This document shows, one piece after another, positions 1 to 64,000 of a stretch of 64,000 bases of DNA. Below the pieces are notes generated by a model. The model saw only the letters and a program-made list of their open reading frames with translations. It had not been told where the DNA came from and did not search any database. Every line of letters begins with the position of its first letter. Position 1 is the first letter of the stretch. A program made the translations under genes and the position numbers. This stretch comes from Haplodiscus bocki (Eukaryota), in NCBI GenBank assembly GCA_965655095.1, contig OZ296651.1, positions 6,200,001-6,264,000 of the forward strand. The letters run 5' to 3'.

Positions 1-1449
1 TGCGAACCAGACCACAAGCCAAGTCAAGTGAAAGTGAAGTGAAGATGGAAAGTCAGTCGGCGATTGTTTTCACGTTTTTGGCTTTCGATTACTTTCCAAC
101 ACGTTGACAGATTCATGGTGAACTTTCATTAAACATCCTGAATTACTTTTCAAAAAATTAACAATGATTTGGATGACTCACAACTGACGTACATTTACGA
201 ACGTAAAACGAACAAATATTTCAAAGCCATTCACAAAATGAACGTTTCAGTTGCTCATCAGATGGAGGGTGTGCAAATAGTATTCGACGAAACTTTTAGT
301 TCCTTTGAAGTGCGACTAAACGTTTTCTTACGATGAAGAAACCCAAAAAACTCTTCAATTCCTTGTAACTTGTAGTAAAGCTTAAAGCATAAACGGAAAA
401 AATAGATGGGTCTGTCCTCTTGGATACGTTGTGCAAAATGTATTTTATTTCACAGCTCACGAATATTGCAGAAAGTAATTTCTGCTCAAAATCCTGATGT
501 ATCCACAATAATACAGAACTAAAAATACATATCAAAATTTAGAGTTGTGACCAATCTCACCTTCCAGGTGCTGAATAATTCGCAAACTGCGCGCTCCGTC
601 AGAAATAGGGGAAGCTAAGAATAAACGTTTTTATCAAAGGATTCTCTTGAGTATTACTGACTCACAGCGACTCCCTGTGGATAAAGTTTCGAGAGTTGGA
701 ACAAGTGACTATATACAAAAATAGGAACATCGAAACGAGTGAATCAACAAAAGACTGATTTTTAAAAATCAATTTTCAACTTCCAGCAAAACAGACGCCA
801 TAAACTAACAAGAAAACTTCGACAACAAGCGCTGAAAAATGAAAAAATATTCAGCAAGAGGAAGCAAGCCAATTCCAAATAACTGACGGAGAAAATTGAA
901 AGATTGAAAAAAAATTAAGAAATACACAATAAAAACATGTCAAACTCAAGGTATTGCAGCAACTCACAGCCACAAAAAATGACAATGAAATACCGAAAGC
1001 AAGCAATTCCAAAAGAAGCAAAAAAATGTCCTGCGGTAGGTTTGCTTATTGAGGTATTATGTTAGACGAAAATAAAAAATTTCCCATCGGAAGGTTCTCA
1101 AAAAACCAACTAAATTATACCAAAAACTTCGAAACTTCGTTATGTTGTTGCAATTGCAGTTGATCCTCAGCCTAGGCTGATAAGTCTTTCTTTAAAATAT
1201 TGACTAGAACTCTCTGCACCTGTGGTAGTAGCAGCAGAGTTGCCAAACGCAGACGTCATGTTCGCAGAAGTTCCTGTAAACGAATTGCCTCGTCCTTACA
1301 GTGTTAGATTTTTAGGGCCTTTGGGTTTCAAGGGGTTTATATCCGATTCAATCCTGTTCGCTAGTTGACAAGTTCTGTAAACAAACTCCTTTCGTTTTCT
1401 CTAGTCTAACTATTCGTAATTTGAACACTTCGTTGCTCCTTGCTCATTT

Positions 1450-2000
1450 TTCTTCCTCGTTTTCAGGCAGTTCGATGTGCTACTTATCCCCTTCGACAAG
1501 CTCCCATAGCAGAAGCAAACAACTCAGTAGTAAAAATTTCAGCAAAGAGATGTTTAGGAGGCAACTTTGTCCTGTTATCCACTTGACTGCTTTCTTTTGA
1601 AACTTATTTAGTCGCATCAAATTCAACCTGGTGGTTGCTGTGCAGCTAAGTCCGTACAATAGGACCGGTATTAGTGATCTATACAGGCCAACATTTACGA
1701 CAGCTCTCAGGGCAAAGGAAAAGTTTCTTCTGACACTAGCCAACGCTTCTCGGCTGCCTTGACTGATCCATGTGGGCCTTTGTTAGCAACAGCTTTGACT
1801 GTTGCTGACAAGGACACTGAGTCCTTTGACCTAAATTGGGGTGAGTAGAATTTTGCCTTGCAGGAAGAGATCCTTTTCACTCCCTCAAAAAATTGTAAAA
1901 TTTGGCATCTTATCAAATGAAAGTTCCATTTTGTCCTCAACCTTTTCATCTAATTCAAGTATGTCTTCCTGCAGTTGAGGTCTTCACTGTATGGCCTTCA
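1450..2000 (-). mobile_element. Degenerate non-LTR retrotransposon (L2/CR1-like) ORF2 fragment, region C-terminal to RT
   Basis: ORF 1480..1743 reads LYRSLIPVLLYG...LNKFQKKAVKWITG, like the post-RT LYKSLILP.L.YG / LE..Q..A.K.I block of LINE ORF2. The frame is broken. Confidence 0.65.
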
Positions 2001-2929
2001 TTCCAACGTCATTCTCAAAAACGAAGGTACAACCTCGCTGAACTTCGAAAGATCTTGAGGATCGCTTATAAGGATATAGAAGAAAAGTGGGCCAAGTAAT
2101 CATCCCTGTGACACACGGCTAAATAAATCGAGTTCACTCATTTACCCTGTCTTAACCAGTGTGACAAAGTGGTGCTTCCAACCAATCAAGTAACACAGAG
2201 GCAAAGCTGGGATTCTCAAACTAGTACTGAAACAAAAATCCCGGGTGAATACATTTAAAGATCACCAGAAAAATGAACTCGGATTCCAATTCAACCTCTG
2301 CCGCAGTTGTCACTTACCGAGAGAAAAATAAGGAACAACGATAGCGAAAATATCTTCAAATTACCAATTACAAGTCAAGACAGTTACCAAAAAAATTAAA
2401 ACTAGGCCCTCCAAGCTACTCCGCTGACACTCTAGGCAGAAGCTAGTCCAAACAGCGTTAAATGCAGGCAATTCCATTACTAATTAGTGACAGAAAAAAT
2501 TTCCGAGCAGCAAAAGCAAAACAAATAAAGCTATCAAATTACAGGTGAGCTAATCGCAATAAAAGTTTAAAAAAGGCCTCCAGAGCAATCAAAACTCGAG
2601 GACTCAAAAGGAGACATCTTCGATTTTTCAAAAGAAAGTTACTTTTTCGCAACAACATTAAAATTCAGAACACCCCTGTCACTCCACAAGAAACCACAGG
2701 CAGGAAAAAGTTCAAAGAGCCAATAGTATACGCAATTCTGCTACTCGTTCAAGAAAAACACTCGAGAACAATGGAAGTAAAAATATCATCGATTTTTCAA
2801 TTACATGTTGAAATTATTCGCAGTGAAATCCATTACCAGAGCTCACTAACAGTAAGGACTAATTCAAAAAATGAACAGAGATAACCAGAATAGATTGAAC
2901 GCAAAAGTATCAATTCAAAGTTCGCATTG

Positions 2930-3630
2930 AACAAACTCTTCTGTAGCGACACTGCCAGAATATTGCCGAAATTTGCAAGGACGTACAGTCGGAGAAAACT
3001 GACAGCCTATCCCGACTCCGAGACACTTCCTTATCGCAAGCATATCTCAGAAGTGAAGTTGTACCTCGCACACACCCGCGCCACAAAACCGACTCCCGAT
3101 GAAAAATTATCAAACAAGGGCCAGCGTACACCGGAACTAACGGAAGCCAGCGAAGTTCTCTTACAAATAGCTGTACAACCCAAAACCAACGAAAAATACG
3201 CAGCAACTAAAAAAACATTAAATTCCCCGTTGATCCACGCGCAGAAACTGACATCTAAGCAGTACCCTAACACGAATTTTTTGACGAATTACACAGCAAA
3301 ACTACTGTAGTCGAATGACGAATGCAAATATGTTCACTTTCCATTACAAGAAGACATTTCGTGGCAAAGTCAAGGAACGGATGAACACTGCCACCTTGAA
3401 AACCTCTAAGTTCGAGGATTGAAATAAAGCCATATGGACGAATTGCAGGGAACCTTCAAGAAAAACGATACTGACGAAAGATCAAGCTTGAAAATTTATA
3501 GAAGTGACTATAACAAGCGGAAAAACTTTGCCAAAGAAGTAGGAGCCACGCTTTAGCCTCTATTGATCCTCCAGGGAACAACTGGTCGGAATCACCACGA
3601 ATATAAAAAATCTGCCGATCTGTTTTCGAG
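2930..3630 (+). repeat. Old interspersed repeat, copy A (homologous to 4900-5600 and more distantly to 43230-44330)
   Basis: Collinear shared blocks with 4900-5600: cgcgccacaaaa(a)ccgactcc, ggaactaacg, tgacatctaagca, ttttgacgaattac, agacatttcgtgg, ttgaaaacctctaag, attgatcctccag. Confidence 0.8.
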
Positions 3631-3829
3631 AAAAACACCTTCGATGAACCGCACAATAAAAAGCAACATACGTTTTTCAATTACAAGTTGCACAATTTAG
3701 GTCACATAACTATAAATGAAGGGGAAGATGTGCTTCGCAATGCTTGCGCCAATGGAAAATTAGCGAACAAATCGAACAAGGATAATCGATTTTCAAAAGG
3801 ACCACGGTACCACGAAAAGTACTGATTGA

Positions 3830-4090
3830 ACAAAAATTTGATTAACACATTTAATTCTGATGAATTGCAATACAATTCTAACAAATACGAACTGCTAAAG
3901 TGGTTATTTAGCCTTATAAAGAATAGACACAAGTGCGCACGCTGGAAACTAAGCCAACGTGACCAAATTTCTGCAAGTGAGCGACAGTGCATGGACAAAA
4001 TCAAGGTGACATTAGACTGTAGGCACAAATAGGAATTCTGAGTGAATCAGGAAATTAGTCACCAGAAGCCTGTGATATAACACTCACTTG
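3830..4090 (+). repeat. Uninterrupted copy of a ~260 bp repeat whose other two copies are split by Helentron-like insertions
   Basis: Shares aattt.attaac, tacgaactgcta, aatttctgcaa, gtaggcacaaat and gcctgt..ataacact with 17530-18720 and 46462-47790. Confidence 0.65.
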
Positions 4091-4899
4091 TCCAAGTAGA
4101 AAACAATTAATAGGACCGATCACAAAACAAGACCTCTAAGTAGTGGAAAGTCAAATTAACGCAGGATGGACCGAATCCCACCATTGGTGATGAATCAAAA
4201 AACATTCCACGAACGACACAAAAAGAAACATCATTGAATTTTCAAGCACAAGCTGAGCTGATTCATATTGAAAATTGTAATTAAACCTCTCCGGCTGCTT
4301 AATAAAGAATCTGCACAGCCATTATTTGCATGAGTGATAGATGGAACTAATCGAACCAGTAGTCCTCAAAAAAACACATATAACGAAAGATACAAGTAAA
4401 AGCACCTTCAATTTTTAAAATTATCTTCAACTTTCAAATTCGAGTCCGGAGTTATTGCTAAATAGTAACAACACAGAGCATCACAGACACTCTACAGAAC
4501 CTCTACGTAGCAAGGATATAAATAAGCAAAAGATAGACCAATTACGACCGACAGCCATTGAGGAACAACTACTTAACACCGACAAAAAGTACTCAATTTT
4601 TCAAGATTTAATCAAAAGCTTTCAGAATAATCATAGAAAGCTTATTATCCAACCTACTTCGCAAAAATCTGAGACAATGAGTAGTTGACTCATCAATATA
4701 TGGACTCAATCCGACCCCTAGTCGATGAAAAAAACTTTTTAACGAAGGACGCAAGTAAAAACATCGCTGATGTTCGAATTACAGATAAATTTCTTTCTAG
4801 AATTCCAAATAGGTACCGTTTTAGTTGATTTCGTGATTCAAAACGAGAAAACAAACCTGATTTTATGATACGTGAAGAACATTTTGACATGCACAAACG

Positions 4900-5600
4900 C
4901 GGCAGGGACAAATTTCAACGCACTTTCTGCCAGGGAAGGCATATATTGTGAGTTGTAGACGCAAGGAAAAAAACGAAAGCCGTCCGTAACACTTTTCCCT
5001 AAGCTTGATCGAACATGTAAGCACAAAGGCGAAGCTGCACTCCGCAAACACTCGCGCCACAAAAACCGACTCCTTGCAAACAGTCAACAAAATTTAGCCG
5101 GCGTAATGGTTACCTGGAACTAACGAAAGCCAGCAATGTTTTGAGTTTGAAAAAGCTGTACATTCCAAAAACAACCCTGTTAGTGATTGAAACGTTCAAT
5201 TTTTGCTTGATCCACCCGCAGGAATTGACATCTAAGCATTAGTCTCAGAGAAAACTTTTGACGAATTACTCAGCGTGTTTCGAAAAAAATATTCAAACGA
5301 AAAACGCAAACAAATACTTTCACTTTTCCCATTAAAAGTACAGACATTTCGTGGAGAAAAACATGGAACGGACGAACTCAGCGACTTTGAAAACCTCTAA
5401 GCACGAAGATTCAAATAAATCTAAATGGACGGATTGCAAGGATCAGTTTTCAAGAAAAAAAGATTCTGACGAAAGAGCAAAAACTTCTTAGATTTGCCGA
5501 GAGATTTTGCTAGATGAGTATGCGTCCGACCATCGTCCCATTGATCCTCCAGCTATCGAGTGGTCGAAGTCGCCATGAATCCACAAAATCGAACCACCAG
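4900..5600 (+). repeat. Old interspersed repeat, copy B
   Basis: Collinear diverged copy of 2930-3630. Confidence 0.8.
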
Positions 5601-6639
5601 CTTTTGGGCCTTCAAAGGCAAGCAATTTCAAAATATTAAAAGGGTCAAAAAGTTGATCGACTATAAAGATAATGTAAATTCTATCGCTAATGTGTAGAGT
5701 TACAATTACATGTAGAGATCAATCACCGTCTTAAAACTTTCGCTTATTTGTTTATTTACCAAAAAACTATTCTAGATACGCAAAGGATTCCAATCAAATC
5801 GAAAAAAAAAGACAAGAAAATAGAGTTCCCTGGTCTGCACTCTAATTAGCACTATCAATGTTGTTCTACATATTCTGAAGCATCAAAAAACAGAGCTGGT
5901 ACCTCAAGCCCGCCACAAACTTTTTGGAAATCATTTTAGCTATAAAATCAGCTTTAAACTTTCAAAGACTCGCAAATTAGCAGTACAGAGCAATAAAAAC
6001 GTTTTTGAAGCATTTTTATTTACTGAAAAACCTTACTTTTGTAGATATTTACGGTAGGAGTGAAAAAATCTTCGGACTATCGGAAAAATGTGTTTCGTCT
6101 CACACATCTGTCTGGAGATCTAGAAAATAAAAAAAAATGCTACTAGCTGTATTGTACGTGCTGATATATCAAGTGCTCAGCTGGACTTCTTGACTTCACA
6201 ATTTTACGTTACAATTTCAAAAGAATGTAGCTTTATGCCTGAAGAAAGGTCAGGTGTGGACGTAATAATATCGGATACCTTCAGGTTCGATATTGAAAAG
6301 GGCCGACAAAAAACGTAGCTGTCACTCCGATTAGCGGTCAAATCACTGCTGCTGATCCATTTTGAGGGACAAAAACGCGGTTAGAAGCCATTAAACGCCA
6401 CTCTAGAAAGAAAAACAAATTGGAACATCAGTGTTTCAAATCAGCTAGCTTTTAATTCAAGGCTCGATGATTAATCTAAAACGCAGTCATAAAAAAAACA
6501 GCTTCCAGCATAGCTTTTCCAGCCACTTTCTACCGAATTTTCATCGAAAATAAATTGCGTAAATGTGTTGCTGGAGATTGTTTCACAATGTTTGTAGCTT
6601 TCGATCAAGGGCTCGATGAACAAATTTGAACGGGTAGAT

Positions 6640-7141
6640 AACAAGACGGGCGGATAACACAGGCAAATTTTCCATTTTCCGCCCTTCAACTTTTACAAAG
6701 ACGCTTTTTAGAAGGTTGAAAGCGTTTTCATCTGATAAATACTTTTTCTTCAGCAAATTTTTTAATTTTTCCAAATTTAAAAATTTTCCGAATTTTTTTG
6801 CACAAAAACTTAATAGAAGTCGTAAAAAGACATTTCTAAGAAAGAAAATCATTTTACACTAATTCTACAATAACTTTGCCACCTTTACCGATTTTGAAAT
6901 AATTCAAGTTTTTTTCATAAAAACCCATATTTTCTTTCAAACAACCCAACTTTCATACGTATTTGAGATATCTTACTGTTTCAGTTGCATTCTACGGCAA
7001 ATTTACTATAATTTGGTGATGGAAAAATTCAAAGTCAATCCGCCATTTCGGTCGGACACTATCCATAGGCAAGTAAATGCAAAAAAACGCTCGCGTTGAG
7101 TGAATGATTTTCCTGCTGTATTCAAATATGGGCGGAAAATG
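6640..7141 (-). mobile_element. Non-autonomous Helentron/DINE-like element, family H1
   Basis: Terminus aacaagacgggcgg. Perfect 12-bp sub-terminal inverted repeat cattttccgccc (6673-6684) / gggcggaaaatg (7130-7141). Homologous to 23546-24028. Confidence 0.7.
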
Positions 7142-7588
7142 ATGAACGTTTGAAATATGGTCTGTATCGAATGCTATTTACTCAACGAAGACAACATCTT
7201 ACACTTTTGACATCTACAATTGTCCAAAAGGCTGCCGTAAAAACGGTCAAAGCAAGCCCCATTAATATCCCTCACATTCGCCTCCTTCCGTTCACATTTT
7301 TTTGATGTGATTGTGGCCATTAATTGAATCATGCTTCATAATACTGCCTAAATCGTCTTCTTGTAAACAAACATCAGAAGATGTGTTTCGATTCTAGATT
7401 CTTTCATTACATCTTACTTGATTAGAAGCAGAGAAACTACTGAAACATTCGCAGAGTACTACAAGAACAGACTGTATCACGAAGATTGGCCAGAAAGCAA
7501 CGTTCGGGGAAATCTGCGAGAGACAACTTATCTAATTCAGTTCCGTAAAAACTATTCACAATTCTCGGTGCCATCCATTTTGAGAGTT

Positions 7589-7909
7589 CTATTTTTGGCA
7601 GCTTCTATCTGTGATAACTTTGGCCGTATCTGAAGACAGCTCGTGTTTCTTCATGAGGTGTTCTTTCAACTTATCTTTTCGCTTCAGCTCAGCTTTACAC
7701 AGTTCACAAACAAACACAACTCCGCCATGACTGGACTGATAGTGACGTTTGGCAGTCGACATATCTTTCAACATAGTTGTACAAACGGGGCAAATGATTC
7801 TCCCATCTGGCATGGTGCCGAACGTTGGGGTCACTTTTCCCATTGTGGCACCTGCTGGCAAATTGTTGGGGGCTGCAATAGATGTCTTTGGTGCAGGGAC
7901 CTTAGTCTT
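7589..7909 (-). CDS. Double C2H2 zinc-finger protein A, exon 2 (last coding exon)
   Basis: CPVC-x12-H-x4-H and CELC-x12-H-x4-H. Acceptor cattttag| before 7909, phase 0. TAG at 7589-7591. Confidence 0.85.
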   Translation of the reverse strand, partial: KTKVPAPKTSIAAPNNLPAGATMGKVTPTFGTMPDGRIICPVCTTMLKDMSTAKRHYQSSHGGVVFVCELCKAELKRKDKLKEHLMKKHELSSDTAKVITDRSCQK

Positions 7910-9074
7910 CTAAAATGTTGATACTAACAGATTTCTATCCACGAAGCACTGTGTACCCGCGTTCTTACTCTGCGGTTCCTATCAACAATCACTCCATTCA
8001 TACTGGCTGAGCCCCAAAAGGGGCAACACTCACCCCCCTCTCCCCTAGTTCTGACCCCTCCCTCTGGAGCAGATTTTCAAATTTGTTCGAAATGTAGAAC
8101 GTTTTGCTGTTTTTTATGTGTAATTTGCTTTGTTTGCAAAAAACTCCACAGGTGTCGGATTTCAACAGATAGAAATAATGCTGAAAACACGAGTGAACTG
8201 CAAGTCAGGGAAAAATAAATTTGATGAATCTGAAATTTCTGGATTTCTTACCAGAACCCCTTCTTATAAATGTGAGCAACTTTCAATCGGACCCCCTCTA
8301 ATATAACCCCGATTCTTGAAAAAAGTCGCAGTATATTTCCGAAGAGAGCTGGTGGCCAACCTATGACCAGCATAAGGCGCATTTTCCTTTTTTTCATACA
8401 TTGCGACAACCTCCCAAAACTTCTCATTTTGGCACTTGTTATCTGGTCAAGTTTCGAAACTGGCAGTAAACTTTAATTAATAAAAGCAACATGTGTTTAT
8501 TAATGACCAGTCAGAGCTTCGGGCCTAAAGACTTAACTTGAGGCAAAACTTTACAAAAACGAGTGCTCATATTTTAGAAGCAATTCGTCTTCGAGCATGA
8601 TCATATCAGCGGTGAGATGCTATTATTTTATAAAGTCAAAATTGTTGAAGTGGAATGTCATGACAAACCCAAAAAGAAAAATTAAACTAAAATTAGAAGT
8701 AAACAAGTTTCTCAGGTTATAAGACCTATCAAAAAGTTCACTATTCTGTGACCGCAGCCAAACCGTAAAAGACAACCGAATAAGGTCTTCCTTTAATCCT
8801 GTGCAAAATATCGATTCTTTCCGGGATTACTTCCAGTAAATAAGACTTCAAATTGACAAAGAAAACAAAACACGATTTTCAAAAGAATTTCGCAGCAAAA
8901 ACCTATCGAGAATTGTTGAAAACGCGAAATAAAAAACTACTATCTCCTAAATGGGAGTCTTTGGTGGAACCAGTACAAAATTCAAGCAAGTTGACAGATT
9001 GTCAAATCTTTTCGAACAGTAAAATAGTCTCGACTTTCAACTTTCGCAGAAAACAAATTGTCCGACAGCAACCT

Positions 9075-9400
9075 AAATCTAGTGTGTGATAAAACAGAGT
9101 CTCTTCGTTGAACTGGTGCAAAATTTAGGCAATTTGAAGCCCTAAATGAGGGACTAATTCACTTATAACATAACAAATATCATCCAAGTGGACAAAATTA
9201 GCAGGATTTTCAAGATTCTTCCGCACACAAAACATCCAAAATGTCAAAAAACAACCAGAATTTAGTGTGAGATAAAACAGAGTCTCCTTGTTGAACTGGT
9301 GCAAAATTTTGGAGCCCTACATGCAGGGGAAAAATGACCTACAATATGAAAACTCTGGTCAAATTGGGCAAAATGACCTCGGTTTTCACGTTTCTATCGC
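9075..9400 (+). repeat. Diverged ~185-bp tandem duplication inside a probable non-autonomous element
   Basis: gtgtg.gataaaacagagtctc..gttgaactggtgcaaaattt occurs at ~9082 and ~9265. Confidence 0.75.
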
Positions 9401-10249
9401 AAAGAAAACTATGGAAAAACTATCGGACCGACACCAAAAAAAACAGAAAAGAATCTTGTCGCAACGTTTCTGAGGAAATCAGAAGAAAAACTGTAAAAGA
9501 TGTGGAGAAATATTGAGCTTTGAACAAAAGATTTTGAGTTGAAAGTGGAAAAGAAAAAATGCCTCTGAATGCTCCAGTGTGGAAGTGGCTTTGCTTCGCT
9601 CTCGTTACGCTCGACTAAAAATGATGAATTTTTGAAAAATTCTCCTCCATTAAAAACAGTTGATTGAGACCGTTGAAGGAGGAGTTAATCATCAGGTAGT
9701 ATTTAAGAATTATGAATTTGATTATGAAGATATGTGGCTATTATGCGCACACTTCTTGGCATTTTCCGAGCATCAGGATTCCAAAAGAACAAAAAATTGA
9801 CATTTTTTGTCGGAGTCCTCTGCAACTAGCAAGCGGCCGATTGCGACTTTGGTAGAAAAATTCAACTCAATAATTATTGAGAAATCAATATGGATAGTAG
9901 GATATGTCAAAATTAGTAAAGCTTTTTGCCGTTTTTGCATTATCAAGATACCGACAGAATGAACAAAATCGATTACTTTTCTATTCGATAGTCCTCCTCA
10001 AGCAAAGAGCTGTCGATTGAACCCTTGATGCAAAAAGTCAGGCTTGTCGTTCTGGATTATTATGAGTTGAAAGCCGAGATCTGTAGTTAATCATTCTTGA
10101 CATTTTCGGCCAGTCAGGATTCAGACACAAGGGAAAAATATTGATGATTTTTCGTTCGAAAACTCTTCCTGAAGTGAAAGGTCGAGGACTGGGACCATCA
10201 TAAAAGAATTGAGCCAAATAGTTATTGAGAAAAGTGAGATTCAACATTC

Positions 10250-10637
10250 AACAAAATCAAAACTTGAGATTATATACAATTGGGAACATTTTGGAAAAAA
10301 AACTTTTTGGAAAACAATAATAAATTAATTTTTTTTCGGATTTAGAGAAAAAAATTGTTGCAGGGTTGGTAAAACTGCATTCTATTTGTCCAGGGGAGCT
10401 TTCGGGGTATAAAAATTTTCAAAAAAATCTCTTCGAACTTTGAGTAAAAGATTATCTGACTTCGGGCAAAAAATGTTCAGCAGGGTTCTCAAAATTGCAT
10501 TCTACGTGTCTACAGCAACATTTTGGTTTTTTAAAAATTCATGAAGATGTTCACTCTAGATTGTCAAATTCCGGAGAAAAAAATCAACTTACAGAGGGAA
10601 TGATTTTCCTTTCGTAACATATCACGACAGAAAATAA
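10250..10637 (-). mobile_element. Helentron/DINE-like element related to family H1, in intron 1 of ZF gene A
   Basis: End gaatgattttcc...gaaaata matches the H1 end at 7100-7140 and 23985-24028. Internal repeated tgcattcta units. Confidence 0.5.
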
Positions 10638-10646
10638 TAATGATAC

Positions 10647-10874
10647 CTTTTCAACGTGGTCTGCATTTGGAGTGTTGGCTTTGCGCTTTACACTTTTAGC
10701 ACTTTTTTCGTTGGTCAAGTTGCTGAAATTTTGCTGCGTTGCTTCAATCTCCAATGAGCCTCGAAGCTTCGATGTCCTGGTGGAGACTAAATCGATGACG
10801 TTTTCAGCAAGTCCCAACTCGATTTTCTCCAAGAAGTCTTGGTCAATACTCAACGTTAGTTGGAAAGCATTCAT
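10647..10874 (-). CDS. Double C2H2 zinc-finger protein A, exon 1 (predicted product about 182 aa with 7589-7909)
   Basis: ATG at 10874 in gggaaaATG. Donor AAG|gtatca after 10647 is phase 0, compatible with the 7909 acceptor. The join gives a basic NLS-like KRKANTPNADHVEK|KTK. Confidence 0.65.
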
Positions 10875-12532
10875 TTTCCCAAGTTCTCCTTTCTCAATTC
10901 AAAAACTCGTATAATGCCACAAAAATTCTGAAACTCTCTAAAAATTAGAAGTTTTAGTTATATACATGTATAGGGTCACATTAATTCAAATCCTCGACAA
11001 TATACATTGCATTCAGAAAAGTAAGGAACGCACGTGACCACTCGAAAATGAAAAACCACAAGAAGAGTAAGAGCGCGAAAAGTCATCCAAAGTGAGTCAG
11101 CGTTATTTTGCTGAGAAAATCGATTGCTCAAACAGTTACAAAAGTGTGTCTGACAGTAAATGCTCTCAATTTATGTCACGAGGTCTGATTTCGACAGCTG
11201 CCCGGGTTTTCGACTGCTAAGTGTATAACGATTATTATTCTAATTAAGAGCATGAATGGCCTAAAATAAACGCCACATTAGACTGCTAACAGCGTACACG
11301 AGAACTTTCACATTCCAGTAAAACAGTTCTGCTATATATCTATCCCAACTAGTTTCCAGCAAACCCAATGAATATTTTGTACATTTAGGGTTCTTCAAAC
11401 ACCATTTTGTTTCAATTTCGCGATTACTCCTCAAAAAACGGATTTAGTGAATAACAAAAAAAGCTGCGATGTTTAATTACTCGTACTTTGGGGTCACTAT
11501 ATCACCAAAAATCTACATTTTATTGTTGGTTATATATAACTCTAACCAGAATTATAACGTTGAGTAACACAATTCAGCATTATAATCCGGATCGGGCCAG
11601 TCTCTGACTTCCTCTTGTTAAAGTCTGTTCACATACTTTTCCCGAGCGGGGAATTGTCATAACAACACTTGTGACTTTTAAAGAGCAGTAATTGACTCAA
11701 GAACTAATTGCGGGCTGCAATCCAAATCAGGCGAATTCTAACCCCAGCAGACCTGAACGCAAACAGAAACAATTTCCCATTTCTTATTTACAAAACTGTT
11801 TCCGGTTCAATTAGCACCAAAGATTACGAAGTTCTTACCAAGCACACGCACACAGCATAGTCACTGCGAATACAAATTGCTCCGTCCTTTTATTTCGAAT
11901 ACTTTACTTGACTGTTCAGTAGTATTACATTCAAAATGTGACAGCATTCCAAACTTTCAACTTTCAAATTCTTGCTTTTTGCCGTTATCGCACCTTCCAA
12001 GACAGAGAATCCTGCGGATACGTGAGAACAGAAATAGCTTTTCAAAATGTTTTTTTTTCTCAATCTGATATAATTGCAAGGGAGATTTAGAGGCCGCGAA
12101 GATACTCAAGCTTCCCCATGCATTGAAAAAAATTCTGCTCTAAATGCCTAAAGTGCGGTAACTTGGTATTGTTATTTTGCTGCCCTCCATTTGTAACTGC
12201 CCCCTCTACCATAGGAAATGTTCCAATGGCAACCAACTGCAAATACAAGATCAAAACTTTGGGTACATTTTTTGAAAATTATTTTGGACAGTATTAGAAC
12301 ACATTTTGTTCGCACCGGACAATAGAGTGAACAGATGTTGGAACTTTTCGGCTTCCTCTAATTTTCGTTCTCCAAAACGATCTTTAAATTTTTGAATAGT
12401 TTGAACCCCCGTATATTTGATAGATTAATTCACTCAGAAGAATGAAAAAGCGCATAGTCTTCTCTGGTTTTTTAAAAATATTCGAATCCTGTCGCACACA
12501 GACTTCATTGTATTGTGAACTCATCAATAAAG

Positions 12533-12778
12533 ATGACCCGCGTTCTCGTTAATTTAGCTTTACTCTTGATTGCCACATGCAGATGCAACTGGGTGGAAAT
12601 GCCCCAGGAGTACCTGAAGGAGTTGACTCTGCTCGCACAGACTTTCCTGGCAGACAAGATTGAGAGCGCTCACCAGTCTCTCATGGAACAGAGACTGCAT
12701 CTGGAAATCGAACAGAAGAACGCCGAAATTTGGAAGGCCAACGTTCAGGAATTGAACGTCAAAATTCTGCAACACCTG
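12533..12778 (+). CDS. CLU-like: Clusterin-family secreted protein, exon 1 (signal peptide plus coiled coil); 3' boundary uncertain
   Basis: MTRVLVNLALLLIATCRC signal peptide followed by a heptad-rich helix. A phase-0 donor is required; the best candidate is CTG|gctagt at 12779. Confidence 0.75.
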
Positions 12779-12954
12779 GCTAGTTACAAATTGAATTTTA
12801 CAACTTGTAGTAAAAACAAATTTAGATGTAATGCGAGTGTCAAATGTAGAAGTAGGTCCTTTTAGTGAAATTTTGCCATTAAAAATGAAACTTCTAATTT
12901 TTATGGTATACATTTACTAACTATTAAGCAACTTACTGATTTCGCTAATTTCAG

Positions 12955-13421
12955 GAACAACTCAGCACAGCCAAAGAAAACATCTTGAACCACTCAAAAC
13001 ACCAATGCATTGACATCCTACAAGTGCAGAAATTGAAATGTCTCGACTGTATTTCGCAAGAATGCAACGACTTTGCCAAAACTACTTGCAACTTCGAGAC
13101 CGAAGTCAGCCGTATCCATGAGCGCATCATAAACCTGCTAATCTCCGTGTTTCATGCAAACGATGACGCAATAGTGCCCCAGGAGGCTATTAAACAGGGG
13201 GCAGAGGAGCTTCAGAAGAGCACGAACATGCTTCTGCAGAAACTTCAATCGGCGAAAGTTGCCCTGGAGAAAACAGGAATGGTGAATGCGACAAAAATGG
13301 AGCAAGAGTTGCTTCAGTTGACAGACATTGAGAAGTTGAACATGGAATTCATTGCTGACAAAATTGATTATTCTCAAAAGGTTTTGGATAACCTGCTGGA
13401 GAAAGATGAAATTGTAATAAA
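12955..13421 (+). CDS. CLU-like: Clusterin-family protein, exon 2 (first five-Cys cluster)
   Basis: tttcag| acceptor. CIDILQVQKLKCLDCISQECNDFAKTTC has C-x10-C-x2-C-x4-C-x7-C spacing, the same as vertebrate clusterin. Donor AA|gtaaga, phase 2. Confidence 0.85.
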
Positions 13422-14685
13422 GTAAGATCAATTCATTATTGCAAATTTTATTCGGAGGCAACTACCCAGGTTGAGCTGCAAAGAAACAGAGAGGAAATTT
13501 GGCATTTTTAGCACGACTCAGATGCGCCCAAATGTATCTCAGTACGGTCCAGAGATGCATCAATGGAACCAGCCGAGATAATAAGTTCGGTATCGGGGCC
13601 GTAGTAATTTCTGAAGGCTTCGCTGCGTTTAATTGCATTTATTCAATCGTTTAACTATCAGCCAGCTAAATTAATTGGAGTTGAAGAAGCATCGATTCAA
13701 CCTTTGAGTGTGATTGAAACAACTCTCTCAGCTAATCAGCGTCGGAGCTAGTGACGCAATTGAATAGGAAGGAGGAAAATAGAGCTACAAGCCTCTCAGC
13801 AGCCAGGATGATACGCGGTTTTAATCGGTCCGTTTAAGCATAAAAGTGCCCAATTAGTAACTACACCGCTTTTTTGCTTCCTACAATCGCACTTATGCCT
13901 TAGTTGATGACAGCTGACCCTAAAATCAAACTCCGAATTCCTTCAACTTCAAACTATTTAATGATGAACTTTAAGTCATATAAGAATTTGTTCACATTGT
14001 TTGCTTACTACAGTCAAGGGAAAATGAGTATTTAACAGAAAGCACTTGCTGAAAAATTTTAGAAGATTTTGTTTGATAAATGAGAAATTTATTGAAACTG
14101 TCAGGAGGCTCTACAACTTACAGCGTAGTGGCACTTGATTGCTTTATCACTGCCCATACATGATCACGGGCTCCTTGATGTTTTCCCACGAATACTGGGT
14201 ACGGTACCCACGGTTCTTATTATCATTTTTGAATGAGGACGGCAATGTAAAGAGAGAAAAAGACAAAGAGAACAAAAATGAAAATCAAGCTCAAAAAAGA
14301 TATGAAGTAGAGTATTGCATGGCTTTTTTAACCACCCAAAGAGGATTGTAGCTCATGTTCCCAAGTATTGGTCCACTCGCCAAAACTATATGCAGATTCA
14401 CGTCAACAATCGACTCCTGAATGATGTGACTTACAAGATGTTGATAACAAGTTTCCGGAAAACTTGGCGCTTTCAATTTTAACTTCCAAACTTTTGTCAT
14501 TTCATAAGGAAACTTGTTCCAGATTCAAGAAACTTATTAAAATGAGGCAGAGCTGTGCTTCGCAACAATTGCGTCAACAGAATATTAATGAACTAATCGA
14601 TTCAATAAATCTGAATTTAAGGGGCGATGATACTACGAATACTGCTAAAAGGAAGTGTACAGAAACGCAGTCATTTCTTGTATAT

Positions 14686-14915
14686 TTATACACAAGTACG
14701 AAACGGTAAAATAATTCACTCGCTTGATGTTTTGAAGAAAAATGCTGATTTTCAAGCAGCAATATCATAGTATAGCATGCATCTGCGGCACCAAAGGTCC
14801 CGGTTTCGAGCCTCAGATAAACCCTTGTCTTTGTCAAAAAGTGGGAACTCGTGCGAGTTAAGAACGGATCGGGGAAAAAATCGATGACTGTGATAAAACG
14901 CTTGCTTGCGCAAAA
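14686..14915. mobile_element. Short interspersed element family Y, with a tRNA-like B-box remnant at ~14770-14820; homologous to 37141-37384
   Basis: Shared ttata.acaagta.gaaa, gaacggatcgg and tgata.aac.cttgcttgcgcaa. Confidence 0.6.
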
Positions 14916-17684
14916 TTAAAAAAAGTAGACATATAATTAAATTTTCCAGTTAGTTTCTATGGACTTTTCATTTCCGTCACTTTCGTTTTCCCGTTTTCCT
15001 TCAGTTTAGGCAAGTACCATTTTCCGTTGTGAAATACTGCGAAACGAAAATCATTCACTCAAAAATGAGACTTTTCTCCGCGTGTTTGTCGATTCTAAAA
15101 TAAATTCTCAAGTAACTTCTCGCTTACTTTCTCCGTCGTCATTGCTTGCCTCTATAGCTTGGTGGGCAATGACAAGGACACTCTATCACCGACGTTCGGT
15201 CAGTACGACGGCCTGGGTTCTCTCTCCACTACAGCTGAACTGTTTTCATCGTATTTCTCAATTTCATCCACTTTTACTTTAAAGTAGTTTGAAAGCACCA
15301 GGAAGTTCAATTTTCCGTTTTCAGAACTGTTTTTGCTTTCCTGTGCAAAAATCTGTCAAACTTGAACCATTTGGGTTAAAGTGAATAGTCTAAATGCTCC
15401 AAAAAAACTATATCCAGATTAACGCCGACAATCGAGACGTTAAAAATACGTTCTGGCTAAGCGACAGTCTGACACATTCCTAATTTTCCAAAGGACAAAA
15501 TTTTTGGATTTCGATGAAGTGCAATTTTTATTGGACTCTGGCTAATTCAGCTGCACGACTGCAAGCAGTTCTGAATTTCAATTTCTCATCGATTGCTCGA
15601 TGAAAAGTTCAATTCGAGGACGTTTTAGAAAACTGTTAGTGCGTTAAAAGCCACTTTTGATGTAGAAACTCTAAAATGTCCAAAATCTTGAAATCAATAG
15701 AAATGTTTTCCTTTAGTTTGGAGCAAAACTGTTTTCAATTTGGTTCGGAATTTGCTGTTCCAAATCTCACTGAAGCTTTCGGCTTGGTTCAGGCGGTCAG
15801 TTTTCTTTGAGATGATTCTGATTTTTTCACTCATTACCTAACGAAGTTTTAGAAACTCTGAACTTTCAGTTTGCATTTAATTATCTGATTGGGTGGCCAA
15901 GTTCTTCATCGCGTGTTGGTCTAGTTTTCTCAGGGGTTTCATGAAAAAAATAAAGATTTTCGCAGAACTTAATGCTTTCAGCGTGTAACTTTCGATTTTA
16001 AAATTTTTATAGAGTTGTTCCAGACTCAAGGAAATTCTCGTAGAAGCGGAAGCACGTTTGAATTTCCAAGCAATTTTCGATCGACTTTTTATTCTCATAA
16101 TTTTACGTAGATCGTTTTTCAGTTTGAACACTTACTATTCTCCGTCGCAATTCATTAAGCAAAGACAAACATTCCCTCAGTAGGTAGACTTTCCTCTGAA
16201 CGTCAGCCAATTCTATGCTACTTTCTCAAGTAAAGTCTCCCTTACTTTCATCTTGTTTATTTCTTGCCCGTGTAGCTTACTTGTCAAGGACAGCCAATTG
16301 CCAGCATTGGGTCACTATGAAGGCCCACGTTCTCTTCATTTCACGACCAAACTTCTCTCAATTTGCAATTGTATCAACTTTTACCCAATCCATTAGTCTG
16401 AAAACACCAGCATTTTTCTGTTTTTGTTTTTTTTGGCACCTTTCCAGTTGGACACTTCAAGACTATCTTGGAATGTTTGATTTGAGTTTCGAAAAAAAAA
16501 CGAAAAAACAAAAAAAAGAGGAAAAGGACAGCTTCTCAAACTTTATAAACAATAAAAATTATGATTAAAATAATTGAAGAACAAAATATTAGGAAAAGTT
16601 TTGAATACAATCTGAAACGAAATTTCTAACAGCCATATTATGGTCTTTTCCACGTCTTGAAAAAATCCTCAGCCGGAATATCTTTATGCTTGACCCTTTT
16701 GGCCCAATAAATGAAAATCGAATTGACTTTTCTCTCCAATCAACACCGATTTTCTGCAAAGTTGAGTTAGATTGTTCCTATCATATTCTCAGCCGACAGC
16801 CTTGAGTTTGTTGAACAGCATTCATCACTTAGAACTTGGATATTGCTCTTTGCACATGAATTCTTACAAGCCGATAATGCCAAAAAGATCCATACTTTCG
16901 TTTTGTAGATACTCAAACTCGCTTTCTCGGAAACTACGGGCTTGATTTCATCTAGCAGTTCCTCAGTCGAGTGTCTTCAATTATAGCAGGGAATTCACCG
17001 CAAAGCAACAAAGATTATCGAGTTAGATTTCTGATCAGCAGAACAACGCAAAAGGTGCCATTTGTATTGACAGTAATCGATTGTCAAACCCTCAATTACC
17101 GAAAATACTGGTTTGACAATTTCAATCAAGACATGAACCTGCAGTTCGCAAATTTTTTGTGAAGCATCACCAGTATTCGGTCTTGCATTAGAAAACTGAC
17201 TGCCCGAAAATGCAAAAACTTACTGTGAGTACTGATTTGCCGATTCAATCAAACTCATGTTTTGCTAAAAACACCAGCTTGAATACATCCACCAACGTCC
17301 CAATCAGCAGTTTTCAATCTACATAAAGCACTTCTAATTAGGCCATCATCGCTTTTTGTCCTGAATTTGAAATCTCGGGGACCAAAAGTGCCAAACAATG
17401 ATACAAAGAGGCGACGCTGAGCTCCTCAACACTTGCACCAACGGAATCCTAGTTAACAAGTCCAACATGTATATTTAACATTAAAATGCGTAACAGTACA
17501 AAAATTTTCTGATTAAACATACGAAAAAAAATTTAATTAACTTAGTTAATTCTGACAAATTTATACAAAGGTTTAACAAGTAGGAATTGCTATAGCAGTC
17601 ATTACGACTCAGATTTATAAGAAAAAAGTTAGCACGCCGATAATGAGCCACTTGAACAATTTTCTGCAACTGAGTGAAAGCAAA

Positions 17685-18629
17685 AACAAGACGGCCGGCT
17701 AGCACCGGCATACTTTTCGCCCAAATACAAATATTTTGATCAACATTTGCAAACAGTTAAAAACGAGACTACTGTTTACTATCTAGTTTTCGAAGGTTTC
17801 CTACAAACATCAATTCCACCAATGATTTTTTTAATGAAAAAGAGCGACTGCCATCAAGACTTTTCGATCAAAATTTTTGTCTCACGGTACCGAAAAATTC
17901 TGTCGGGGAACAATTCAGTGTATCAGAAAATTTCGAGTATCCAAAAAGATTTTGCATGAGAAGGAGAAGTCTCGATTTTGTGTCGAAAAATTTTTGTCTC
18001 ACAGTACCAAAAAATTTCGTAGGAGACCCCTTCCGTGTTTCAAAAAAACTCCTGTATCGAAAAATTTCATGCATAGGAGGGGGCATCATGGTATTGTCGA
18101 AAAGTTTTTGTCTCACAGGACCGAAAAACTTCTTAAGGGGACCCTTCTGTGTTTCACAAAAATTCTGGTATCGAAAAAATTTATGGATAAAAGGGGATGA
18201 GGGAGGGAGTATCACGATTCTCTGTCAAATATTTTTGTCTCACAGTGCCAAAAAAATTCGCAGAGGAACCTATCTGTGCTGTGTTTCAGAAAATTTCCAG
18301 TAGCCAAAAAGTTTATGGATAAGGGGGGGGGGTATCAAGATTTTCCCTCGAAAAACTTTTTCTCACAGTGCCGAAAAATTTCGTAGGGGAATCCTTTAGT
18401 GTTTCACTATTTTCGGGTATCGAAAAATGTCAGGGATAAATCGCACAAAATTTCGGCAGGGCAGTGACTCGAACCCCGAACCTATTGCTTGAGAACCTTG
18501 TTGTCCTAATACTACCGCTGTCATTTATTTTTGAAAACAAAAGTTGGCAATTTGGTTTGAAAAAAAAAGAAAAACGACCCTACCGAATAAATAATTTTTC
18601 TTGCACATTACATATGCGGCGAAAAATAA
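17685..18629 (-). mobile_element. Helentron/DINE-like non-autonomous element family H2, with a ~120-bp minisatellite core (5 units) and a tRNA-derived segment
   Basis: Terminus aacaagacggccggctagcaccggc with a hairpin. Sub-terminal IR ttttcgcc / ggcgaaaa. Units tttgtctcacagt.ccgaaaaa at ~17875, 17992, 18107, 18233, 18358. Inverted homologue at 46537-47582. Confidence 0.8.
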
Positions 18630-20849
18630 AAAAAAAACAAAATCTTGCAGGGAGGCGAGAGCAAATCAACAAAAGCTAAGCAAGGTTAGGATTTAGGCAC
18701 CGAAGCAAGTTGTGAACGGTTCGTCAAACAATCCACACAGAAACCTACGACGTAACAATGGCTTGGGCCAACACAATTGGTTATAATTCTTCGACTAATC
18801 GATTTCCGCCTAAAAGAAAGGCTTGATTATCCACCAAGGTGCTAACAAGCAGTTTTTTGAAGCACTTGCAATCTAACGATCACCAATATTAGTCCTTCAT
18901 CGTAGAACTAAACAGCCGAAAGTCCAAAAAACTGCTACTATAAATGATTTTCGTTGTTTATTCTCAAATATCGACTAAAATGAAGGCTGTATTATACCCA
19001 CCAAGATCACAATCATCGATTTTTTAACTGTACAAGCACTTTTAAATAAAGGATAAGCCCTTTTGCGTTTTGAGTTGAAAATCTGGCCAGCCGAAAATGA
19101 CAAAACTTGATATCAGGACTGTCTTCTCACGTAATTTGAAGATATATTTCACCTTACCAAGCCGAAGGAACACCTCCATCAAAGTTACAATCAACAGTTT
19201 CCGATAATCGGATGCATTTTCAGTTTAGCTATGACCATTTTTTCGATATTATTCGACTCCTGATGGGGCCAGAACGCCAGTAAGGGCAACTGGTGATCAA
19301 TTTTTCATGTAATCAAAGTCATGTTTACCCGAAATTACGGACTTGAAAATTTCCATCATTATGTCAATCGACCGCATTCTAATTAAACAAGATACTTGAA
19401 CCAAAATTTCGGCCTGATTTTGAATGCCTGACAGGACCACAGGGCTTTATTGTAGTTAGTCACGATATTCTGCCACAACCAATTCAAATTTTCGGCATAA
19501 CTACGGGGTAAGATCTATTCAATCAAGGTACCTATTGACAGCTGTTCCTAAAAGGTATCAAATTGGTTAAAACTAGAGAGAACCTAATTGCCCGAAAGGG
19601 TCAAAAACTGTAATTCCTGGTTCTGATGTTAAGAAGCAGTGTTCCTTCTGAAAATTTCAGTCTGTTAGTCCAAACAAGCTGGTGTGGATTCGACACATCG
19701 GAGCCCTGTCCACAGAAAATACAGCAGCACCGTTGTGACCCGAGTTTCATTTCGTATTTAAAACTAACACTATGGCTCATCCTCAGCTAACTCTCACTTC
19801 CTATTGTGCCTCAGAACAAGATAATTTGAGCCAAACTGTACAAAGAAAGGATCAATTTGGCTGTAACGGAAACTCCAACTTATCAACGAGCCAACGTTTT
19901 GCAATTGCATATTCCAAATGCAACTTTACCCTTCATTCAATCTTCAATTTTGACTATACGTCAAACCTTGGAATTTCCAGTGACAGCTCTCCGTGACTGC
20001 TTTAGGAACCGGTAAAAATGCGCTACATACGTTTCAAAATTCCTCCAACTTGGAGAAACTCCATAGACACAAACTCCTGTCATACTGCCCTACTTGAACC
20101 TTTATTCAATGAACTCTTGCAATCTAAACGTAAACAAACGTGTTTGGAGAAACACTCCGACAATTATGTCAGAGAAGCATCTGATTAATGAGCTCCAATA
20201 GATAAAAAAGCAAAAAGTACATGCCAACTGGGACATCAAAATTTCCAAGATAGTTCACTAATGTTACCTACCAGATAAAGACAATTCAAGGACCACCTCT
20301 TTTCAAAAACCAACATTGAAATTGATTCGAAACAAAAACTACCACAGTTGCTTTAGTCAACAGTTCAGATGAATTAATTTTTTTTACATGAACAAGGCAA
20401 AAAACCGCATTACATGAATATTTGCCAATGATTTCTCTTCTTTTGACTCTTCCTCTTTTAAATTGTGCACGTAGTTTGTAGTAGCAGTTTGAAATATATG
20501 TGTATTACTTTTCTCATCATTTTACAGAAATTGATGAACATTGCAGACATTTCGTTTCTGCTATGAACCTCTCAAATGGCTCATTCCAGTTAAAAATTCA
20601 AAATGAAGTAGCCTATGCCAAAAAATTTAAAATGAAGCAAAAGTTGATAACCTCATTGAAAATGACCGCCCGTAGATTTTTACGGCAGAACCAAAAAACC
20701 AAACGTCTTAGAAGGCGAACTGAGATCAAGATTTTCAATTGCCGCAAACTGCCAACACTAGAGGTTCCCCACCTCGAGACAAATCGAAACTCTTAGTTTC
20801 CCAGCCAAGATGTGTACTAATTTTTGTAAGTCAACACTTCTGCAAAAAC

Positions 20850-23250
20850 CATCTATGATCAGACTTAGCAGTTGGGGCGCCTAGAAAAAATGATCTTGAA
20901 AATACTCACTTTGATAGAATGGTGTAGATCTAATTCCAGTGATTCATGTATCTTGAATGCTGACTGAAAAAAGAACTTGGATTTTCTGGTTGAATACCAT
21001 GATGTGTTTGTAAAAAGAAGCTCTGAAGTGCGTAATAAAAAAGCTCAAGATTAAACTCACGCTCAAAACCGACATCCGGTGTATGTTTGAGGTCCACCAG
21101 CTCCCACCGACATGTGATAAAATTTCAGTTGGGGTAGCATTCCTTCATATTAAAACGATAGTCTCCCATACGAAATACAGTACTCTAAGGTTTTTTTAAC
21201 GCAAATCAACCAACATAGATGTTTTCACAAATTAAAGCCGCCTTAAACATCTACGACAAGATTATTCGAATAGCAAAAGTTGACGCCTGACCTACAGCAC
21301 AAGTTTCTACGCAATTCTTGGAGGCTAATTCCGTCGGAATTATTACCGTTGGCAAAAACATTCCGGAACCATAAACTTGTTTGACTCTTCAAGATAATCG
21401 GTCCTAAAACTCTGAGCACGTAATGTGTGTTTGGAACGACGAAAAATGACTTTACGTTGTACAATTATTCCTATCGCTCTTTCATCGGAAAGATTGAGAG
21501 CTGAACAATTTCTCAAACAAATTAGAATACCCAATACTGCGAAACAAATGAAGCACTTAATAGGCTTTGTAGAGTTCATTTTCGAAACCTCACTCTAAAA
21601 GTTGGCCAAAAACTTCTTCCAATATAAAGTTTGTTAGGCACGAAAATTTATCTTCGACGACCAAAGATAATTACGAAGCTCTCAAACCATTGAAAACTCA
21701 CTAAACACTTGCTACGATCCTAATCTTACCCTCCAGATTTGAATGCAATTCAATGAAATTTTCCGTTGGCTAAAAGGTGTTCTTGGCCTTGTTCTTTGGT
21801 TGAGTCTTTCTCTGATTTCATTTGCCGCGCCACAAAAACCGGGCTCCGTCTTCCGTGAAAGTGACGGCCTATTTCATTTTTAGGCCAAAAAGTACGCGTA
21901 CATCTCTATGAAACTGCCTAAATCGAGTTTTATCATTTAGTATCTTCCTTGCAGACATTCCTGCTAGAGAAAACTATGTTGCCGATTTTCTTTCAGGAAA
22001 ACAAAAAGATACGGATTTGAGCTCACCAAAAACTTTCGCGTACCAGGTCCCTGAATTTGCAGTTGAAGTGAAGCAAAAGCGCCGGACGTACCTTTGTCTA
22101 ACAATGTTCAAAAAGACTTTTGATGATGAAATTCCTAACGGAGTTCACGAAAAGCTGATGAACGAATTGAAAGCGCACTCTCTCTTGAACCAAATTTTAG
22201 ACACAACATGATTCGAGCATTTTGATTACAAATTTCCTTCTTTTCAAGTGGTTCCCCAAGTAGATCTGATTGAATCTTCAGAATTTGTGAAATATCGTGA
22301 TTTACCTAACCGACCACAATTACATATCTCAGCGTAACAAAATTATTGAAAAACTAAATTTATCGAAGAATTGGGCTACTGCTGACTGAACTTCCAATCG
22401 GCCATTTGCTTTAGGATAAAACCGAAGACAGTTTGATAGCCCAGTGGTTGAACTTGATAACATATACCGTCTATATTACCATGATCGCAGCAAAATCAAA
22501 CAAAAACTTCAAGTTCAACAAAAAACGTTGGCGAAAAATCTTCTTCCGTCTGCGCAACTCGAAGACTGCAGGACATCCTGCCATTGCTAAGACATTAGCA
22601 GACGACTTTATCTTCCTAACTGTACGGAATTTTTACTATCAAAAATCAGAAATTTTCATGCCAAATTGAAAGAGCTCTGTCAAAACATTTGAAAGCACCT
22701 TTGCAACCAGTATCTTTGCCAATTTCTTAACCTGTCGAAACACTTCCAATTGATTTAGTGAGACCATTGAATTCGCCATTTCAACAACCAGATTTTACAG
22801 CTACCGATGTTTGCTGATCAGTATGACAAATGTCATAGTAGACACTATAGCGCGAAATTTAACTTCAATAATCATGCGACATAAATACTTAATGCAAACA
22901 GATCTTTCTGATTTGGGTACTCTTTTGTAGCCGAATGAAAGAACGGAATAACGAAAGCACTCGAAATGAAGTTGCAAAATGCATGTTTAAGAAAGCAAAA
23001 ACGTTGGGCGTGGTTGAACGCTGTGATAAGGCACTAGATCGTTTTCTTAAGCTGAATACCAACGAACAACAGAACGACGGGTATAAATACTCCATTTAGC
23101 AACATTAATTCAAAATACTCCTCCTCAGCAAATGACTGGTACTACAGTTCTTCCATGGCCGTGGGCCAATCAAACATTCAAATATGCGATTCGAAAACAC
23201 AACGACTCTCACCAAATAAAGATATTTCTTTTTGCCTCACAAGACGTTAT
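20850..23250 (+). mobile_element. Decayed Ty3/Gypsy LTR retrotransposon pol (RT-RNaseH-integrase), in clusterin intron 2
   Basis: Translated remnants in Gypsy order: FLVEYHDVF (~20985), PNTAKQMKHLIGFV (~21530), IPARENYVADFLS (~21960), RNSKTAGHPAIAKT (~22555), PIDLVRPL (~22745), GVVER (~23010). Confidence 0.85.
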
Positions 23251-23545
23251 GATTAGGAAATTTTTCTAATTGAAACTTAAATTGACTGAATTATCAAATG
23301 AAAAATTCTGCTCATATCTTTTCAACTGATACATTTTCAAAACCAAACGTTCCCAATACACCAAAAAAATTCTCCCCCCCCATTTTAGTACACCTTATGT
23401 TTTTGCTACCAGCTGTTTGCAAGACAAAACTTTCCATGCAGGACCAATAAACAGCGATGACTCTGAGCTGCCAGCGGCTTTTTCATTCCCAAAATGGAAT
23501 GACTGGTTTCCAGAAACAATTACATAGAGTTCTGCGTTATTTTAT

Positions 23546-24028
23546 AACAAGACGGCCGGCTACCACAGCCCTCCAATTTTGTTAAAGATGCCTTTTAAAA
23601 AGCCGAAAGCGCTTTGTTTCAAAATACTTTCTGTCTTCATCGTATTTTATAATTTCTACAAATTTAAAACATTTCTGATTTTTCATCAAAAAAACCTCAG
23701 AATTAAGGTGAAGACATTTTTGAGAAATATTATCAATTGATAGGCATTCTACCGCAATCTTGTCAGCTTTAGCGGTTTTGAAAAAAAATTGAGATTTGAA
23801 AGCTCATTTTTTTTAAAAAAAAACAATTTTGAACGTTTTGAGGAATCTTACTATTTCAGTCTCATTCTACGGCGAATTAGCTACAATTTGGTGAAAAAAT
23901 TTTACGGTCAGAAAGTGTCCGATTAAACCGAACATCGGACATTATCAATTGGCAAACATCGGGTTAAAAAACGTTCGCGTTGAGTGGATGATTTTCCTTC
24001 CATATTTTAAACATGGGCGGGAAAAAAT
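23546..24028 (-). mobile_element. Helentron/DINE-like element family H1, second copy
   Basis: aacaagacggccggct terminus. Collinear with 6640-7141, ending ...cgcgttgagtggatgattttcc...atgggcgggaaaa. Confidence 0.75.
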
Positions 24029-24182
24029 TACGTTATTCGCTGCTTTAGATCTAAAGTTGCTGAATTAAAAATAAATCCTGAAAGGATTCAATTTTGTGAC
24101 AATAGATCAGACAGCTGCATGAACAAAAAACTTTTCTCTCTGATGTCTGAAAAGGACCTAATCCGTTTTTGACGTATTTCAG

Positions 24183-24661
24183 AGCACTCAACGGAGAAGC
24201 TACCAGTGAAGCACAGAAAAATGACAAGTCAGTCTTCGGAGTTGTTTGGGAAGAGACCAAAAATTTACTCAGTGAAGCAGCCTGCAAAGTTTCCTTCGGT
24301 CGCCTGTGCCCAAATAAGGACAAAAGCTCACTTTCAAAAGAGAAGGAGCCCAAACTGTCAGACATTGGCAGTATACAGACTCCGGATTGTAAAGAACTGG
24401 CGGCCAATGTTTCTGGATGTCTCACATTTTTGCCTCTGTGTGAAAACGATTGCATCAATATTGGAATGGGCGACATTTGCCCTCGATGGCTTGATGACTG
24501 GAAAGGTTACAAGAAGGCGTGGTATGTAACAAAAGAGAATCTGCAGAAAGTAATTGAGGAACTGAAAGTGGCCGAAGTGGAGCTGGTCAAAGTCCTTGAG
24601 TCTCACAACCAATTGGCGTTCTCCATCTTGAAAAACTATGGATGGCTCATTCCCTATGCAA
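24183..24661 (+). CDS. CLU-like: Clusterin-family protein, exon 3 (second five-Cys cluster)
   Basis: tttcag| phase 2. CKELAANVSGCLTFLPLCENDCINIGMGDIC versus clusterin [29 protein letters not shown], then KVAE and YGWL..YA as in clusterin FNWVSRLA. Donor A|gtgagt, phase 1. Confidence 0.88.
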
Positions 24662-24769
24662 GTGAGTACGCCTTTTAGCAATTTCGAGGGTGGCACAGCT
24701 CGTTATTGTCATAGCTTTGGCTGTAAGTTGTGCAATCCGATATAAAATGAAGAGGTGACGTATCAACTA

Positions 24770-25745
24770 GCCGACTGGGTGACTTCCCATATCTCCGAAA
24801 ATTAATCGTTCCCGTAACTCCGAATAGAAATCCTATTGGCTGATAGAACATTTCAGTTGCAATTATACCATCTGTATCATCCAATGAAAATTCTGAATTC
24901 TATTTTTACGTTCTAAATTCGAAACTATTTGCACTGATTTTTCGTAAACTAAATGCACAGTTCAAATTCCAATCTGAACACAATTTGGACTGATTTATTA
25001 ATTTTATTTACAGTTTATATTTAAAATTTCCCCTTTTCATTGTTTCATCACTCCCCCGCCCATTGATTTTTCACTCCCTCCCGCCCGTTAATTCTTCAAC
25101 CCCTTCCACCCGTTGCCTCTTCAAATCGATATCCCAATAATGAAATCCAAGAAAAGAAAACACGTTATCTATACAAAAAACTGGCGATTATTAACTGCAA
25201 CGATTGACGCCACAAAACTTTCCCTGAAACTCGGTAACAGAAACTTGAAAAACCACTGAAACACTATATATATATATATCACTTATGCTAAAGTTGAAAG
25301 AAGGGGACTGAAGATTTTGGGGGACTGAAGAAGTGTGTCTGTATGTGGGGAGGCGGGTTGAGGAAGTGTGCGTGTGAGTGTGTGTGTGTGTGTGTGCGCG
25401 CGTGCGTGCATATGTGTGTAGGGAAGGAGTTGAAGAAACGTGTGTGTCTGTGGGGGGGGGGGGGGTTTGAAGAAGTGAGGGGGGTTCAACAAATGAGCTT
25501 GGGGAATAGATAGTTAATTATTTTGAAGTTAACATTTTGATTCAATTTTTATATTGATTCAAATTATTTTTTTTTCATAATTTTGATTTGTAATTGATTG
25601 AACTATTCTCAGTTTTAAGTATTTTAAATTTTCAATTTGATTTTCTGTACCTGTGTTCAATTTTCGGAGTAATGGGTTTAAAATTTGAATTTCGGAGTAA
25701 TTGGAAAAAATCGATTTCGGAGTAATGAATCACAATCGACGACTG
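24770..25745. mobile_element. Foldback/MITE-like imperfect inverted-repeat element containing microsatellites
   Basis: Left arm has ctccgaa and ttcttcaaccc motifs. Right arm has ttcggagtaa x3 and ttgaagaa motifs. C-rich left and G-rich right. Confidence 0.55.
25366..25465. repeat. (GT)n/(GC)n microsatellite and poly-G run
   Basis: Directly visible. Confidence 0.95.
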
Positions 25746-27949
25746 CCCATTAAACCGATTGTTTTATGAGCCGAACTTAGAGTGTTTCTTAAAAACTATT
25801 GGTTGAAGTAGTTTGATTCAGTTAGGTAATATTTCCGAGCGACAAGCTGAAGTCCAATACGCGCAATTCAGATTCGTTCAATACAACAGTCAGTTAATTG
25901 AGCGGTCAGTCAAATGAACGGCACCCAAATGGAGCCAGTGATTCGTGCCACGGCTTTTTAAAACTATCAAAAGTTTTCTATCGTCATTGCCGAAAGACCG
26001 AAGCCAGCAAGTGATAATAGCGCGCCCATGAAAAGCGAGTAAATATAACTCTGTGACTGTGTTGCGGTTATGTCGTGAGGGTGATCATGCCGAATGAAGA
26101 AAGCGAGTGAGTTTATGAAGTAGTACACTGCATTCATTCGCCTGTTTTATTCATTCAGCGTGATAACAATGACTTCGAAGCCGAAAAAACTGCGAACGAT
26201 CTTTGAAATGTCTTGGACAGATAAAAATTTAATCTGCCAATCTGGTGAAAGGGTTTTCTAGTACCATAAAGTTGGGGGTGTCAATACCATTAAGTTGGGC
26301 CTGTACGATTGGGTCGATTGCGGCCCTGCTGATCTCAGTCAGAGTTCTATACATAAAAATTCAAACTCAGATGAGAAAAAATCAAAACCAATATAGTCAA
26401 TAAATTGATCTATCATTAATTCACGCTTAAACATTTTACTCTGAATAATTTAACCATCAAACCTAATGAAAGTAGTAGTTTTTGTTTAGTACTGAGTATA
26501 CCAAAAAAATATATACATTGCCCGTTGGCTTCTAAATACAACTAAACGAACGCAAAGTATGAGTGCTCCTCCGGTAGAATAATTTAACCAATAACCATTC
26601 AAATTTTATAAACCCGAACCGGTTAATCAGATTTCGTGTCCTAAAAAATTTAAAAGGTGAATAACCACTTTCATCCCTATATAGTCATCGATGGCCAATT
26701 CCTCGAAAAATGCCACCATCTTTAAAATAATACAACAGTCTATTTTTAGTGAGAAGAAACACCAGATTTTCCAGTGATTTTTCTAGTCACGTAAAGCTAC
26801 GAACTGCTAAAACTGTTCGGCACCAAAATTCTCACCTTCCAGGGTATGCAATTAACTCCAGGGCCGTTGTTTCAGACCAGCAACGCGATAGAACTTTTAT
26901 ATCTCCGAAAAAACTCTGCAAAGGAATGTACCGAAATTGTTTGAATTAAGGACTTTCTCAGGCAGTATATATACATACTGTCTGACAAAATGAAAATTTA
27001 TATGGAAAATGACATTTCAGATAGCTTTTGCTATGAAATATCATACCAAAGAGCCCCTCTGATAAATTTGCAATTTTTCGAGAAATACCAATTTTTTGTC
27101 CAAAAAGCCACGAATTTCCAAAAACACAGGACCACCCATGAATATTGACTTTACGAGTGGCGCCGACTAGGGCTGTTCCACGCCTGTTTATCTGTGCAGT
27201 ACATTTCCTAGATGTGGAATTTGTCAGAGAAATTTTTGTATACAAGCTTTAAGCTTATAAGCTTTGGAACCGATTTTATACGAAATATCGAAATATTGTT
27301 GAACTCAAACTCGTCAAATTTGACGCTAATTTAACTGAATGTGCCAACTAACTAATGATTTTTGAGTGATTTCAACCAACTTAACTTGACATCACTGCCG
27401 AGTACACTATATTCAAATTCCGTTTGTTAACAAGTCACGCAAAACGAACTTGAAAAAAAATCTAACTCAAAGTTGGTTTCGATCAGCTCGGACTAGCAGC
27501 ATTAGCTAGAGGAGAGACTACAGCTGTTGAAAAGTTGCAACAACTTAACAATGCATTTAGAGGAACGTTTCCACCCAAAAAACCCAGGCCAAAATTCCGA
27601 AGATTAAAACAACCATACCAATTAAAAAATTAAAAGCGTCTTAATAATTAAAGTACCCAAAATACATAAAAGTTGCATAATTACTTAATTGATATCGTAA
27701 TTATGATGCTAAACATTCTTGCTACTAACAACAAAATTCTATACACCATTAGAAATACAAAATTACTACCATATCTACCATCTACTTTGCAAAAACTCAT
27801 TATTTTGGAATCAAAAGAATTTGAAAACTCGAAATTATGCACTAAAATTTTTGGCAAAAACGAAAAAGGCAGATAAATGTGATTACGACAATCAAAGCGC
27901 AAATCTGCATTTCTCACCGGTCTAGTGGAAAAAAATAGGTATTCCAAAT

Positions 27950-28010
27950 GGGGGCATCACAGATTTGTCTCACAGTGCCGAAAATTTGAGGAGGACCCTT
28001 TAGTGCTTTG
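27950..28010 (+). repeat. Solo unit of the H2 minisatellite
   Basis: gggggcatca...tttgtctcacagtgccgaaaattt...gaccctttagtg. Confidence 0.7.
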
Positions 28011-31000
28011 AAATTATTTTTTGTCCTTTTGTAAATGGCAAAGTTTTAAAATTTTGGGCAACCACGGACAAAAAAAACGTAATAATGAGAATTATTGTTT
28101 CCTAAATTATTTTGTGTCAAAATTTTTGAGCGGAATTTTGCAACTGCAAGTTTTGGTTACCTTTTAAACGAAAACTTTTTAATTTTTTTTCGACACTACG
28201 AGACAAAATCGTGATTGTGTTACTTCAATCTGACACCACCAATATTAAAAAAAACATCGTTAAATTTAGGTTATTAGTAGCGTCTTGAAAATTTTAGCAC
28301 GGAGACGCTTTTAGTCATTTAATTAGGGCCGTAATTTCGATTTTGGGTATTTGGGGCTTGGATATTTTCAGTTTTGGTATTTTGGGATTGGGTATATTGT
28401 GGGGTGTGTATTTTGTCGTGCCACCGTAAACAACAGTTTGATTTTCAGGACACACAGTTAGAATGATTCTAAATTTATTGCACTTGATTACATGCCAATT
28501 CTGTAATTCAGATTTTAATGAGTTGTCATGCCAGCGGCGCTTTTAGCAGCAACTTCTTCCAAAAGTGAACTTCCATGCAATGAAATTTCAATTTAAATCT
28601 TGGATCTCTCTTTACAACAAGTCACACAGATCGAGCACGTGAAACACGGCGGGCGGAGTTATTGACTGCTTACATTTCACGTCGAATCAGATCGGTTTTT
28701 GGTCCTAAAGCTACACTCAGTGCATATAAAAACTTCCAAAACATTCCGTAAAACTGTCCCCATTAAGTGCAAAAATTCCCAGAGGCTGTCTAGAAATAGG
28801 GGCTGGTATATTCTTTGGCAAGTTCCCAGTAGTCGAAGAGAGGTTCATTTTAGCAGTGGATCCATTAGAAAAGTGAATTCGTTTTCCTTGGACTTTTCAG
28901 AACAAAATGGGGGCTTTTTGTCAATATCTGGAGTAAATTTGATCCCCCTTCGCCCTCAGTTGTTCCTCTAATTTACACGGATCCGACATTAGGAGTAAAC
29001 ACCCACAACTCACAAATCTTCCCACGACCAATATTCAGAAAAAGGCTCTGATCAAAAATCGTTTGGTTTAAGTAGAAGTCGGTTATGTTGAAATTGAGGT
29101 CAAAAACGTCCAACTGAAAATGTAAGTTACATCCAAGGATGTATTAACAATTTGCAAACCGATCACCGTTGTCAAAATTTGTTTAACGTGAAACGGGCCA
29201 CTGGGCCATATTTGGAACATATTTTTTCGACTAAAAAACACACTGGAGCTCCGTATAACTGTGTTGAGAGCTGGTACACTTCTGGTCTTGGCTTTTTTGC
29301 AAATAATTGGGCCATTGATGTCACATACGTGTTTTCTAAAAGCTATGAGTTGAGTGAGAATATATAAACTTTCACAAATTCAACCAAAAAATTCGTTCAC
29401 TCATTTCTGATCATATCTTCCGAACAGCTTCGTTTCACCTACACTACATGTTCCCCGGAACTTTAAGGCTTTGACAACGCAATAGTATTCATGTTACTAC
29501 AAGCCCCCGCTCAGCAATAGTACCGGAAAAACAAACTAAAATTCTGAAGAACGGGACCGCGCGGCGACAGGGCCTCACAATAACAAAATGAAAGCCTAGT
29601 ACAGCCCTTTCAATTGAGCTGTACATCGCTTCTGAATTCCCAATAGTCTTTGAGAAAATTGCGTTTAAAATTTTTTCCACCAAATTCTAGATTTTCATCA
29701 AAACAGCTTGGCCCGTTTAAGGGGAATGCATTAAAGTGTTGGAAGCAGACACCGCAAAAATGTGCTGCTCTCAAACCGAAAGTCTGCTGCCGCCCGAAAT
29801 GAAATCTGCTTTCTTTTTTTTGGAAAATTCCTTGGAAAAGTATGGAATTTATTCTTTTCAAAGCAAAAATACTCTCTCTGACCAAAAACTATAGAATGAT
29901 GAACTATTTTGAATACTTTTGAGCTAGTTTTTCTTGAATTTTTCATGTACTATTTCAGTGTACGTCAAGATTTTCAGTCACATGTTCTTTCATTTTGTGG
30001 GCAGGCGAGACTTTTTTCTTTTTGTTTCTCTAAAATCAAAGCATAAACAAGAAATTTTCCTTTCTGCTCAATCTGCTCTGAATGGTAAATTCTGCTGTTT
30101 TCTGCTCGCAGCAGATTTTCGCGGTGTCTGGTTGGAAGCAACGCCCACTCACGTTACCACAGACATCAGTTTTCAGCTAACAGTAATTTTCACAAAGTAC
30201 AAAACAGCACCAATTATCAAGTAGTGGAAAAAAGGAAACGGGCGTACAACTGAAATTACAGACAGATTTGACCAAATTTTGACAAGAGTAAATTGGGGAT
30301 TTGCAGAGAACCTGAGCTCAGCAGTGATAATTTTTGTAGATTCACGAACGCTTTGAAATTGATATTGAGTCTGGGCACCCGAAATAAATGTAAGAGAAAA
30401 CGCGACAAAAAAGTAAAAGGTCAATGAACGAATCATGAACCGCAATAATACACGAATGAACAAGTTTGCTTTCTTGTCCAATTTTCTCTACATGTACAGT
30501 ACTGATTTCAATTAAATAAACTCTTTCCTCAGCAAAATTGGTCGTTTTTGAAGCTCAAAATCTCAAAAAGTAAAAGATTGAGGAAGTAGTAAGAGCGAAA
30601 ATTTCTTAGAATTTTGACACTACAAAGGTTCCTATTTCATGAAAATCTGACCGATAGTCAAAAGGTTTGAGATCCCCATTTTTGGACATTCTCCAGCATT
30701 TTTTCACTTTTTCCGATTTTTCAGCAGTTAGAACATAACATTCTTTTCAATTCTTTATCTGATTACACTCGCAATGAAGGCCCCGATCGCAAGGTATTTC
30801 TCTTTAGGGGAAAAAACTTTCCATTTTAAAGAAGTTACGGTTATTAGGTGCCACTAATGCTATTCACATGTATTAAGATAAGGTACAAGGATGTCACTTC
30901 GCTTTATAGGCGTGAACTTTTTGAGTAGTTTTTTTTTCAGAAATTCGTAAATATCAAATGTTTAAGGCAAGATCTAAAGCTAAATAATGGTATCTGCAAA

Positions 31001-31314
31001 TCTTTAGAATTTTAAGATGGGAGTTTTGAGAAAAACCTCAAATTCGGTCAAAAATGAGCAAGGAAAATTAAGGTAAATATAACAAAAAATTCTCATAAAA
31101 TCTCATGAAAAATCTAAGGAACATTTGCTCTTGCTGTTTTCTCGTAAAACTGTCGTGCTTCGAGTAATTGGACCCCAACCTTGTTTTAATTTCGCTCAGG
31201 AGTTCACTAAATTAAAATCAGCACTGAGTTGGCGATGCAATTTTGCTGAATGTAAAAAAGCACATGTAAAAACTGTGAAATGCAATGATTACAGAAGTAT
31301 TTGAAATTTTTCAG

Positions 31315-31592
31315 ACAAAACAAACAAATCAGAGACGATTGAGGTGACGGGTGTGAAATATGACCCTGAATCATTCGACAATGAAATGGTCAACCGATTT
31401 CTCAATGCATCCATGGCCATCAAAATTCTGGGAAACGACGCCAAAACTGTTGCGATGGACCACTTGGTAGATCCCTACAACCCCCAAGACTTCGCCAGAG
31501 CAGTCGTCGAGAAGATCCAGCAAGTCGATGTTAAGGACAACAAAGAGTTCCTCAAACAACTCATCAAGGAGTTTTCAGAGGAGAAAAAATAA
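31315..31592 (+). CDS. CLU-like: Clusterin-family protein, exon 4 (C-terminal domain)
   Basis: tttttcag| phase 1 joins to give YANKTNKSETIEVTGV. IKILGNDAKTV...VDPYNPQDFARAVVEK resembles clusterin VKLFDSDPITV...VSRKNPKFMETVAEK. TAA at 31590-31592. Confidence 0.82.
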
Positions 31593-33629
31593 GAAAAATG
31601 CACGAAAATTGTGGAAACGGAAACGAGAGATTGAATAAACAGTGGAACCGATGGATTCTAAACTAATGTTTCCAAATTAATCGGTGTTCCTGATGGTTTG
31701 TCCATAAAATTGAATAGAAGTTTTAGAAAAATTTGAATGGGTTAATTCAAAAAAATGCTACCGATTACCAATAGTTACACACTGAGCATAACCTGATGGT
31801 CGAGACTTTTCAATATTTACGTTGCACGTGAGAATGAAACTTATACAATTTGAATTTATACAATCTTATAACAACCTGAGCTTACTTTCAATTTATATAT
31901 GAAAGCAATAGAATTCGAGAAACAACAACGCCCGAAAACACTTGGTAGCAGATAAATTGGAATACAATTGAAATTGCAGCCTTTTAGCCTTCTGCGTGTT
32001 ATTGGTCCGACCTCTCCAAGTACGGCGAAGCTCAGTTCTCAGTGTATTAGAACAATTGAATGCTCTCTACAAAATATTTCAAAAACAGATATTTAGCGAA
32101 CGACTCTCGAAATACTTTCGTTGAAAATAGTCGATATTAGTCAAGAACAAGTGTAGCAAGAACGTGCAGACATTCCTGTTGAAAAAAATTGCAATGGGAG
32201 ACTCGTTCACAGGAAAATCAGCGTCTTACGTTTATACACAATCCCCACTGAGTTTCAGGATGTGAGAAAACAACTCGGCAAAGTTGTTGCAGTATCTCCG
32301 GTGTATCGAACCGAGGTTGCGACAATGCAACCGTTTTCGCTAATCGGTAATTCTGGCGCAGAGACAAAGTTCAAACTTGCGTTTCTGACAAGCTCCCATC
32401 TAAAACTATCAGACACATCTCTCCCCTTTTTCCCCGACACCTTGTGATTGATCATGCCCTTAGCAATACACCAACCGGTTATAATTTAAGACTTCCCCTT
32501 CCTCCAGTCAACCTCACTTCGCCAGCCAACCTCACAATTAAGTACTTCATTCCTAACTCCTATACCCAATTCAAATAATTTCAATGTTTTCGCGATGGTT
32601 CAGATTCTTGTCTTCTCCTAGCCAAAGAATGACCACGACACTGTCTGAATATTAACCCGCAAGAGAATTGAAATTGTTCCAACAATTTGGGAGTCGCCTA
32701 CTGAGCAAAATTCAATATTGTGAGCAAAAAACAGAAAACAGATGTACTTTACATTTTAACCGAGTGGAAAATTTGTACCAGATGGATTAAAATTATAGGG
32801 CGGGTTGCCTGACTGACTTTCCCGACTTTAATATTCCCATTCTAATATACTCTGCGGTTCCTATAAGGAGTCGAGCCCTGGTACTACCTGATCCTCAAAG
32901 ATGCAACATGCCCAATAATTTTGATTCCTACGGTACAGAGTTTTGCAATTGGCTAAAATGTAAAATAGTTCTGCTGTTTTCTGGTTCATCTTTTTTCACA
33001 TTATTGAATTTTGCTCAGTGTGCGACTCCCAAAATGTTCCCCTACCCAAACTCAACTTATAAACATAGCCGCCCAGGGCAGCCAAAACTTCGTAAAATTT
33101 TTAGGAAAGCCATTTAAAGGACTTCTGCTTATGGAGATGCTTCTAGGGACTACCATGCATTCACCAAAAAGATCATTTTCAAGAAGAAATTTTTCGAACA
33201 AGAACACTACGCTAGCTTGTGAAAAAACCAAGTCAAAACTGACGTTCAGAATACTCGCCTTCCTTTCTTGACTCATTGCCTAAACTGCATCACAGCTTGG
33301 TGACCGATGCACTCTTTCAACTTTCGTTTTTAGAGACCATTTTCTGAGGGATCAATGCAGGAAAATTTCATCTTACAAAAATGGAAAAACCTTCATCAGT
33401 CATATCTCAACGAAGATGATTTAACTACCAAAACTGAAGCAAAAAAATCTCAATTCACGAAAGCGGCCACCCGGTTCATGCCAGCAACCAAAGGGACTGA
33501 TGTGAACATGGAGGCCGTTAGATATGCTATTGTTTAGATTTAGCTTGATAGTTCGAATGTTAAATTCAGTTTACAGACACCCCAACCCACCCTCAAAACT
33601 CAGGAAGAGCCACGCCTTGAGCAGTAAAC

Positions 33630-34560
33630 TAACATGAAATAGAATTGAAAACTTTCAAGTACTTCAACTTCCCCCGCTTTTTACCACTGCTTTCAATATA
33701 CTCCCTCAGCCTTATACCCAAAGTGGAAAGAATCTAATGCTCTCCAAATTTTGCAGATCCCCTCATTCCCACTGACTAAGAACAGCGTTGCCTTTGACCG
33801 GATACTAACCCGCAAAACAACGAAAACGTTTTCACCCAATTCAAAATTGCCTGCCACTCCCCTACCCGGTGCTAACTGCAGTACACAAGGTGAAATTATT
33901 TGATCACATATTCCACGCAATCCCACCATCTGAGACAGGTCACATCCCTGCCGTGATACAATCCCGCATCAGAAATGTAAAGTAATTAGAAATCAAACTT
34001 CGCCAGCCAGTCCCACTAATTAGCAAACCCTCGCGTACCACTGAACCCAAAAAAAACAAAAATCTCCATTTCTCCACGATTTCCTGCTTTCCCCCAGTAC
34101 TCACAGCCAGGGAAAGCCACACTTTTATCCCGCCGCGAGCCTGAGATAGAATTGAAAACTCTTAATCACTTCAACTTCCCCTGCCATTCCCACTGCTTTC
34201 CCTTATTTAACCAACCCTTGTTACCAAACTAGCATATTGTTAATCCTTTCAAGATTCTTGTCCTTCCCTTCATTTCCACTACCACGGAATGTTCGCTCCT
34301 TTGCCCAGCTACTATATTTAAATAGAAGTCAAGACTAGTGTCCGCTTTAACTTTCCTCCCAGTCCCACTACTTGGCATATTCTACGTAACTCCTGTACCA
34401 AAGTTTTATTAATATCACACTATTTAAAATTCCTCTCCTTACCTTCCCACCCGCAAATTGGGAAAAGCCAGGCCCTTGCTCGGATACCAACCCGGACTAC
34501 AAATGAAAACTTCATACCATCTCAACTTCCCCGTTCATTCCCAGTACTAGTTTTCCTTAG
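33630..34560 (+). repeat. Ancient diverged tandem repeat (3 units, ~350-500 bp), C-rich on the plus strand
   Basis: tgaaaact...tcaacttccc...cca.t.ct at ~33645, ~34153 and ~34504. Confidence 0.6.
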
Positions 34561-34724
34561 AATCAATACCTTCTGAGGATTATAAGACTTCTTTTTTTGT
34601 ATTTGGTGCATAAGCTTCCTCCCTGGCCCTTTTCCGCCAATTGGGAAAAGAATTCTAAAATTTCAAATTCCAACCTATTTCAAACTTTATTCACTAGAGG
34701 AGGAAGTTAAAATTTTCACTATAT

Positions 34725-35575
34725 TCTTGATTTGCGCACTGTAACGGCTACTATGATGGTCCATCTGCTCCCACTTTCAGTACTCTCACTCAACTGAGCA
34801 GCGTCTTGAAAAAACAATAAGATTTTTCAAATGTCGCAAGAAAGTCTTTATTTTGCGCAAGGTCCGAAAATATCGTATCAAAAACGTCTAAAAAACAAAA
34901 ATTGAGAAAAACTATCTATAAGTACTCTCAGAAATCGAAAATTTCCGGAATCCTAAAATTCTTAGTGGAAACACGAGTGATCTCCCAACTTAGCTTTAAT
35001 AGAGGTGATGATTCTGAAAATATTTTGGAGCCCCTCTTTATGACCAATTCATGATTAAGCATCAGCAACTTCCAATCGGACTCCCGTGTAAATAGCATAG
35101 CAGGGGATAAGACTTCCGAAAATTTTGGGGATAACCATAGGGTCCCCCTCAACCTTTATTCCGTTTTCCCGCGAATTGGCATAAATGAACTCCAGGCGTT
35201 AACAGTGTCCCGGCGTTAACAGTTCTACATGTTTATTGACTGCCGAAAAAGAATCATTTTATTTACGCGCTCTCACCGCTTTGCAACGTCCTGAAAAAAA
35301 TTGGAAACTTTTCAAAATCCAAGCACATGAACTGCCGAACAAAAAAAATCAATTTTTTATTTGCGCACTCTCACCTGAGCTATGATGGCCCGAATGGTCC
35401 CTCCTGTACTCCACACAGCTTTGCTGCGTTTTTCGAAAATTTTTAGAGTTTTCAAATGTCGCACGAAATTTCTTGCGACGAGGTCGCAAAATGTACGAAA
35501 ACGGACAAGACAAAGAAACAGAAACCGAGTAACACTATAAGTACTTTGCAAAAATTAAAATTCTCCGATGTCCAA
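34725..35575 (+). repeat. Diverged direct repeat pair (~230 bp; 34730-34960 and 35375-35575)
   Basis: atttgcgcact...ctatgatgg...ttttcaaatgtcgca...aggtc...ctataagtact occurs in both. Confidence 0.7.
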
Positions 35576-36379
35576 ATAATCGCTACTCTCAGCAAGAACA
35601 GCAGAATACGAGGCTTTTTCTTTGAACCAACATTTTCCGTCTTGACAACTTGCATCCCCTAAGATCCTCCAAATTGTTTAACCCGATACCCCCATGCCTC
35701 TTTTGGCAATTTCGAAAACGACAAAAAAATCAAACACAACCAAGTTTCTTTTCAAAAATTCGACCACCACAGTTTAATGATAGGAAAAATTTTGAAGCTT
35801 CGGTCTAAAAAATTTTCAACAAACTGTAATTCATCGGCATAAGCCACGGCTTTTTAAATTCAAAATTTTGCTTCACTTGCAGCCTATGCACGGGGTGCGG
35901 CCTATACCCTGGGTGGGGCTATTGAGTGAGACTCGAATTTTGAATGAATAGGTCTGGGTAGTAAGAATTTGCAGGATATCATTTGGGCCATGCAGGCCAT
36001 AAGTGGAATCAAGGAGTACCGATTGAATTAATGTATATTATAATAAATGCCCGGAGGTGACGTGTGCGATATGATAATACAGGAGATTTTGACCTGACAC
36101 CTGATAATACAAAGACTTCATAAGAATATGAAAGTTTTAATGCGGCTTGCACACTGGGGCTGCTAATAAAAATTCGGATAGTAATGCGGCTTATACTCGA
36201 GGGCGACTTACATACGATGAGCTACACCGTACCCCTTCTCCCAAACTATTGTGGTCAAAAAAGGAACAAAATGAAGAATTGAACTAAAGTTGTCTTCAAA
36301 AAAGCCAAAAATCACGAAAAAGGAGTCCCCGTGGATATTTTGAACCTTACAGGCGGAGCCAATGTTGGCCATTCTCGGC

Positions 36380-36830
36380 TTGTTTCCCATTTGAGGACAA
36401 ACTCCCAAAGATTTCCCCCAAGCCACGAGATGTTCACACAAGAATTTCGAAAGCATTATGGAAGTCTGACGACTTAAAGCGTACGTTTTGCCAGCACTGA
36501 GATATGGACAATCTGCAAATAGTCTGAAAAGACACATGCGTATGAAATGTGGTGTTACTAGAAAATGCGGCGGCGCATCGGCTCGACAGCCAAGATTCCA
36601 AATGTGCTGAAGGCTGTCAAAATGAATCAATGTTCGATTTTCACAAATGTACGTGCAAGTTTTGAAATTGGCAATTTTTGCGCATGCAATGCAGAAAAAA
36701 ACAGTGGAGGCACCCTGCTCCTCCTCCCCCACCAGCAGACTTTTCCAATACTGTGTTCGTTGAAAGCGCACGCAACAGACAACAGAAAGTGGTAGAGACT
36801 GTTTTCGATCGTGGCAGCCAAGAAGGATTG
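36380..36830 (+). mobile_element. RTE-clade LINE 3' ORF fragment
   Basis: Plus frame STEIWTICK*SEKTHAYEMWCY*KMRRRIGSTAKIPNVL matches the RTE consensus YGSETWT..K...I.AFEMWCYRR.L.I.W..K..N..VL. Confidence 0.75.
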
Positions 36831-37140
36831 GTGCAAGTGAGGAGATAAATTAAGAGGAGGTTTTTTGAAAATCATCAGAGCACCAATCAAAGCCAATGAA
36901 ACTTTGTTGGACCAAATTTTGATGTAACGGAAAAGCACCATTTACGCACGCCCATTAAAACCCGGGTGTATTAAATGCTCAACACAATTCAACTCACAGG
37001 CAAAGCTGTGTTTCGCAATACTTGCGCCTACGGAATACTAGTGAATAAATCGATTACGTATACCTGGTTTTTGAAGAGTCCGCTATACTACAAAAACAAG
37101 TGATAACGAGAGTACAAAAGCTCGGTTAATTATTCTTCAT

Positions 37141-37384
37141 TTATATACAAGTAAGAAATGCTATAATATTTCATTCACAATTTTAAATAAAAATACTAAA
37201 TCTGACGCTGCAATGGAACTGTTAGTAGAGTAACAGACTGCGGTGTGAATGTCCCATGTTTGGGCCTAGGACACTCCCTACTCTCTTTGATGAGAATCTA
37301 GGACCTGTGCGTGTTCTGAACGGATCGGCAAAAAAATAAAGAAGTCAGTGATATAACACTTGCTTGCGCAAGCAAGTGTGAAAA
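37141..37384. mobile_element. Family Y element ending in a perfect 24-bp palindrome
   Basis: acacttgcttgcgcaagcaagtgt at 37356-37379. Starts acaagtaagaaa, a DINE/Helentron-like terminus. Homologous to 14686-14915. Confidence 0.6.
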
Positions 37385-38104
37385 GAGAATAAATTCGAAA
37401 AATTGGAATTTGTCTCAAATTTTTAAAGCAAAAAACCCTCGAATTTCAATCATAGCCCTGTTTTAGATAGAAGATAATGTTGCTGTGTAAAGGTTCAAGC
37501 GACAAATTGGTCGGCGGCAGATTGAACGAAATTTTGATATTATGAGAAAATTAGGCTGAATCAAAAGTCTGAAAAACCTATTTTTCAGGAAACGAAAATA
37601 AATTTAAAAACAATCAAAAACCATCGACAATCTTGCATACTATAGCACCGAATCGTGTACTTTGCGCTCCTATAAGGAGTCGAGGCTATATTTAAAAGGA
37701 AGTCCGATTAAAAGTTGCAAACACCTAAAACGGAGAACATCAGTAGATCAGTGAGGATTTTCTTCATTTCCACATTTACAGGTCTGAAAAAGCGGACACA
37801 ACCACGTTCTCGTGATATCTTTAACTTCGGCGTCGATTTCGATAAGCAATTAGTACGTTTTATTTCATCACTCAAACGGCCAGTCATGAATCGATTTGCA
37901 AAATCAACTTGATGCCTTAAAATTCAAAGGAGCGTAAATCAACGATAAAAATTACATAATATGCAAAATTTTTCAGTAGCTGATTTTCAGTTGACGCTTT
38001 TAACTGCACGACTCTCACAGCTACTTTTATTCTATCCACACCACAGACTCACATTGACAGGTCCACATTTTACAGGGCTCGCAAGCACATTTTCTTGCTC
38101 ATAT

Positions 38105-38245
38105 GGTATCGCCGTGGCCTAGTGGGTAGGAAAAAGGTTCCAAACCTACAGATAGCGGGTTCGCGCCCCGGCAAAACCTTAGATGTCCCTGTTGGTAAGA
38201 AAAAAGGGTTCCGAAGCCACAGGTCTCGGTTTCAACCCCCGGTAT
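38105..38245 (+). pseudogene. tRNA-derived (Trp-like, CCA) pseudogene or SINE head, plus a second degenerate tandem copy
   Basis: A-box tggcctagtgg, anticodon arm aggttccaaacct, T-arm cgggttcgcgccccg. The acceptor stem is mismatched. Second decayed copy at ~38190-38245. Confidence 0.55.
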
Positions 38246-39943
38246 AAGCTATATTTTTAATCGGCGCTTTTAAAGAAGAGCCGACTTTACAGTGACTTTT
38301 TTGTAAGACCGTCTTCTCACTTCGACCGACCCAAACTTCGGTAAAATTTTCACGTTTTTTCGTAAATTCAAAGAACAAAATGCTACCAACACACTTGTTA
38401 TCCGCCAAAAAATCTGTTATTGGCGGAAAATCGGTGGATTACTGCGCTTCCTTCGATATACTTAGTATTATTTCTATCAAAACACAAACTATGGTTTCCA
38501 AAAAATGAATGTAATACGTGGTTTATCACGCGCCGATCGAAAATCAAATGACTAAGACGAGTTCATCAAACGGAAGAAAAGTACAAACCTCAATTAGGGC
38601 CTCTTTTTTGACAAGACACACTGAATCTTTTTGTTCCAGCGTGAACAGAATTTTTGCTGCATTTTTAATCGATTCGCAAATGATAGACAAACATTTTTAG
38701 CAGGTCAAAATTGAATCGGGTCGTGTGTTTCAATCATGTTTCGAATAACGACGTTTCACATTTATATTTTTCAAAGGAACTGTAAAGTCAATCATTTCAA
38801 GGAATAGCACTGACAGAAGCGAACAACTTAATTTTGTAGCCTGTCGGCTCTGGAAATATTGCAGAATCTACACTAAGAGCTTTCGGTCGCCGCCACACAC
38901 ACACGGGAGAATCCGAAAGTAAAGCTTACTCTGCCTTCAACGTTCCATAGAATTAATCATCATTAAAGCTGTCAAAAGACCAAAGTCGGTTTTAAGAAGG
39001 CCTTTTTAGTCGGCAAGTTTAATAGAAGTGCTTACTATTACAGTAGCTTTCGTTTTTTTTCACCGTGTAAAACTACGAAGTCTCTTTTCGGGGCAGCAAA
39101 ATTTAATGGGTAGCAACGTATTTTTTACGTACACAAAAGTTTGTGCAAAAGCATACACCAAAGATATTTGAACTAAGGTTTAAGTATAAGTCGTACCAAC
39201 GAGTCCCTCAACTAAATTTTCAAGTTTTTGACATATTTCACAAAAATATGTCAAATTTTTTAGCAGATAAAATATTAATTATGACTATTCGAAAATTGTT
39301 GTAGGGAAAACACACAGAAACAAATGACACCCAGTGCCGTGGCTTCAAGCTGTCCTCGGTATGAGAGGTTATCCAGTGCACTTGTGCCTAATATTTTGAA
39401 GGTTGAATTAATTTAGGAGCAGTAGTAACCGTTCATACAATTATTCCAGGAGTAACTATTTTCTATCAGGTAAAACATTGGGTTGGAAAAAATCAAGATT
39501 CCTTCAAAAGCTAAAAATTCATTAAATGTGACTGCAAACGACCCGTTAAACTTGTTAAAGTCAGTTTTTAAGGTTTTGTCATTAGCACCCCACAGATGCT
39601 ACCCTTGCAGTTGAAGTACGCCAGTTAACTACTGATAAGTTTCAAACCACTGATAATTTGCACCTGGCGTTTTGTTTCATTCGCTAAATATTGTTTTTTT
39701 AATCTTCTGAATGTATTCTTCTAATTTGACCTCAACCAGTTGATCGTTAGACATCCATAAAAGGAACATTTGATGATTGCCGATTGAGTCTGAAGGACAC
39801 TATTACTTTTTCTGCTCTTCCAATTCTTCAGTCTACTCGCTTCAGCTGAAATAACTACTTCGGGAATAAATTGTCCTTTGTCTTTTTTAGCAACATATGT
39901 CTTTCAACTATCATTTCTACGTCAAGGCTTGCCACAGCTAGCT

Positions 39944-40681
39944 TCAGCTCTGAGGTCTTTCGAACATGAAATCAGCCAAACAGTGAGCTGCAACTTTGTG
40001 TTTTGTCATCAGGTGGTTTTGCAGACTGCTTCTCAGCTTGAAATCAGCTGTACAAAATGCACATTTCTGCAGTGCGTGCAACTTCTTCATATGAATCTTC
40101 AGACCCCAAGTACTTCGGAATGACTTTTTGCAGATCTCGCAAACTCCAATTTCTCCATTCAGACACACAATAATTTCAGAATTTGCTTCTTTGGTCTGTC
40201 GCTCAAAAGAAGTCGGAATAAAAATCCCGCGGATTCTTTGCTTGCAATAAGGAATTTTTTCACAATGTCTACTGAAGGAGCCAAAACGATTGCTGAAAGC
40301 ACAGTTCGAGTCACTGCTGAAAAACGATTTTGATTGGCTGGAAATTGCACTCGTATGACTGTTTTCTTTACGCACTGATCTTGATTTGGTCATTTTTTTG
40401 AAAACTTTGGAAGGCGAGCTGTTTGCATAGCTAGTTGATTGGCAATGTTGAGTGTTTCGTGGAATGGGCGCAATTTGGAAACAAGAGCACTGCAGATTAG
40501 GGTTCAGAGGTGCAACTGATATAGCAGTGAAGCGACAGGCCATGGAGGAGCTGATCAAACAGGAGCAGCAAGAAGAAATGTTTCTCATCACTTTCAGCAG
40601 TTCAGATCTTCTGACACCGAAAGACACGCGCAGCTCTTCACAAGAAGCATTGTAACATTCAGGACGCAGAACAACTCTCAT
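39944..40681 (-). CDS. Double C2H2 zinc-finger protein B (245 aa ORF)
   Basis: Longest ORF in the track. CEIC-x12-H-x4-H and CAFC-x12-H-x4-H at the C-terminus. ctgcag|aATG acceptor just before the ATG. N-terminal extent uncertain. Confidence 0.75.
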   Translation of the reverse strand: MRVVLRPECYNASCEELRVSFGVRRSELLKVMRNISSCCSCLISSSMACRFTAISVAPLNPNLQCSCFQIAPIPRNTQHCQSTSYANSSPSKVFKKMTKSRSVRKENSHTSAISSQSKSFFSSDSNCAFSNRFGSFSRHCEKIPYCKQRIRGIFIPTSFERQTKEANSEIIVCLNGEIGVCEICKKSFRSTWGLKIHMKKLHALQKCAFCTADFKLRSSLQNHLMTKHKVAAHCLADFMFERPQS

Positions 40682-40869
40682 TCTGCAGCCACAAACTAGT
40701 CTGAATTCAGAAAAACATCCTACCTGCGATCAACTTGGATTGTAATAAGTAGCCTCTCTGTTCAGTTCCACTATCGACCACGTCTATGCGCAATTGATAT
40801 TCCTGAGATTAATGAAAAACTACATATTCGAAAAGTTGTTTATAAACATATGCAACAAAAATATCAAAA

Positions 40870-41133
40870 CTATTTGCGCTTCAATTTTTCATATTCTTCA
40901 ACAGTAACAGCTTTGATTTGAAAAGCATGAATTTCTTTGAGTTCTTGGGCAAGAGTTTCGTTAACCAGTCGGTGTCTCTGTAATAACTTCAAATCTGTGA
41001 ACTTGTCAGACACGACCAGAGCGTAGAAGCTAGCACCACAGCCACCGGAGGTATCTGTTACTTCGACATGACTCGGCGACAGAAGCTCAGAACTGTTCAG
41101 TTTCAATTCTAGCCCACTCACCGACAAGTCCAT
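40870..41133 (-). CDS. BOLA2: BolA-like protein 2 (Fe-S cluster chaperone partner of monothiol glutaredoxin)
   Basis: HVEVTDTSGGCGASF, VVSDKF, LLQRHRLVNETL and IHAFQIKA are hallmark BolA2/3-type motifs. Intronless CDS. Confidence 0.92.
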   Translation of the reverse strand: MDLSVSGLELKLNSSELLSPSHVEVTDTSGGCGASFYALVVSDKFTDLKLLQRHRLVNETLAQELKEIHAFQIKAVTVEEYEKLKRK

Positions 41134-41164
41134 CTTCGCAGTACTGAAACAAAGGTCATGCAAT

Positions 41165-41660
41165 TAATTTCCGCCATATTGGATGGGAAGGAAGCAAAAT
41201 CAGTCATTTAACATTCCTGTTTTTTTAGTACAAGATCCCATTTGCACATTGAGTAAAAATTGCATTCTCAAAAATTTCAATTCACAAAATTTGCCTTCCA
41301 ATGCATAGAAAATAGTAGTTTGAGCAAAATTTAGTATTCTTTTGTGAAAAAACTTCACAATCTAATGGGAAATGTAGAAAATTTGCCACATAATGCATCT
41401 AGAAAGTAGTTTTGAAAAATCGCCCCGAAATTTAGGTTTGTGTTGCAAAACTTTGTCATTTTCAAAACAGGCTTTTTTTGTTTTTTCCAACGCATTTCTA
41501 GCAAATGTGTGTTAGGAATGATCTACTTTGTTGTTGAGAATTTTCCTTGCGGAAGGTATGCCTGCCGTTAAATCTTGTGAGAAATTGTAAGCACATTATG
41601 ACAGTTCGGACAGTCGCAGATTATCTGCCGGGTTCAAGATATTTATTGGTAACTTGTTTA
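41165..41660 (+). mobile_element. Helentron/DINE-like element related to H1, between C3orf33-like and BolA2
   Basis: Starts atttccgccatatt...aaaatca, the reverse complement of the H1 end. Ends ...aacttgttt. Internal repeated aaatttgcc..aatgcat units. Confidence 0.5.
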
Positions 41661-42015
41661 TATTTCAAATGAACGATTTTGTGGCAACTGATAAATCGGC
41701 AAACATTGATAAAAAATTAACGTAGAACCAAACATTTTAAGGTTGCACATTTTAGACTTTCAAAACATCATTTGTAATCAATTTGGGAAACTACGGTGGA
41801 TAAGATTATTTCCCGCTTTATCGTATCTTGTCCCTGCTTCAACTAAATGGAACCTATATACTAAAAAATCATCCTCCAAGAGCGGTAGTACTCGGACACA
41901 AAGCAGGCGGTAGCAAACTTATAACTCAATCTATCGCCAACTTTACTTTTCAGCGTTATCGTGACAACTCTCAGTCTTACACTACTAACACCCGGAAAGC
42001 GAGTCATTTTCATGT

Positions 42016-42412
42016 TTACCTGAATTGTCTCCGAGTGAAGAAATTCGTTAAACTCTGTTTGATTCCGAGTCTTCTTCGAGTCTTCCAAAGTGCAATACTT
42101 TTGTTCTGTGCAATTAATTCGGCAGATTTGAGAGCAAGATGGAGATCAACGGCACTGCTGTCTTCAAAAGCGGATTTTGGCAGCGATTGTACGGTTGCAC
42201 TGCCTCTTTTTATTAGAGCAATGTTCAGACTTTTCTTGAATAGTGAAAATCCAGGGCGGTATAGGATGTCCGCTTTCAACATTAAACCAGTATTTTCTCC
42301 AACCGGTCGAAACCAAATGTGTCGCTTCTTTGAGATGAACTTTTTCTGAATCCAAAGATCCTTCACATTCGCATGAGGAAAAAGTACTCCGAATATCTCC
42401 AGATCAAAATGT
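42016..42412 (-). CDS. C3orf33-like: C3orf33-like (staphylococcal-nuclease-fold) protein, last exon
   Basis: LEIFGV...WIQK...IWFRPVG...SLNIALIKRG.A.V...LHLALKSAELIA...IALWK aligns by eye with C3orf33 KLAGV...WLQK...LWFQLLG...NLNEEILRRG...HRNLLKAELTA...GIWK. tatttcag| acceptor. Confidence 0.75.
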
Positions 42413-42984
42413 CTGAAATAACAGAAGCGGCATCAAAAGAAGACTTGCGTAGTTTGGAACTAACAAAAATGGGATACTGAACACAGACACAGAATTTGTT
42501 TGACTAACAGCCTCCCTTCCGCTCAGTAACGACATTTTTTAGACGCATCGTTCATGTCCCAGTTATACGAAAATTAATGAATGCGCAAACAATTACATTT
42601 TGCTGTCCTCGCCCCGTGGCTCTGTAAACCGCTTATTATCTCTGTTGAGTTATACGATACATGCCTACACACAGGTTAAGGTTAGCTTGGCGTACACTGG
42701 CGACACAGGTAAGAAACGTATCGGCTATTTCATGACATGACTTGTGAAGCTTTCGTTTTTACCAAATTTTACTAGCAACGCTTTTACAAATGTTGAAAAA
42801 CTTTGACAACTGTTGAAAATCAATTATACTTACAAGGATTCAACCAGTTAAGCAATGGGTGGTCGCAATCCAACCAATGGTCTTTTTTTGAAAACTTTTC
42901 AAAAGTCGCCAGCCAAAAGTATTCGAATTCTAACAACAAATCAAAAGAATTTATTTAAAAAGGAACTATTCAAAGGGGGTGTGC

Positions 42985-43200
42985 CTGCCTCTCCGCATAT
43001 ATCCCATTTTGCCGATTTTTGAATGAGCGCTGGATGACCGAAATACAACTGGCCGTCTTCGAAAGAAACAACTTTGCAAGAAGAAGCAAGTAAAACTTCG
43101 AAAAGCGAACGTATGACATGTGATAACCCCTCTTGTTCAATTGCTCCAAAGTGCAGGCTTTCGGATGAAAACTGGATGACCGCAATCCAACAAATAGTCT
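42985..43200 (-). CDS. Probable upstream coding segment(s) of the C3orf33-like gene; frame discontinuous
   Basis: LFVGLRSSSFHPKACTLEQL and CKVVSFEDGQLYFGHP resemble the C3orf33 N-terminal half but lie in different frames, with no clear GT-AG intron. Confidence 0.35.
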
Positions 43201-43229
43201 TCGAGAGCACAATATGGAAAAGAAAGATG

Positions 43230-44330
43230 AATGTTATGAATCTCCGATTCACGAATTGGCAGTCAAATCAATCATGCGTACAGTATGAAAGTAAAAAACC
43301 TAACCCGCTAGCTAATTTTCACAAAAAAAATCGAGTTTCCGAATGACTACTGAATGGCCGCTTTCCTTGACATATTCTCGAAGAACAACTTCGAAAAAAA
43401 AGCAAAAAAGAAACTTCTCCAATTGACGTATAACAAGTTAAAATACCTCATGCGTAGAGTCTGAAACATAAGAAACTTTCCTGCTCGTTCACAGATTCTC
43501 CTTAATGCAGTTTCCAATAAAACTAGTAATTCGCCATCAAAACTATAGTTTCCGAGAGAAACCATTATGGAAAAAAAGCAAGCAGAACACTTTCCAATTT
43601 CACAGTGCAAGTTTAGAATATTCGCGAGAAAAAAAGGAAACGAGACAAATTTTCATCTCCACAAAAGCCTCATATTACAAGAAATCACTTGACAACTGAA
43701 TTGTTGCAATCAAAAAGTATTCTCCAAGAGAAACTCTAACAAAAAAGGCGGAAGTAACATTTCGCCAAATCACAAATGAATCAAAATATTAAATGCTTAG
43801 AGTAATTGATGTAATGAAGGTGACACGCCAGCCCCTCTGCAGAATCTACCAGCTGTGAGACTCCGAACGAGGACCGCAAGCCGCAATCCAACCAGTAATT
43901 TCGGCAGGGAAAAATAGCAAATACGCAAGCAAAACGATTTTGAAAATCAAAGTAAAAATTAAGATATTCCGCAATAAACACATGCCACGTCAATAGTCTT
44001 CTCCACAAATGCTTCACAACGCAGGCTGCCGAATCACCGCTAGATGGCCGCATGCACCATAACAAGTAATTTACGAAAACTTTCGAGGAAGTCGCAAGTA
44101 ACTTACTCTCGGATTCATGGAAAACAAGTCAAATTAATTCTCATGCGTACAGCATGAAAAGTACAAAACGTGACACATCACTCTATACAGACTTTGTGCA
44201 TATCACGGAATTTCGGAAGAGCAAAAGATGGCCACTCCAACGATTAGTTTCACTCAAAAGCTTCTGAAAAGGCGCTCAGAGGAAACACCTTAGAATTTCA
44301 AACAACAGTTTGAGATAATTAGCGAAAAAC
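43230..44330 (+). repeat. Old repeat with internal duplication, distantly related to 2930-3630 and 4900-5600
   Basis: tcatgcgta at ~43273, ~43449 and ~44142. cactttcca...attcgcgagaaaaa..ggaaacg resembles 5320-5370. Confidence 0.5.
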
Positions 44331-44699
44331 GTATATACCGGGACATCGAAATATCTTCGCAGATTCTTAAAAGATTCCCAACTTTAGAGTGGGCACCGCA
44401 TTGCAACAAGTAGTCATCGGGGAAAAGGAAGTTAAAGAAGAGAAGCAAGTGAAAAAACCCATGTTCAAACTACAAATCAACATATTTCGCCCGAAAAATG
44501 GGGAAGGGGATACGCTGACACTAGGCAGATTCCCGATAATAAAGGTATTACAATAAATAGTGGATTTGTACAATCCCAAGAATAAAGAAAAGAACCAAGG
44601 AGAAAGATTACGATTTCCAGTGAAATACCCAACAGCAGTAGACTTATTCAATATTACGCACCTGAAAGTAATCTCTACTTATTGGTTCATTTATCTATC

Positions 44700-46000
44700 G
44701 AGAACCTTATCTCGGCGCTAGCAAAGTCAATTTCACTCCAGTCTTCATAGTATAGGGGAACAGCGGAGCATCCGATGCCAGTTTTTAGCGGTTCGGAAAA
44801 TAGTTTACGATCCTATTCCATAACACTAGCTAGTCGCAGGTGCAACAGAGATGCAAAGCTGATCTCCAATAAGTTGGCAATCCTTTTCTTTGACAAATGG
44901 AAGCATCACTATGGAGTAGCATAGAAAAAGGCTAGATTTTTGAGATTTCCAAAAATTACCAAGCAATACCTTATGAAATTTCTCAAAAAAAGAATTGAGG
45001 CACAGTTATCCATATTCAACCAAAAAAGCAATTCCATAAAAATATTGCGGCTTTTCCATGAAAAAGAAATTCAAAAACAAATTTCGTGAAATTCAAAAAA
45101 ATCAGATAAATTGCAGAAGAGTCCAGAAAGGCCGTTTCCAACATTCAGCAGATCCGCCACTTGGCTACTGCTTGATTTGGTAGCTTAACATTTGAGCCCA
45201 TATATTTTCAAAACAAAATTCTTCCGGAACGACAACAAAAACTGAGCAGTTTTGATTTTCTAATCAGACATCCAGTCATGTCCGGGGAAAGAAAGCAACA
45301 CGTAATCCTAGAGGTCACCAGAACCTACATATTTCAAGCATTTTGAAATGTGCAACAGATGCTCCCAATTCCCACATACGTTTTGAGAAACTTTGGAAGT
45401 AGGCGCAACCGGAAAACTTTTGTACCCTCAAATACAAGTAAAGTTAACTTGCGAAGAAACTGAAGTCAGGACCACCGGTACCTCAGAAGCCTCGCTAATC
45501 AAAGCATTAGAGGACAGTATCAATTGACACTTGGTAAAATTCGGTAAAATGTCAGAAGTTTGAATTATTCACAGTAAAGACTAATAATTCTTCGGAAGTT
45601 TAGTTAACGAAAAGTTCCTAGAAATCTGACTTCATATCTGAAGAACTATCCATTCCTTCATCAAATTTTTCCCACGCAGGTTAGATGAAAGACTACTGGA
45701 TAGTAGAACATTGACGAGCCGGACTAAAGCATGGTCAAAAGATATGACATTCATTTGCATACATTCAAAGATAGAGGCTTCAGGTTAAATGCAGTCAAGT
45801 CTCTCGCACTTGTAGAACTAAACGTTAACCACTTAACTCTAGGCAAAATTAAGTCACCAAGGACAGACAGTTGACGGAATGAGGGCTTCACATTGTCAAC
45901 ATAATTATATAGATATGATAACTCTCCTGTCAAAAAGTTCGTCATAATGTCGAAACTGATTTCACAGACTCATCAGAGGTGACGAATAGACAAAAATGAG
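44700..46000 (-). mobile_element. Decayed L2/CR1-like LINE (AP endonuclease and start of RT)
   Basis: QLSVLGDLILPRVKW in ORF 45751..45945 matches the APE motif I.GDFNLP.I.W. Weak RT remnants lie downstream. Confidence 0.55.
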
Positions 46001-46536
46001 AATGAGACTCCGACTGAACCTCAGAAGAGCCGTTGAAACTGAGGTCACCGAAGAATTCTGCGGAAGAAGTGATATTTGTGTTGCTCATGGTCAACGTACT
46101 AGCATGGCGGCCATGTCAGCAGTCATTTTCCTGACTAACACTGAACGAACCGGAACCAGACAAGTCGTTTTTGCTGACCGTGCCGTCGAGCCACGTTTTG
46201 TTCACAACAAACTTAGGTTGGTGTTTGGAGGAGTAAAGCAACAGCAGCTGTCCTCTTTTCCAGTGAAACTATTCCACAATCAAAAAGTAGCAATGAAGCA
46301 TCGGAAAGTCTTTTTACAAAAGAGACATGCATCTTCCGGTGTTAGTAGACGGGGGACATAGTCAGCCGGTAGGGTCGTTAAAGAGGTTGCAACATTCTAT
46401 GACTACCAAAAAAAAGTAGACGCAAGAGCACTCCGAAAACTACTGATGAAACAACTGAACAAAAATTTAATTAACTCATGTAATTCTTATGGTTTATATA
46501 CAAAGTAGCGAGTACGAACTGCTATAGCCATTAAAT

Positions 46537-47582
46537 TATTTTTCGCAGTATATGTAATATACAAGAGAAATTATTCATTCAGTAGGGTCGTTTTTCTTTT
46601 TTTTTATCTGACCAAAACTGCCAACTCCTTTTATTCAAAAATAAATGACAGCAGTATGGTTAGGACAACAGCGTTCTCAAGCAGTAGGTTCGGGGTTCGA
46701 GTCTCTGTCGTGCCAAATATTTTTACGATTTATCCTTAGCATTTTTTGATGCCCGAAATTAGTGAAACACTAAAGGGTTCCTTTACGAAGTTTTTCGGCA
46801 CTGTGACACAAAAAATTTTCGACGGAAACTTGTGATATCCCCTATTATGCATTAAATTTTTCGATACCCCAAATTTTCTGAGACATTGAAGGGATGCCCA
46901 CGAAATTTTTCGGCACTGTGACACAAAAAATTTTCGACGGAAGATTGTGATACCCCCTATTATGCATAAAATTTTTCGATACCCCAAATTTTCTGAAACA
47001 TTGAAGGGATGCCCACGAAATTTTTCGGCACTGTGAGACCAAAAAACTTCGACGGAAAATCGTGATACTCCCCCCCCCCCCTTATCCAAACTTTTTCGAT
47101 GCCCGAAATTATTGCAACAGTAAAGGATTCCCCTACGGAAATTTTCGGCACTGTGAGAGAAAAAATTTTCGATGGAAAATCTTGATACTCCCCCCCCCCC
47201 CTCTTATCCAAACTTTTTCGATACCAGAAATTAATGAAACACTAAAGGATTCCCCCCCCCCTACGGAAATTTTCGGCACTGTGAGACAAAAAATTTTCGA
47301 CGGAAAATTTTGATACCCCCTCCCCCCTCTCTGATGCATAAAATTTTTCGCTACCCGAAATTTTCTGATACACCGAAGTGTTCCCCAACGAAATTTTTCG
47401 GTACTGTGAGACAAAAAATTTTGAACGAAAAGTCGTGCATAGAATATAGAAATCAGTGGAGAAATTGATGTTTGTAGAAAACTTTCGCAAACTAGATTTT
47501 AAACAGTAGTCTCGTTTTTAACTGTTGATCAAAATATTTTATTCCTGCGAAAAATATGCCGGTGCTAGCCGGCCGTCTTGTT
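46537..47582 (+). mobile_element. Helentron/DINE-like element family H2 (6 minisatellite units, tRNA-derived segment)
   Basis: Perfect 12-bp sub-terminal IR tatttttcgcag (46537-46548) / ctgcgaaaaata (47545-47556), then hairpin gccggtgctagccggc and terminal cttgtt. Units ttttcggcactgtga at ~46792, 46907, 47022, 47142, 47271, 47395. Confidence 0.82.
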
Positions 47583-50139
47583 TTACATTCAAAGACAAGC
47601 GAACAGGCTGAAAAATAGGCCAGGTGAACAAATTTCTGCAACTGGGCGAGAGCGCATGAACAATTTTTTGCAAGAACGCATGAGCAAAATCTAGTCAACA
47701 TTAGGATGTAGGCACAAATGCAAGTTCTGAACGAAGTTTTTGGAAAAAAAACAAAGTGTCAAAAGCCTGTAGGATAACACTTGTTTGCGCAATTGTAATC
47801 ACTTCGTTTATACTGGAGATAGATTAGATACTGAAAACTTCTATGAAAGGAAAGGAACTTGGCTTAGTTCACGAGCCCCCTTTGAGATTCCACATTCTGG
47901 TCAATGTCGTACTTATTATATCTTTCGCCCTCGGCTTCGATATTAAAAGCTGCTCAGCTCCGAAGCAACTCAACACTCTGTGGAAGACAAGTCAGCAATA
48001 AAGTAAAAGTACAATTTTTCAATGTACTCTGGTGTCAGTTCAATTAAACGCGAGAGCAACCATATCTTTCAAACAAAAGCTATCAGGAAAACAGTCAAAA
48101 AGCCATTCTCAAAGAGAGTGAGAAATGAACCCTTGCTGAGAAAGGATTAAACGTCTGCATCTGGCGATCGAGCACAGAACTTTGAAGCACCTAGGTCACA
48201 TTTTGAGATTACCAGAGCAGCGTGAGCTGACCAACCACCATCACATTGCAAAAGACCCAACGGCGGAGTGAGGCTCAGATATGAAATGACGTTTTAACGG
48301 ACAGTTAAAAGGTATTCAAGGGAAGTAAAGAGGCGAAAAAGTTCGACGCAGTGGAAGGATCTCCTGTGCGAAACTACAGCGGACAGGGATCAAAGTTTTT
48401 AAGAGAATCAGAGAAAATTTAGAAGCCAAAGCTCATTAATAGGCTGACCGGATCGAGTCTACAACTACTGCTAGGAAGCTATTACCTATTTTCATAATGT
48501 GTCGCTAAAAGCAAACATCTAAAGTAAGCTTACAGCATAATGAGAAAAGATATGCTTTTTCCATATTATTTTAATAAAAATATCCAAAATTGCCTTTTAC
48601 GTTGTTGCTTCGTATTTTATATCAGATAGTCCAGCTAGGAAAAATTGTTGCCGCATATGCTGCATGCATCTTTTGTCTTAATAGCTGTGTTATTGTTACG
48701 AAACACCATATTTTATCGTCGGTGCTTTGTTTAGGAGTGTTGTGAAATTCGACGTTTGAATTTAATGAAAATTTGCAACGGACACAACCTACCATATGAG
48801 TCAAAATACCCATTTTCAGCTCCAGAATCAATTTAGGCCATATAGTCTAACTGAGAATCAGACTTGCCAGTTGCTTCTGCAACACAGAACTGCAGCTCGG
48901 ACTACTAGGCTCAAAACAAGTCAGACAATACGAGACATTTAAAAAATCGGAAACGCCCCAGGTCAATAAATATCCGTCTCGTTATTAAATAGCATCGAAG
49001 GTTACTTTTGGATACTAAGGAATATTTTTCTCATCGGTTACTTTGGATCATATTGCAAAAGGTTATAAAACTCGTTACGAGGAAATCTCATGTTGCCAAA
49101 AACTTCAGTGCTGAGCCAGAAAGGTTGTCCAAAAGTGGATTGATTGCCACGAACCGCAAGCGAAAAAAGTAACGGTGAGGCACGCAGTCTTGAAACTGAG
49201 AACCCAATAGTGATGATCCCAACAAACCGTTCAATAGTACGCGGAAAAAAATCACTTGCTATCCAGGTCATTGAAACCAACAATGGGTTTGTGGACAACC
49301 GTAATTACAGACCCACTCTGTTGCACAACTACAGCTCTGAGTCGCCGTCTTTTTCCATTACTGCAATGCTTGACAATTTCGAAATTATTACACATCTGTC
49401 TCCAACAGGGTTTAGCTGCGTGGAGAGATAGCATGATAAGACCAGTACTGGCGGCGAAGAAAGGATATTTCACAAAACTCACATAGCTGTCCACAAACAC
49501 TGTCATTTCAGTTAAAAACCCCATGCTCTGAAAAACTATCTGCTCCAAGCTTTCAACAACATGATCGTGATGAACAGCAAAAAATTCAGAGGAAACAACA
49601 TGTAAGATTTGATATTATTCTGGCAAAGTATAAATTTACATTAGAAACAGGTATGCTGACAACCAGAAAGAGACCCTCCTAAAAGCATGATAACTAATGT
49701 CGAACTAGCGTTACGTAGTCGATAGAAATATTATATTTTCTAGTAGCCCTGACCAAAACCAAGCAAAGGCACATGTCTAAAAACATGAATTTGGCTATTT
49801 CTCGGCACTCTGAAACCCCAGCCGGACTAGATTTGGCACAGATACAGCCAGTCGGACGCCCAATACTGCGCCCATAAAAAGGTGTTTTTGAAATATATTT
49901 TGGTCTCTAAATTTATACCCCATCTTAATACAGTGGGTTTTGCGGTAACTTCTACGAAAAAACGTCCCCCGCAAAACTCAAAGAGTGAAGTATACCTAAT
50001 TTCTGGCTGTATAACAACTAGAGATGTCTACACAATCATTACCCATTGAGGCCCATTCCATCGGGTGATGACCAAATTACCATCAGGAAAAAGTATCTAA
50101 TTCCCGTGCCTACTTCCTTTCCGGACATCAGAGGCAAAG

Positions 50140-50730
50140 CTCTGGTTGATCCAGGCTTCCCGCTCCATGCGGTCTTTATGTGAGCCATTCACGACATACG
50201 AGAGCATCGCTGTGGTGGCAGCATCAGCTTTACCCGACATCGTCAGGACAAAACGAACTCAGCGCCACGGTAAAATGATGTTGTCTCCGCGGCGTTGCAC
50301 AGCCCATTGGAGATGCTTCAGGCAACTTCCCACCGCCTGAAGTAGCCTCAGCAAGTCCTCCAGACGTCCGCTATCCCGGCACAAATCCTTGGCAAGCTGT
50401 AAGCGTGCACACTAGCCAAAGCTTCCACCGACAGACTGGTGTTGTCACTGATGGAGGCAAGATCAAAGACCACATGCCAAAGCAATCAAGTTCTCCGAAC
50501 GGCAACAAAAAGACACGTCTTCCCAGAGTTGCCAAAATTCCAGAACGGCAATGCCTGTGGTCACCCACAATGTCCCAGCATTCCCAGCCTCCACACAACC
50601 TTTCACATAGAAGTGCTCAAACCGTTGACTTCCGAACTCCGTCTCTGTCTTCACGAGGAAGTAGCTCTGGTCGACTGGCTTTCGCAATGTCTTCTCATTG
50701 ATCCCGAAACTTGTAAAGAACCGTCACTAG
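50140..50730 (-). pseudogene. Decayed JmjC-like 2OG/Fe(II) dioxygenase ORF
   Basis: One frame with several in-frame stops reads ...GCVEAGNAGTLWVTTGIAVLEFW... then LQWAVQRRGDNIILPWR*VRFVLT, versus JmjC Q.PGD.I.IP..W.H.VLT. GC-rich, no introns. Confidence 0.55.
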
Positions 50731-53700
50731 CCCTTATCGTGCAATTTACTTACGGGCTCTCTAACGATGTGGGGTGTGGACATGTTGACCACTCTCGACA
50801 AACCCCATTTTGGTACCTCCATCATCGGTGTCAGCCAGCTGTTTTCTGTGGCCAGTGCCACAAGCTTTTCAGCTAGAATATAAGCATGCATCTAAAACAC
50901 CATACAGCCTGGAGAGACGACAAACAGTTTTTGGCCAGTATGACAGGACGCCTGAAACCATATTTCGAGGTTGTGGTTTTCCAACGTGTATGTCAACGTC
51001 GAAGTTTTGTTACGTCGGCTGAGCGTACCATGTGTGAAGATGTTGAGCCTGGATCACTGGAAGTCTTCTTTGGCCGTATCCCTTCCCAGGAGATTCAGCT
51101 TGCTGCCATCAGCCTATCAGAGTGGGCCACGCACACCATTACGTAGATCGGAGTTTATAGTTGTCTTATCCCTTCTCTGTTGCTTATTAGTATTTGTTTT
51201 GATTGAAAAACAGTTGAAAAACTCTAGATGTGATAAAATGAAAGAATTTTTCTTAGTAGTTTTGTCTCGAAGAATTCGAGTGACACGCCAGTAGGTAGCA
51301 GCTAAGAAATACAATATTTCTGAGACTGTCAATAACTGCCAGAAAAAGCAGCGGCGCGCACACCACGGGAAACAAAAAATCAAGTGCCATTAAGGCTAAA
51401 TTTGTAACCATATAACTTCGTGGATATGCCATTCGGTCTTTCACCCTGCGAATAAATCCATGGAGACGGATTCCAATCTCTTGGGTTTCGTTCGAAACAA
51501 TTCCACTCGTATTCTTTGTACTTTTTTCCGATACTGCTCATCGAAGAAGTCTACCTTTGGATTACGTTCACCTTGAAACACATCTTCCACAAAAACTTTG
51601 GCCTTTCTGTGCATTTCATAAGTTATCTGGCAGTACAACTTTTCGTCTTCGATCTAATCCATTGACTCAAAATTGTCTTAGAAACCCACGCTTTGGTTTC
51701 TCCACAAAAGGGATTGAACATCGACAATTCTTGCTTTACAGCACCAAGAACAACGGTGGCAGAAAAGTAGCGGGTATGAAAATTCGTCGGTAATCACCAT
51801 ATCAACAGACACGGTTCGAAAATTTCTCGAGAGCTGACTGTGAAACAACTTCGGAGGCAAAGTTTATCAAAATTTCAGAAATCTGGTGCAGTTCTTTGTA
51901 TTGCTCTAACAGGTTACCTGAACCGGATAAAGTGAATGGTGTCAAAAAAGAGCTGTAAATTCATCTTTAGTGAAAAACGGCCACAATATTTTATAAAAAA
52001 GAAAACAAAACACAATCAACCAATCGAAAAACCATTTTGAAAACTCTTTGCTGTTTTGTTCTAAAGTCTGATAGAAATAATAGTGAAAATAGCTCTGTGC
52101 ACCGTTTTTCCAATGTCCTTAGCGAAAATAGGCTGCAAGGTAGAAAAAGAACGAATTCGTCGTTTTACCTTTGCATTTAAACTGCTTACTCCTGATGAGC
52201 ATTTCAACATTGATCAGCCTCAGAATTCACCAGCTTCGCATGTCGTCATTTATTCTCCCAGCGTGAAGTTCCCCCAACTGATTGCAACTTTTTTGTCTAA
52301 CTTTCAGATCGCACACCAAGCAGCCCTTTAGAGACGAAGAAAATATTCAGCTGTTTTGATTGCTCCTGAAGTTGAGAGCATCATCTGCAGCTTGACATCC
52401 TTCACAGTCATACACGTTCCAGGTTTCATGATCTCTAAGTACGAGGTGGGCCTGTTGTAATCGGAGAACCCTCCCACCCTCCCTCGCCCCACCGATTTCT
52501 ACCCTCATATGTGCGACACAGCAGACTCAACTTACGGCAAATTTTTGTGAATGGCTCAACGCGGGCTTTTTCGGCATCGTCAATTGCTCGAATAGGGTGG
52601 CAATATTGTCCATTTTTGTTGCATTTTCCCGGCACTGAAGCTTAAGACTCATTGTTGTAACACTGTCCTGATGGACTTCCAGTTGGTCAGGCAAGCTTTG
52701 AGAACGCTCCTTCTGCTCGTGAAACTCTCCCACCGCTCTGCTGTGCACTCTCAACTTTTTCCTCAGTCTCGAGATTGTTTTCATTTGCTGGTTCAACGAA
52801 AGATTTTAGTTCGAAGTGCTTATTCAACTGCAAAGACTTCAGGAACGCTGTAAAAAATCTCTTCAACTCTAGATTTCATATTTGAGACAAAAAAGACTTC
52901 GTAGTACAACCTCACAGAATCTTCACTAGCACCTTGGCAACGTTTCTAATTCATTATCAAAAAAAGGATGTGTCGCTCAACTGTAGTTTGTTCAGAGAAG
53001 CCGGCCTAAGAAAGATACTACGTTCTATCTCGACTGCGTTTGCTCTTTTTACAAAGTAAAGTCGCCAGTTTCTTTTTCTCCCGCAAGAGTCCACATATCC
53101 TACGTTTACCTTGTACGTAGAATATTAGGTACGTTCCAATTAATCGCCTTTTATGAGGCTGAAAGTATCACATCTCGACTTATTATTCCAGTTGTTTCTT
53201 CTCTAGTACTCCTACTCGGCATTCTCAAGGCCTCACTTTTTGTATGTTTGTACTGCCTTTTCAACTTTCAAAATCGCATAGGCCTGATGTTTGGTTTTCA
53301 AATGGTCTTCGCATATTCCCACATCCGATTGGGTTAAAACAGCCAACTTTTTCAAGTTCCTATTCGTTGACTTCACACCAGTTTCTTCGTGCGCGAACAA
53401 TCTGTCATACAGCGTGAAAAGTCTTTGTAAAAGTTTTTGTCTGATTTCACAACTTAGTTTTTCCGTTACCTTCGCCTTCCTTCTTTCGCTCTTTAGTAGC
53501 ACAAGCTGTTTTTCTAGGTCCTCGGTGATTCGTCCTATTTTAACCTGTTGGAAACTCACGTCGAACTAAATTTCTCGAATCCTTAGTTGTTGGCCCTCAT
53601 TCCCAACAACGATGTGCGCTTCAGCAGTCACCAAAAAACTCTTCCTGAGAATGGTTTTGCCTTTTGGACAAACCCAATTCCTGTCGAGGCCCGAGTGGTT

Positions 53701-53899
53701 GAGCTGCAGAAAATGAGCTCTCATTTTGTTGCTTACAGGGCTCAAAACATCGTCTAAAGCAACTTTCCCGTTCCCAGAAATTCAACTTCGTAGCTGTACT
53801 ATATATTTTTAACGATTAATCCCAATACGCAATGTTGGTATTTTCCCTTTTAAATTTCAAGGCAGTCACCCTGCAGGTTTTCTTTCTCCGAATAAACGT

Positions 53900-56100
53900 C
53901 ATTCTTTGTTGACACTTACCCCGTTTGAAGTGTCGGGTTTATACAAGATTTTGATAATTCCCAAAAGAAGGGTTGAAAGATTCTAAAGCGAAACGAGTCT
54001 TCTTTGGCAGTTGCTTGAGTTTGATTGCGAAAAAAAATTGCTTGGAAAAGGTAACCTAGTACTGTCGAAGTTAAGATGGTCAATCCATATTACACAGCGG
54101 TCCACCAGAAAAGCACTGCACTTTATCAATGTTTCAAAACAATATCAAACAGCCAAGCTGAAACCGAGCTGTCAATGGTGTAAATTCAAAATTGAAAACT
54201 GCTCCTGAGAGTGTTGGCTTGGCAACCGCAGTACATTTTGCTCCCAGATACACTTGTTCGACAATGTCTCAGCATTGCAACTCGACTGCTCCTCCAAAAA
54301 ATCTGTGTAACAAGTCCGATTCCCTTCTAACCGTTCATTTGGCGTGGACTGAGTTCTCGTCTGGTCCTGAAGAAGATTAACGCTAAAACAAATCGAGATT
54401 TTTAAATTCTCCTACCATAAGTAATTCATATGCCTTCGAAAGTCTAATCAAGTTTGCATAAAGAGGATTGCACTCAATCATTGTGTTGTTTTGACAAAAA
54501 GTTCTGGTGAAGGGGGTCAAAAACTTGAGCACCGTTTCGTTGCGGTGGCCCAGTCGAACCGGTATTTCCTCTGTGCAGGAAAGCATCTCCAGCTATGGTA
54601 ACTTCCACTTTCACACAGATATGAAAATAGACGACTCCGCTTGCCCTCCCAAAGTATAGACTTTTTGCTCCTATACCCCCTATCGAACTGTTCGAAACCG
54701 ATGTAACTAAGAGCTTCATTTGAAACCTTACTTGATTACAAAAGATTGCTAAGAAGTAATCTTACTTGATTCACTTGAATAATCTGGAAACCGCTTTCCA
54801 TGCGGATGTTTTCCATCATTTGCAAACCATGCGAAAAACCAACTCTGTGTCATCATTGAGTGGTCCACCGTGTTCAGTTCTGCTTTCGGTAAGTCCAGTA
54901 GCTCGAAAAGGAAACGAACGTTCTGAATGATTGTCAGCACGAGAATTTTATTTTAATCTTCAGAAGTATATCTTTGACCCCGATTGCAAAACAATTCTCC
55001 CGTCGGGAACAAACGAAACCCTCCAGTTAGGCAACTTTTCAATTGCGAAAACTTATTGTTGCGTGGTCGCTAGTAACAATGACAAGTTTCGAACAGAGAA
55101 GGCTTGTTGTGTTCCGAGCTAAATACACAATAATTGCTCGTAATCATTCAGTAAATATGATACTGAATGTCGGTCCTCCAAAAAATCCTGCCAAGTAAAG
55201 AAAGAATCCTCGACTTTCATTTTTTTTTGTTGGGCACCACTTGTCTATTGTGAGCGTCGCAATGATCAATACAGATCCTTCAGTAAAATCTCTTAATGGC
55301 GTGACCCAACCCACAAAGTGAAAAATGCCACCAGGTGACTGAAATATTCAATTGATTCCTCCTTGGCGTGCTCCACTTTGTTCATTCCGACTAAATTCAG
55401 TTGAAAGTCTTCTTTTACGAAACCTGTCAACTTCATTGTTTCATCTACTCACACGAACCGGAATTTTTAGGTCAGTATCAGTAAACCGTTGAAGGTATTT
55501 TTATTTCTGGTGTAAAAAAACCTGCATCATCATCTACGTTAGATTTCGTGGTTTTGGCAACAAGGTATGAAACCTGTTAATAGCAGAGTCTCATATCTAC
55601 CTCAACATTTCAACATTGTCTTCATGGAGAAAAAGTGTTGCCTCAGTGAACTTCGTTCTAACTTTTGTGTCTTGTCAGCATAGATATTAGTCACACATTG
55701 AAAACACTGAGTTTATTACAATAGGCTTGAAATCAAATCTGACTGTTTTATTTTCGTCGCTGAGCGCGGATACGTTGAAGATAAACAAAATCAAAATCAC
55801 TGGGTACAAACAGTTGCGTTGATTGTTCATGTTTCTTCTTTTGTCCTTTGTTACCGGTCAAAGAACCCACGTAGCGGAAACAACATCGTTGTTGCAAAAA
55901 TCACCACTGTCGTTGTGGACGAAACAGTCTCCGAATCGATTTGGGACTGAGCGCACTCGAGTACTCCTTCACCTGTGTGGGGAACGGATTTTTTTCTAAA
56001 TTTCTTCACTACAGGTTTTTCCGCAACGTTCAGAGACCTGTGAGTATTTTCACCATTCTTCGCAACCAGGCTGACCTGCCTTGACCTAGGTCTTCGATTT
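53900..56100 (-). mobile_element. Env-like (class III fusion / chuvirus-G-like) glycoprotein remnant downstream of the Gypsy integrase; boundaries approximate
   Basis: ORFs 54474..54719 and 54383..54586 joined by a frameshift read GRASGVVYFHICVKVEV...CTEEIPV...FLTPFTRTF...IECNP. Confidence 0.55.
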
Positions 56101-56299
56101 CTCCTGAAAGTTTGAAGTTCCTTTGGTTATTTCCCTGAAGCGAGACATCCCTTCTGCTGAAATCTCGAGTTCTGTAGGACCTATATATAACGTTCTCTCT
56201 ACCGCAATTTCACAAAAATTGTCATTCGCGTCGTTGAATGAGGAATTTGGCGCCTTCCCGTCTGTTCCCTAAACGCTGCTGTTGATTCGCGCAAAGATT

Positions 56300-59000
56300 C
56301 GCTACCTTGTCTTGTCTTTTTTTAACCTATCATGTTGTATTTTTACAATTTTTTAAGTATTCATTACAGACGCGGAAGTTCATATCGTTTACAATTTCGA
56401 TAATTGTGTAGTGTCCCTTTTGAAGGAAGTGAACTTGTTCGTTCCCCCTTTTTTCACGATTAGGAAGATAACAGGAACTTCTTTGATTTCACTGTACGTA
56501 GGACCATGATTAGGGTGATCGTAGTAGGTTTTTTGGAGACTCTGTTCTAGTGCCAATTTTCCTTTCATGAGATGATGTGCTCCTGCATTTCTCAATTGGT
56601 ACTAAAGCTGAAACCGCCTGGTGCTGGAAAAAAATCTGTTTGATGTGTATCGTATTTACTTTTATCTGGCAGTCTCAAAAACGTTCCAAGAACTTAATAC
56701 GAAGGACTACACATCGTCATTGCGTGTACCAAATATTGTTAGACCATCAAAATTGGTTGACCATATCTTCCTAATTCACTTTGATGATCATCCACAAACC
56801 TAGAGAGGTTTCATCCACTTTTCTGTTGGTTTTTTTATTTAAAGGATTTCCTTCAACGTGGAGGGACCTCGTTGAATTCTTTCCAGTTCCTAATATCCAA
56901 CAGAGGTCTTGAAGCAGATCAGACTTGGAGTTTGTTCCATCATCACCGGGGTGGTTGACAGGGCACCCAAACCCAGTCATCCACATTTCGACTAAAGTTC
57001 GGTCGACCTTTTGTGCTTCTTGAACTGGCAATAACAAGGACTCACACCGTTTGCTAAACTGATCTCTGGTTGAAATATCATACTAAAAACCCTCGACAAT
57101 ATACTGGGATCCAATTACAGCGACAGACACTTGCCAGAAAAGGTGATAAGGCTGCCAAGTTGTTGGACTATATCTGTGTTTTTGCCGCATACTATTCCAT
57201 CTCAGGCATTAATATCAATCCGATCTCTCAAATTACTTTTCATGCCGGGTAATACAAAACACTCCAGGGACCTGTGATATAATTTTGCGAAACTATAAAG
57301 CCCCCTAATGGGAGATTTGAGAAGTATTGGTAGAATTTGTGGAATTTGGATGTTAGCGGGATTTCCTTGGTACATTAGTTGACCACATTTCTCAAGTTAT
57401 CTTTTCTGTTAAAAATTTCATCGCTTCTGCCTGTTTTCCTAAAATCAACCCAAAACTTCCATTGTTCTTTTGAGGCTGCCGGCATGTGTCGCCGATCGAG
57501 CCTTTGATTGTTTTGCAGCCAGTCAGTTTTTAATCTTGTTTTTGCTTCATTTCAATGCTTTTCCGGCCAAAAGTTTGCGGTAGTGGTCATGGATCAGATA
57601 AAATCTTCTGAATTTCTGTATAGACTATTGTTAACGCGGCTATATTGGTCGTTACACCGCTATCGTCGAGTTGCACTTGTAACCGACAGTCAAATAAAGA
57701 AATTTTTATACCGCGTTTTGTTCGTTTTCGCAGTCAAACAACCCTTAGTGATTCAAGTCATCCTACAAAAAAACTCCAGTGTATTCAAAACTACTGAACC
57801 AAACGTACGCTCTATGACCTGATGCCATAACAAATTCCCAGCCAATCAAATAAGATTAGATTTTATTTGTAAAATGCATCAATGCTTTTTAATTGTGCAT
57901 CTGAAATTAAGGTATACTCATTGCGTTTAGTTGGGTCGCCACGGTAGGTAGCAATGTTGGTTTCTTTCTCAACTCTCACTGCGCATCTTCGTATTTTTTG
58001 GTCGCCAGGAACTTTTTTCTTTCTGCAGTTTATGCGACCCATAGCCCACCCGTTTCTTAGAAAAACCCATCTGTACTAACCATCCTTTTGTAGCTTTGAA
58101 TTTTCGATTCCTCATAGCTGTCTAAACTCGCTATGCAGTAATTTTTTGCGCCCGGCTCAGAATGTCGTGTCAAAATTAATGTCAGAAGCGCTGAAAGTTT
58201 TGTATTTGGTCCTGAGTTCAATCATAGGTTACCGTGTGATTTTGCTCGGAACCGGTATTGTTCCTTTAAATACAGCACGCAACCAATTTCTATCAAAATT
58301 TCCAAACTGTTTGGACAATGAAACGTGTGTACATTCGATCTTAGTAAGGCAGCCCCAAACGCGGATGCGAACTTTCTGCGCTGAGCTACAAGCTCTACTC
58401 TTCCTGTCAAGGCATTGATGAAATGTTCGCTGAAATAAGTTTCCCTTTGTAGTCTTCCACAGCACCACTGCATCCCAGTGATTAGAAAAAAATTGTAGTT
58501 AACTTGAGATATTTGCTGCCGCTGCCTTCGAACCGAGAGGACTATTTATTGGGTATCAGCAGCGTCGCGTATATTGTTCGCGTTCCCTCTGTTTTCCTTT
58601 TCCCTCGTCTTTCTCACCATGGCCATATTACGATCGGGAAATTGTGCACCGATCTCCACAAAGACAGCAAGCTTTTGTAGCTTAAAAAGTGGTATTTTTT
58701 CCTGAAGTTTTGTGAACTTGCACAAATAAAGCAACATTTGCACTCCCACGGACAATAGCCAATTCATCCGCAGTTTCAGCAGGTATCACTTTGCAACCTC
58801 AATTCTCGATTGCATCCAGAAAACTTCTGTCCAGATTGTGATCGTTCTCGTCTTCATGAGGATCTTCCTGGAGTTGGGACTCTGTATGTGCCTCCCCTAT
58901 AACTGCTACTCCGTCTGCTTCCTTTACCGTAATCCCCAGTTCTTTGGTTCGATCAATTTCTCTTGAGCTGCTCCTTCTTAAGTTGTTTTTTTTTCAAAGC
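56300..59000 (-). mobile_element. Decayed Ty3/Gypsy pol (RT-RNaseH-integrase)
   Basis: Integrase core WMTGFGCPVNHPGDDGTNSKSDLLQDLCWILGTGKNSTRSLHVEGN (ORF 56771..57037). Weaker RT and RNaseH remnants at 57500-58450. Confidence 0.8.
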
Positions 59001-60539
59001 GAACCACGGTTGTCACTTCGCGAACCTCACGAGAGAGACAAAACTTCAACGATAATATTCACAGAGTTAGTCCTTTCATCTGTTTTGTCAGGTTGATGAA
59101 GTGCAACTTTCCGTTCCTTTCCTTCTTCCTCAATTCTCTTAACGGCTTCAAGTGGTAGTGTTTTCTCTCACACTGTTGTGATTGTCAGTTCTGCATCTGA
59201 GAAGTTCTTCCTAAAATGATGTCTGATTTGGTTGCTTTGAAGTTGTTCCAAGAATCCACTTACTACTAAACGACCTCAAAACCCTTTAGCCTCCTCCCGG
59301 TAGACTTTCGAGGCCAGAAATGGCAAATCTTCGGAATTCACTATTAATTTTTCACCCAGATATTGGATTTTCCACGCAAGCGGTTTCCGAATACGACTGG
59401 TTTCTCAGCCTACTGCGTGTTGAATGCTCGAACTGTTTCTTTACCTCACTTCCGGTGCATCCATTAAAGTGCGCTGGAAACCAACGTCTGGATTTTGGAA
59501 TCGAAATGGAAAATGGTGGGACCGTTCATCATTTCAGCTTTTTTGCCGTACCGCGCTTCAGTTTTTCTCCACCATGGATATGCTCCAAAAGCTAGAAAGC
59601 AGCTACATAGTTCTCAATGTCACTGAAGCCAGTGAAGGTTTCCGGTAACAGCAACCTGCAAAATGCCCGTACCCACAGTTTTATTCAACCGACCTGAAAC
59701 TACTTTGAATCAATTTCTATCTCGTAAACTCTGTTTTTGTTTCTTATGTTGTTTTTAGAAATTTAACGCCTTTTCTGTTTACTTTGTGTCCTTACGGAAA
59801 ATTAGAAGGAAGCGAATTTGCAGCACAGAACACAAACCAGCCAAAATACTTTGAAACTTTTTGATTTCCAGTGAAATATTGAAACCTTTGTTTCCCTGCT
59901 GGGTCTTGGCAAATTTTCATTCCTTTTTTATGATGTCTGACCGAGTGTCTATTGTAAGACGTTTGAGGATAACTTTTGGTCTTGATTTATCCGGAAACTA
60001 CTGTTTGAATGATTTCGGGTTTTTTGAAGCAGTTTTATGATTTTACTTAGTAACGACTAAAAATTTTTTTTTAACATACCTGCAAGTTTTTAGCAGTCAC
60101 TATCAACTAACACTATCAAAGTTTCAAGTTTATACCTCATCTCGAAACGAAAACTTTCGGAGCTGTTGGGGAGTGAGTTCAGTGGAGCCAACAGCCTATG
60201 CTTCTCGGCTTTTTTGAGGAAAGTCAAAAAATGATGAGCAGACGGAGTATTTTTATCGGACGAAGAGAAAAAGGTTCTTATGGAATTCATTTGAGAAGAG
60301 GTCTATCGAAATCGGAACAACTTGCTGAGAAGTTTTAGCTCAACATAAACAAACGGCCAAAATCTCATTTTTCCCAAATACTCCACATCCAGGCACTTTA
60401 TGGGCAAAACTCGCCCTCATCTGGAAGAAAACATAGTTTTGTTTAGCTGATCCGTCGGAACTGAACGAACAGCTGTTTCTTCCATGGCACATTCACCGCC
60501 AAAGCGCGATAGTGTCTTTGCGAAAATTTTCAACTACGA

Positions 60540-61100
60540 AAACGAAGTTTTATGGATTGTCACATACATATTATTTCATAAGGCTTCAAAAAATGGTCGT
60601 TTCTGATGATCAGTTTGCTTGCTCAAAGTTTTTTTTTCTTAGGTATTCAGGAATTCTTTTTTCTCCTTCCAAATGCTGATGACACAAGTTTGTTCACAAG
60701 AAAACAGGGTGCGATGGCTTTAGAAATTGCAAATGTTGAGCAAAAACAGCGGTGTCATTAATTGAACGTCAAAAAGCTGGCGCTGAGGGTAGAGAAATCT
60801 CAAGTTCTTTGTTAAGAAAATGAGGCTCCTCTATATCGAAGGACAAAAAAGTTAACATATGAGACTGGTATTTATTTTGGATTACCTCGCCATGCAAAAT
60901 TGTAATTTACCAACCATATTTTTTCTGAAGTGAATTGAGAGCCGAATAACTTCTCTAGTCTGGCCATCCTTCATTATCGTGGTTGTATAAGACATCACTT
61001 TAAAAAATCAATCACTCCAAGAAACCTATTCTTCTCCAACGTGGATTGATTCAAGTTTGTACCAGAAGAACACACTTGGTGAATTTAAAATTTCAGCAAA
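60540..61100 (+). mobile_element. Decayed L2/CR1-like LINE RT fragment
   Basis: ADDTSLF at ~60675 (YADD motif), followed by LNVKKLALRVEKSQV, matching W...NKL.LN..KT. Confidence 0.6.
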
Positions 61101-61660
61101 ATTTTCTCGCCTTGTATGTTTCAAGAAAAGTTGTTTCCCTAAACTAATGTAACTCAAGCAAAAAGATATCTTCATAAATATAAGGTTGCTGTTTTCGAAA
61201 ACTGCAAGCTTACGCTGATTTCTAACCGAGATGAGCAAAACTCTCGTTTTTGAATCCCTTGTCAAAGTAATTCGAATTACCTGGAAACGCTTATTGTTGC
61301 CTCCGGAAGCTTCAAAGTTACAACAATGATCAAAGCTCTGATACAAAAATAATTTCGAACACGTGGTGCTCATTTACTCACTTCTCTTATTCCCAATGGT
61401 GATCTAAATGTTAAAATTAGTACTTTGATACTTTATCTTTGTCAGAATTACTGTGGAGCCCTGGGAAACAAATTCTACTGTCAACTAACTACCGAAAAAA
61501 ACTTCTGTTTTTGTGCAGCACTTCTGATGACTTGTTCGATTTTCCCTCTACAATAAACCCAATTGACGTTCTCAAAGCCCCTTCTATTGTGCTTTCTCAA
61601 ACTGTATATGATGTTATATAAAACAAAACGCAAAAAGAGAACGTTGTTTTTTTCTGACCA

Positions 61661-61711
61661 CCTCCTCCTCCTCCTCCTCCTCCTCCTCCTCCTCCTCCTC
61701 CTCCTCCTCCT
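61661..61711. repeat. (CCT)17 microsatellite
   Basis: Directly visible. Confidence 0.97.
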
Positions 61712-62329
61712 CTTTCTGCTCCTGCTCAAAAATTAAATAGCTGCGGATAAAACCAGTCAAACCCGATTCCGACTTTAACTGGTATAGTCCTCACAAATGT
61801 TAAGGTACCACAGAAATTATCAAATTTGTTCTCATATTCGTATTTGAGGTCAGTGAAGTTTTTGTCACGCTCCAGGTAAAATTTACTTTTCACTCAATAA
61901 AAATTCATTTGAGCTACAGAAAGGCAAAGTATATTATGAAAAAAGCCTTGAAAAGTGCTATTCAATGATAAAAGTTCCGAAAACAATGACTGAAAGTATT
62001 ACCATCAAAACCCTGAAATAACAATGTTATGGTAGAACAGTTTGCATTGACGGTCTGATAGTGTTTACTAAATCGCGTTCTGGATTTTGAAAAATTTGTT
62101 CCTTTTAACCACAGTCGAAAGAATCCATCTTGTTGACTTGAATCCTCTCATTTCTATCTCTTTATTAACAAAGTATTTACACCTGAAAATGAACAACTTA
62201 TCAATTTCAGATAGATCATCCTAATCAAATCCGATTCTTATATAATTATTTACTTTATCTGTTTTGTTTCAATCCATAAACATATAATTTCCTGTTCAAG
62301 AACATCTTCGTGCTTCATGTACGATTTGC

Positions 62330-63860
62330 AAGCTGTCATATTATTCATTCTCTCAAAACCTCTTTTTTCAGCCATTTCTTCTTCAGCATTCATTGAGGTT
62401 TCTTTAGCAGTCTCGAACTTAACAACATATGTTCTTGGCGATTAATATCCCACATACCATGGAAGCATTTCATCTTTCTCGTTTGGAGGTTGTCTTTTTA
62501 ACAACTTAATATTAGTAGAATAGGTTTTCTTCTGACTTAATGGATCCAAGCATAATTTACAAGCTCTCTCTACCTCGCCATTGAAACATTTCAATTTATG
62601 TTATATAACACAATCGAAGCAAAAATTTCCATTATTACAGTCTAAACAACCTGGTTTTCTATGTTGTATTTTTATTTTTTCAAACATTTCAATCGAATCA
62701 AGCGAAAACCTGCCTGATACGGTTTTTCTTCCCGATAACCATATGAAATCATTGAGTTTTTTCATCCTATGTTCTTCGCTATAAGCTTCAAAACTGCGTT
62801 TAGCCAAAATCACTCTGTTATCATTATCAACCAAGCAAAACTTCGTTTTAGGGCCCATGAATTGAACATAGAGTTTCCTGCATTACCGTAGTCGTCCTTA
62901 CCAAGTCCGAGAGTTTTACCGACGAAACCGTAATCAACTAACCCAGACCTTTGTTTTCTATGAATATAAGCACTATCGGCATCTCCATAGTAGATATCGT
63001 TGCTGTATAAAACATCTAAATCCCGAATAACATTATTCACTAATCGTCTAGAATGACCTAATATATAGCTTCCTGGCTGGCAAGGCATTGGAATAATTGA
63101 TTTTGCTAGATCTTGATCGTCAACAACTGCATCATTTTCTAATTTAACTATTAAATTACTATTTTTCTCAGGGCACCAATCTTTAACCCTATCATCATGA
63201 TTAAGTTTCATCCAGTTTTTTGTTACATGCTTATACAGACCGTTAATATCCTTTCGAAAATTCCCTCCAAAAACGCTAAAATTTAATTTTTTAGACAGTC
63301 CCTGTAACAAATCTTTCCCTTGTTTTTTTTAGAGATCACGTTCAGCAACCACGTCGTTCACAAAATCTACATACGGATTAAGTCGCATGTTATAACAGAA
63401 AATCCCTTCATGCACCTCTAAAACAACGCCTCTGCATTTAACTCTTTCAACAGTATCAACAGTTTAGGGTATCGATAATTATACCGGTTCGAGAACGATT
63501 GGTCACTTCTAGCTTATTGTTTTTATAAATTTTTTCTCTTATCGGGATATGCTGAAGGATTAAATTCTCGGGATTACGATGTTTTACTGTTAAACAGGCA
63601 GATTTATTTAATTCCTCCCATCTACCGCTATTAAGTACTTCAAAAACAGCGTCATTCATATATTTTCTAAAAGGATAAGATGTTTCTATTGCCGACCATG
63701 CACTATTTTTATCAGCTTCAACGCTCGGATGTAGAAGGTTGAAATCACATCAAACCAATAAGTCATGCTTATTTATCCTCCGCAATGTTTTACTAACCCC
63801 CAAATCACCAAACTTTTTTATTTCCAAAGTCTTTCATCCATTTATATCTATTCTACATGC
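62330..63860 (-). mobile_element. Polinton/Maverick-type DNA polymerase B pseudogene fragment
   Basis: PolB motifs in order: CDFNLLHPS (~63740, DxxSLYPS), KKLNFSVFG (KxxxNSxYG), YYGDADSAYI (YxDTDS). Stops and frameshifts present. Confidence 0.85.
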
Positions 63861-64000
63861 TGTCATATTATTTATTTTCCCAAAAAGTCTTTTTTCATTA
63901 TTTGGTTTTTCAGCATTTATTAAAACATGTTTCGAAGTCTCAAAACTAATCAGAGATGTTTTTGGTTTGTATTCTCCTACATACCATGGAAGCATTGGAT
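63860..64000 (-). mobile_element. C-terminal tail of a second PolB copy; runs off the window edge
   Basis: MLPWYVGEYKPKTSLISFETSKHVLINAEK is homologous to MLPWYVGY*SPRTYVVKFETAKETSMNAEE at ~62470-62380. Confidence 0.7.

Follow-up and report, generated by a model that had tools for sequence, protein, structure and literature searches.

Clusterin (CLU, or apolipoprotein J) is a major extracellular chaperone, encoded by an Alzheimer-risk gene, and it is usually regarded as a vertebrate protein. CLUL1, its retinal paralogue in vertebrates, is a member of this Pfam family too and resembles it in the overall layout of cysteine clusters. The crystal structures 7ZET and 7ZEU of clusterin were reported by Yuste-Checa et al. 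2025 (PMC12527946), who term it a conserved vertebrate protein. Its two cysteine clusters are joined by five antiparallel disulfides, and the cleavage site of human CLU is flanked by disordered hydrophobic tails, rich in proline and aromatic residues, which are essential for the chaperone, receptor and lipoprotein functions (PMC12527946). We came across no published account of clusterin in any organism other than a vertebrate.

A preliminary description of the window, by which we mean the whole stretch of 64,000 nucleotides analysed, proposed that it carries a full-length gene of the clusterin family in a genome that looks non-vertebrate. In our opinion, the locus is very probably an intact acoel gene for a secreted, probably N-glycosylated and deeply diverged clusterin homologue (PF01093), which we infer to be an extracellular binder of hydrophobic surfaces.

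Gene model and predicted product

The gene occupies positions 12533-31592 of the window, and two full-length homologues are available for comparison. One is the product of LOC142337760 of the acoel Convolutriloba macropyga (P0009, 512 aa), which bears the NCBI label 'uncharacterized protein'; among 5.8 billion proteins, no second annotated relative of full length was found. The other (P0002, 503 aa) sits on an intronless contig of 1,625 nt with UTRs and AATAAA, i.e., a transcript contig of a relative. With the C. macropyga protein as query, tblastn recovers all four + strand exons in order with E values of 5e-39 to 3e-11, so the four-exon match is far beyond chance. Their spliced coding sequence of 1470 nt has an open frame across the four exons, with neither stops nor frameshifts, and yields exactly 489 aa, the length that had been given as approximate for a four-exon gene in the preliminary description.

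Exon 1 (12533-12778) provides the ATG start and a signal-peptide-like segment, MTRVLVNLALLLIATCRC; the first long helix, also encoded here, would be the counterpart of clusterin helix alpha1 and of the beginning of the coiled coil. The alignment of this exon to P0002 and P0009 is gapless, and tblastn with the latter gives an E value of 2e-13. The following intron (12779-12954, 176 nt, phase 0) runs from CTG/GCTAGT to ttcag/G; an in-phase GT donor was sought in the sequence, and none fits. It is best read as a non-canonical GC-AG intron, because the alignment to the two full-length homologues is then free of gaps and an intron of C. macropyga occupies exactly this phase-0 position. The preliminary description had left this intron unplaced. 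Exon 2 (12955-13421), bounded by the acceptor ttcag/G and the donor AA/GTAAGA (phase 2), contains the first five-cysteine cluster and long predicted helices. Intron 2 (13422-24182; 10,761 nt, GT-AG, phase 2) has a counterpart of matching position and phase in C. macropyga; it carries repeats, among them a 114-bp tandem unit at 17981-18196. Exon 3 (24183-24661), between the acceptor tttcag/A and the donor A/GTGAGT (phase 1), comprises the amphipathic motif KSVFGVVWEETK, an extra C-x7-C, the second five-cysteine cluster with an NVS sequon, a long helix and YGW. Intron 3 (24662-31314; 6,653 nt, GT-AG, phase 1) is found in C. macropyga at an equal position and phase, with an identical split AAC codon. 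Introns 2 and 3 had already been described as phase-compatible GT-AG introns, in agreement with the donors and acceptors read here. Exon 4 (31315-31592) starts after ttttcag/AC and contains the NP..F...V.EK motif and the stop codon TAA (31590-31592), and its predicted strand-strand-strand-helix region would correspond to the alpha/beta roll domain of clusterin. An AATAAA at 31634-31639 on the + strand, 42 nt 3' of the stop codon, is a likely polyadenylation signal.

Each half of the precursor holds one five-cysteine cluster with clusterin spacing: C-x10-C-x2-C-x4-C-x7-C, formed by Cys 100/111/114/119/127, and C-x9-C-x6-C-x3-C-x8-C, formed by Cys 307/317/324/328/337. All of these positions are kept in P0002 and P0009, as is every cluster cysteine covered by the sister species (L003) and by P0003. 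The cluster-1 spacing of human P10909 (x10, x2, x4, x7) is identical, and that of human cluster 2 (x9, x6, x2, x7) is nearly so. The product also has NYGW, NPQDFARAVVEK and the sequons NVS-G-C and YANKT. The motifs listed in the preliminary description (the signal-like segment, both cysteine clusters, YGW, the C-terminal motif and the two sequons) are all present in the spliced product, and there is in addition a conserved pair, C272-x7-C280, which had not been listed. The cluster-2 sequon, four residues ahead of the second cysteine, coincides with human NSTGC and is kept in every relative that covers the site (P0002, P0009, P0003 and L003), and the product is probably N-glycosylated.

Within the first 25 residues, the window protein, P0002 and P0009 have a hydrophobic core with a mean Kyte-Doolittle value of 2.6-3.0 over 11 residues, followed by a conserved (W/Y)V(E/D)M. 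On hydrophobicity, the N-terminus thus resembles a secretory signal peptide, and the 489-aa product would be secreted. The furin site R-x-x-R does not occur anywhere in these three proteins, nor does their central region have a conserved dibasic site. No Pro/aromatic-rich tails were found, and the proline content of the protein is about 2%. Lys, Ser and Glu are abundant in the central region, which has a single conserved amphipathic motif (KS[IV]F..VW.ETK..F) followed by the C-x7-C loop.

Evidence for clusterin homology

The Pfam Clusterin family (PF01093) has a curated gathering cut-off of 23.6 bits, and the window protein was scanned exon by exon. Residues 320-512 of P0009 reach 30.1 bits (E 3.4e-7) over profile positions 272-426 and match no other family; this was one of about 45 pieces tried, which gives a corrected E of about 1.5e-5, still significant. 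Two further pieces of the same protein stay below the cut-off (256-425 with 20.0 bits, E 3.8e-4; 410-512 with 14.9 bits), and its exon-4-equivalent part matches profile positions 349-426. Also below it are an exon of the sister species (19.3 bits, E 6e-4), P0003 (13.7 bits), exon 2 of the window, for which Clusterin is the top match (15.4 bits, E 0.0096, profile positions 63-131), and exon 3 of the window (12.6 bits, profile positions 258-302). All of these matches are collinear on the profile, including the sub-threshold ones of 12-20 bits contributed by the window, a metagenome relative and the sister species. The recognition by Pfam that the preliminary description proposed to check is partial: it holds for the orthologue piece, but the window exons fall short of the cut-off, and no Clusterin match was obtained for full-length P0002 and P0009, for P0009:256-512 or for any piece of P0002. 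A language-model atlas search gave no match.

Two orthologue models were made with AlphaFold, and both are poor (mean pLDDT 55-57, pTM 0.26-0.37). For the first of these low-confidence models, Foldseek places the human clusterin chains 7ZET_A, 7ZEU_A and 7ZEU_D at ranks 1-3 of 350,542 PDB chains, with E values of 1.7-2.5e-4 and probabilities of 0.98-1.0, the next match having an E of 0.11. For the second, likewise of low confidence, 7ZET_A ranks first at an E of 0.16, which is not significant. The VIA-align alignment is collinear from end to end (model 23-489 against chain 25-448) with a Z of 9.9-10.3, a value to be read knowing that helical models reach about 10 by chance. Superposition on human CLU had also been envisaged in the preliminary description; clusterin comes first for both models, but the TM-scores to 7ZET are only 0.12-0.30. 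The C-terminal region, which has the highest pLDDT of both models, consists of three strands and a helix, as does the AB domain of human clusterin (PMC12527946), and the disulfide domain has a pLDDT below 50 in both.

The best-surviving alternative, although we regard it as unlikely, is that the product is a secreted coiled-coil protein restricted to the acoel lineage and non-homologous to clusterin, with a convergent cysteine ladder and helical layout; the weak HMM and Foldseek matches would then be driven by cysteine spacing and coiled-coil composition. Besides the Clusterin matches missing for the full-length proteins and every P0002 piece, it is favoured by an identity to 7ZET of just 11-16% in structural alignments of low-confidence models. 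Moreover, neither pairwise nor profile search recovers the human clusterin sequence, even at an E of 10 (PDB sequences searched with phmmer and with the family profile), and an exhaustive HMMER search with exon 3 returned acoel-type sequences only. Against convergence, the 30.1-bit match extends beyond the cysteine cluster over a cysteine-free helix and the alpha/beta roll, and separate matches from four species and from both protein halves fall collinearly on one profile. Clusterin chains rank first for both models, and the sequon register and the order of elements are shared (signal peptide, helix, five-cysteine segment, helices, linker, five-cysteine segment, helix, sheet plus helix). Thus, the above-cut-off C-terminal match of the orthologue, the collinear weaker matches of the window exons and human clusterin as top fold match in the PDB support the product as a remote homologue of clusterin at the family level.

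Integrity and acoel origin of the gene

To judge from its sequence, the window contains a real, intact, single-copy acoel gene under purifying selection. The window protein is collinear with P0002 and P0009, with 38-39% identity and all 12 mature cysteines conserved. Expression in relatives is indicated by the P0002 transcript contig and by P0005, from a Tara Oceans catalogue, which bridges the exon 2/3 junction. In comparison with the sister species, dN is 0.19 over 389 codons while the synonymous sites are saturated (pS 0.78), and DNA similarity is restricted to the exons.

We consider it very improbable that the copy is unexpressed or decaying, or that its exons come from more than one transcript, with the 489-aa product nonexistent in the animal. 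The non-canonical GC donor required for intron 1 and the length of introns 2 and 3 (10.8 and 6.7 kb) speak for such a reading. However, all four exons are open, the cysteines and motifs are all conserved with respect to relatives at 38-77% identity, and non-synonymous divergence is low against saturated synonymous sites, with intron positions and phases conserved as well. In addition, a second contig, from this species or one very close to it, matches exon 3 with about 97.7% DNA identity, and relatives have full-length transcripts. That the DNA is vertebrate or a contaminant, the gene being an ordinary CLU or CLUL1, is scarcely credible, as exon 3 has no vertebrate match at E < 0.001 among 1.84 billion representatives, the closest named protein is acoel, as the non-vertebrate host of the preliminary description would have it, and a BolA2 gene neighbours the clusterin-like gene on contigs of both the same and the sister species.

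Proposed molecule and comparison with known systems

The mature product of the acoel clusterin homologue would have about 470 residues and apparently keeps the discontinuous three-part plan of clusterin. The first part would be formed by the N-terminal helix and the long coiled-coil helices. The second would be a small disulfide domain made up of helices, with the five-cysteine segment of the N-terminal half putatively stapled antiparallel to that of the C-terminal half, and the third would be the C-terminal three-stranded sheet plus helix, or alpha/beta roll. Since the furin site is absent, the product is probably not cleaved and remains a single chain. The conserved amphipathic motif and the extra C-x7-C loop would stand in place of the Pro/aromatic-rich tails. 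Through the amphipathic segment and the surface of the disulfide domain, the protein might bind exposed hydrophobic surfaces in the extracellular space, either as a holdase of misfolded proteins or as a lipid carrier.

With a very distant clusterin relative as the product of an acoel gene, the origin of the clusterin family seems to precede the vertebrates, and the chaperone system itself may do so too, as the preliminary description suggested. If Xenacoelomorpha have a bona fide homologue, the family would go back to early bilaterians. Such a homologue would also be a natural variant, uncleaved and tail-less, that could help to separate the ancestral parts of the fold from those responsible for the chaperone activity. 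As a tentative proposal, to which we do not yet commit ourselves, clusterin might descend from a single-chain, furin-independent extracellular protein of early bilaterians that acoels and vertebrates have retained in recognisable form, whereas most other phyla have lost it or changed it past recognition. If that descent is true, the acoel form would show the ancestral mode of client binding, via amphipathic segment and disulfide domain, as it was until hydrophobic tails generated by furin evolved. We also think that further invertebrate members may hide in existing proteomes, since the family goes unnoticed when full-length proteins are annotated with Pfam, and its member in NCBI is labelled 'uncharacterized'.

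Among known genes, C. macropyga LOC142337760 is like the window gene in its 38% identity over the full length, in all 12 mature cysteines and in three common intron positions and phases. It differs in having at least nine coding exons over 93.7 kb, compared to four over 19 kb, and a GT instead of a GC donor in the first shared intron.

In comparison with vertebrate CLU, naming the product a full-length clusterin, as in the preliminary description, is supported as regards family-level homology and the four intact exons, but it makes the two look more alike than they are: the acoel protein has neither the furin site nor the hydrophobic tails that carry the chaperone activity of human CLU. Vertebrate CLU is cleaved by furin into disulfide-linked alpha and beta chains and has Pro/aromatic-rich tails, whereas the window protein, with no RxxR, is probably uncleaved and lacks such tails in its central region. 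Only the latter has the conserved C-x7-C pair and the KS[IV]F..VW.ETK motif, and full-length acoel sequences evade detection by the Pfam Clusterin profile. Nevertheless, both proteins are secreted (as predicted here for the acoel one), and they differ little in length (human 449 aa, acoel 489 aa). The predicted order of elements in the acoel protein is that of vertebrate CLU: helix alpha1 and the coiled coil come first, then two disulfide-domain segments separated by a linker, then a long helix and a three-stranded sheet with C-terminal helix. They also share a sequon four residues before the second cysteine of cluster 2, as well as a further one, A-N-x-T, five residues after a conserved Trp. 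With respect to the two vertebrate paralogues, the acoel gene most likely predates the split between CLU and CLUL1.

Structure, relatives and conservation of the clusterin-like gene

The clusterin-like gene lies on the forward strand in four exons, at 12533–12778, 12955–13421, 24183–24661 and 31315–31592, whose junctions were read from the sequence. Scripted splicing gives a coding sequence of 1470 nt and a protein of 489 aa, with an AATAAA found 42 nt 3' of the stop codon. The preliminary description had reported the same four open stretches and the same protein length, and it was also right about the GT-AG sites of introns 2 (10,761 nt between exons 2 and 3, phase 2) and 3 (6,653 nt between exons 3 and 4, phase 1), which are good. 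All the motifs that it listed are present in the product, i.e., both five-cysteine clusters, YGW, NP..F...V.EK and the sequons NVSGC and YANKT; a conserved additional C-x7-C pair had been overlooked. Intron 1 (12779–12954, 176 nt, phase 0) appears to combine a GC donor (CTG/GCTAGT, the slash marking the junction) with a strong acceptor (ttcag/G). A canonical GT donor was rejected for this intron because no in-phase one yields a product fitting the homologues, so GC-AG is preferred; joined through the GC donor, exons 1 and 2 align without gaps to both full-length relatives, P0002 and P0009.

An exhaustive HMMER search with exon 3 against 1.84 billion representative proteins gave seven matches: the window's own ORF (P0001), a 503-aa protein with 50% identity (P0002), an exon-sized metagenome ORF (P0003), an ORF of a close relative (P0004), a 236-aa partial protein from the Tara Oceans catalogue (P0005) and two low-complexity matches (P0006 and P0007). 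No vertebrate protein is among them, and the closest named protein from any of the searches (P0009, below) comes from an acoel, in agreement with the earlier reading of the genome as non-vertebrate. The P0002 contig, assembled from a public run, has 1,625 nt and is intronless, with a 70-nt 5' UTR, a 43-nt 3' UTR and an AATAAA, and is therefore a transcript. With P0002 as the query, a word-indexed search among 5.8 billion proteins provided one further full-length relative, the acoel protein P0009 (512 aa), whose entry reads 'uncharacterized protein LOC142337760 [Convolutriloba macropyga]'; beyond these two proteins, searches of this kind gave nothing, whether the query was P0002 or the family alignment. 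Both can be aligned with the window protein over the whole length, at 38–39% identity and with all 12 mature cysteines kept. The whole-protein tests were performed on the orthologues, and their results are transferred to the window protein through this full-length alignment at 38% identity.

In a tblastn comparison of P0009 with the window, the only matches are the four exons, in their proper order; the window contains no second copy. The exons at the locus of a sister species (L003), which does not extend to exon 1, share 60–77% protein identity with those of the window, and the DNA similarity between both loci is restricted to exons. Over 389 codons of this pair dN is 0.19, whereas the synonymous sites are saturated (pS 0.78). 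Taken together, the ordered exons, the exon-only conservation and the low dN against saturated pS indicate that the gene is intact, single-copy in the window and under purifying selection. A search for sequencing runs of this species listed four, all from a single study, of unrecorded type and none registered as RNA.

Mapping of P0009 onto its 93.7-kb C. macropyga gene locates all three window introns at the same position and phase: intron 1 falls after ...QHV and before TALE (phase 0), intron 2 in the codon preceding TLDK (phase 2) and intron 3 within the AAC codon of YA-N-SS (phase 1). The orthologous intron 1 has a GT donor (CATGTG/GTAAGT), as against the apparent GC donor of the window gene. 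Besides the shared introns, the C. macropyga gene has at least five more, which makes at least eight across 93.7 kb (L005:1501–95184) versus three in the window gene. In the sister species (L003:782–14367, compared with window 12955–31592), window exons 2, 3 and 4 are divided into three, two and two pieces, respectively. The extra introns of the sister species and of C. macropyga do not obviously coincide in position, which suggests lineage-specific intron gain or loss. A contig from the ENA metagenome-type assembly ERZ26859043 has about 97.7% DNA identity to the window across exon 3 and the introns on either side (21401–26685), with small indels, and probably represents a second haplotype, or a second individual, of this species; if so, acoel host DNA sits in assemblies filed as metagenomes.

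Relationship to the clusterin family

The Pfam Clusterin profile (PF01093) has 430 positions and a curated cut-off of 23.6 bits. Neither full-length P0002 nor full-length P0009 matches it, hence databases carry no domain for them. About 45 pieces of the family were scanned in all, and their Clusterin matches always fall in the correct order along the profile. Most of these matches are below the cut-off: exon 2 of the window gene (15.4 bits, E 0.0096, profile 63–131, its top match), exon 3 (12.6 bits, E 0.068, profile 258–302), the metagenome relative P0003 (13.7 bits, E 0.032, profile 207–352), an exon of the sister species (19.3 bits, E 6e-4, profile 211–303), and residues 256–425 (20.0 bits, E 3.8e-4, profile 269–360) and 410–512 (14.9 bits, E 0.014, profile 349–426) of P0009, for both of which Clusterin is the top match. 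Residues 320–512 of P0009 exceed the cut-off with 30.1 bits (E 3.4e-7, profile 272–426), Clusterin being the only family matched, and the E-value corrected for about 45 pieces is still near 1.5e-5. This match is not due to cysteines alone, since it spans the second cysteine cluster, the long helix and the entire C-terminal domain. Thus, the assignment to the clusterin family made in the preliminary description is upheld by this comparison for part of an orthologue, but not for the full-length proteins, nor at the cut-off for the window exons.

None of the P0002 pieces matches Clusterin in Pfam, and neither do residues 256–512 of P0009, although they contain the scoring piece. We suspect that the Lys/Glu/Ser-rich linker triggers the composition filters of HMMER, and that this is the cause of these missing matches in long pieces and full-length proteins. 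As a nested piece reaches 30.1 bits where the longer sequences score nothing, standard full-length annotation misses the family. Human clusterin was not recovered among PDB sequences by phmmer or by family-profile searches, and a protein-language-model atlas gave nothing usable. The sequence evidence is mixed, but we think that it adds up to membership of the window gene in the clusterin homology family.

Two AlphaFold2 models of orthologues were built from shallow alignments, and both are poor: model 1, of P0002, from 8 alignment rows (mean pLDDT 55.5, pTM 0.37), and model 2, of residues 22–512 of P0009, from 17 rows (mean pLDDT 57.2, pTM 0.26), the larger alignment bringing no better confidence. 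In both, the parts modelled with confidence are the first helix and a C-terminal stretch of three strands and a helix. As modelled, these parts have the composition of the clusterin alpha/beta roll domain, which is formed by helix alpha1, a three-stranded sheet and helix alpha12 (PMC12527946).

In a Foldseek search of 350,542 PDB chains with model 1, human clusterin chains 7ZET_A, 7ZEU_A and 7ZEU_D occupy ranks 1–3 (E 1.7–2.5e-4, probability 0.98–1.0, about 490 columns), the next match having an E of 0.11. 7ZET_A is again first with model 2, but at an E of 0.16, which is not significant. VIA-align pairs model residues 23–489 with clusterin chain residues 25–448 at Z 9.9–10.3, and clusterin, at rank 1 to 2, is the sole end-to-end match; this score is tied with those of unrelated helical proteins and falls short of what would be decisive for a helical model. 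Since the models are wrongly packed as a whole, their TM-scores to clusterin reach 0.30 at most, and a search of the ESM Atlas for folds resembling model 1 returned meaningless low-TM rows only. On these models, the fold evidence is supportive, not decisive.

Other features of the window

Downstream of the clusterin-like gene, at a distance of 9 kb, is an intronless BolA2-type gene (40873–41133, reverse strand; Pfam PF01722 in its relatives). Matches to it with 99% and 84% identity are on contigs of 211,730 bp and 754,256 bp, from the same and the sister species, that also bear the clusterin-like gene, so the linkage is conserved. A repeat family is present on opposite strands at 17868–18303 and 46736–47089, with translations like ...FFGTVRQKFFD.../...KFRRGT..CFRKF.VSKNFM...; a 114-bp tandem unit of it is at 17981–18196 within intron 2, and the related copy follows after 29 kb. 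Intron 3 contains a CA/TG-rich microsatellite-like stretch (25283–25513) with mirror-image ORFs on both strands (HTHTHT/CVCVCV). The ORF at 62810–63310 on the reverse strand carries YGDADS, a motif that is typical of DNA polymerases of family B; its probable source is an element of the Maverick/Polinton or a similar kind, of which it would be a fragment.

Possible function and comparison with vertebrate clusterin

The sequence comparisons support a conserved, selected gene of the clusterin homology family that is transcribed in relatives. Clusterin is described as a 'conserved vertebrate secretory glycoprotein' in the 2025 structure paper (PMC12527946), and full-text literature searches turned up no account of clusterin from acoels or any other invertebrate, although InterPro may already list invertebrate PF01093 entries. 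The C. macropyga orthologue is labelled 'uncharacterized' at NCBI, and its protein database entry has no Pfam domain. The family and the fold are already known; what appears to be new is the reach into Xenacoelomorpha and an uncleaved, tail-less form.

A mode of action can be proposed in steps of falling confidence. The protein would enter the secretory pathway and be N-glycosylated; two sequons are kept in all three full-length proteins (window protein, P0002 and P0009): the one at N313 belongs to the disulfide domain and precedes the second cysteine of cluster 2 by four residues, the other, at N428, belongs to the C-terminal domain. By analogy with vertebrate clusterin (CLU), the two cysteine clusters would then be stapled antiparallel, the predicted pairs being 100–337, 111–328, 114–324, 119–317 and 127–307, and a local loop would be closed by the extra pair. 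The protein would remain one chain. Lastly, and with rather less than even odds in our judgement, an amphipathic segment and the surface of the disulfide domain might bind exposed hydrophobic surfaces of misfolded proteins or lipids.

In human CLU, chaperone activity, receptor binding and lipoprotein formation have been shown to depend critically on the hydrophobic tails that furin generates (PMC12527946). The three full-length acoel-type proteins have neither an R-x-x-R nor a conserved dibasic site, so furin is unlikely to cleave them into alpha and beta chains, and homology alone does not transfer CLU function to a protein without such tails. The central region differs as well: it is not Pro/aromatic-rich as in vertebrate CLU, proline being about 2% of the acoel protein, which has instead a conserved amphipathic motif, KS[IV]F..VW.ETK..F, followed by the C-x7-C loop.
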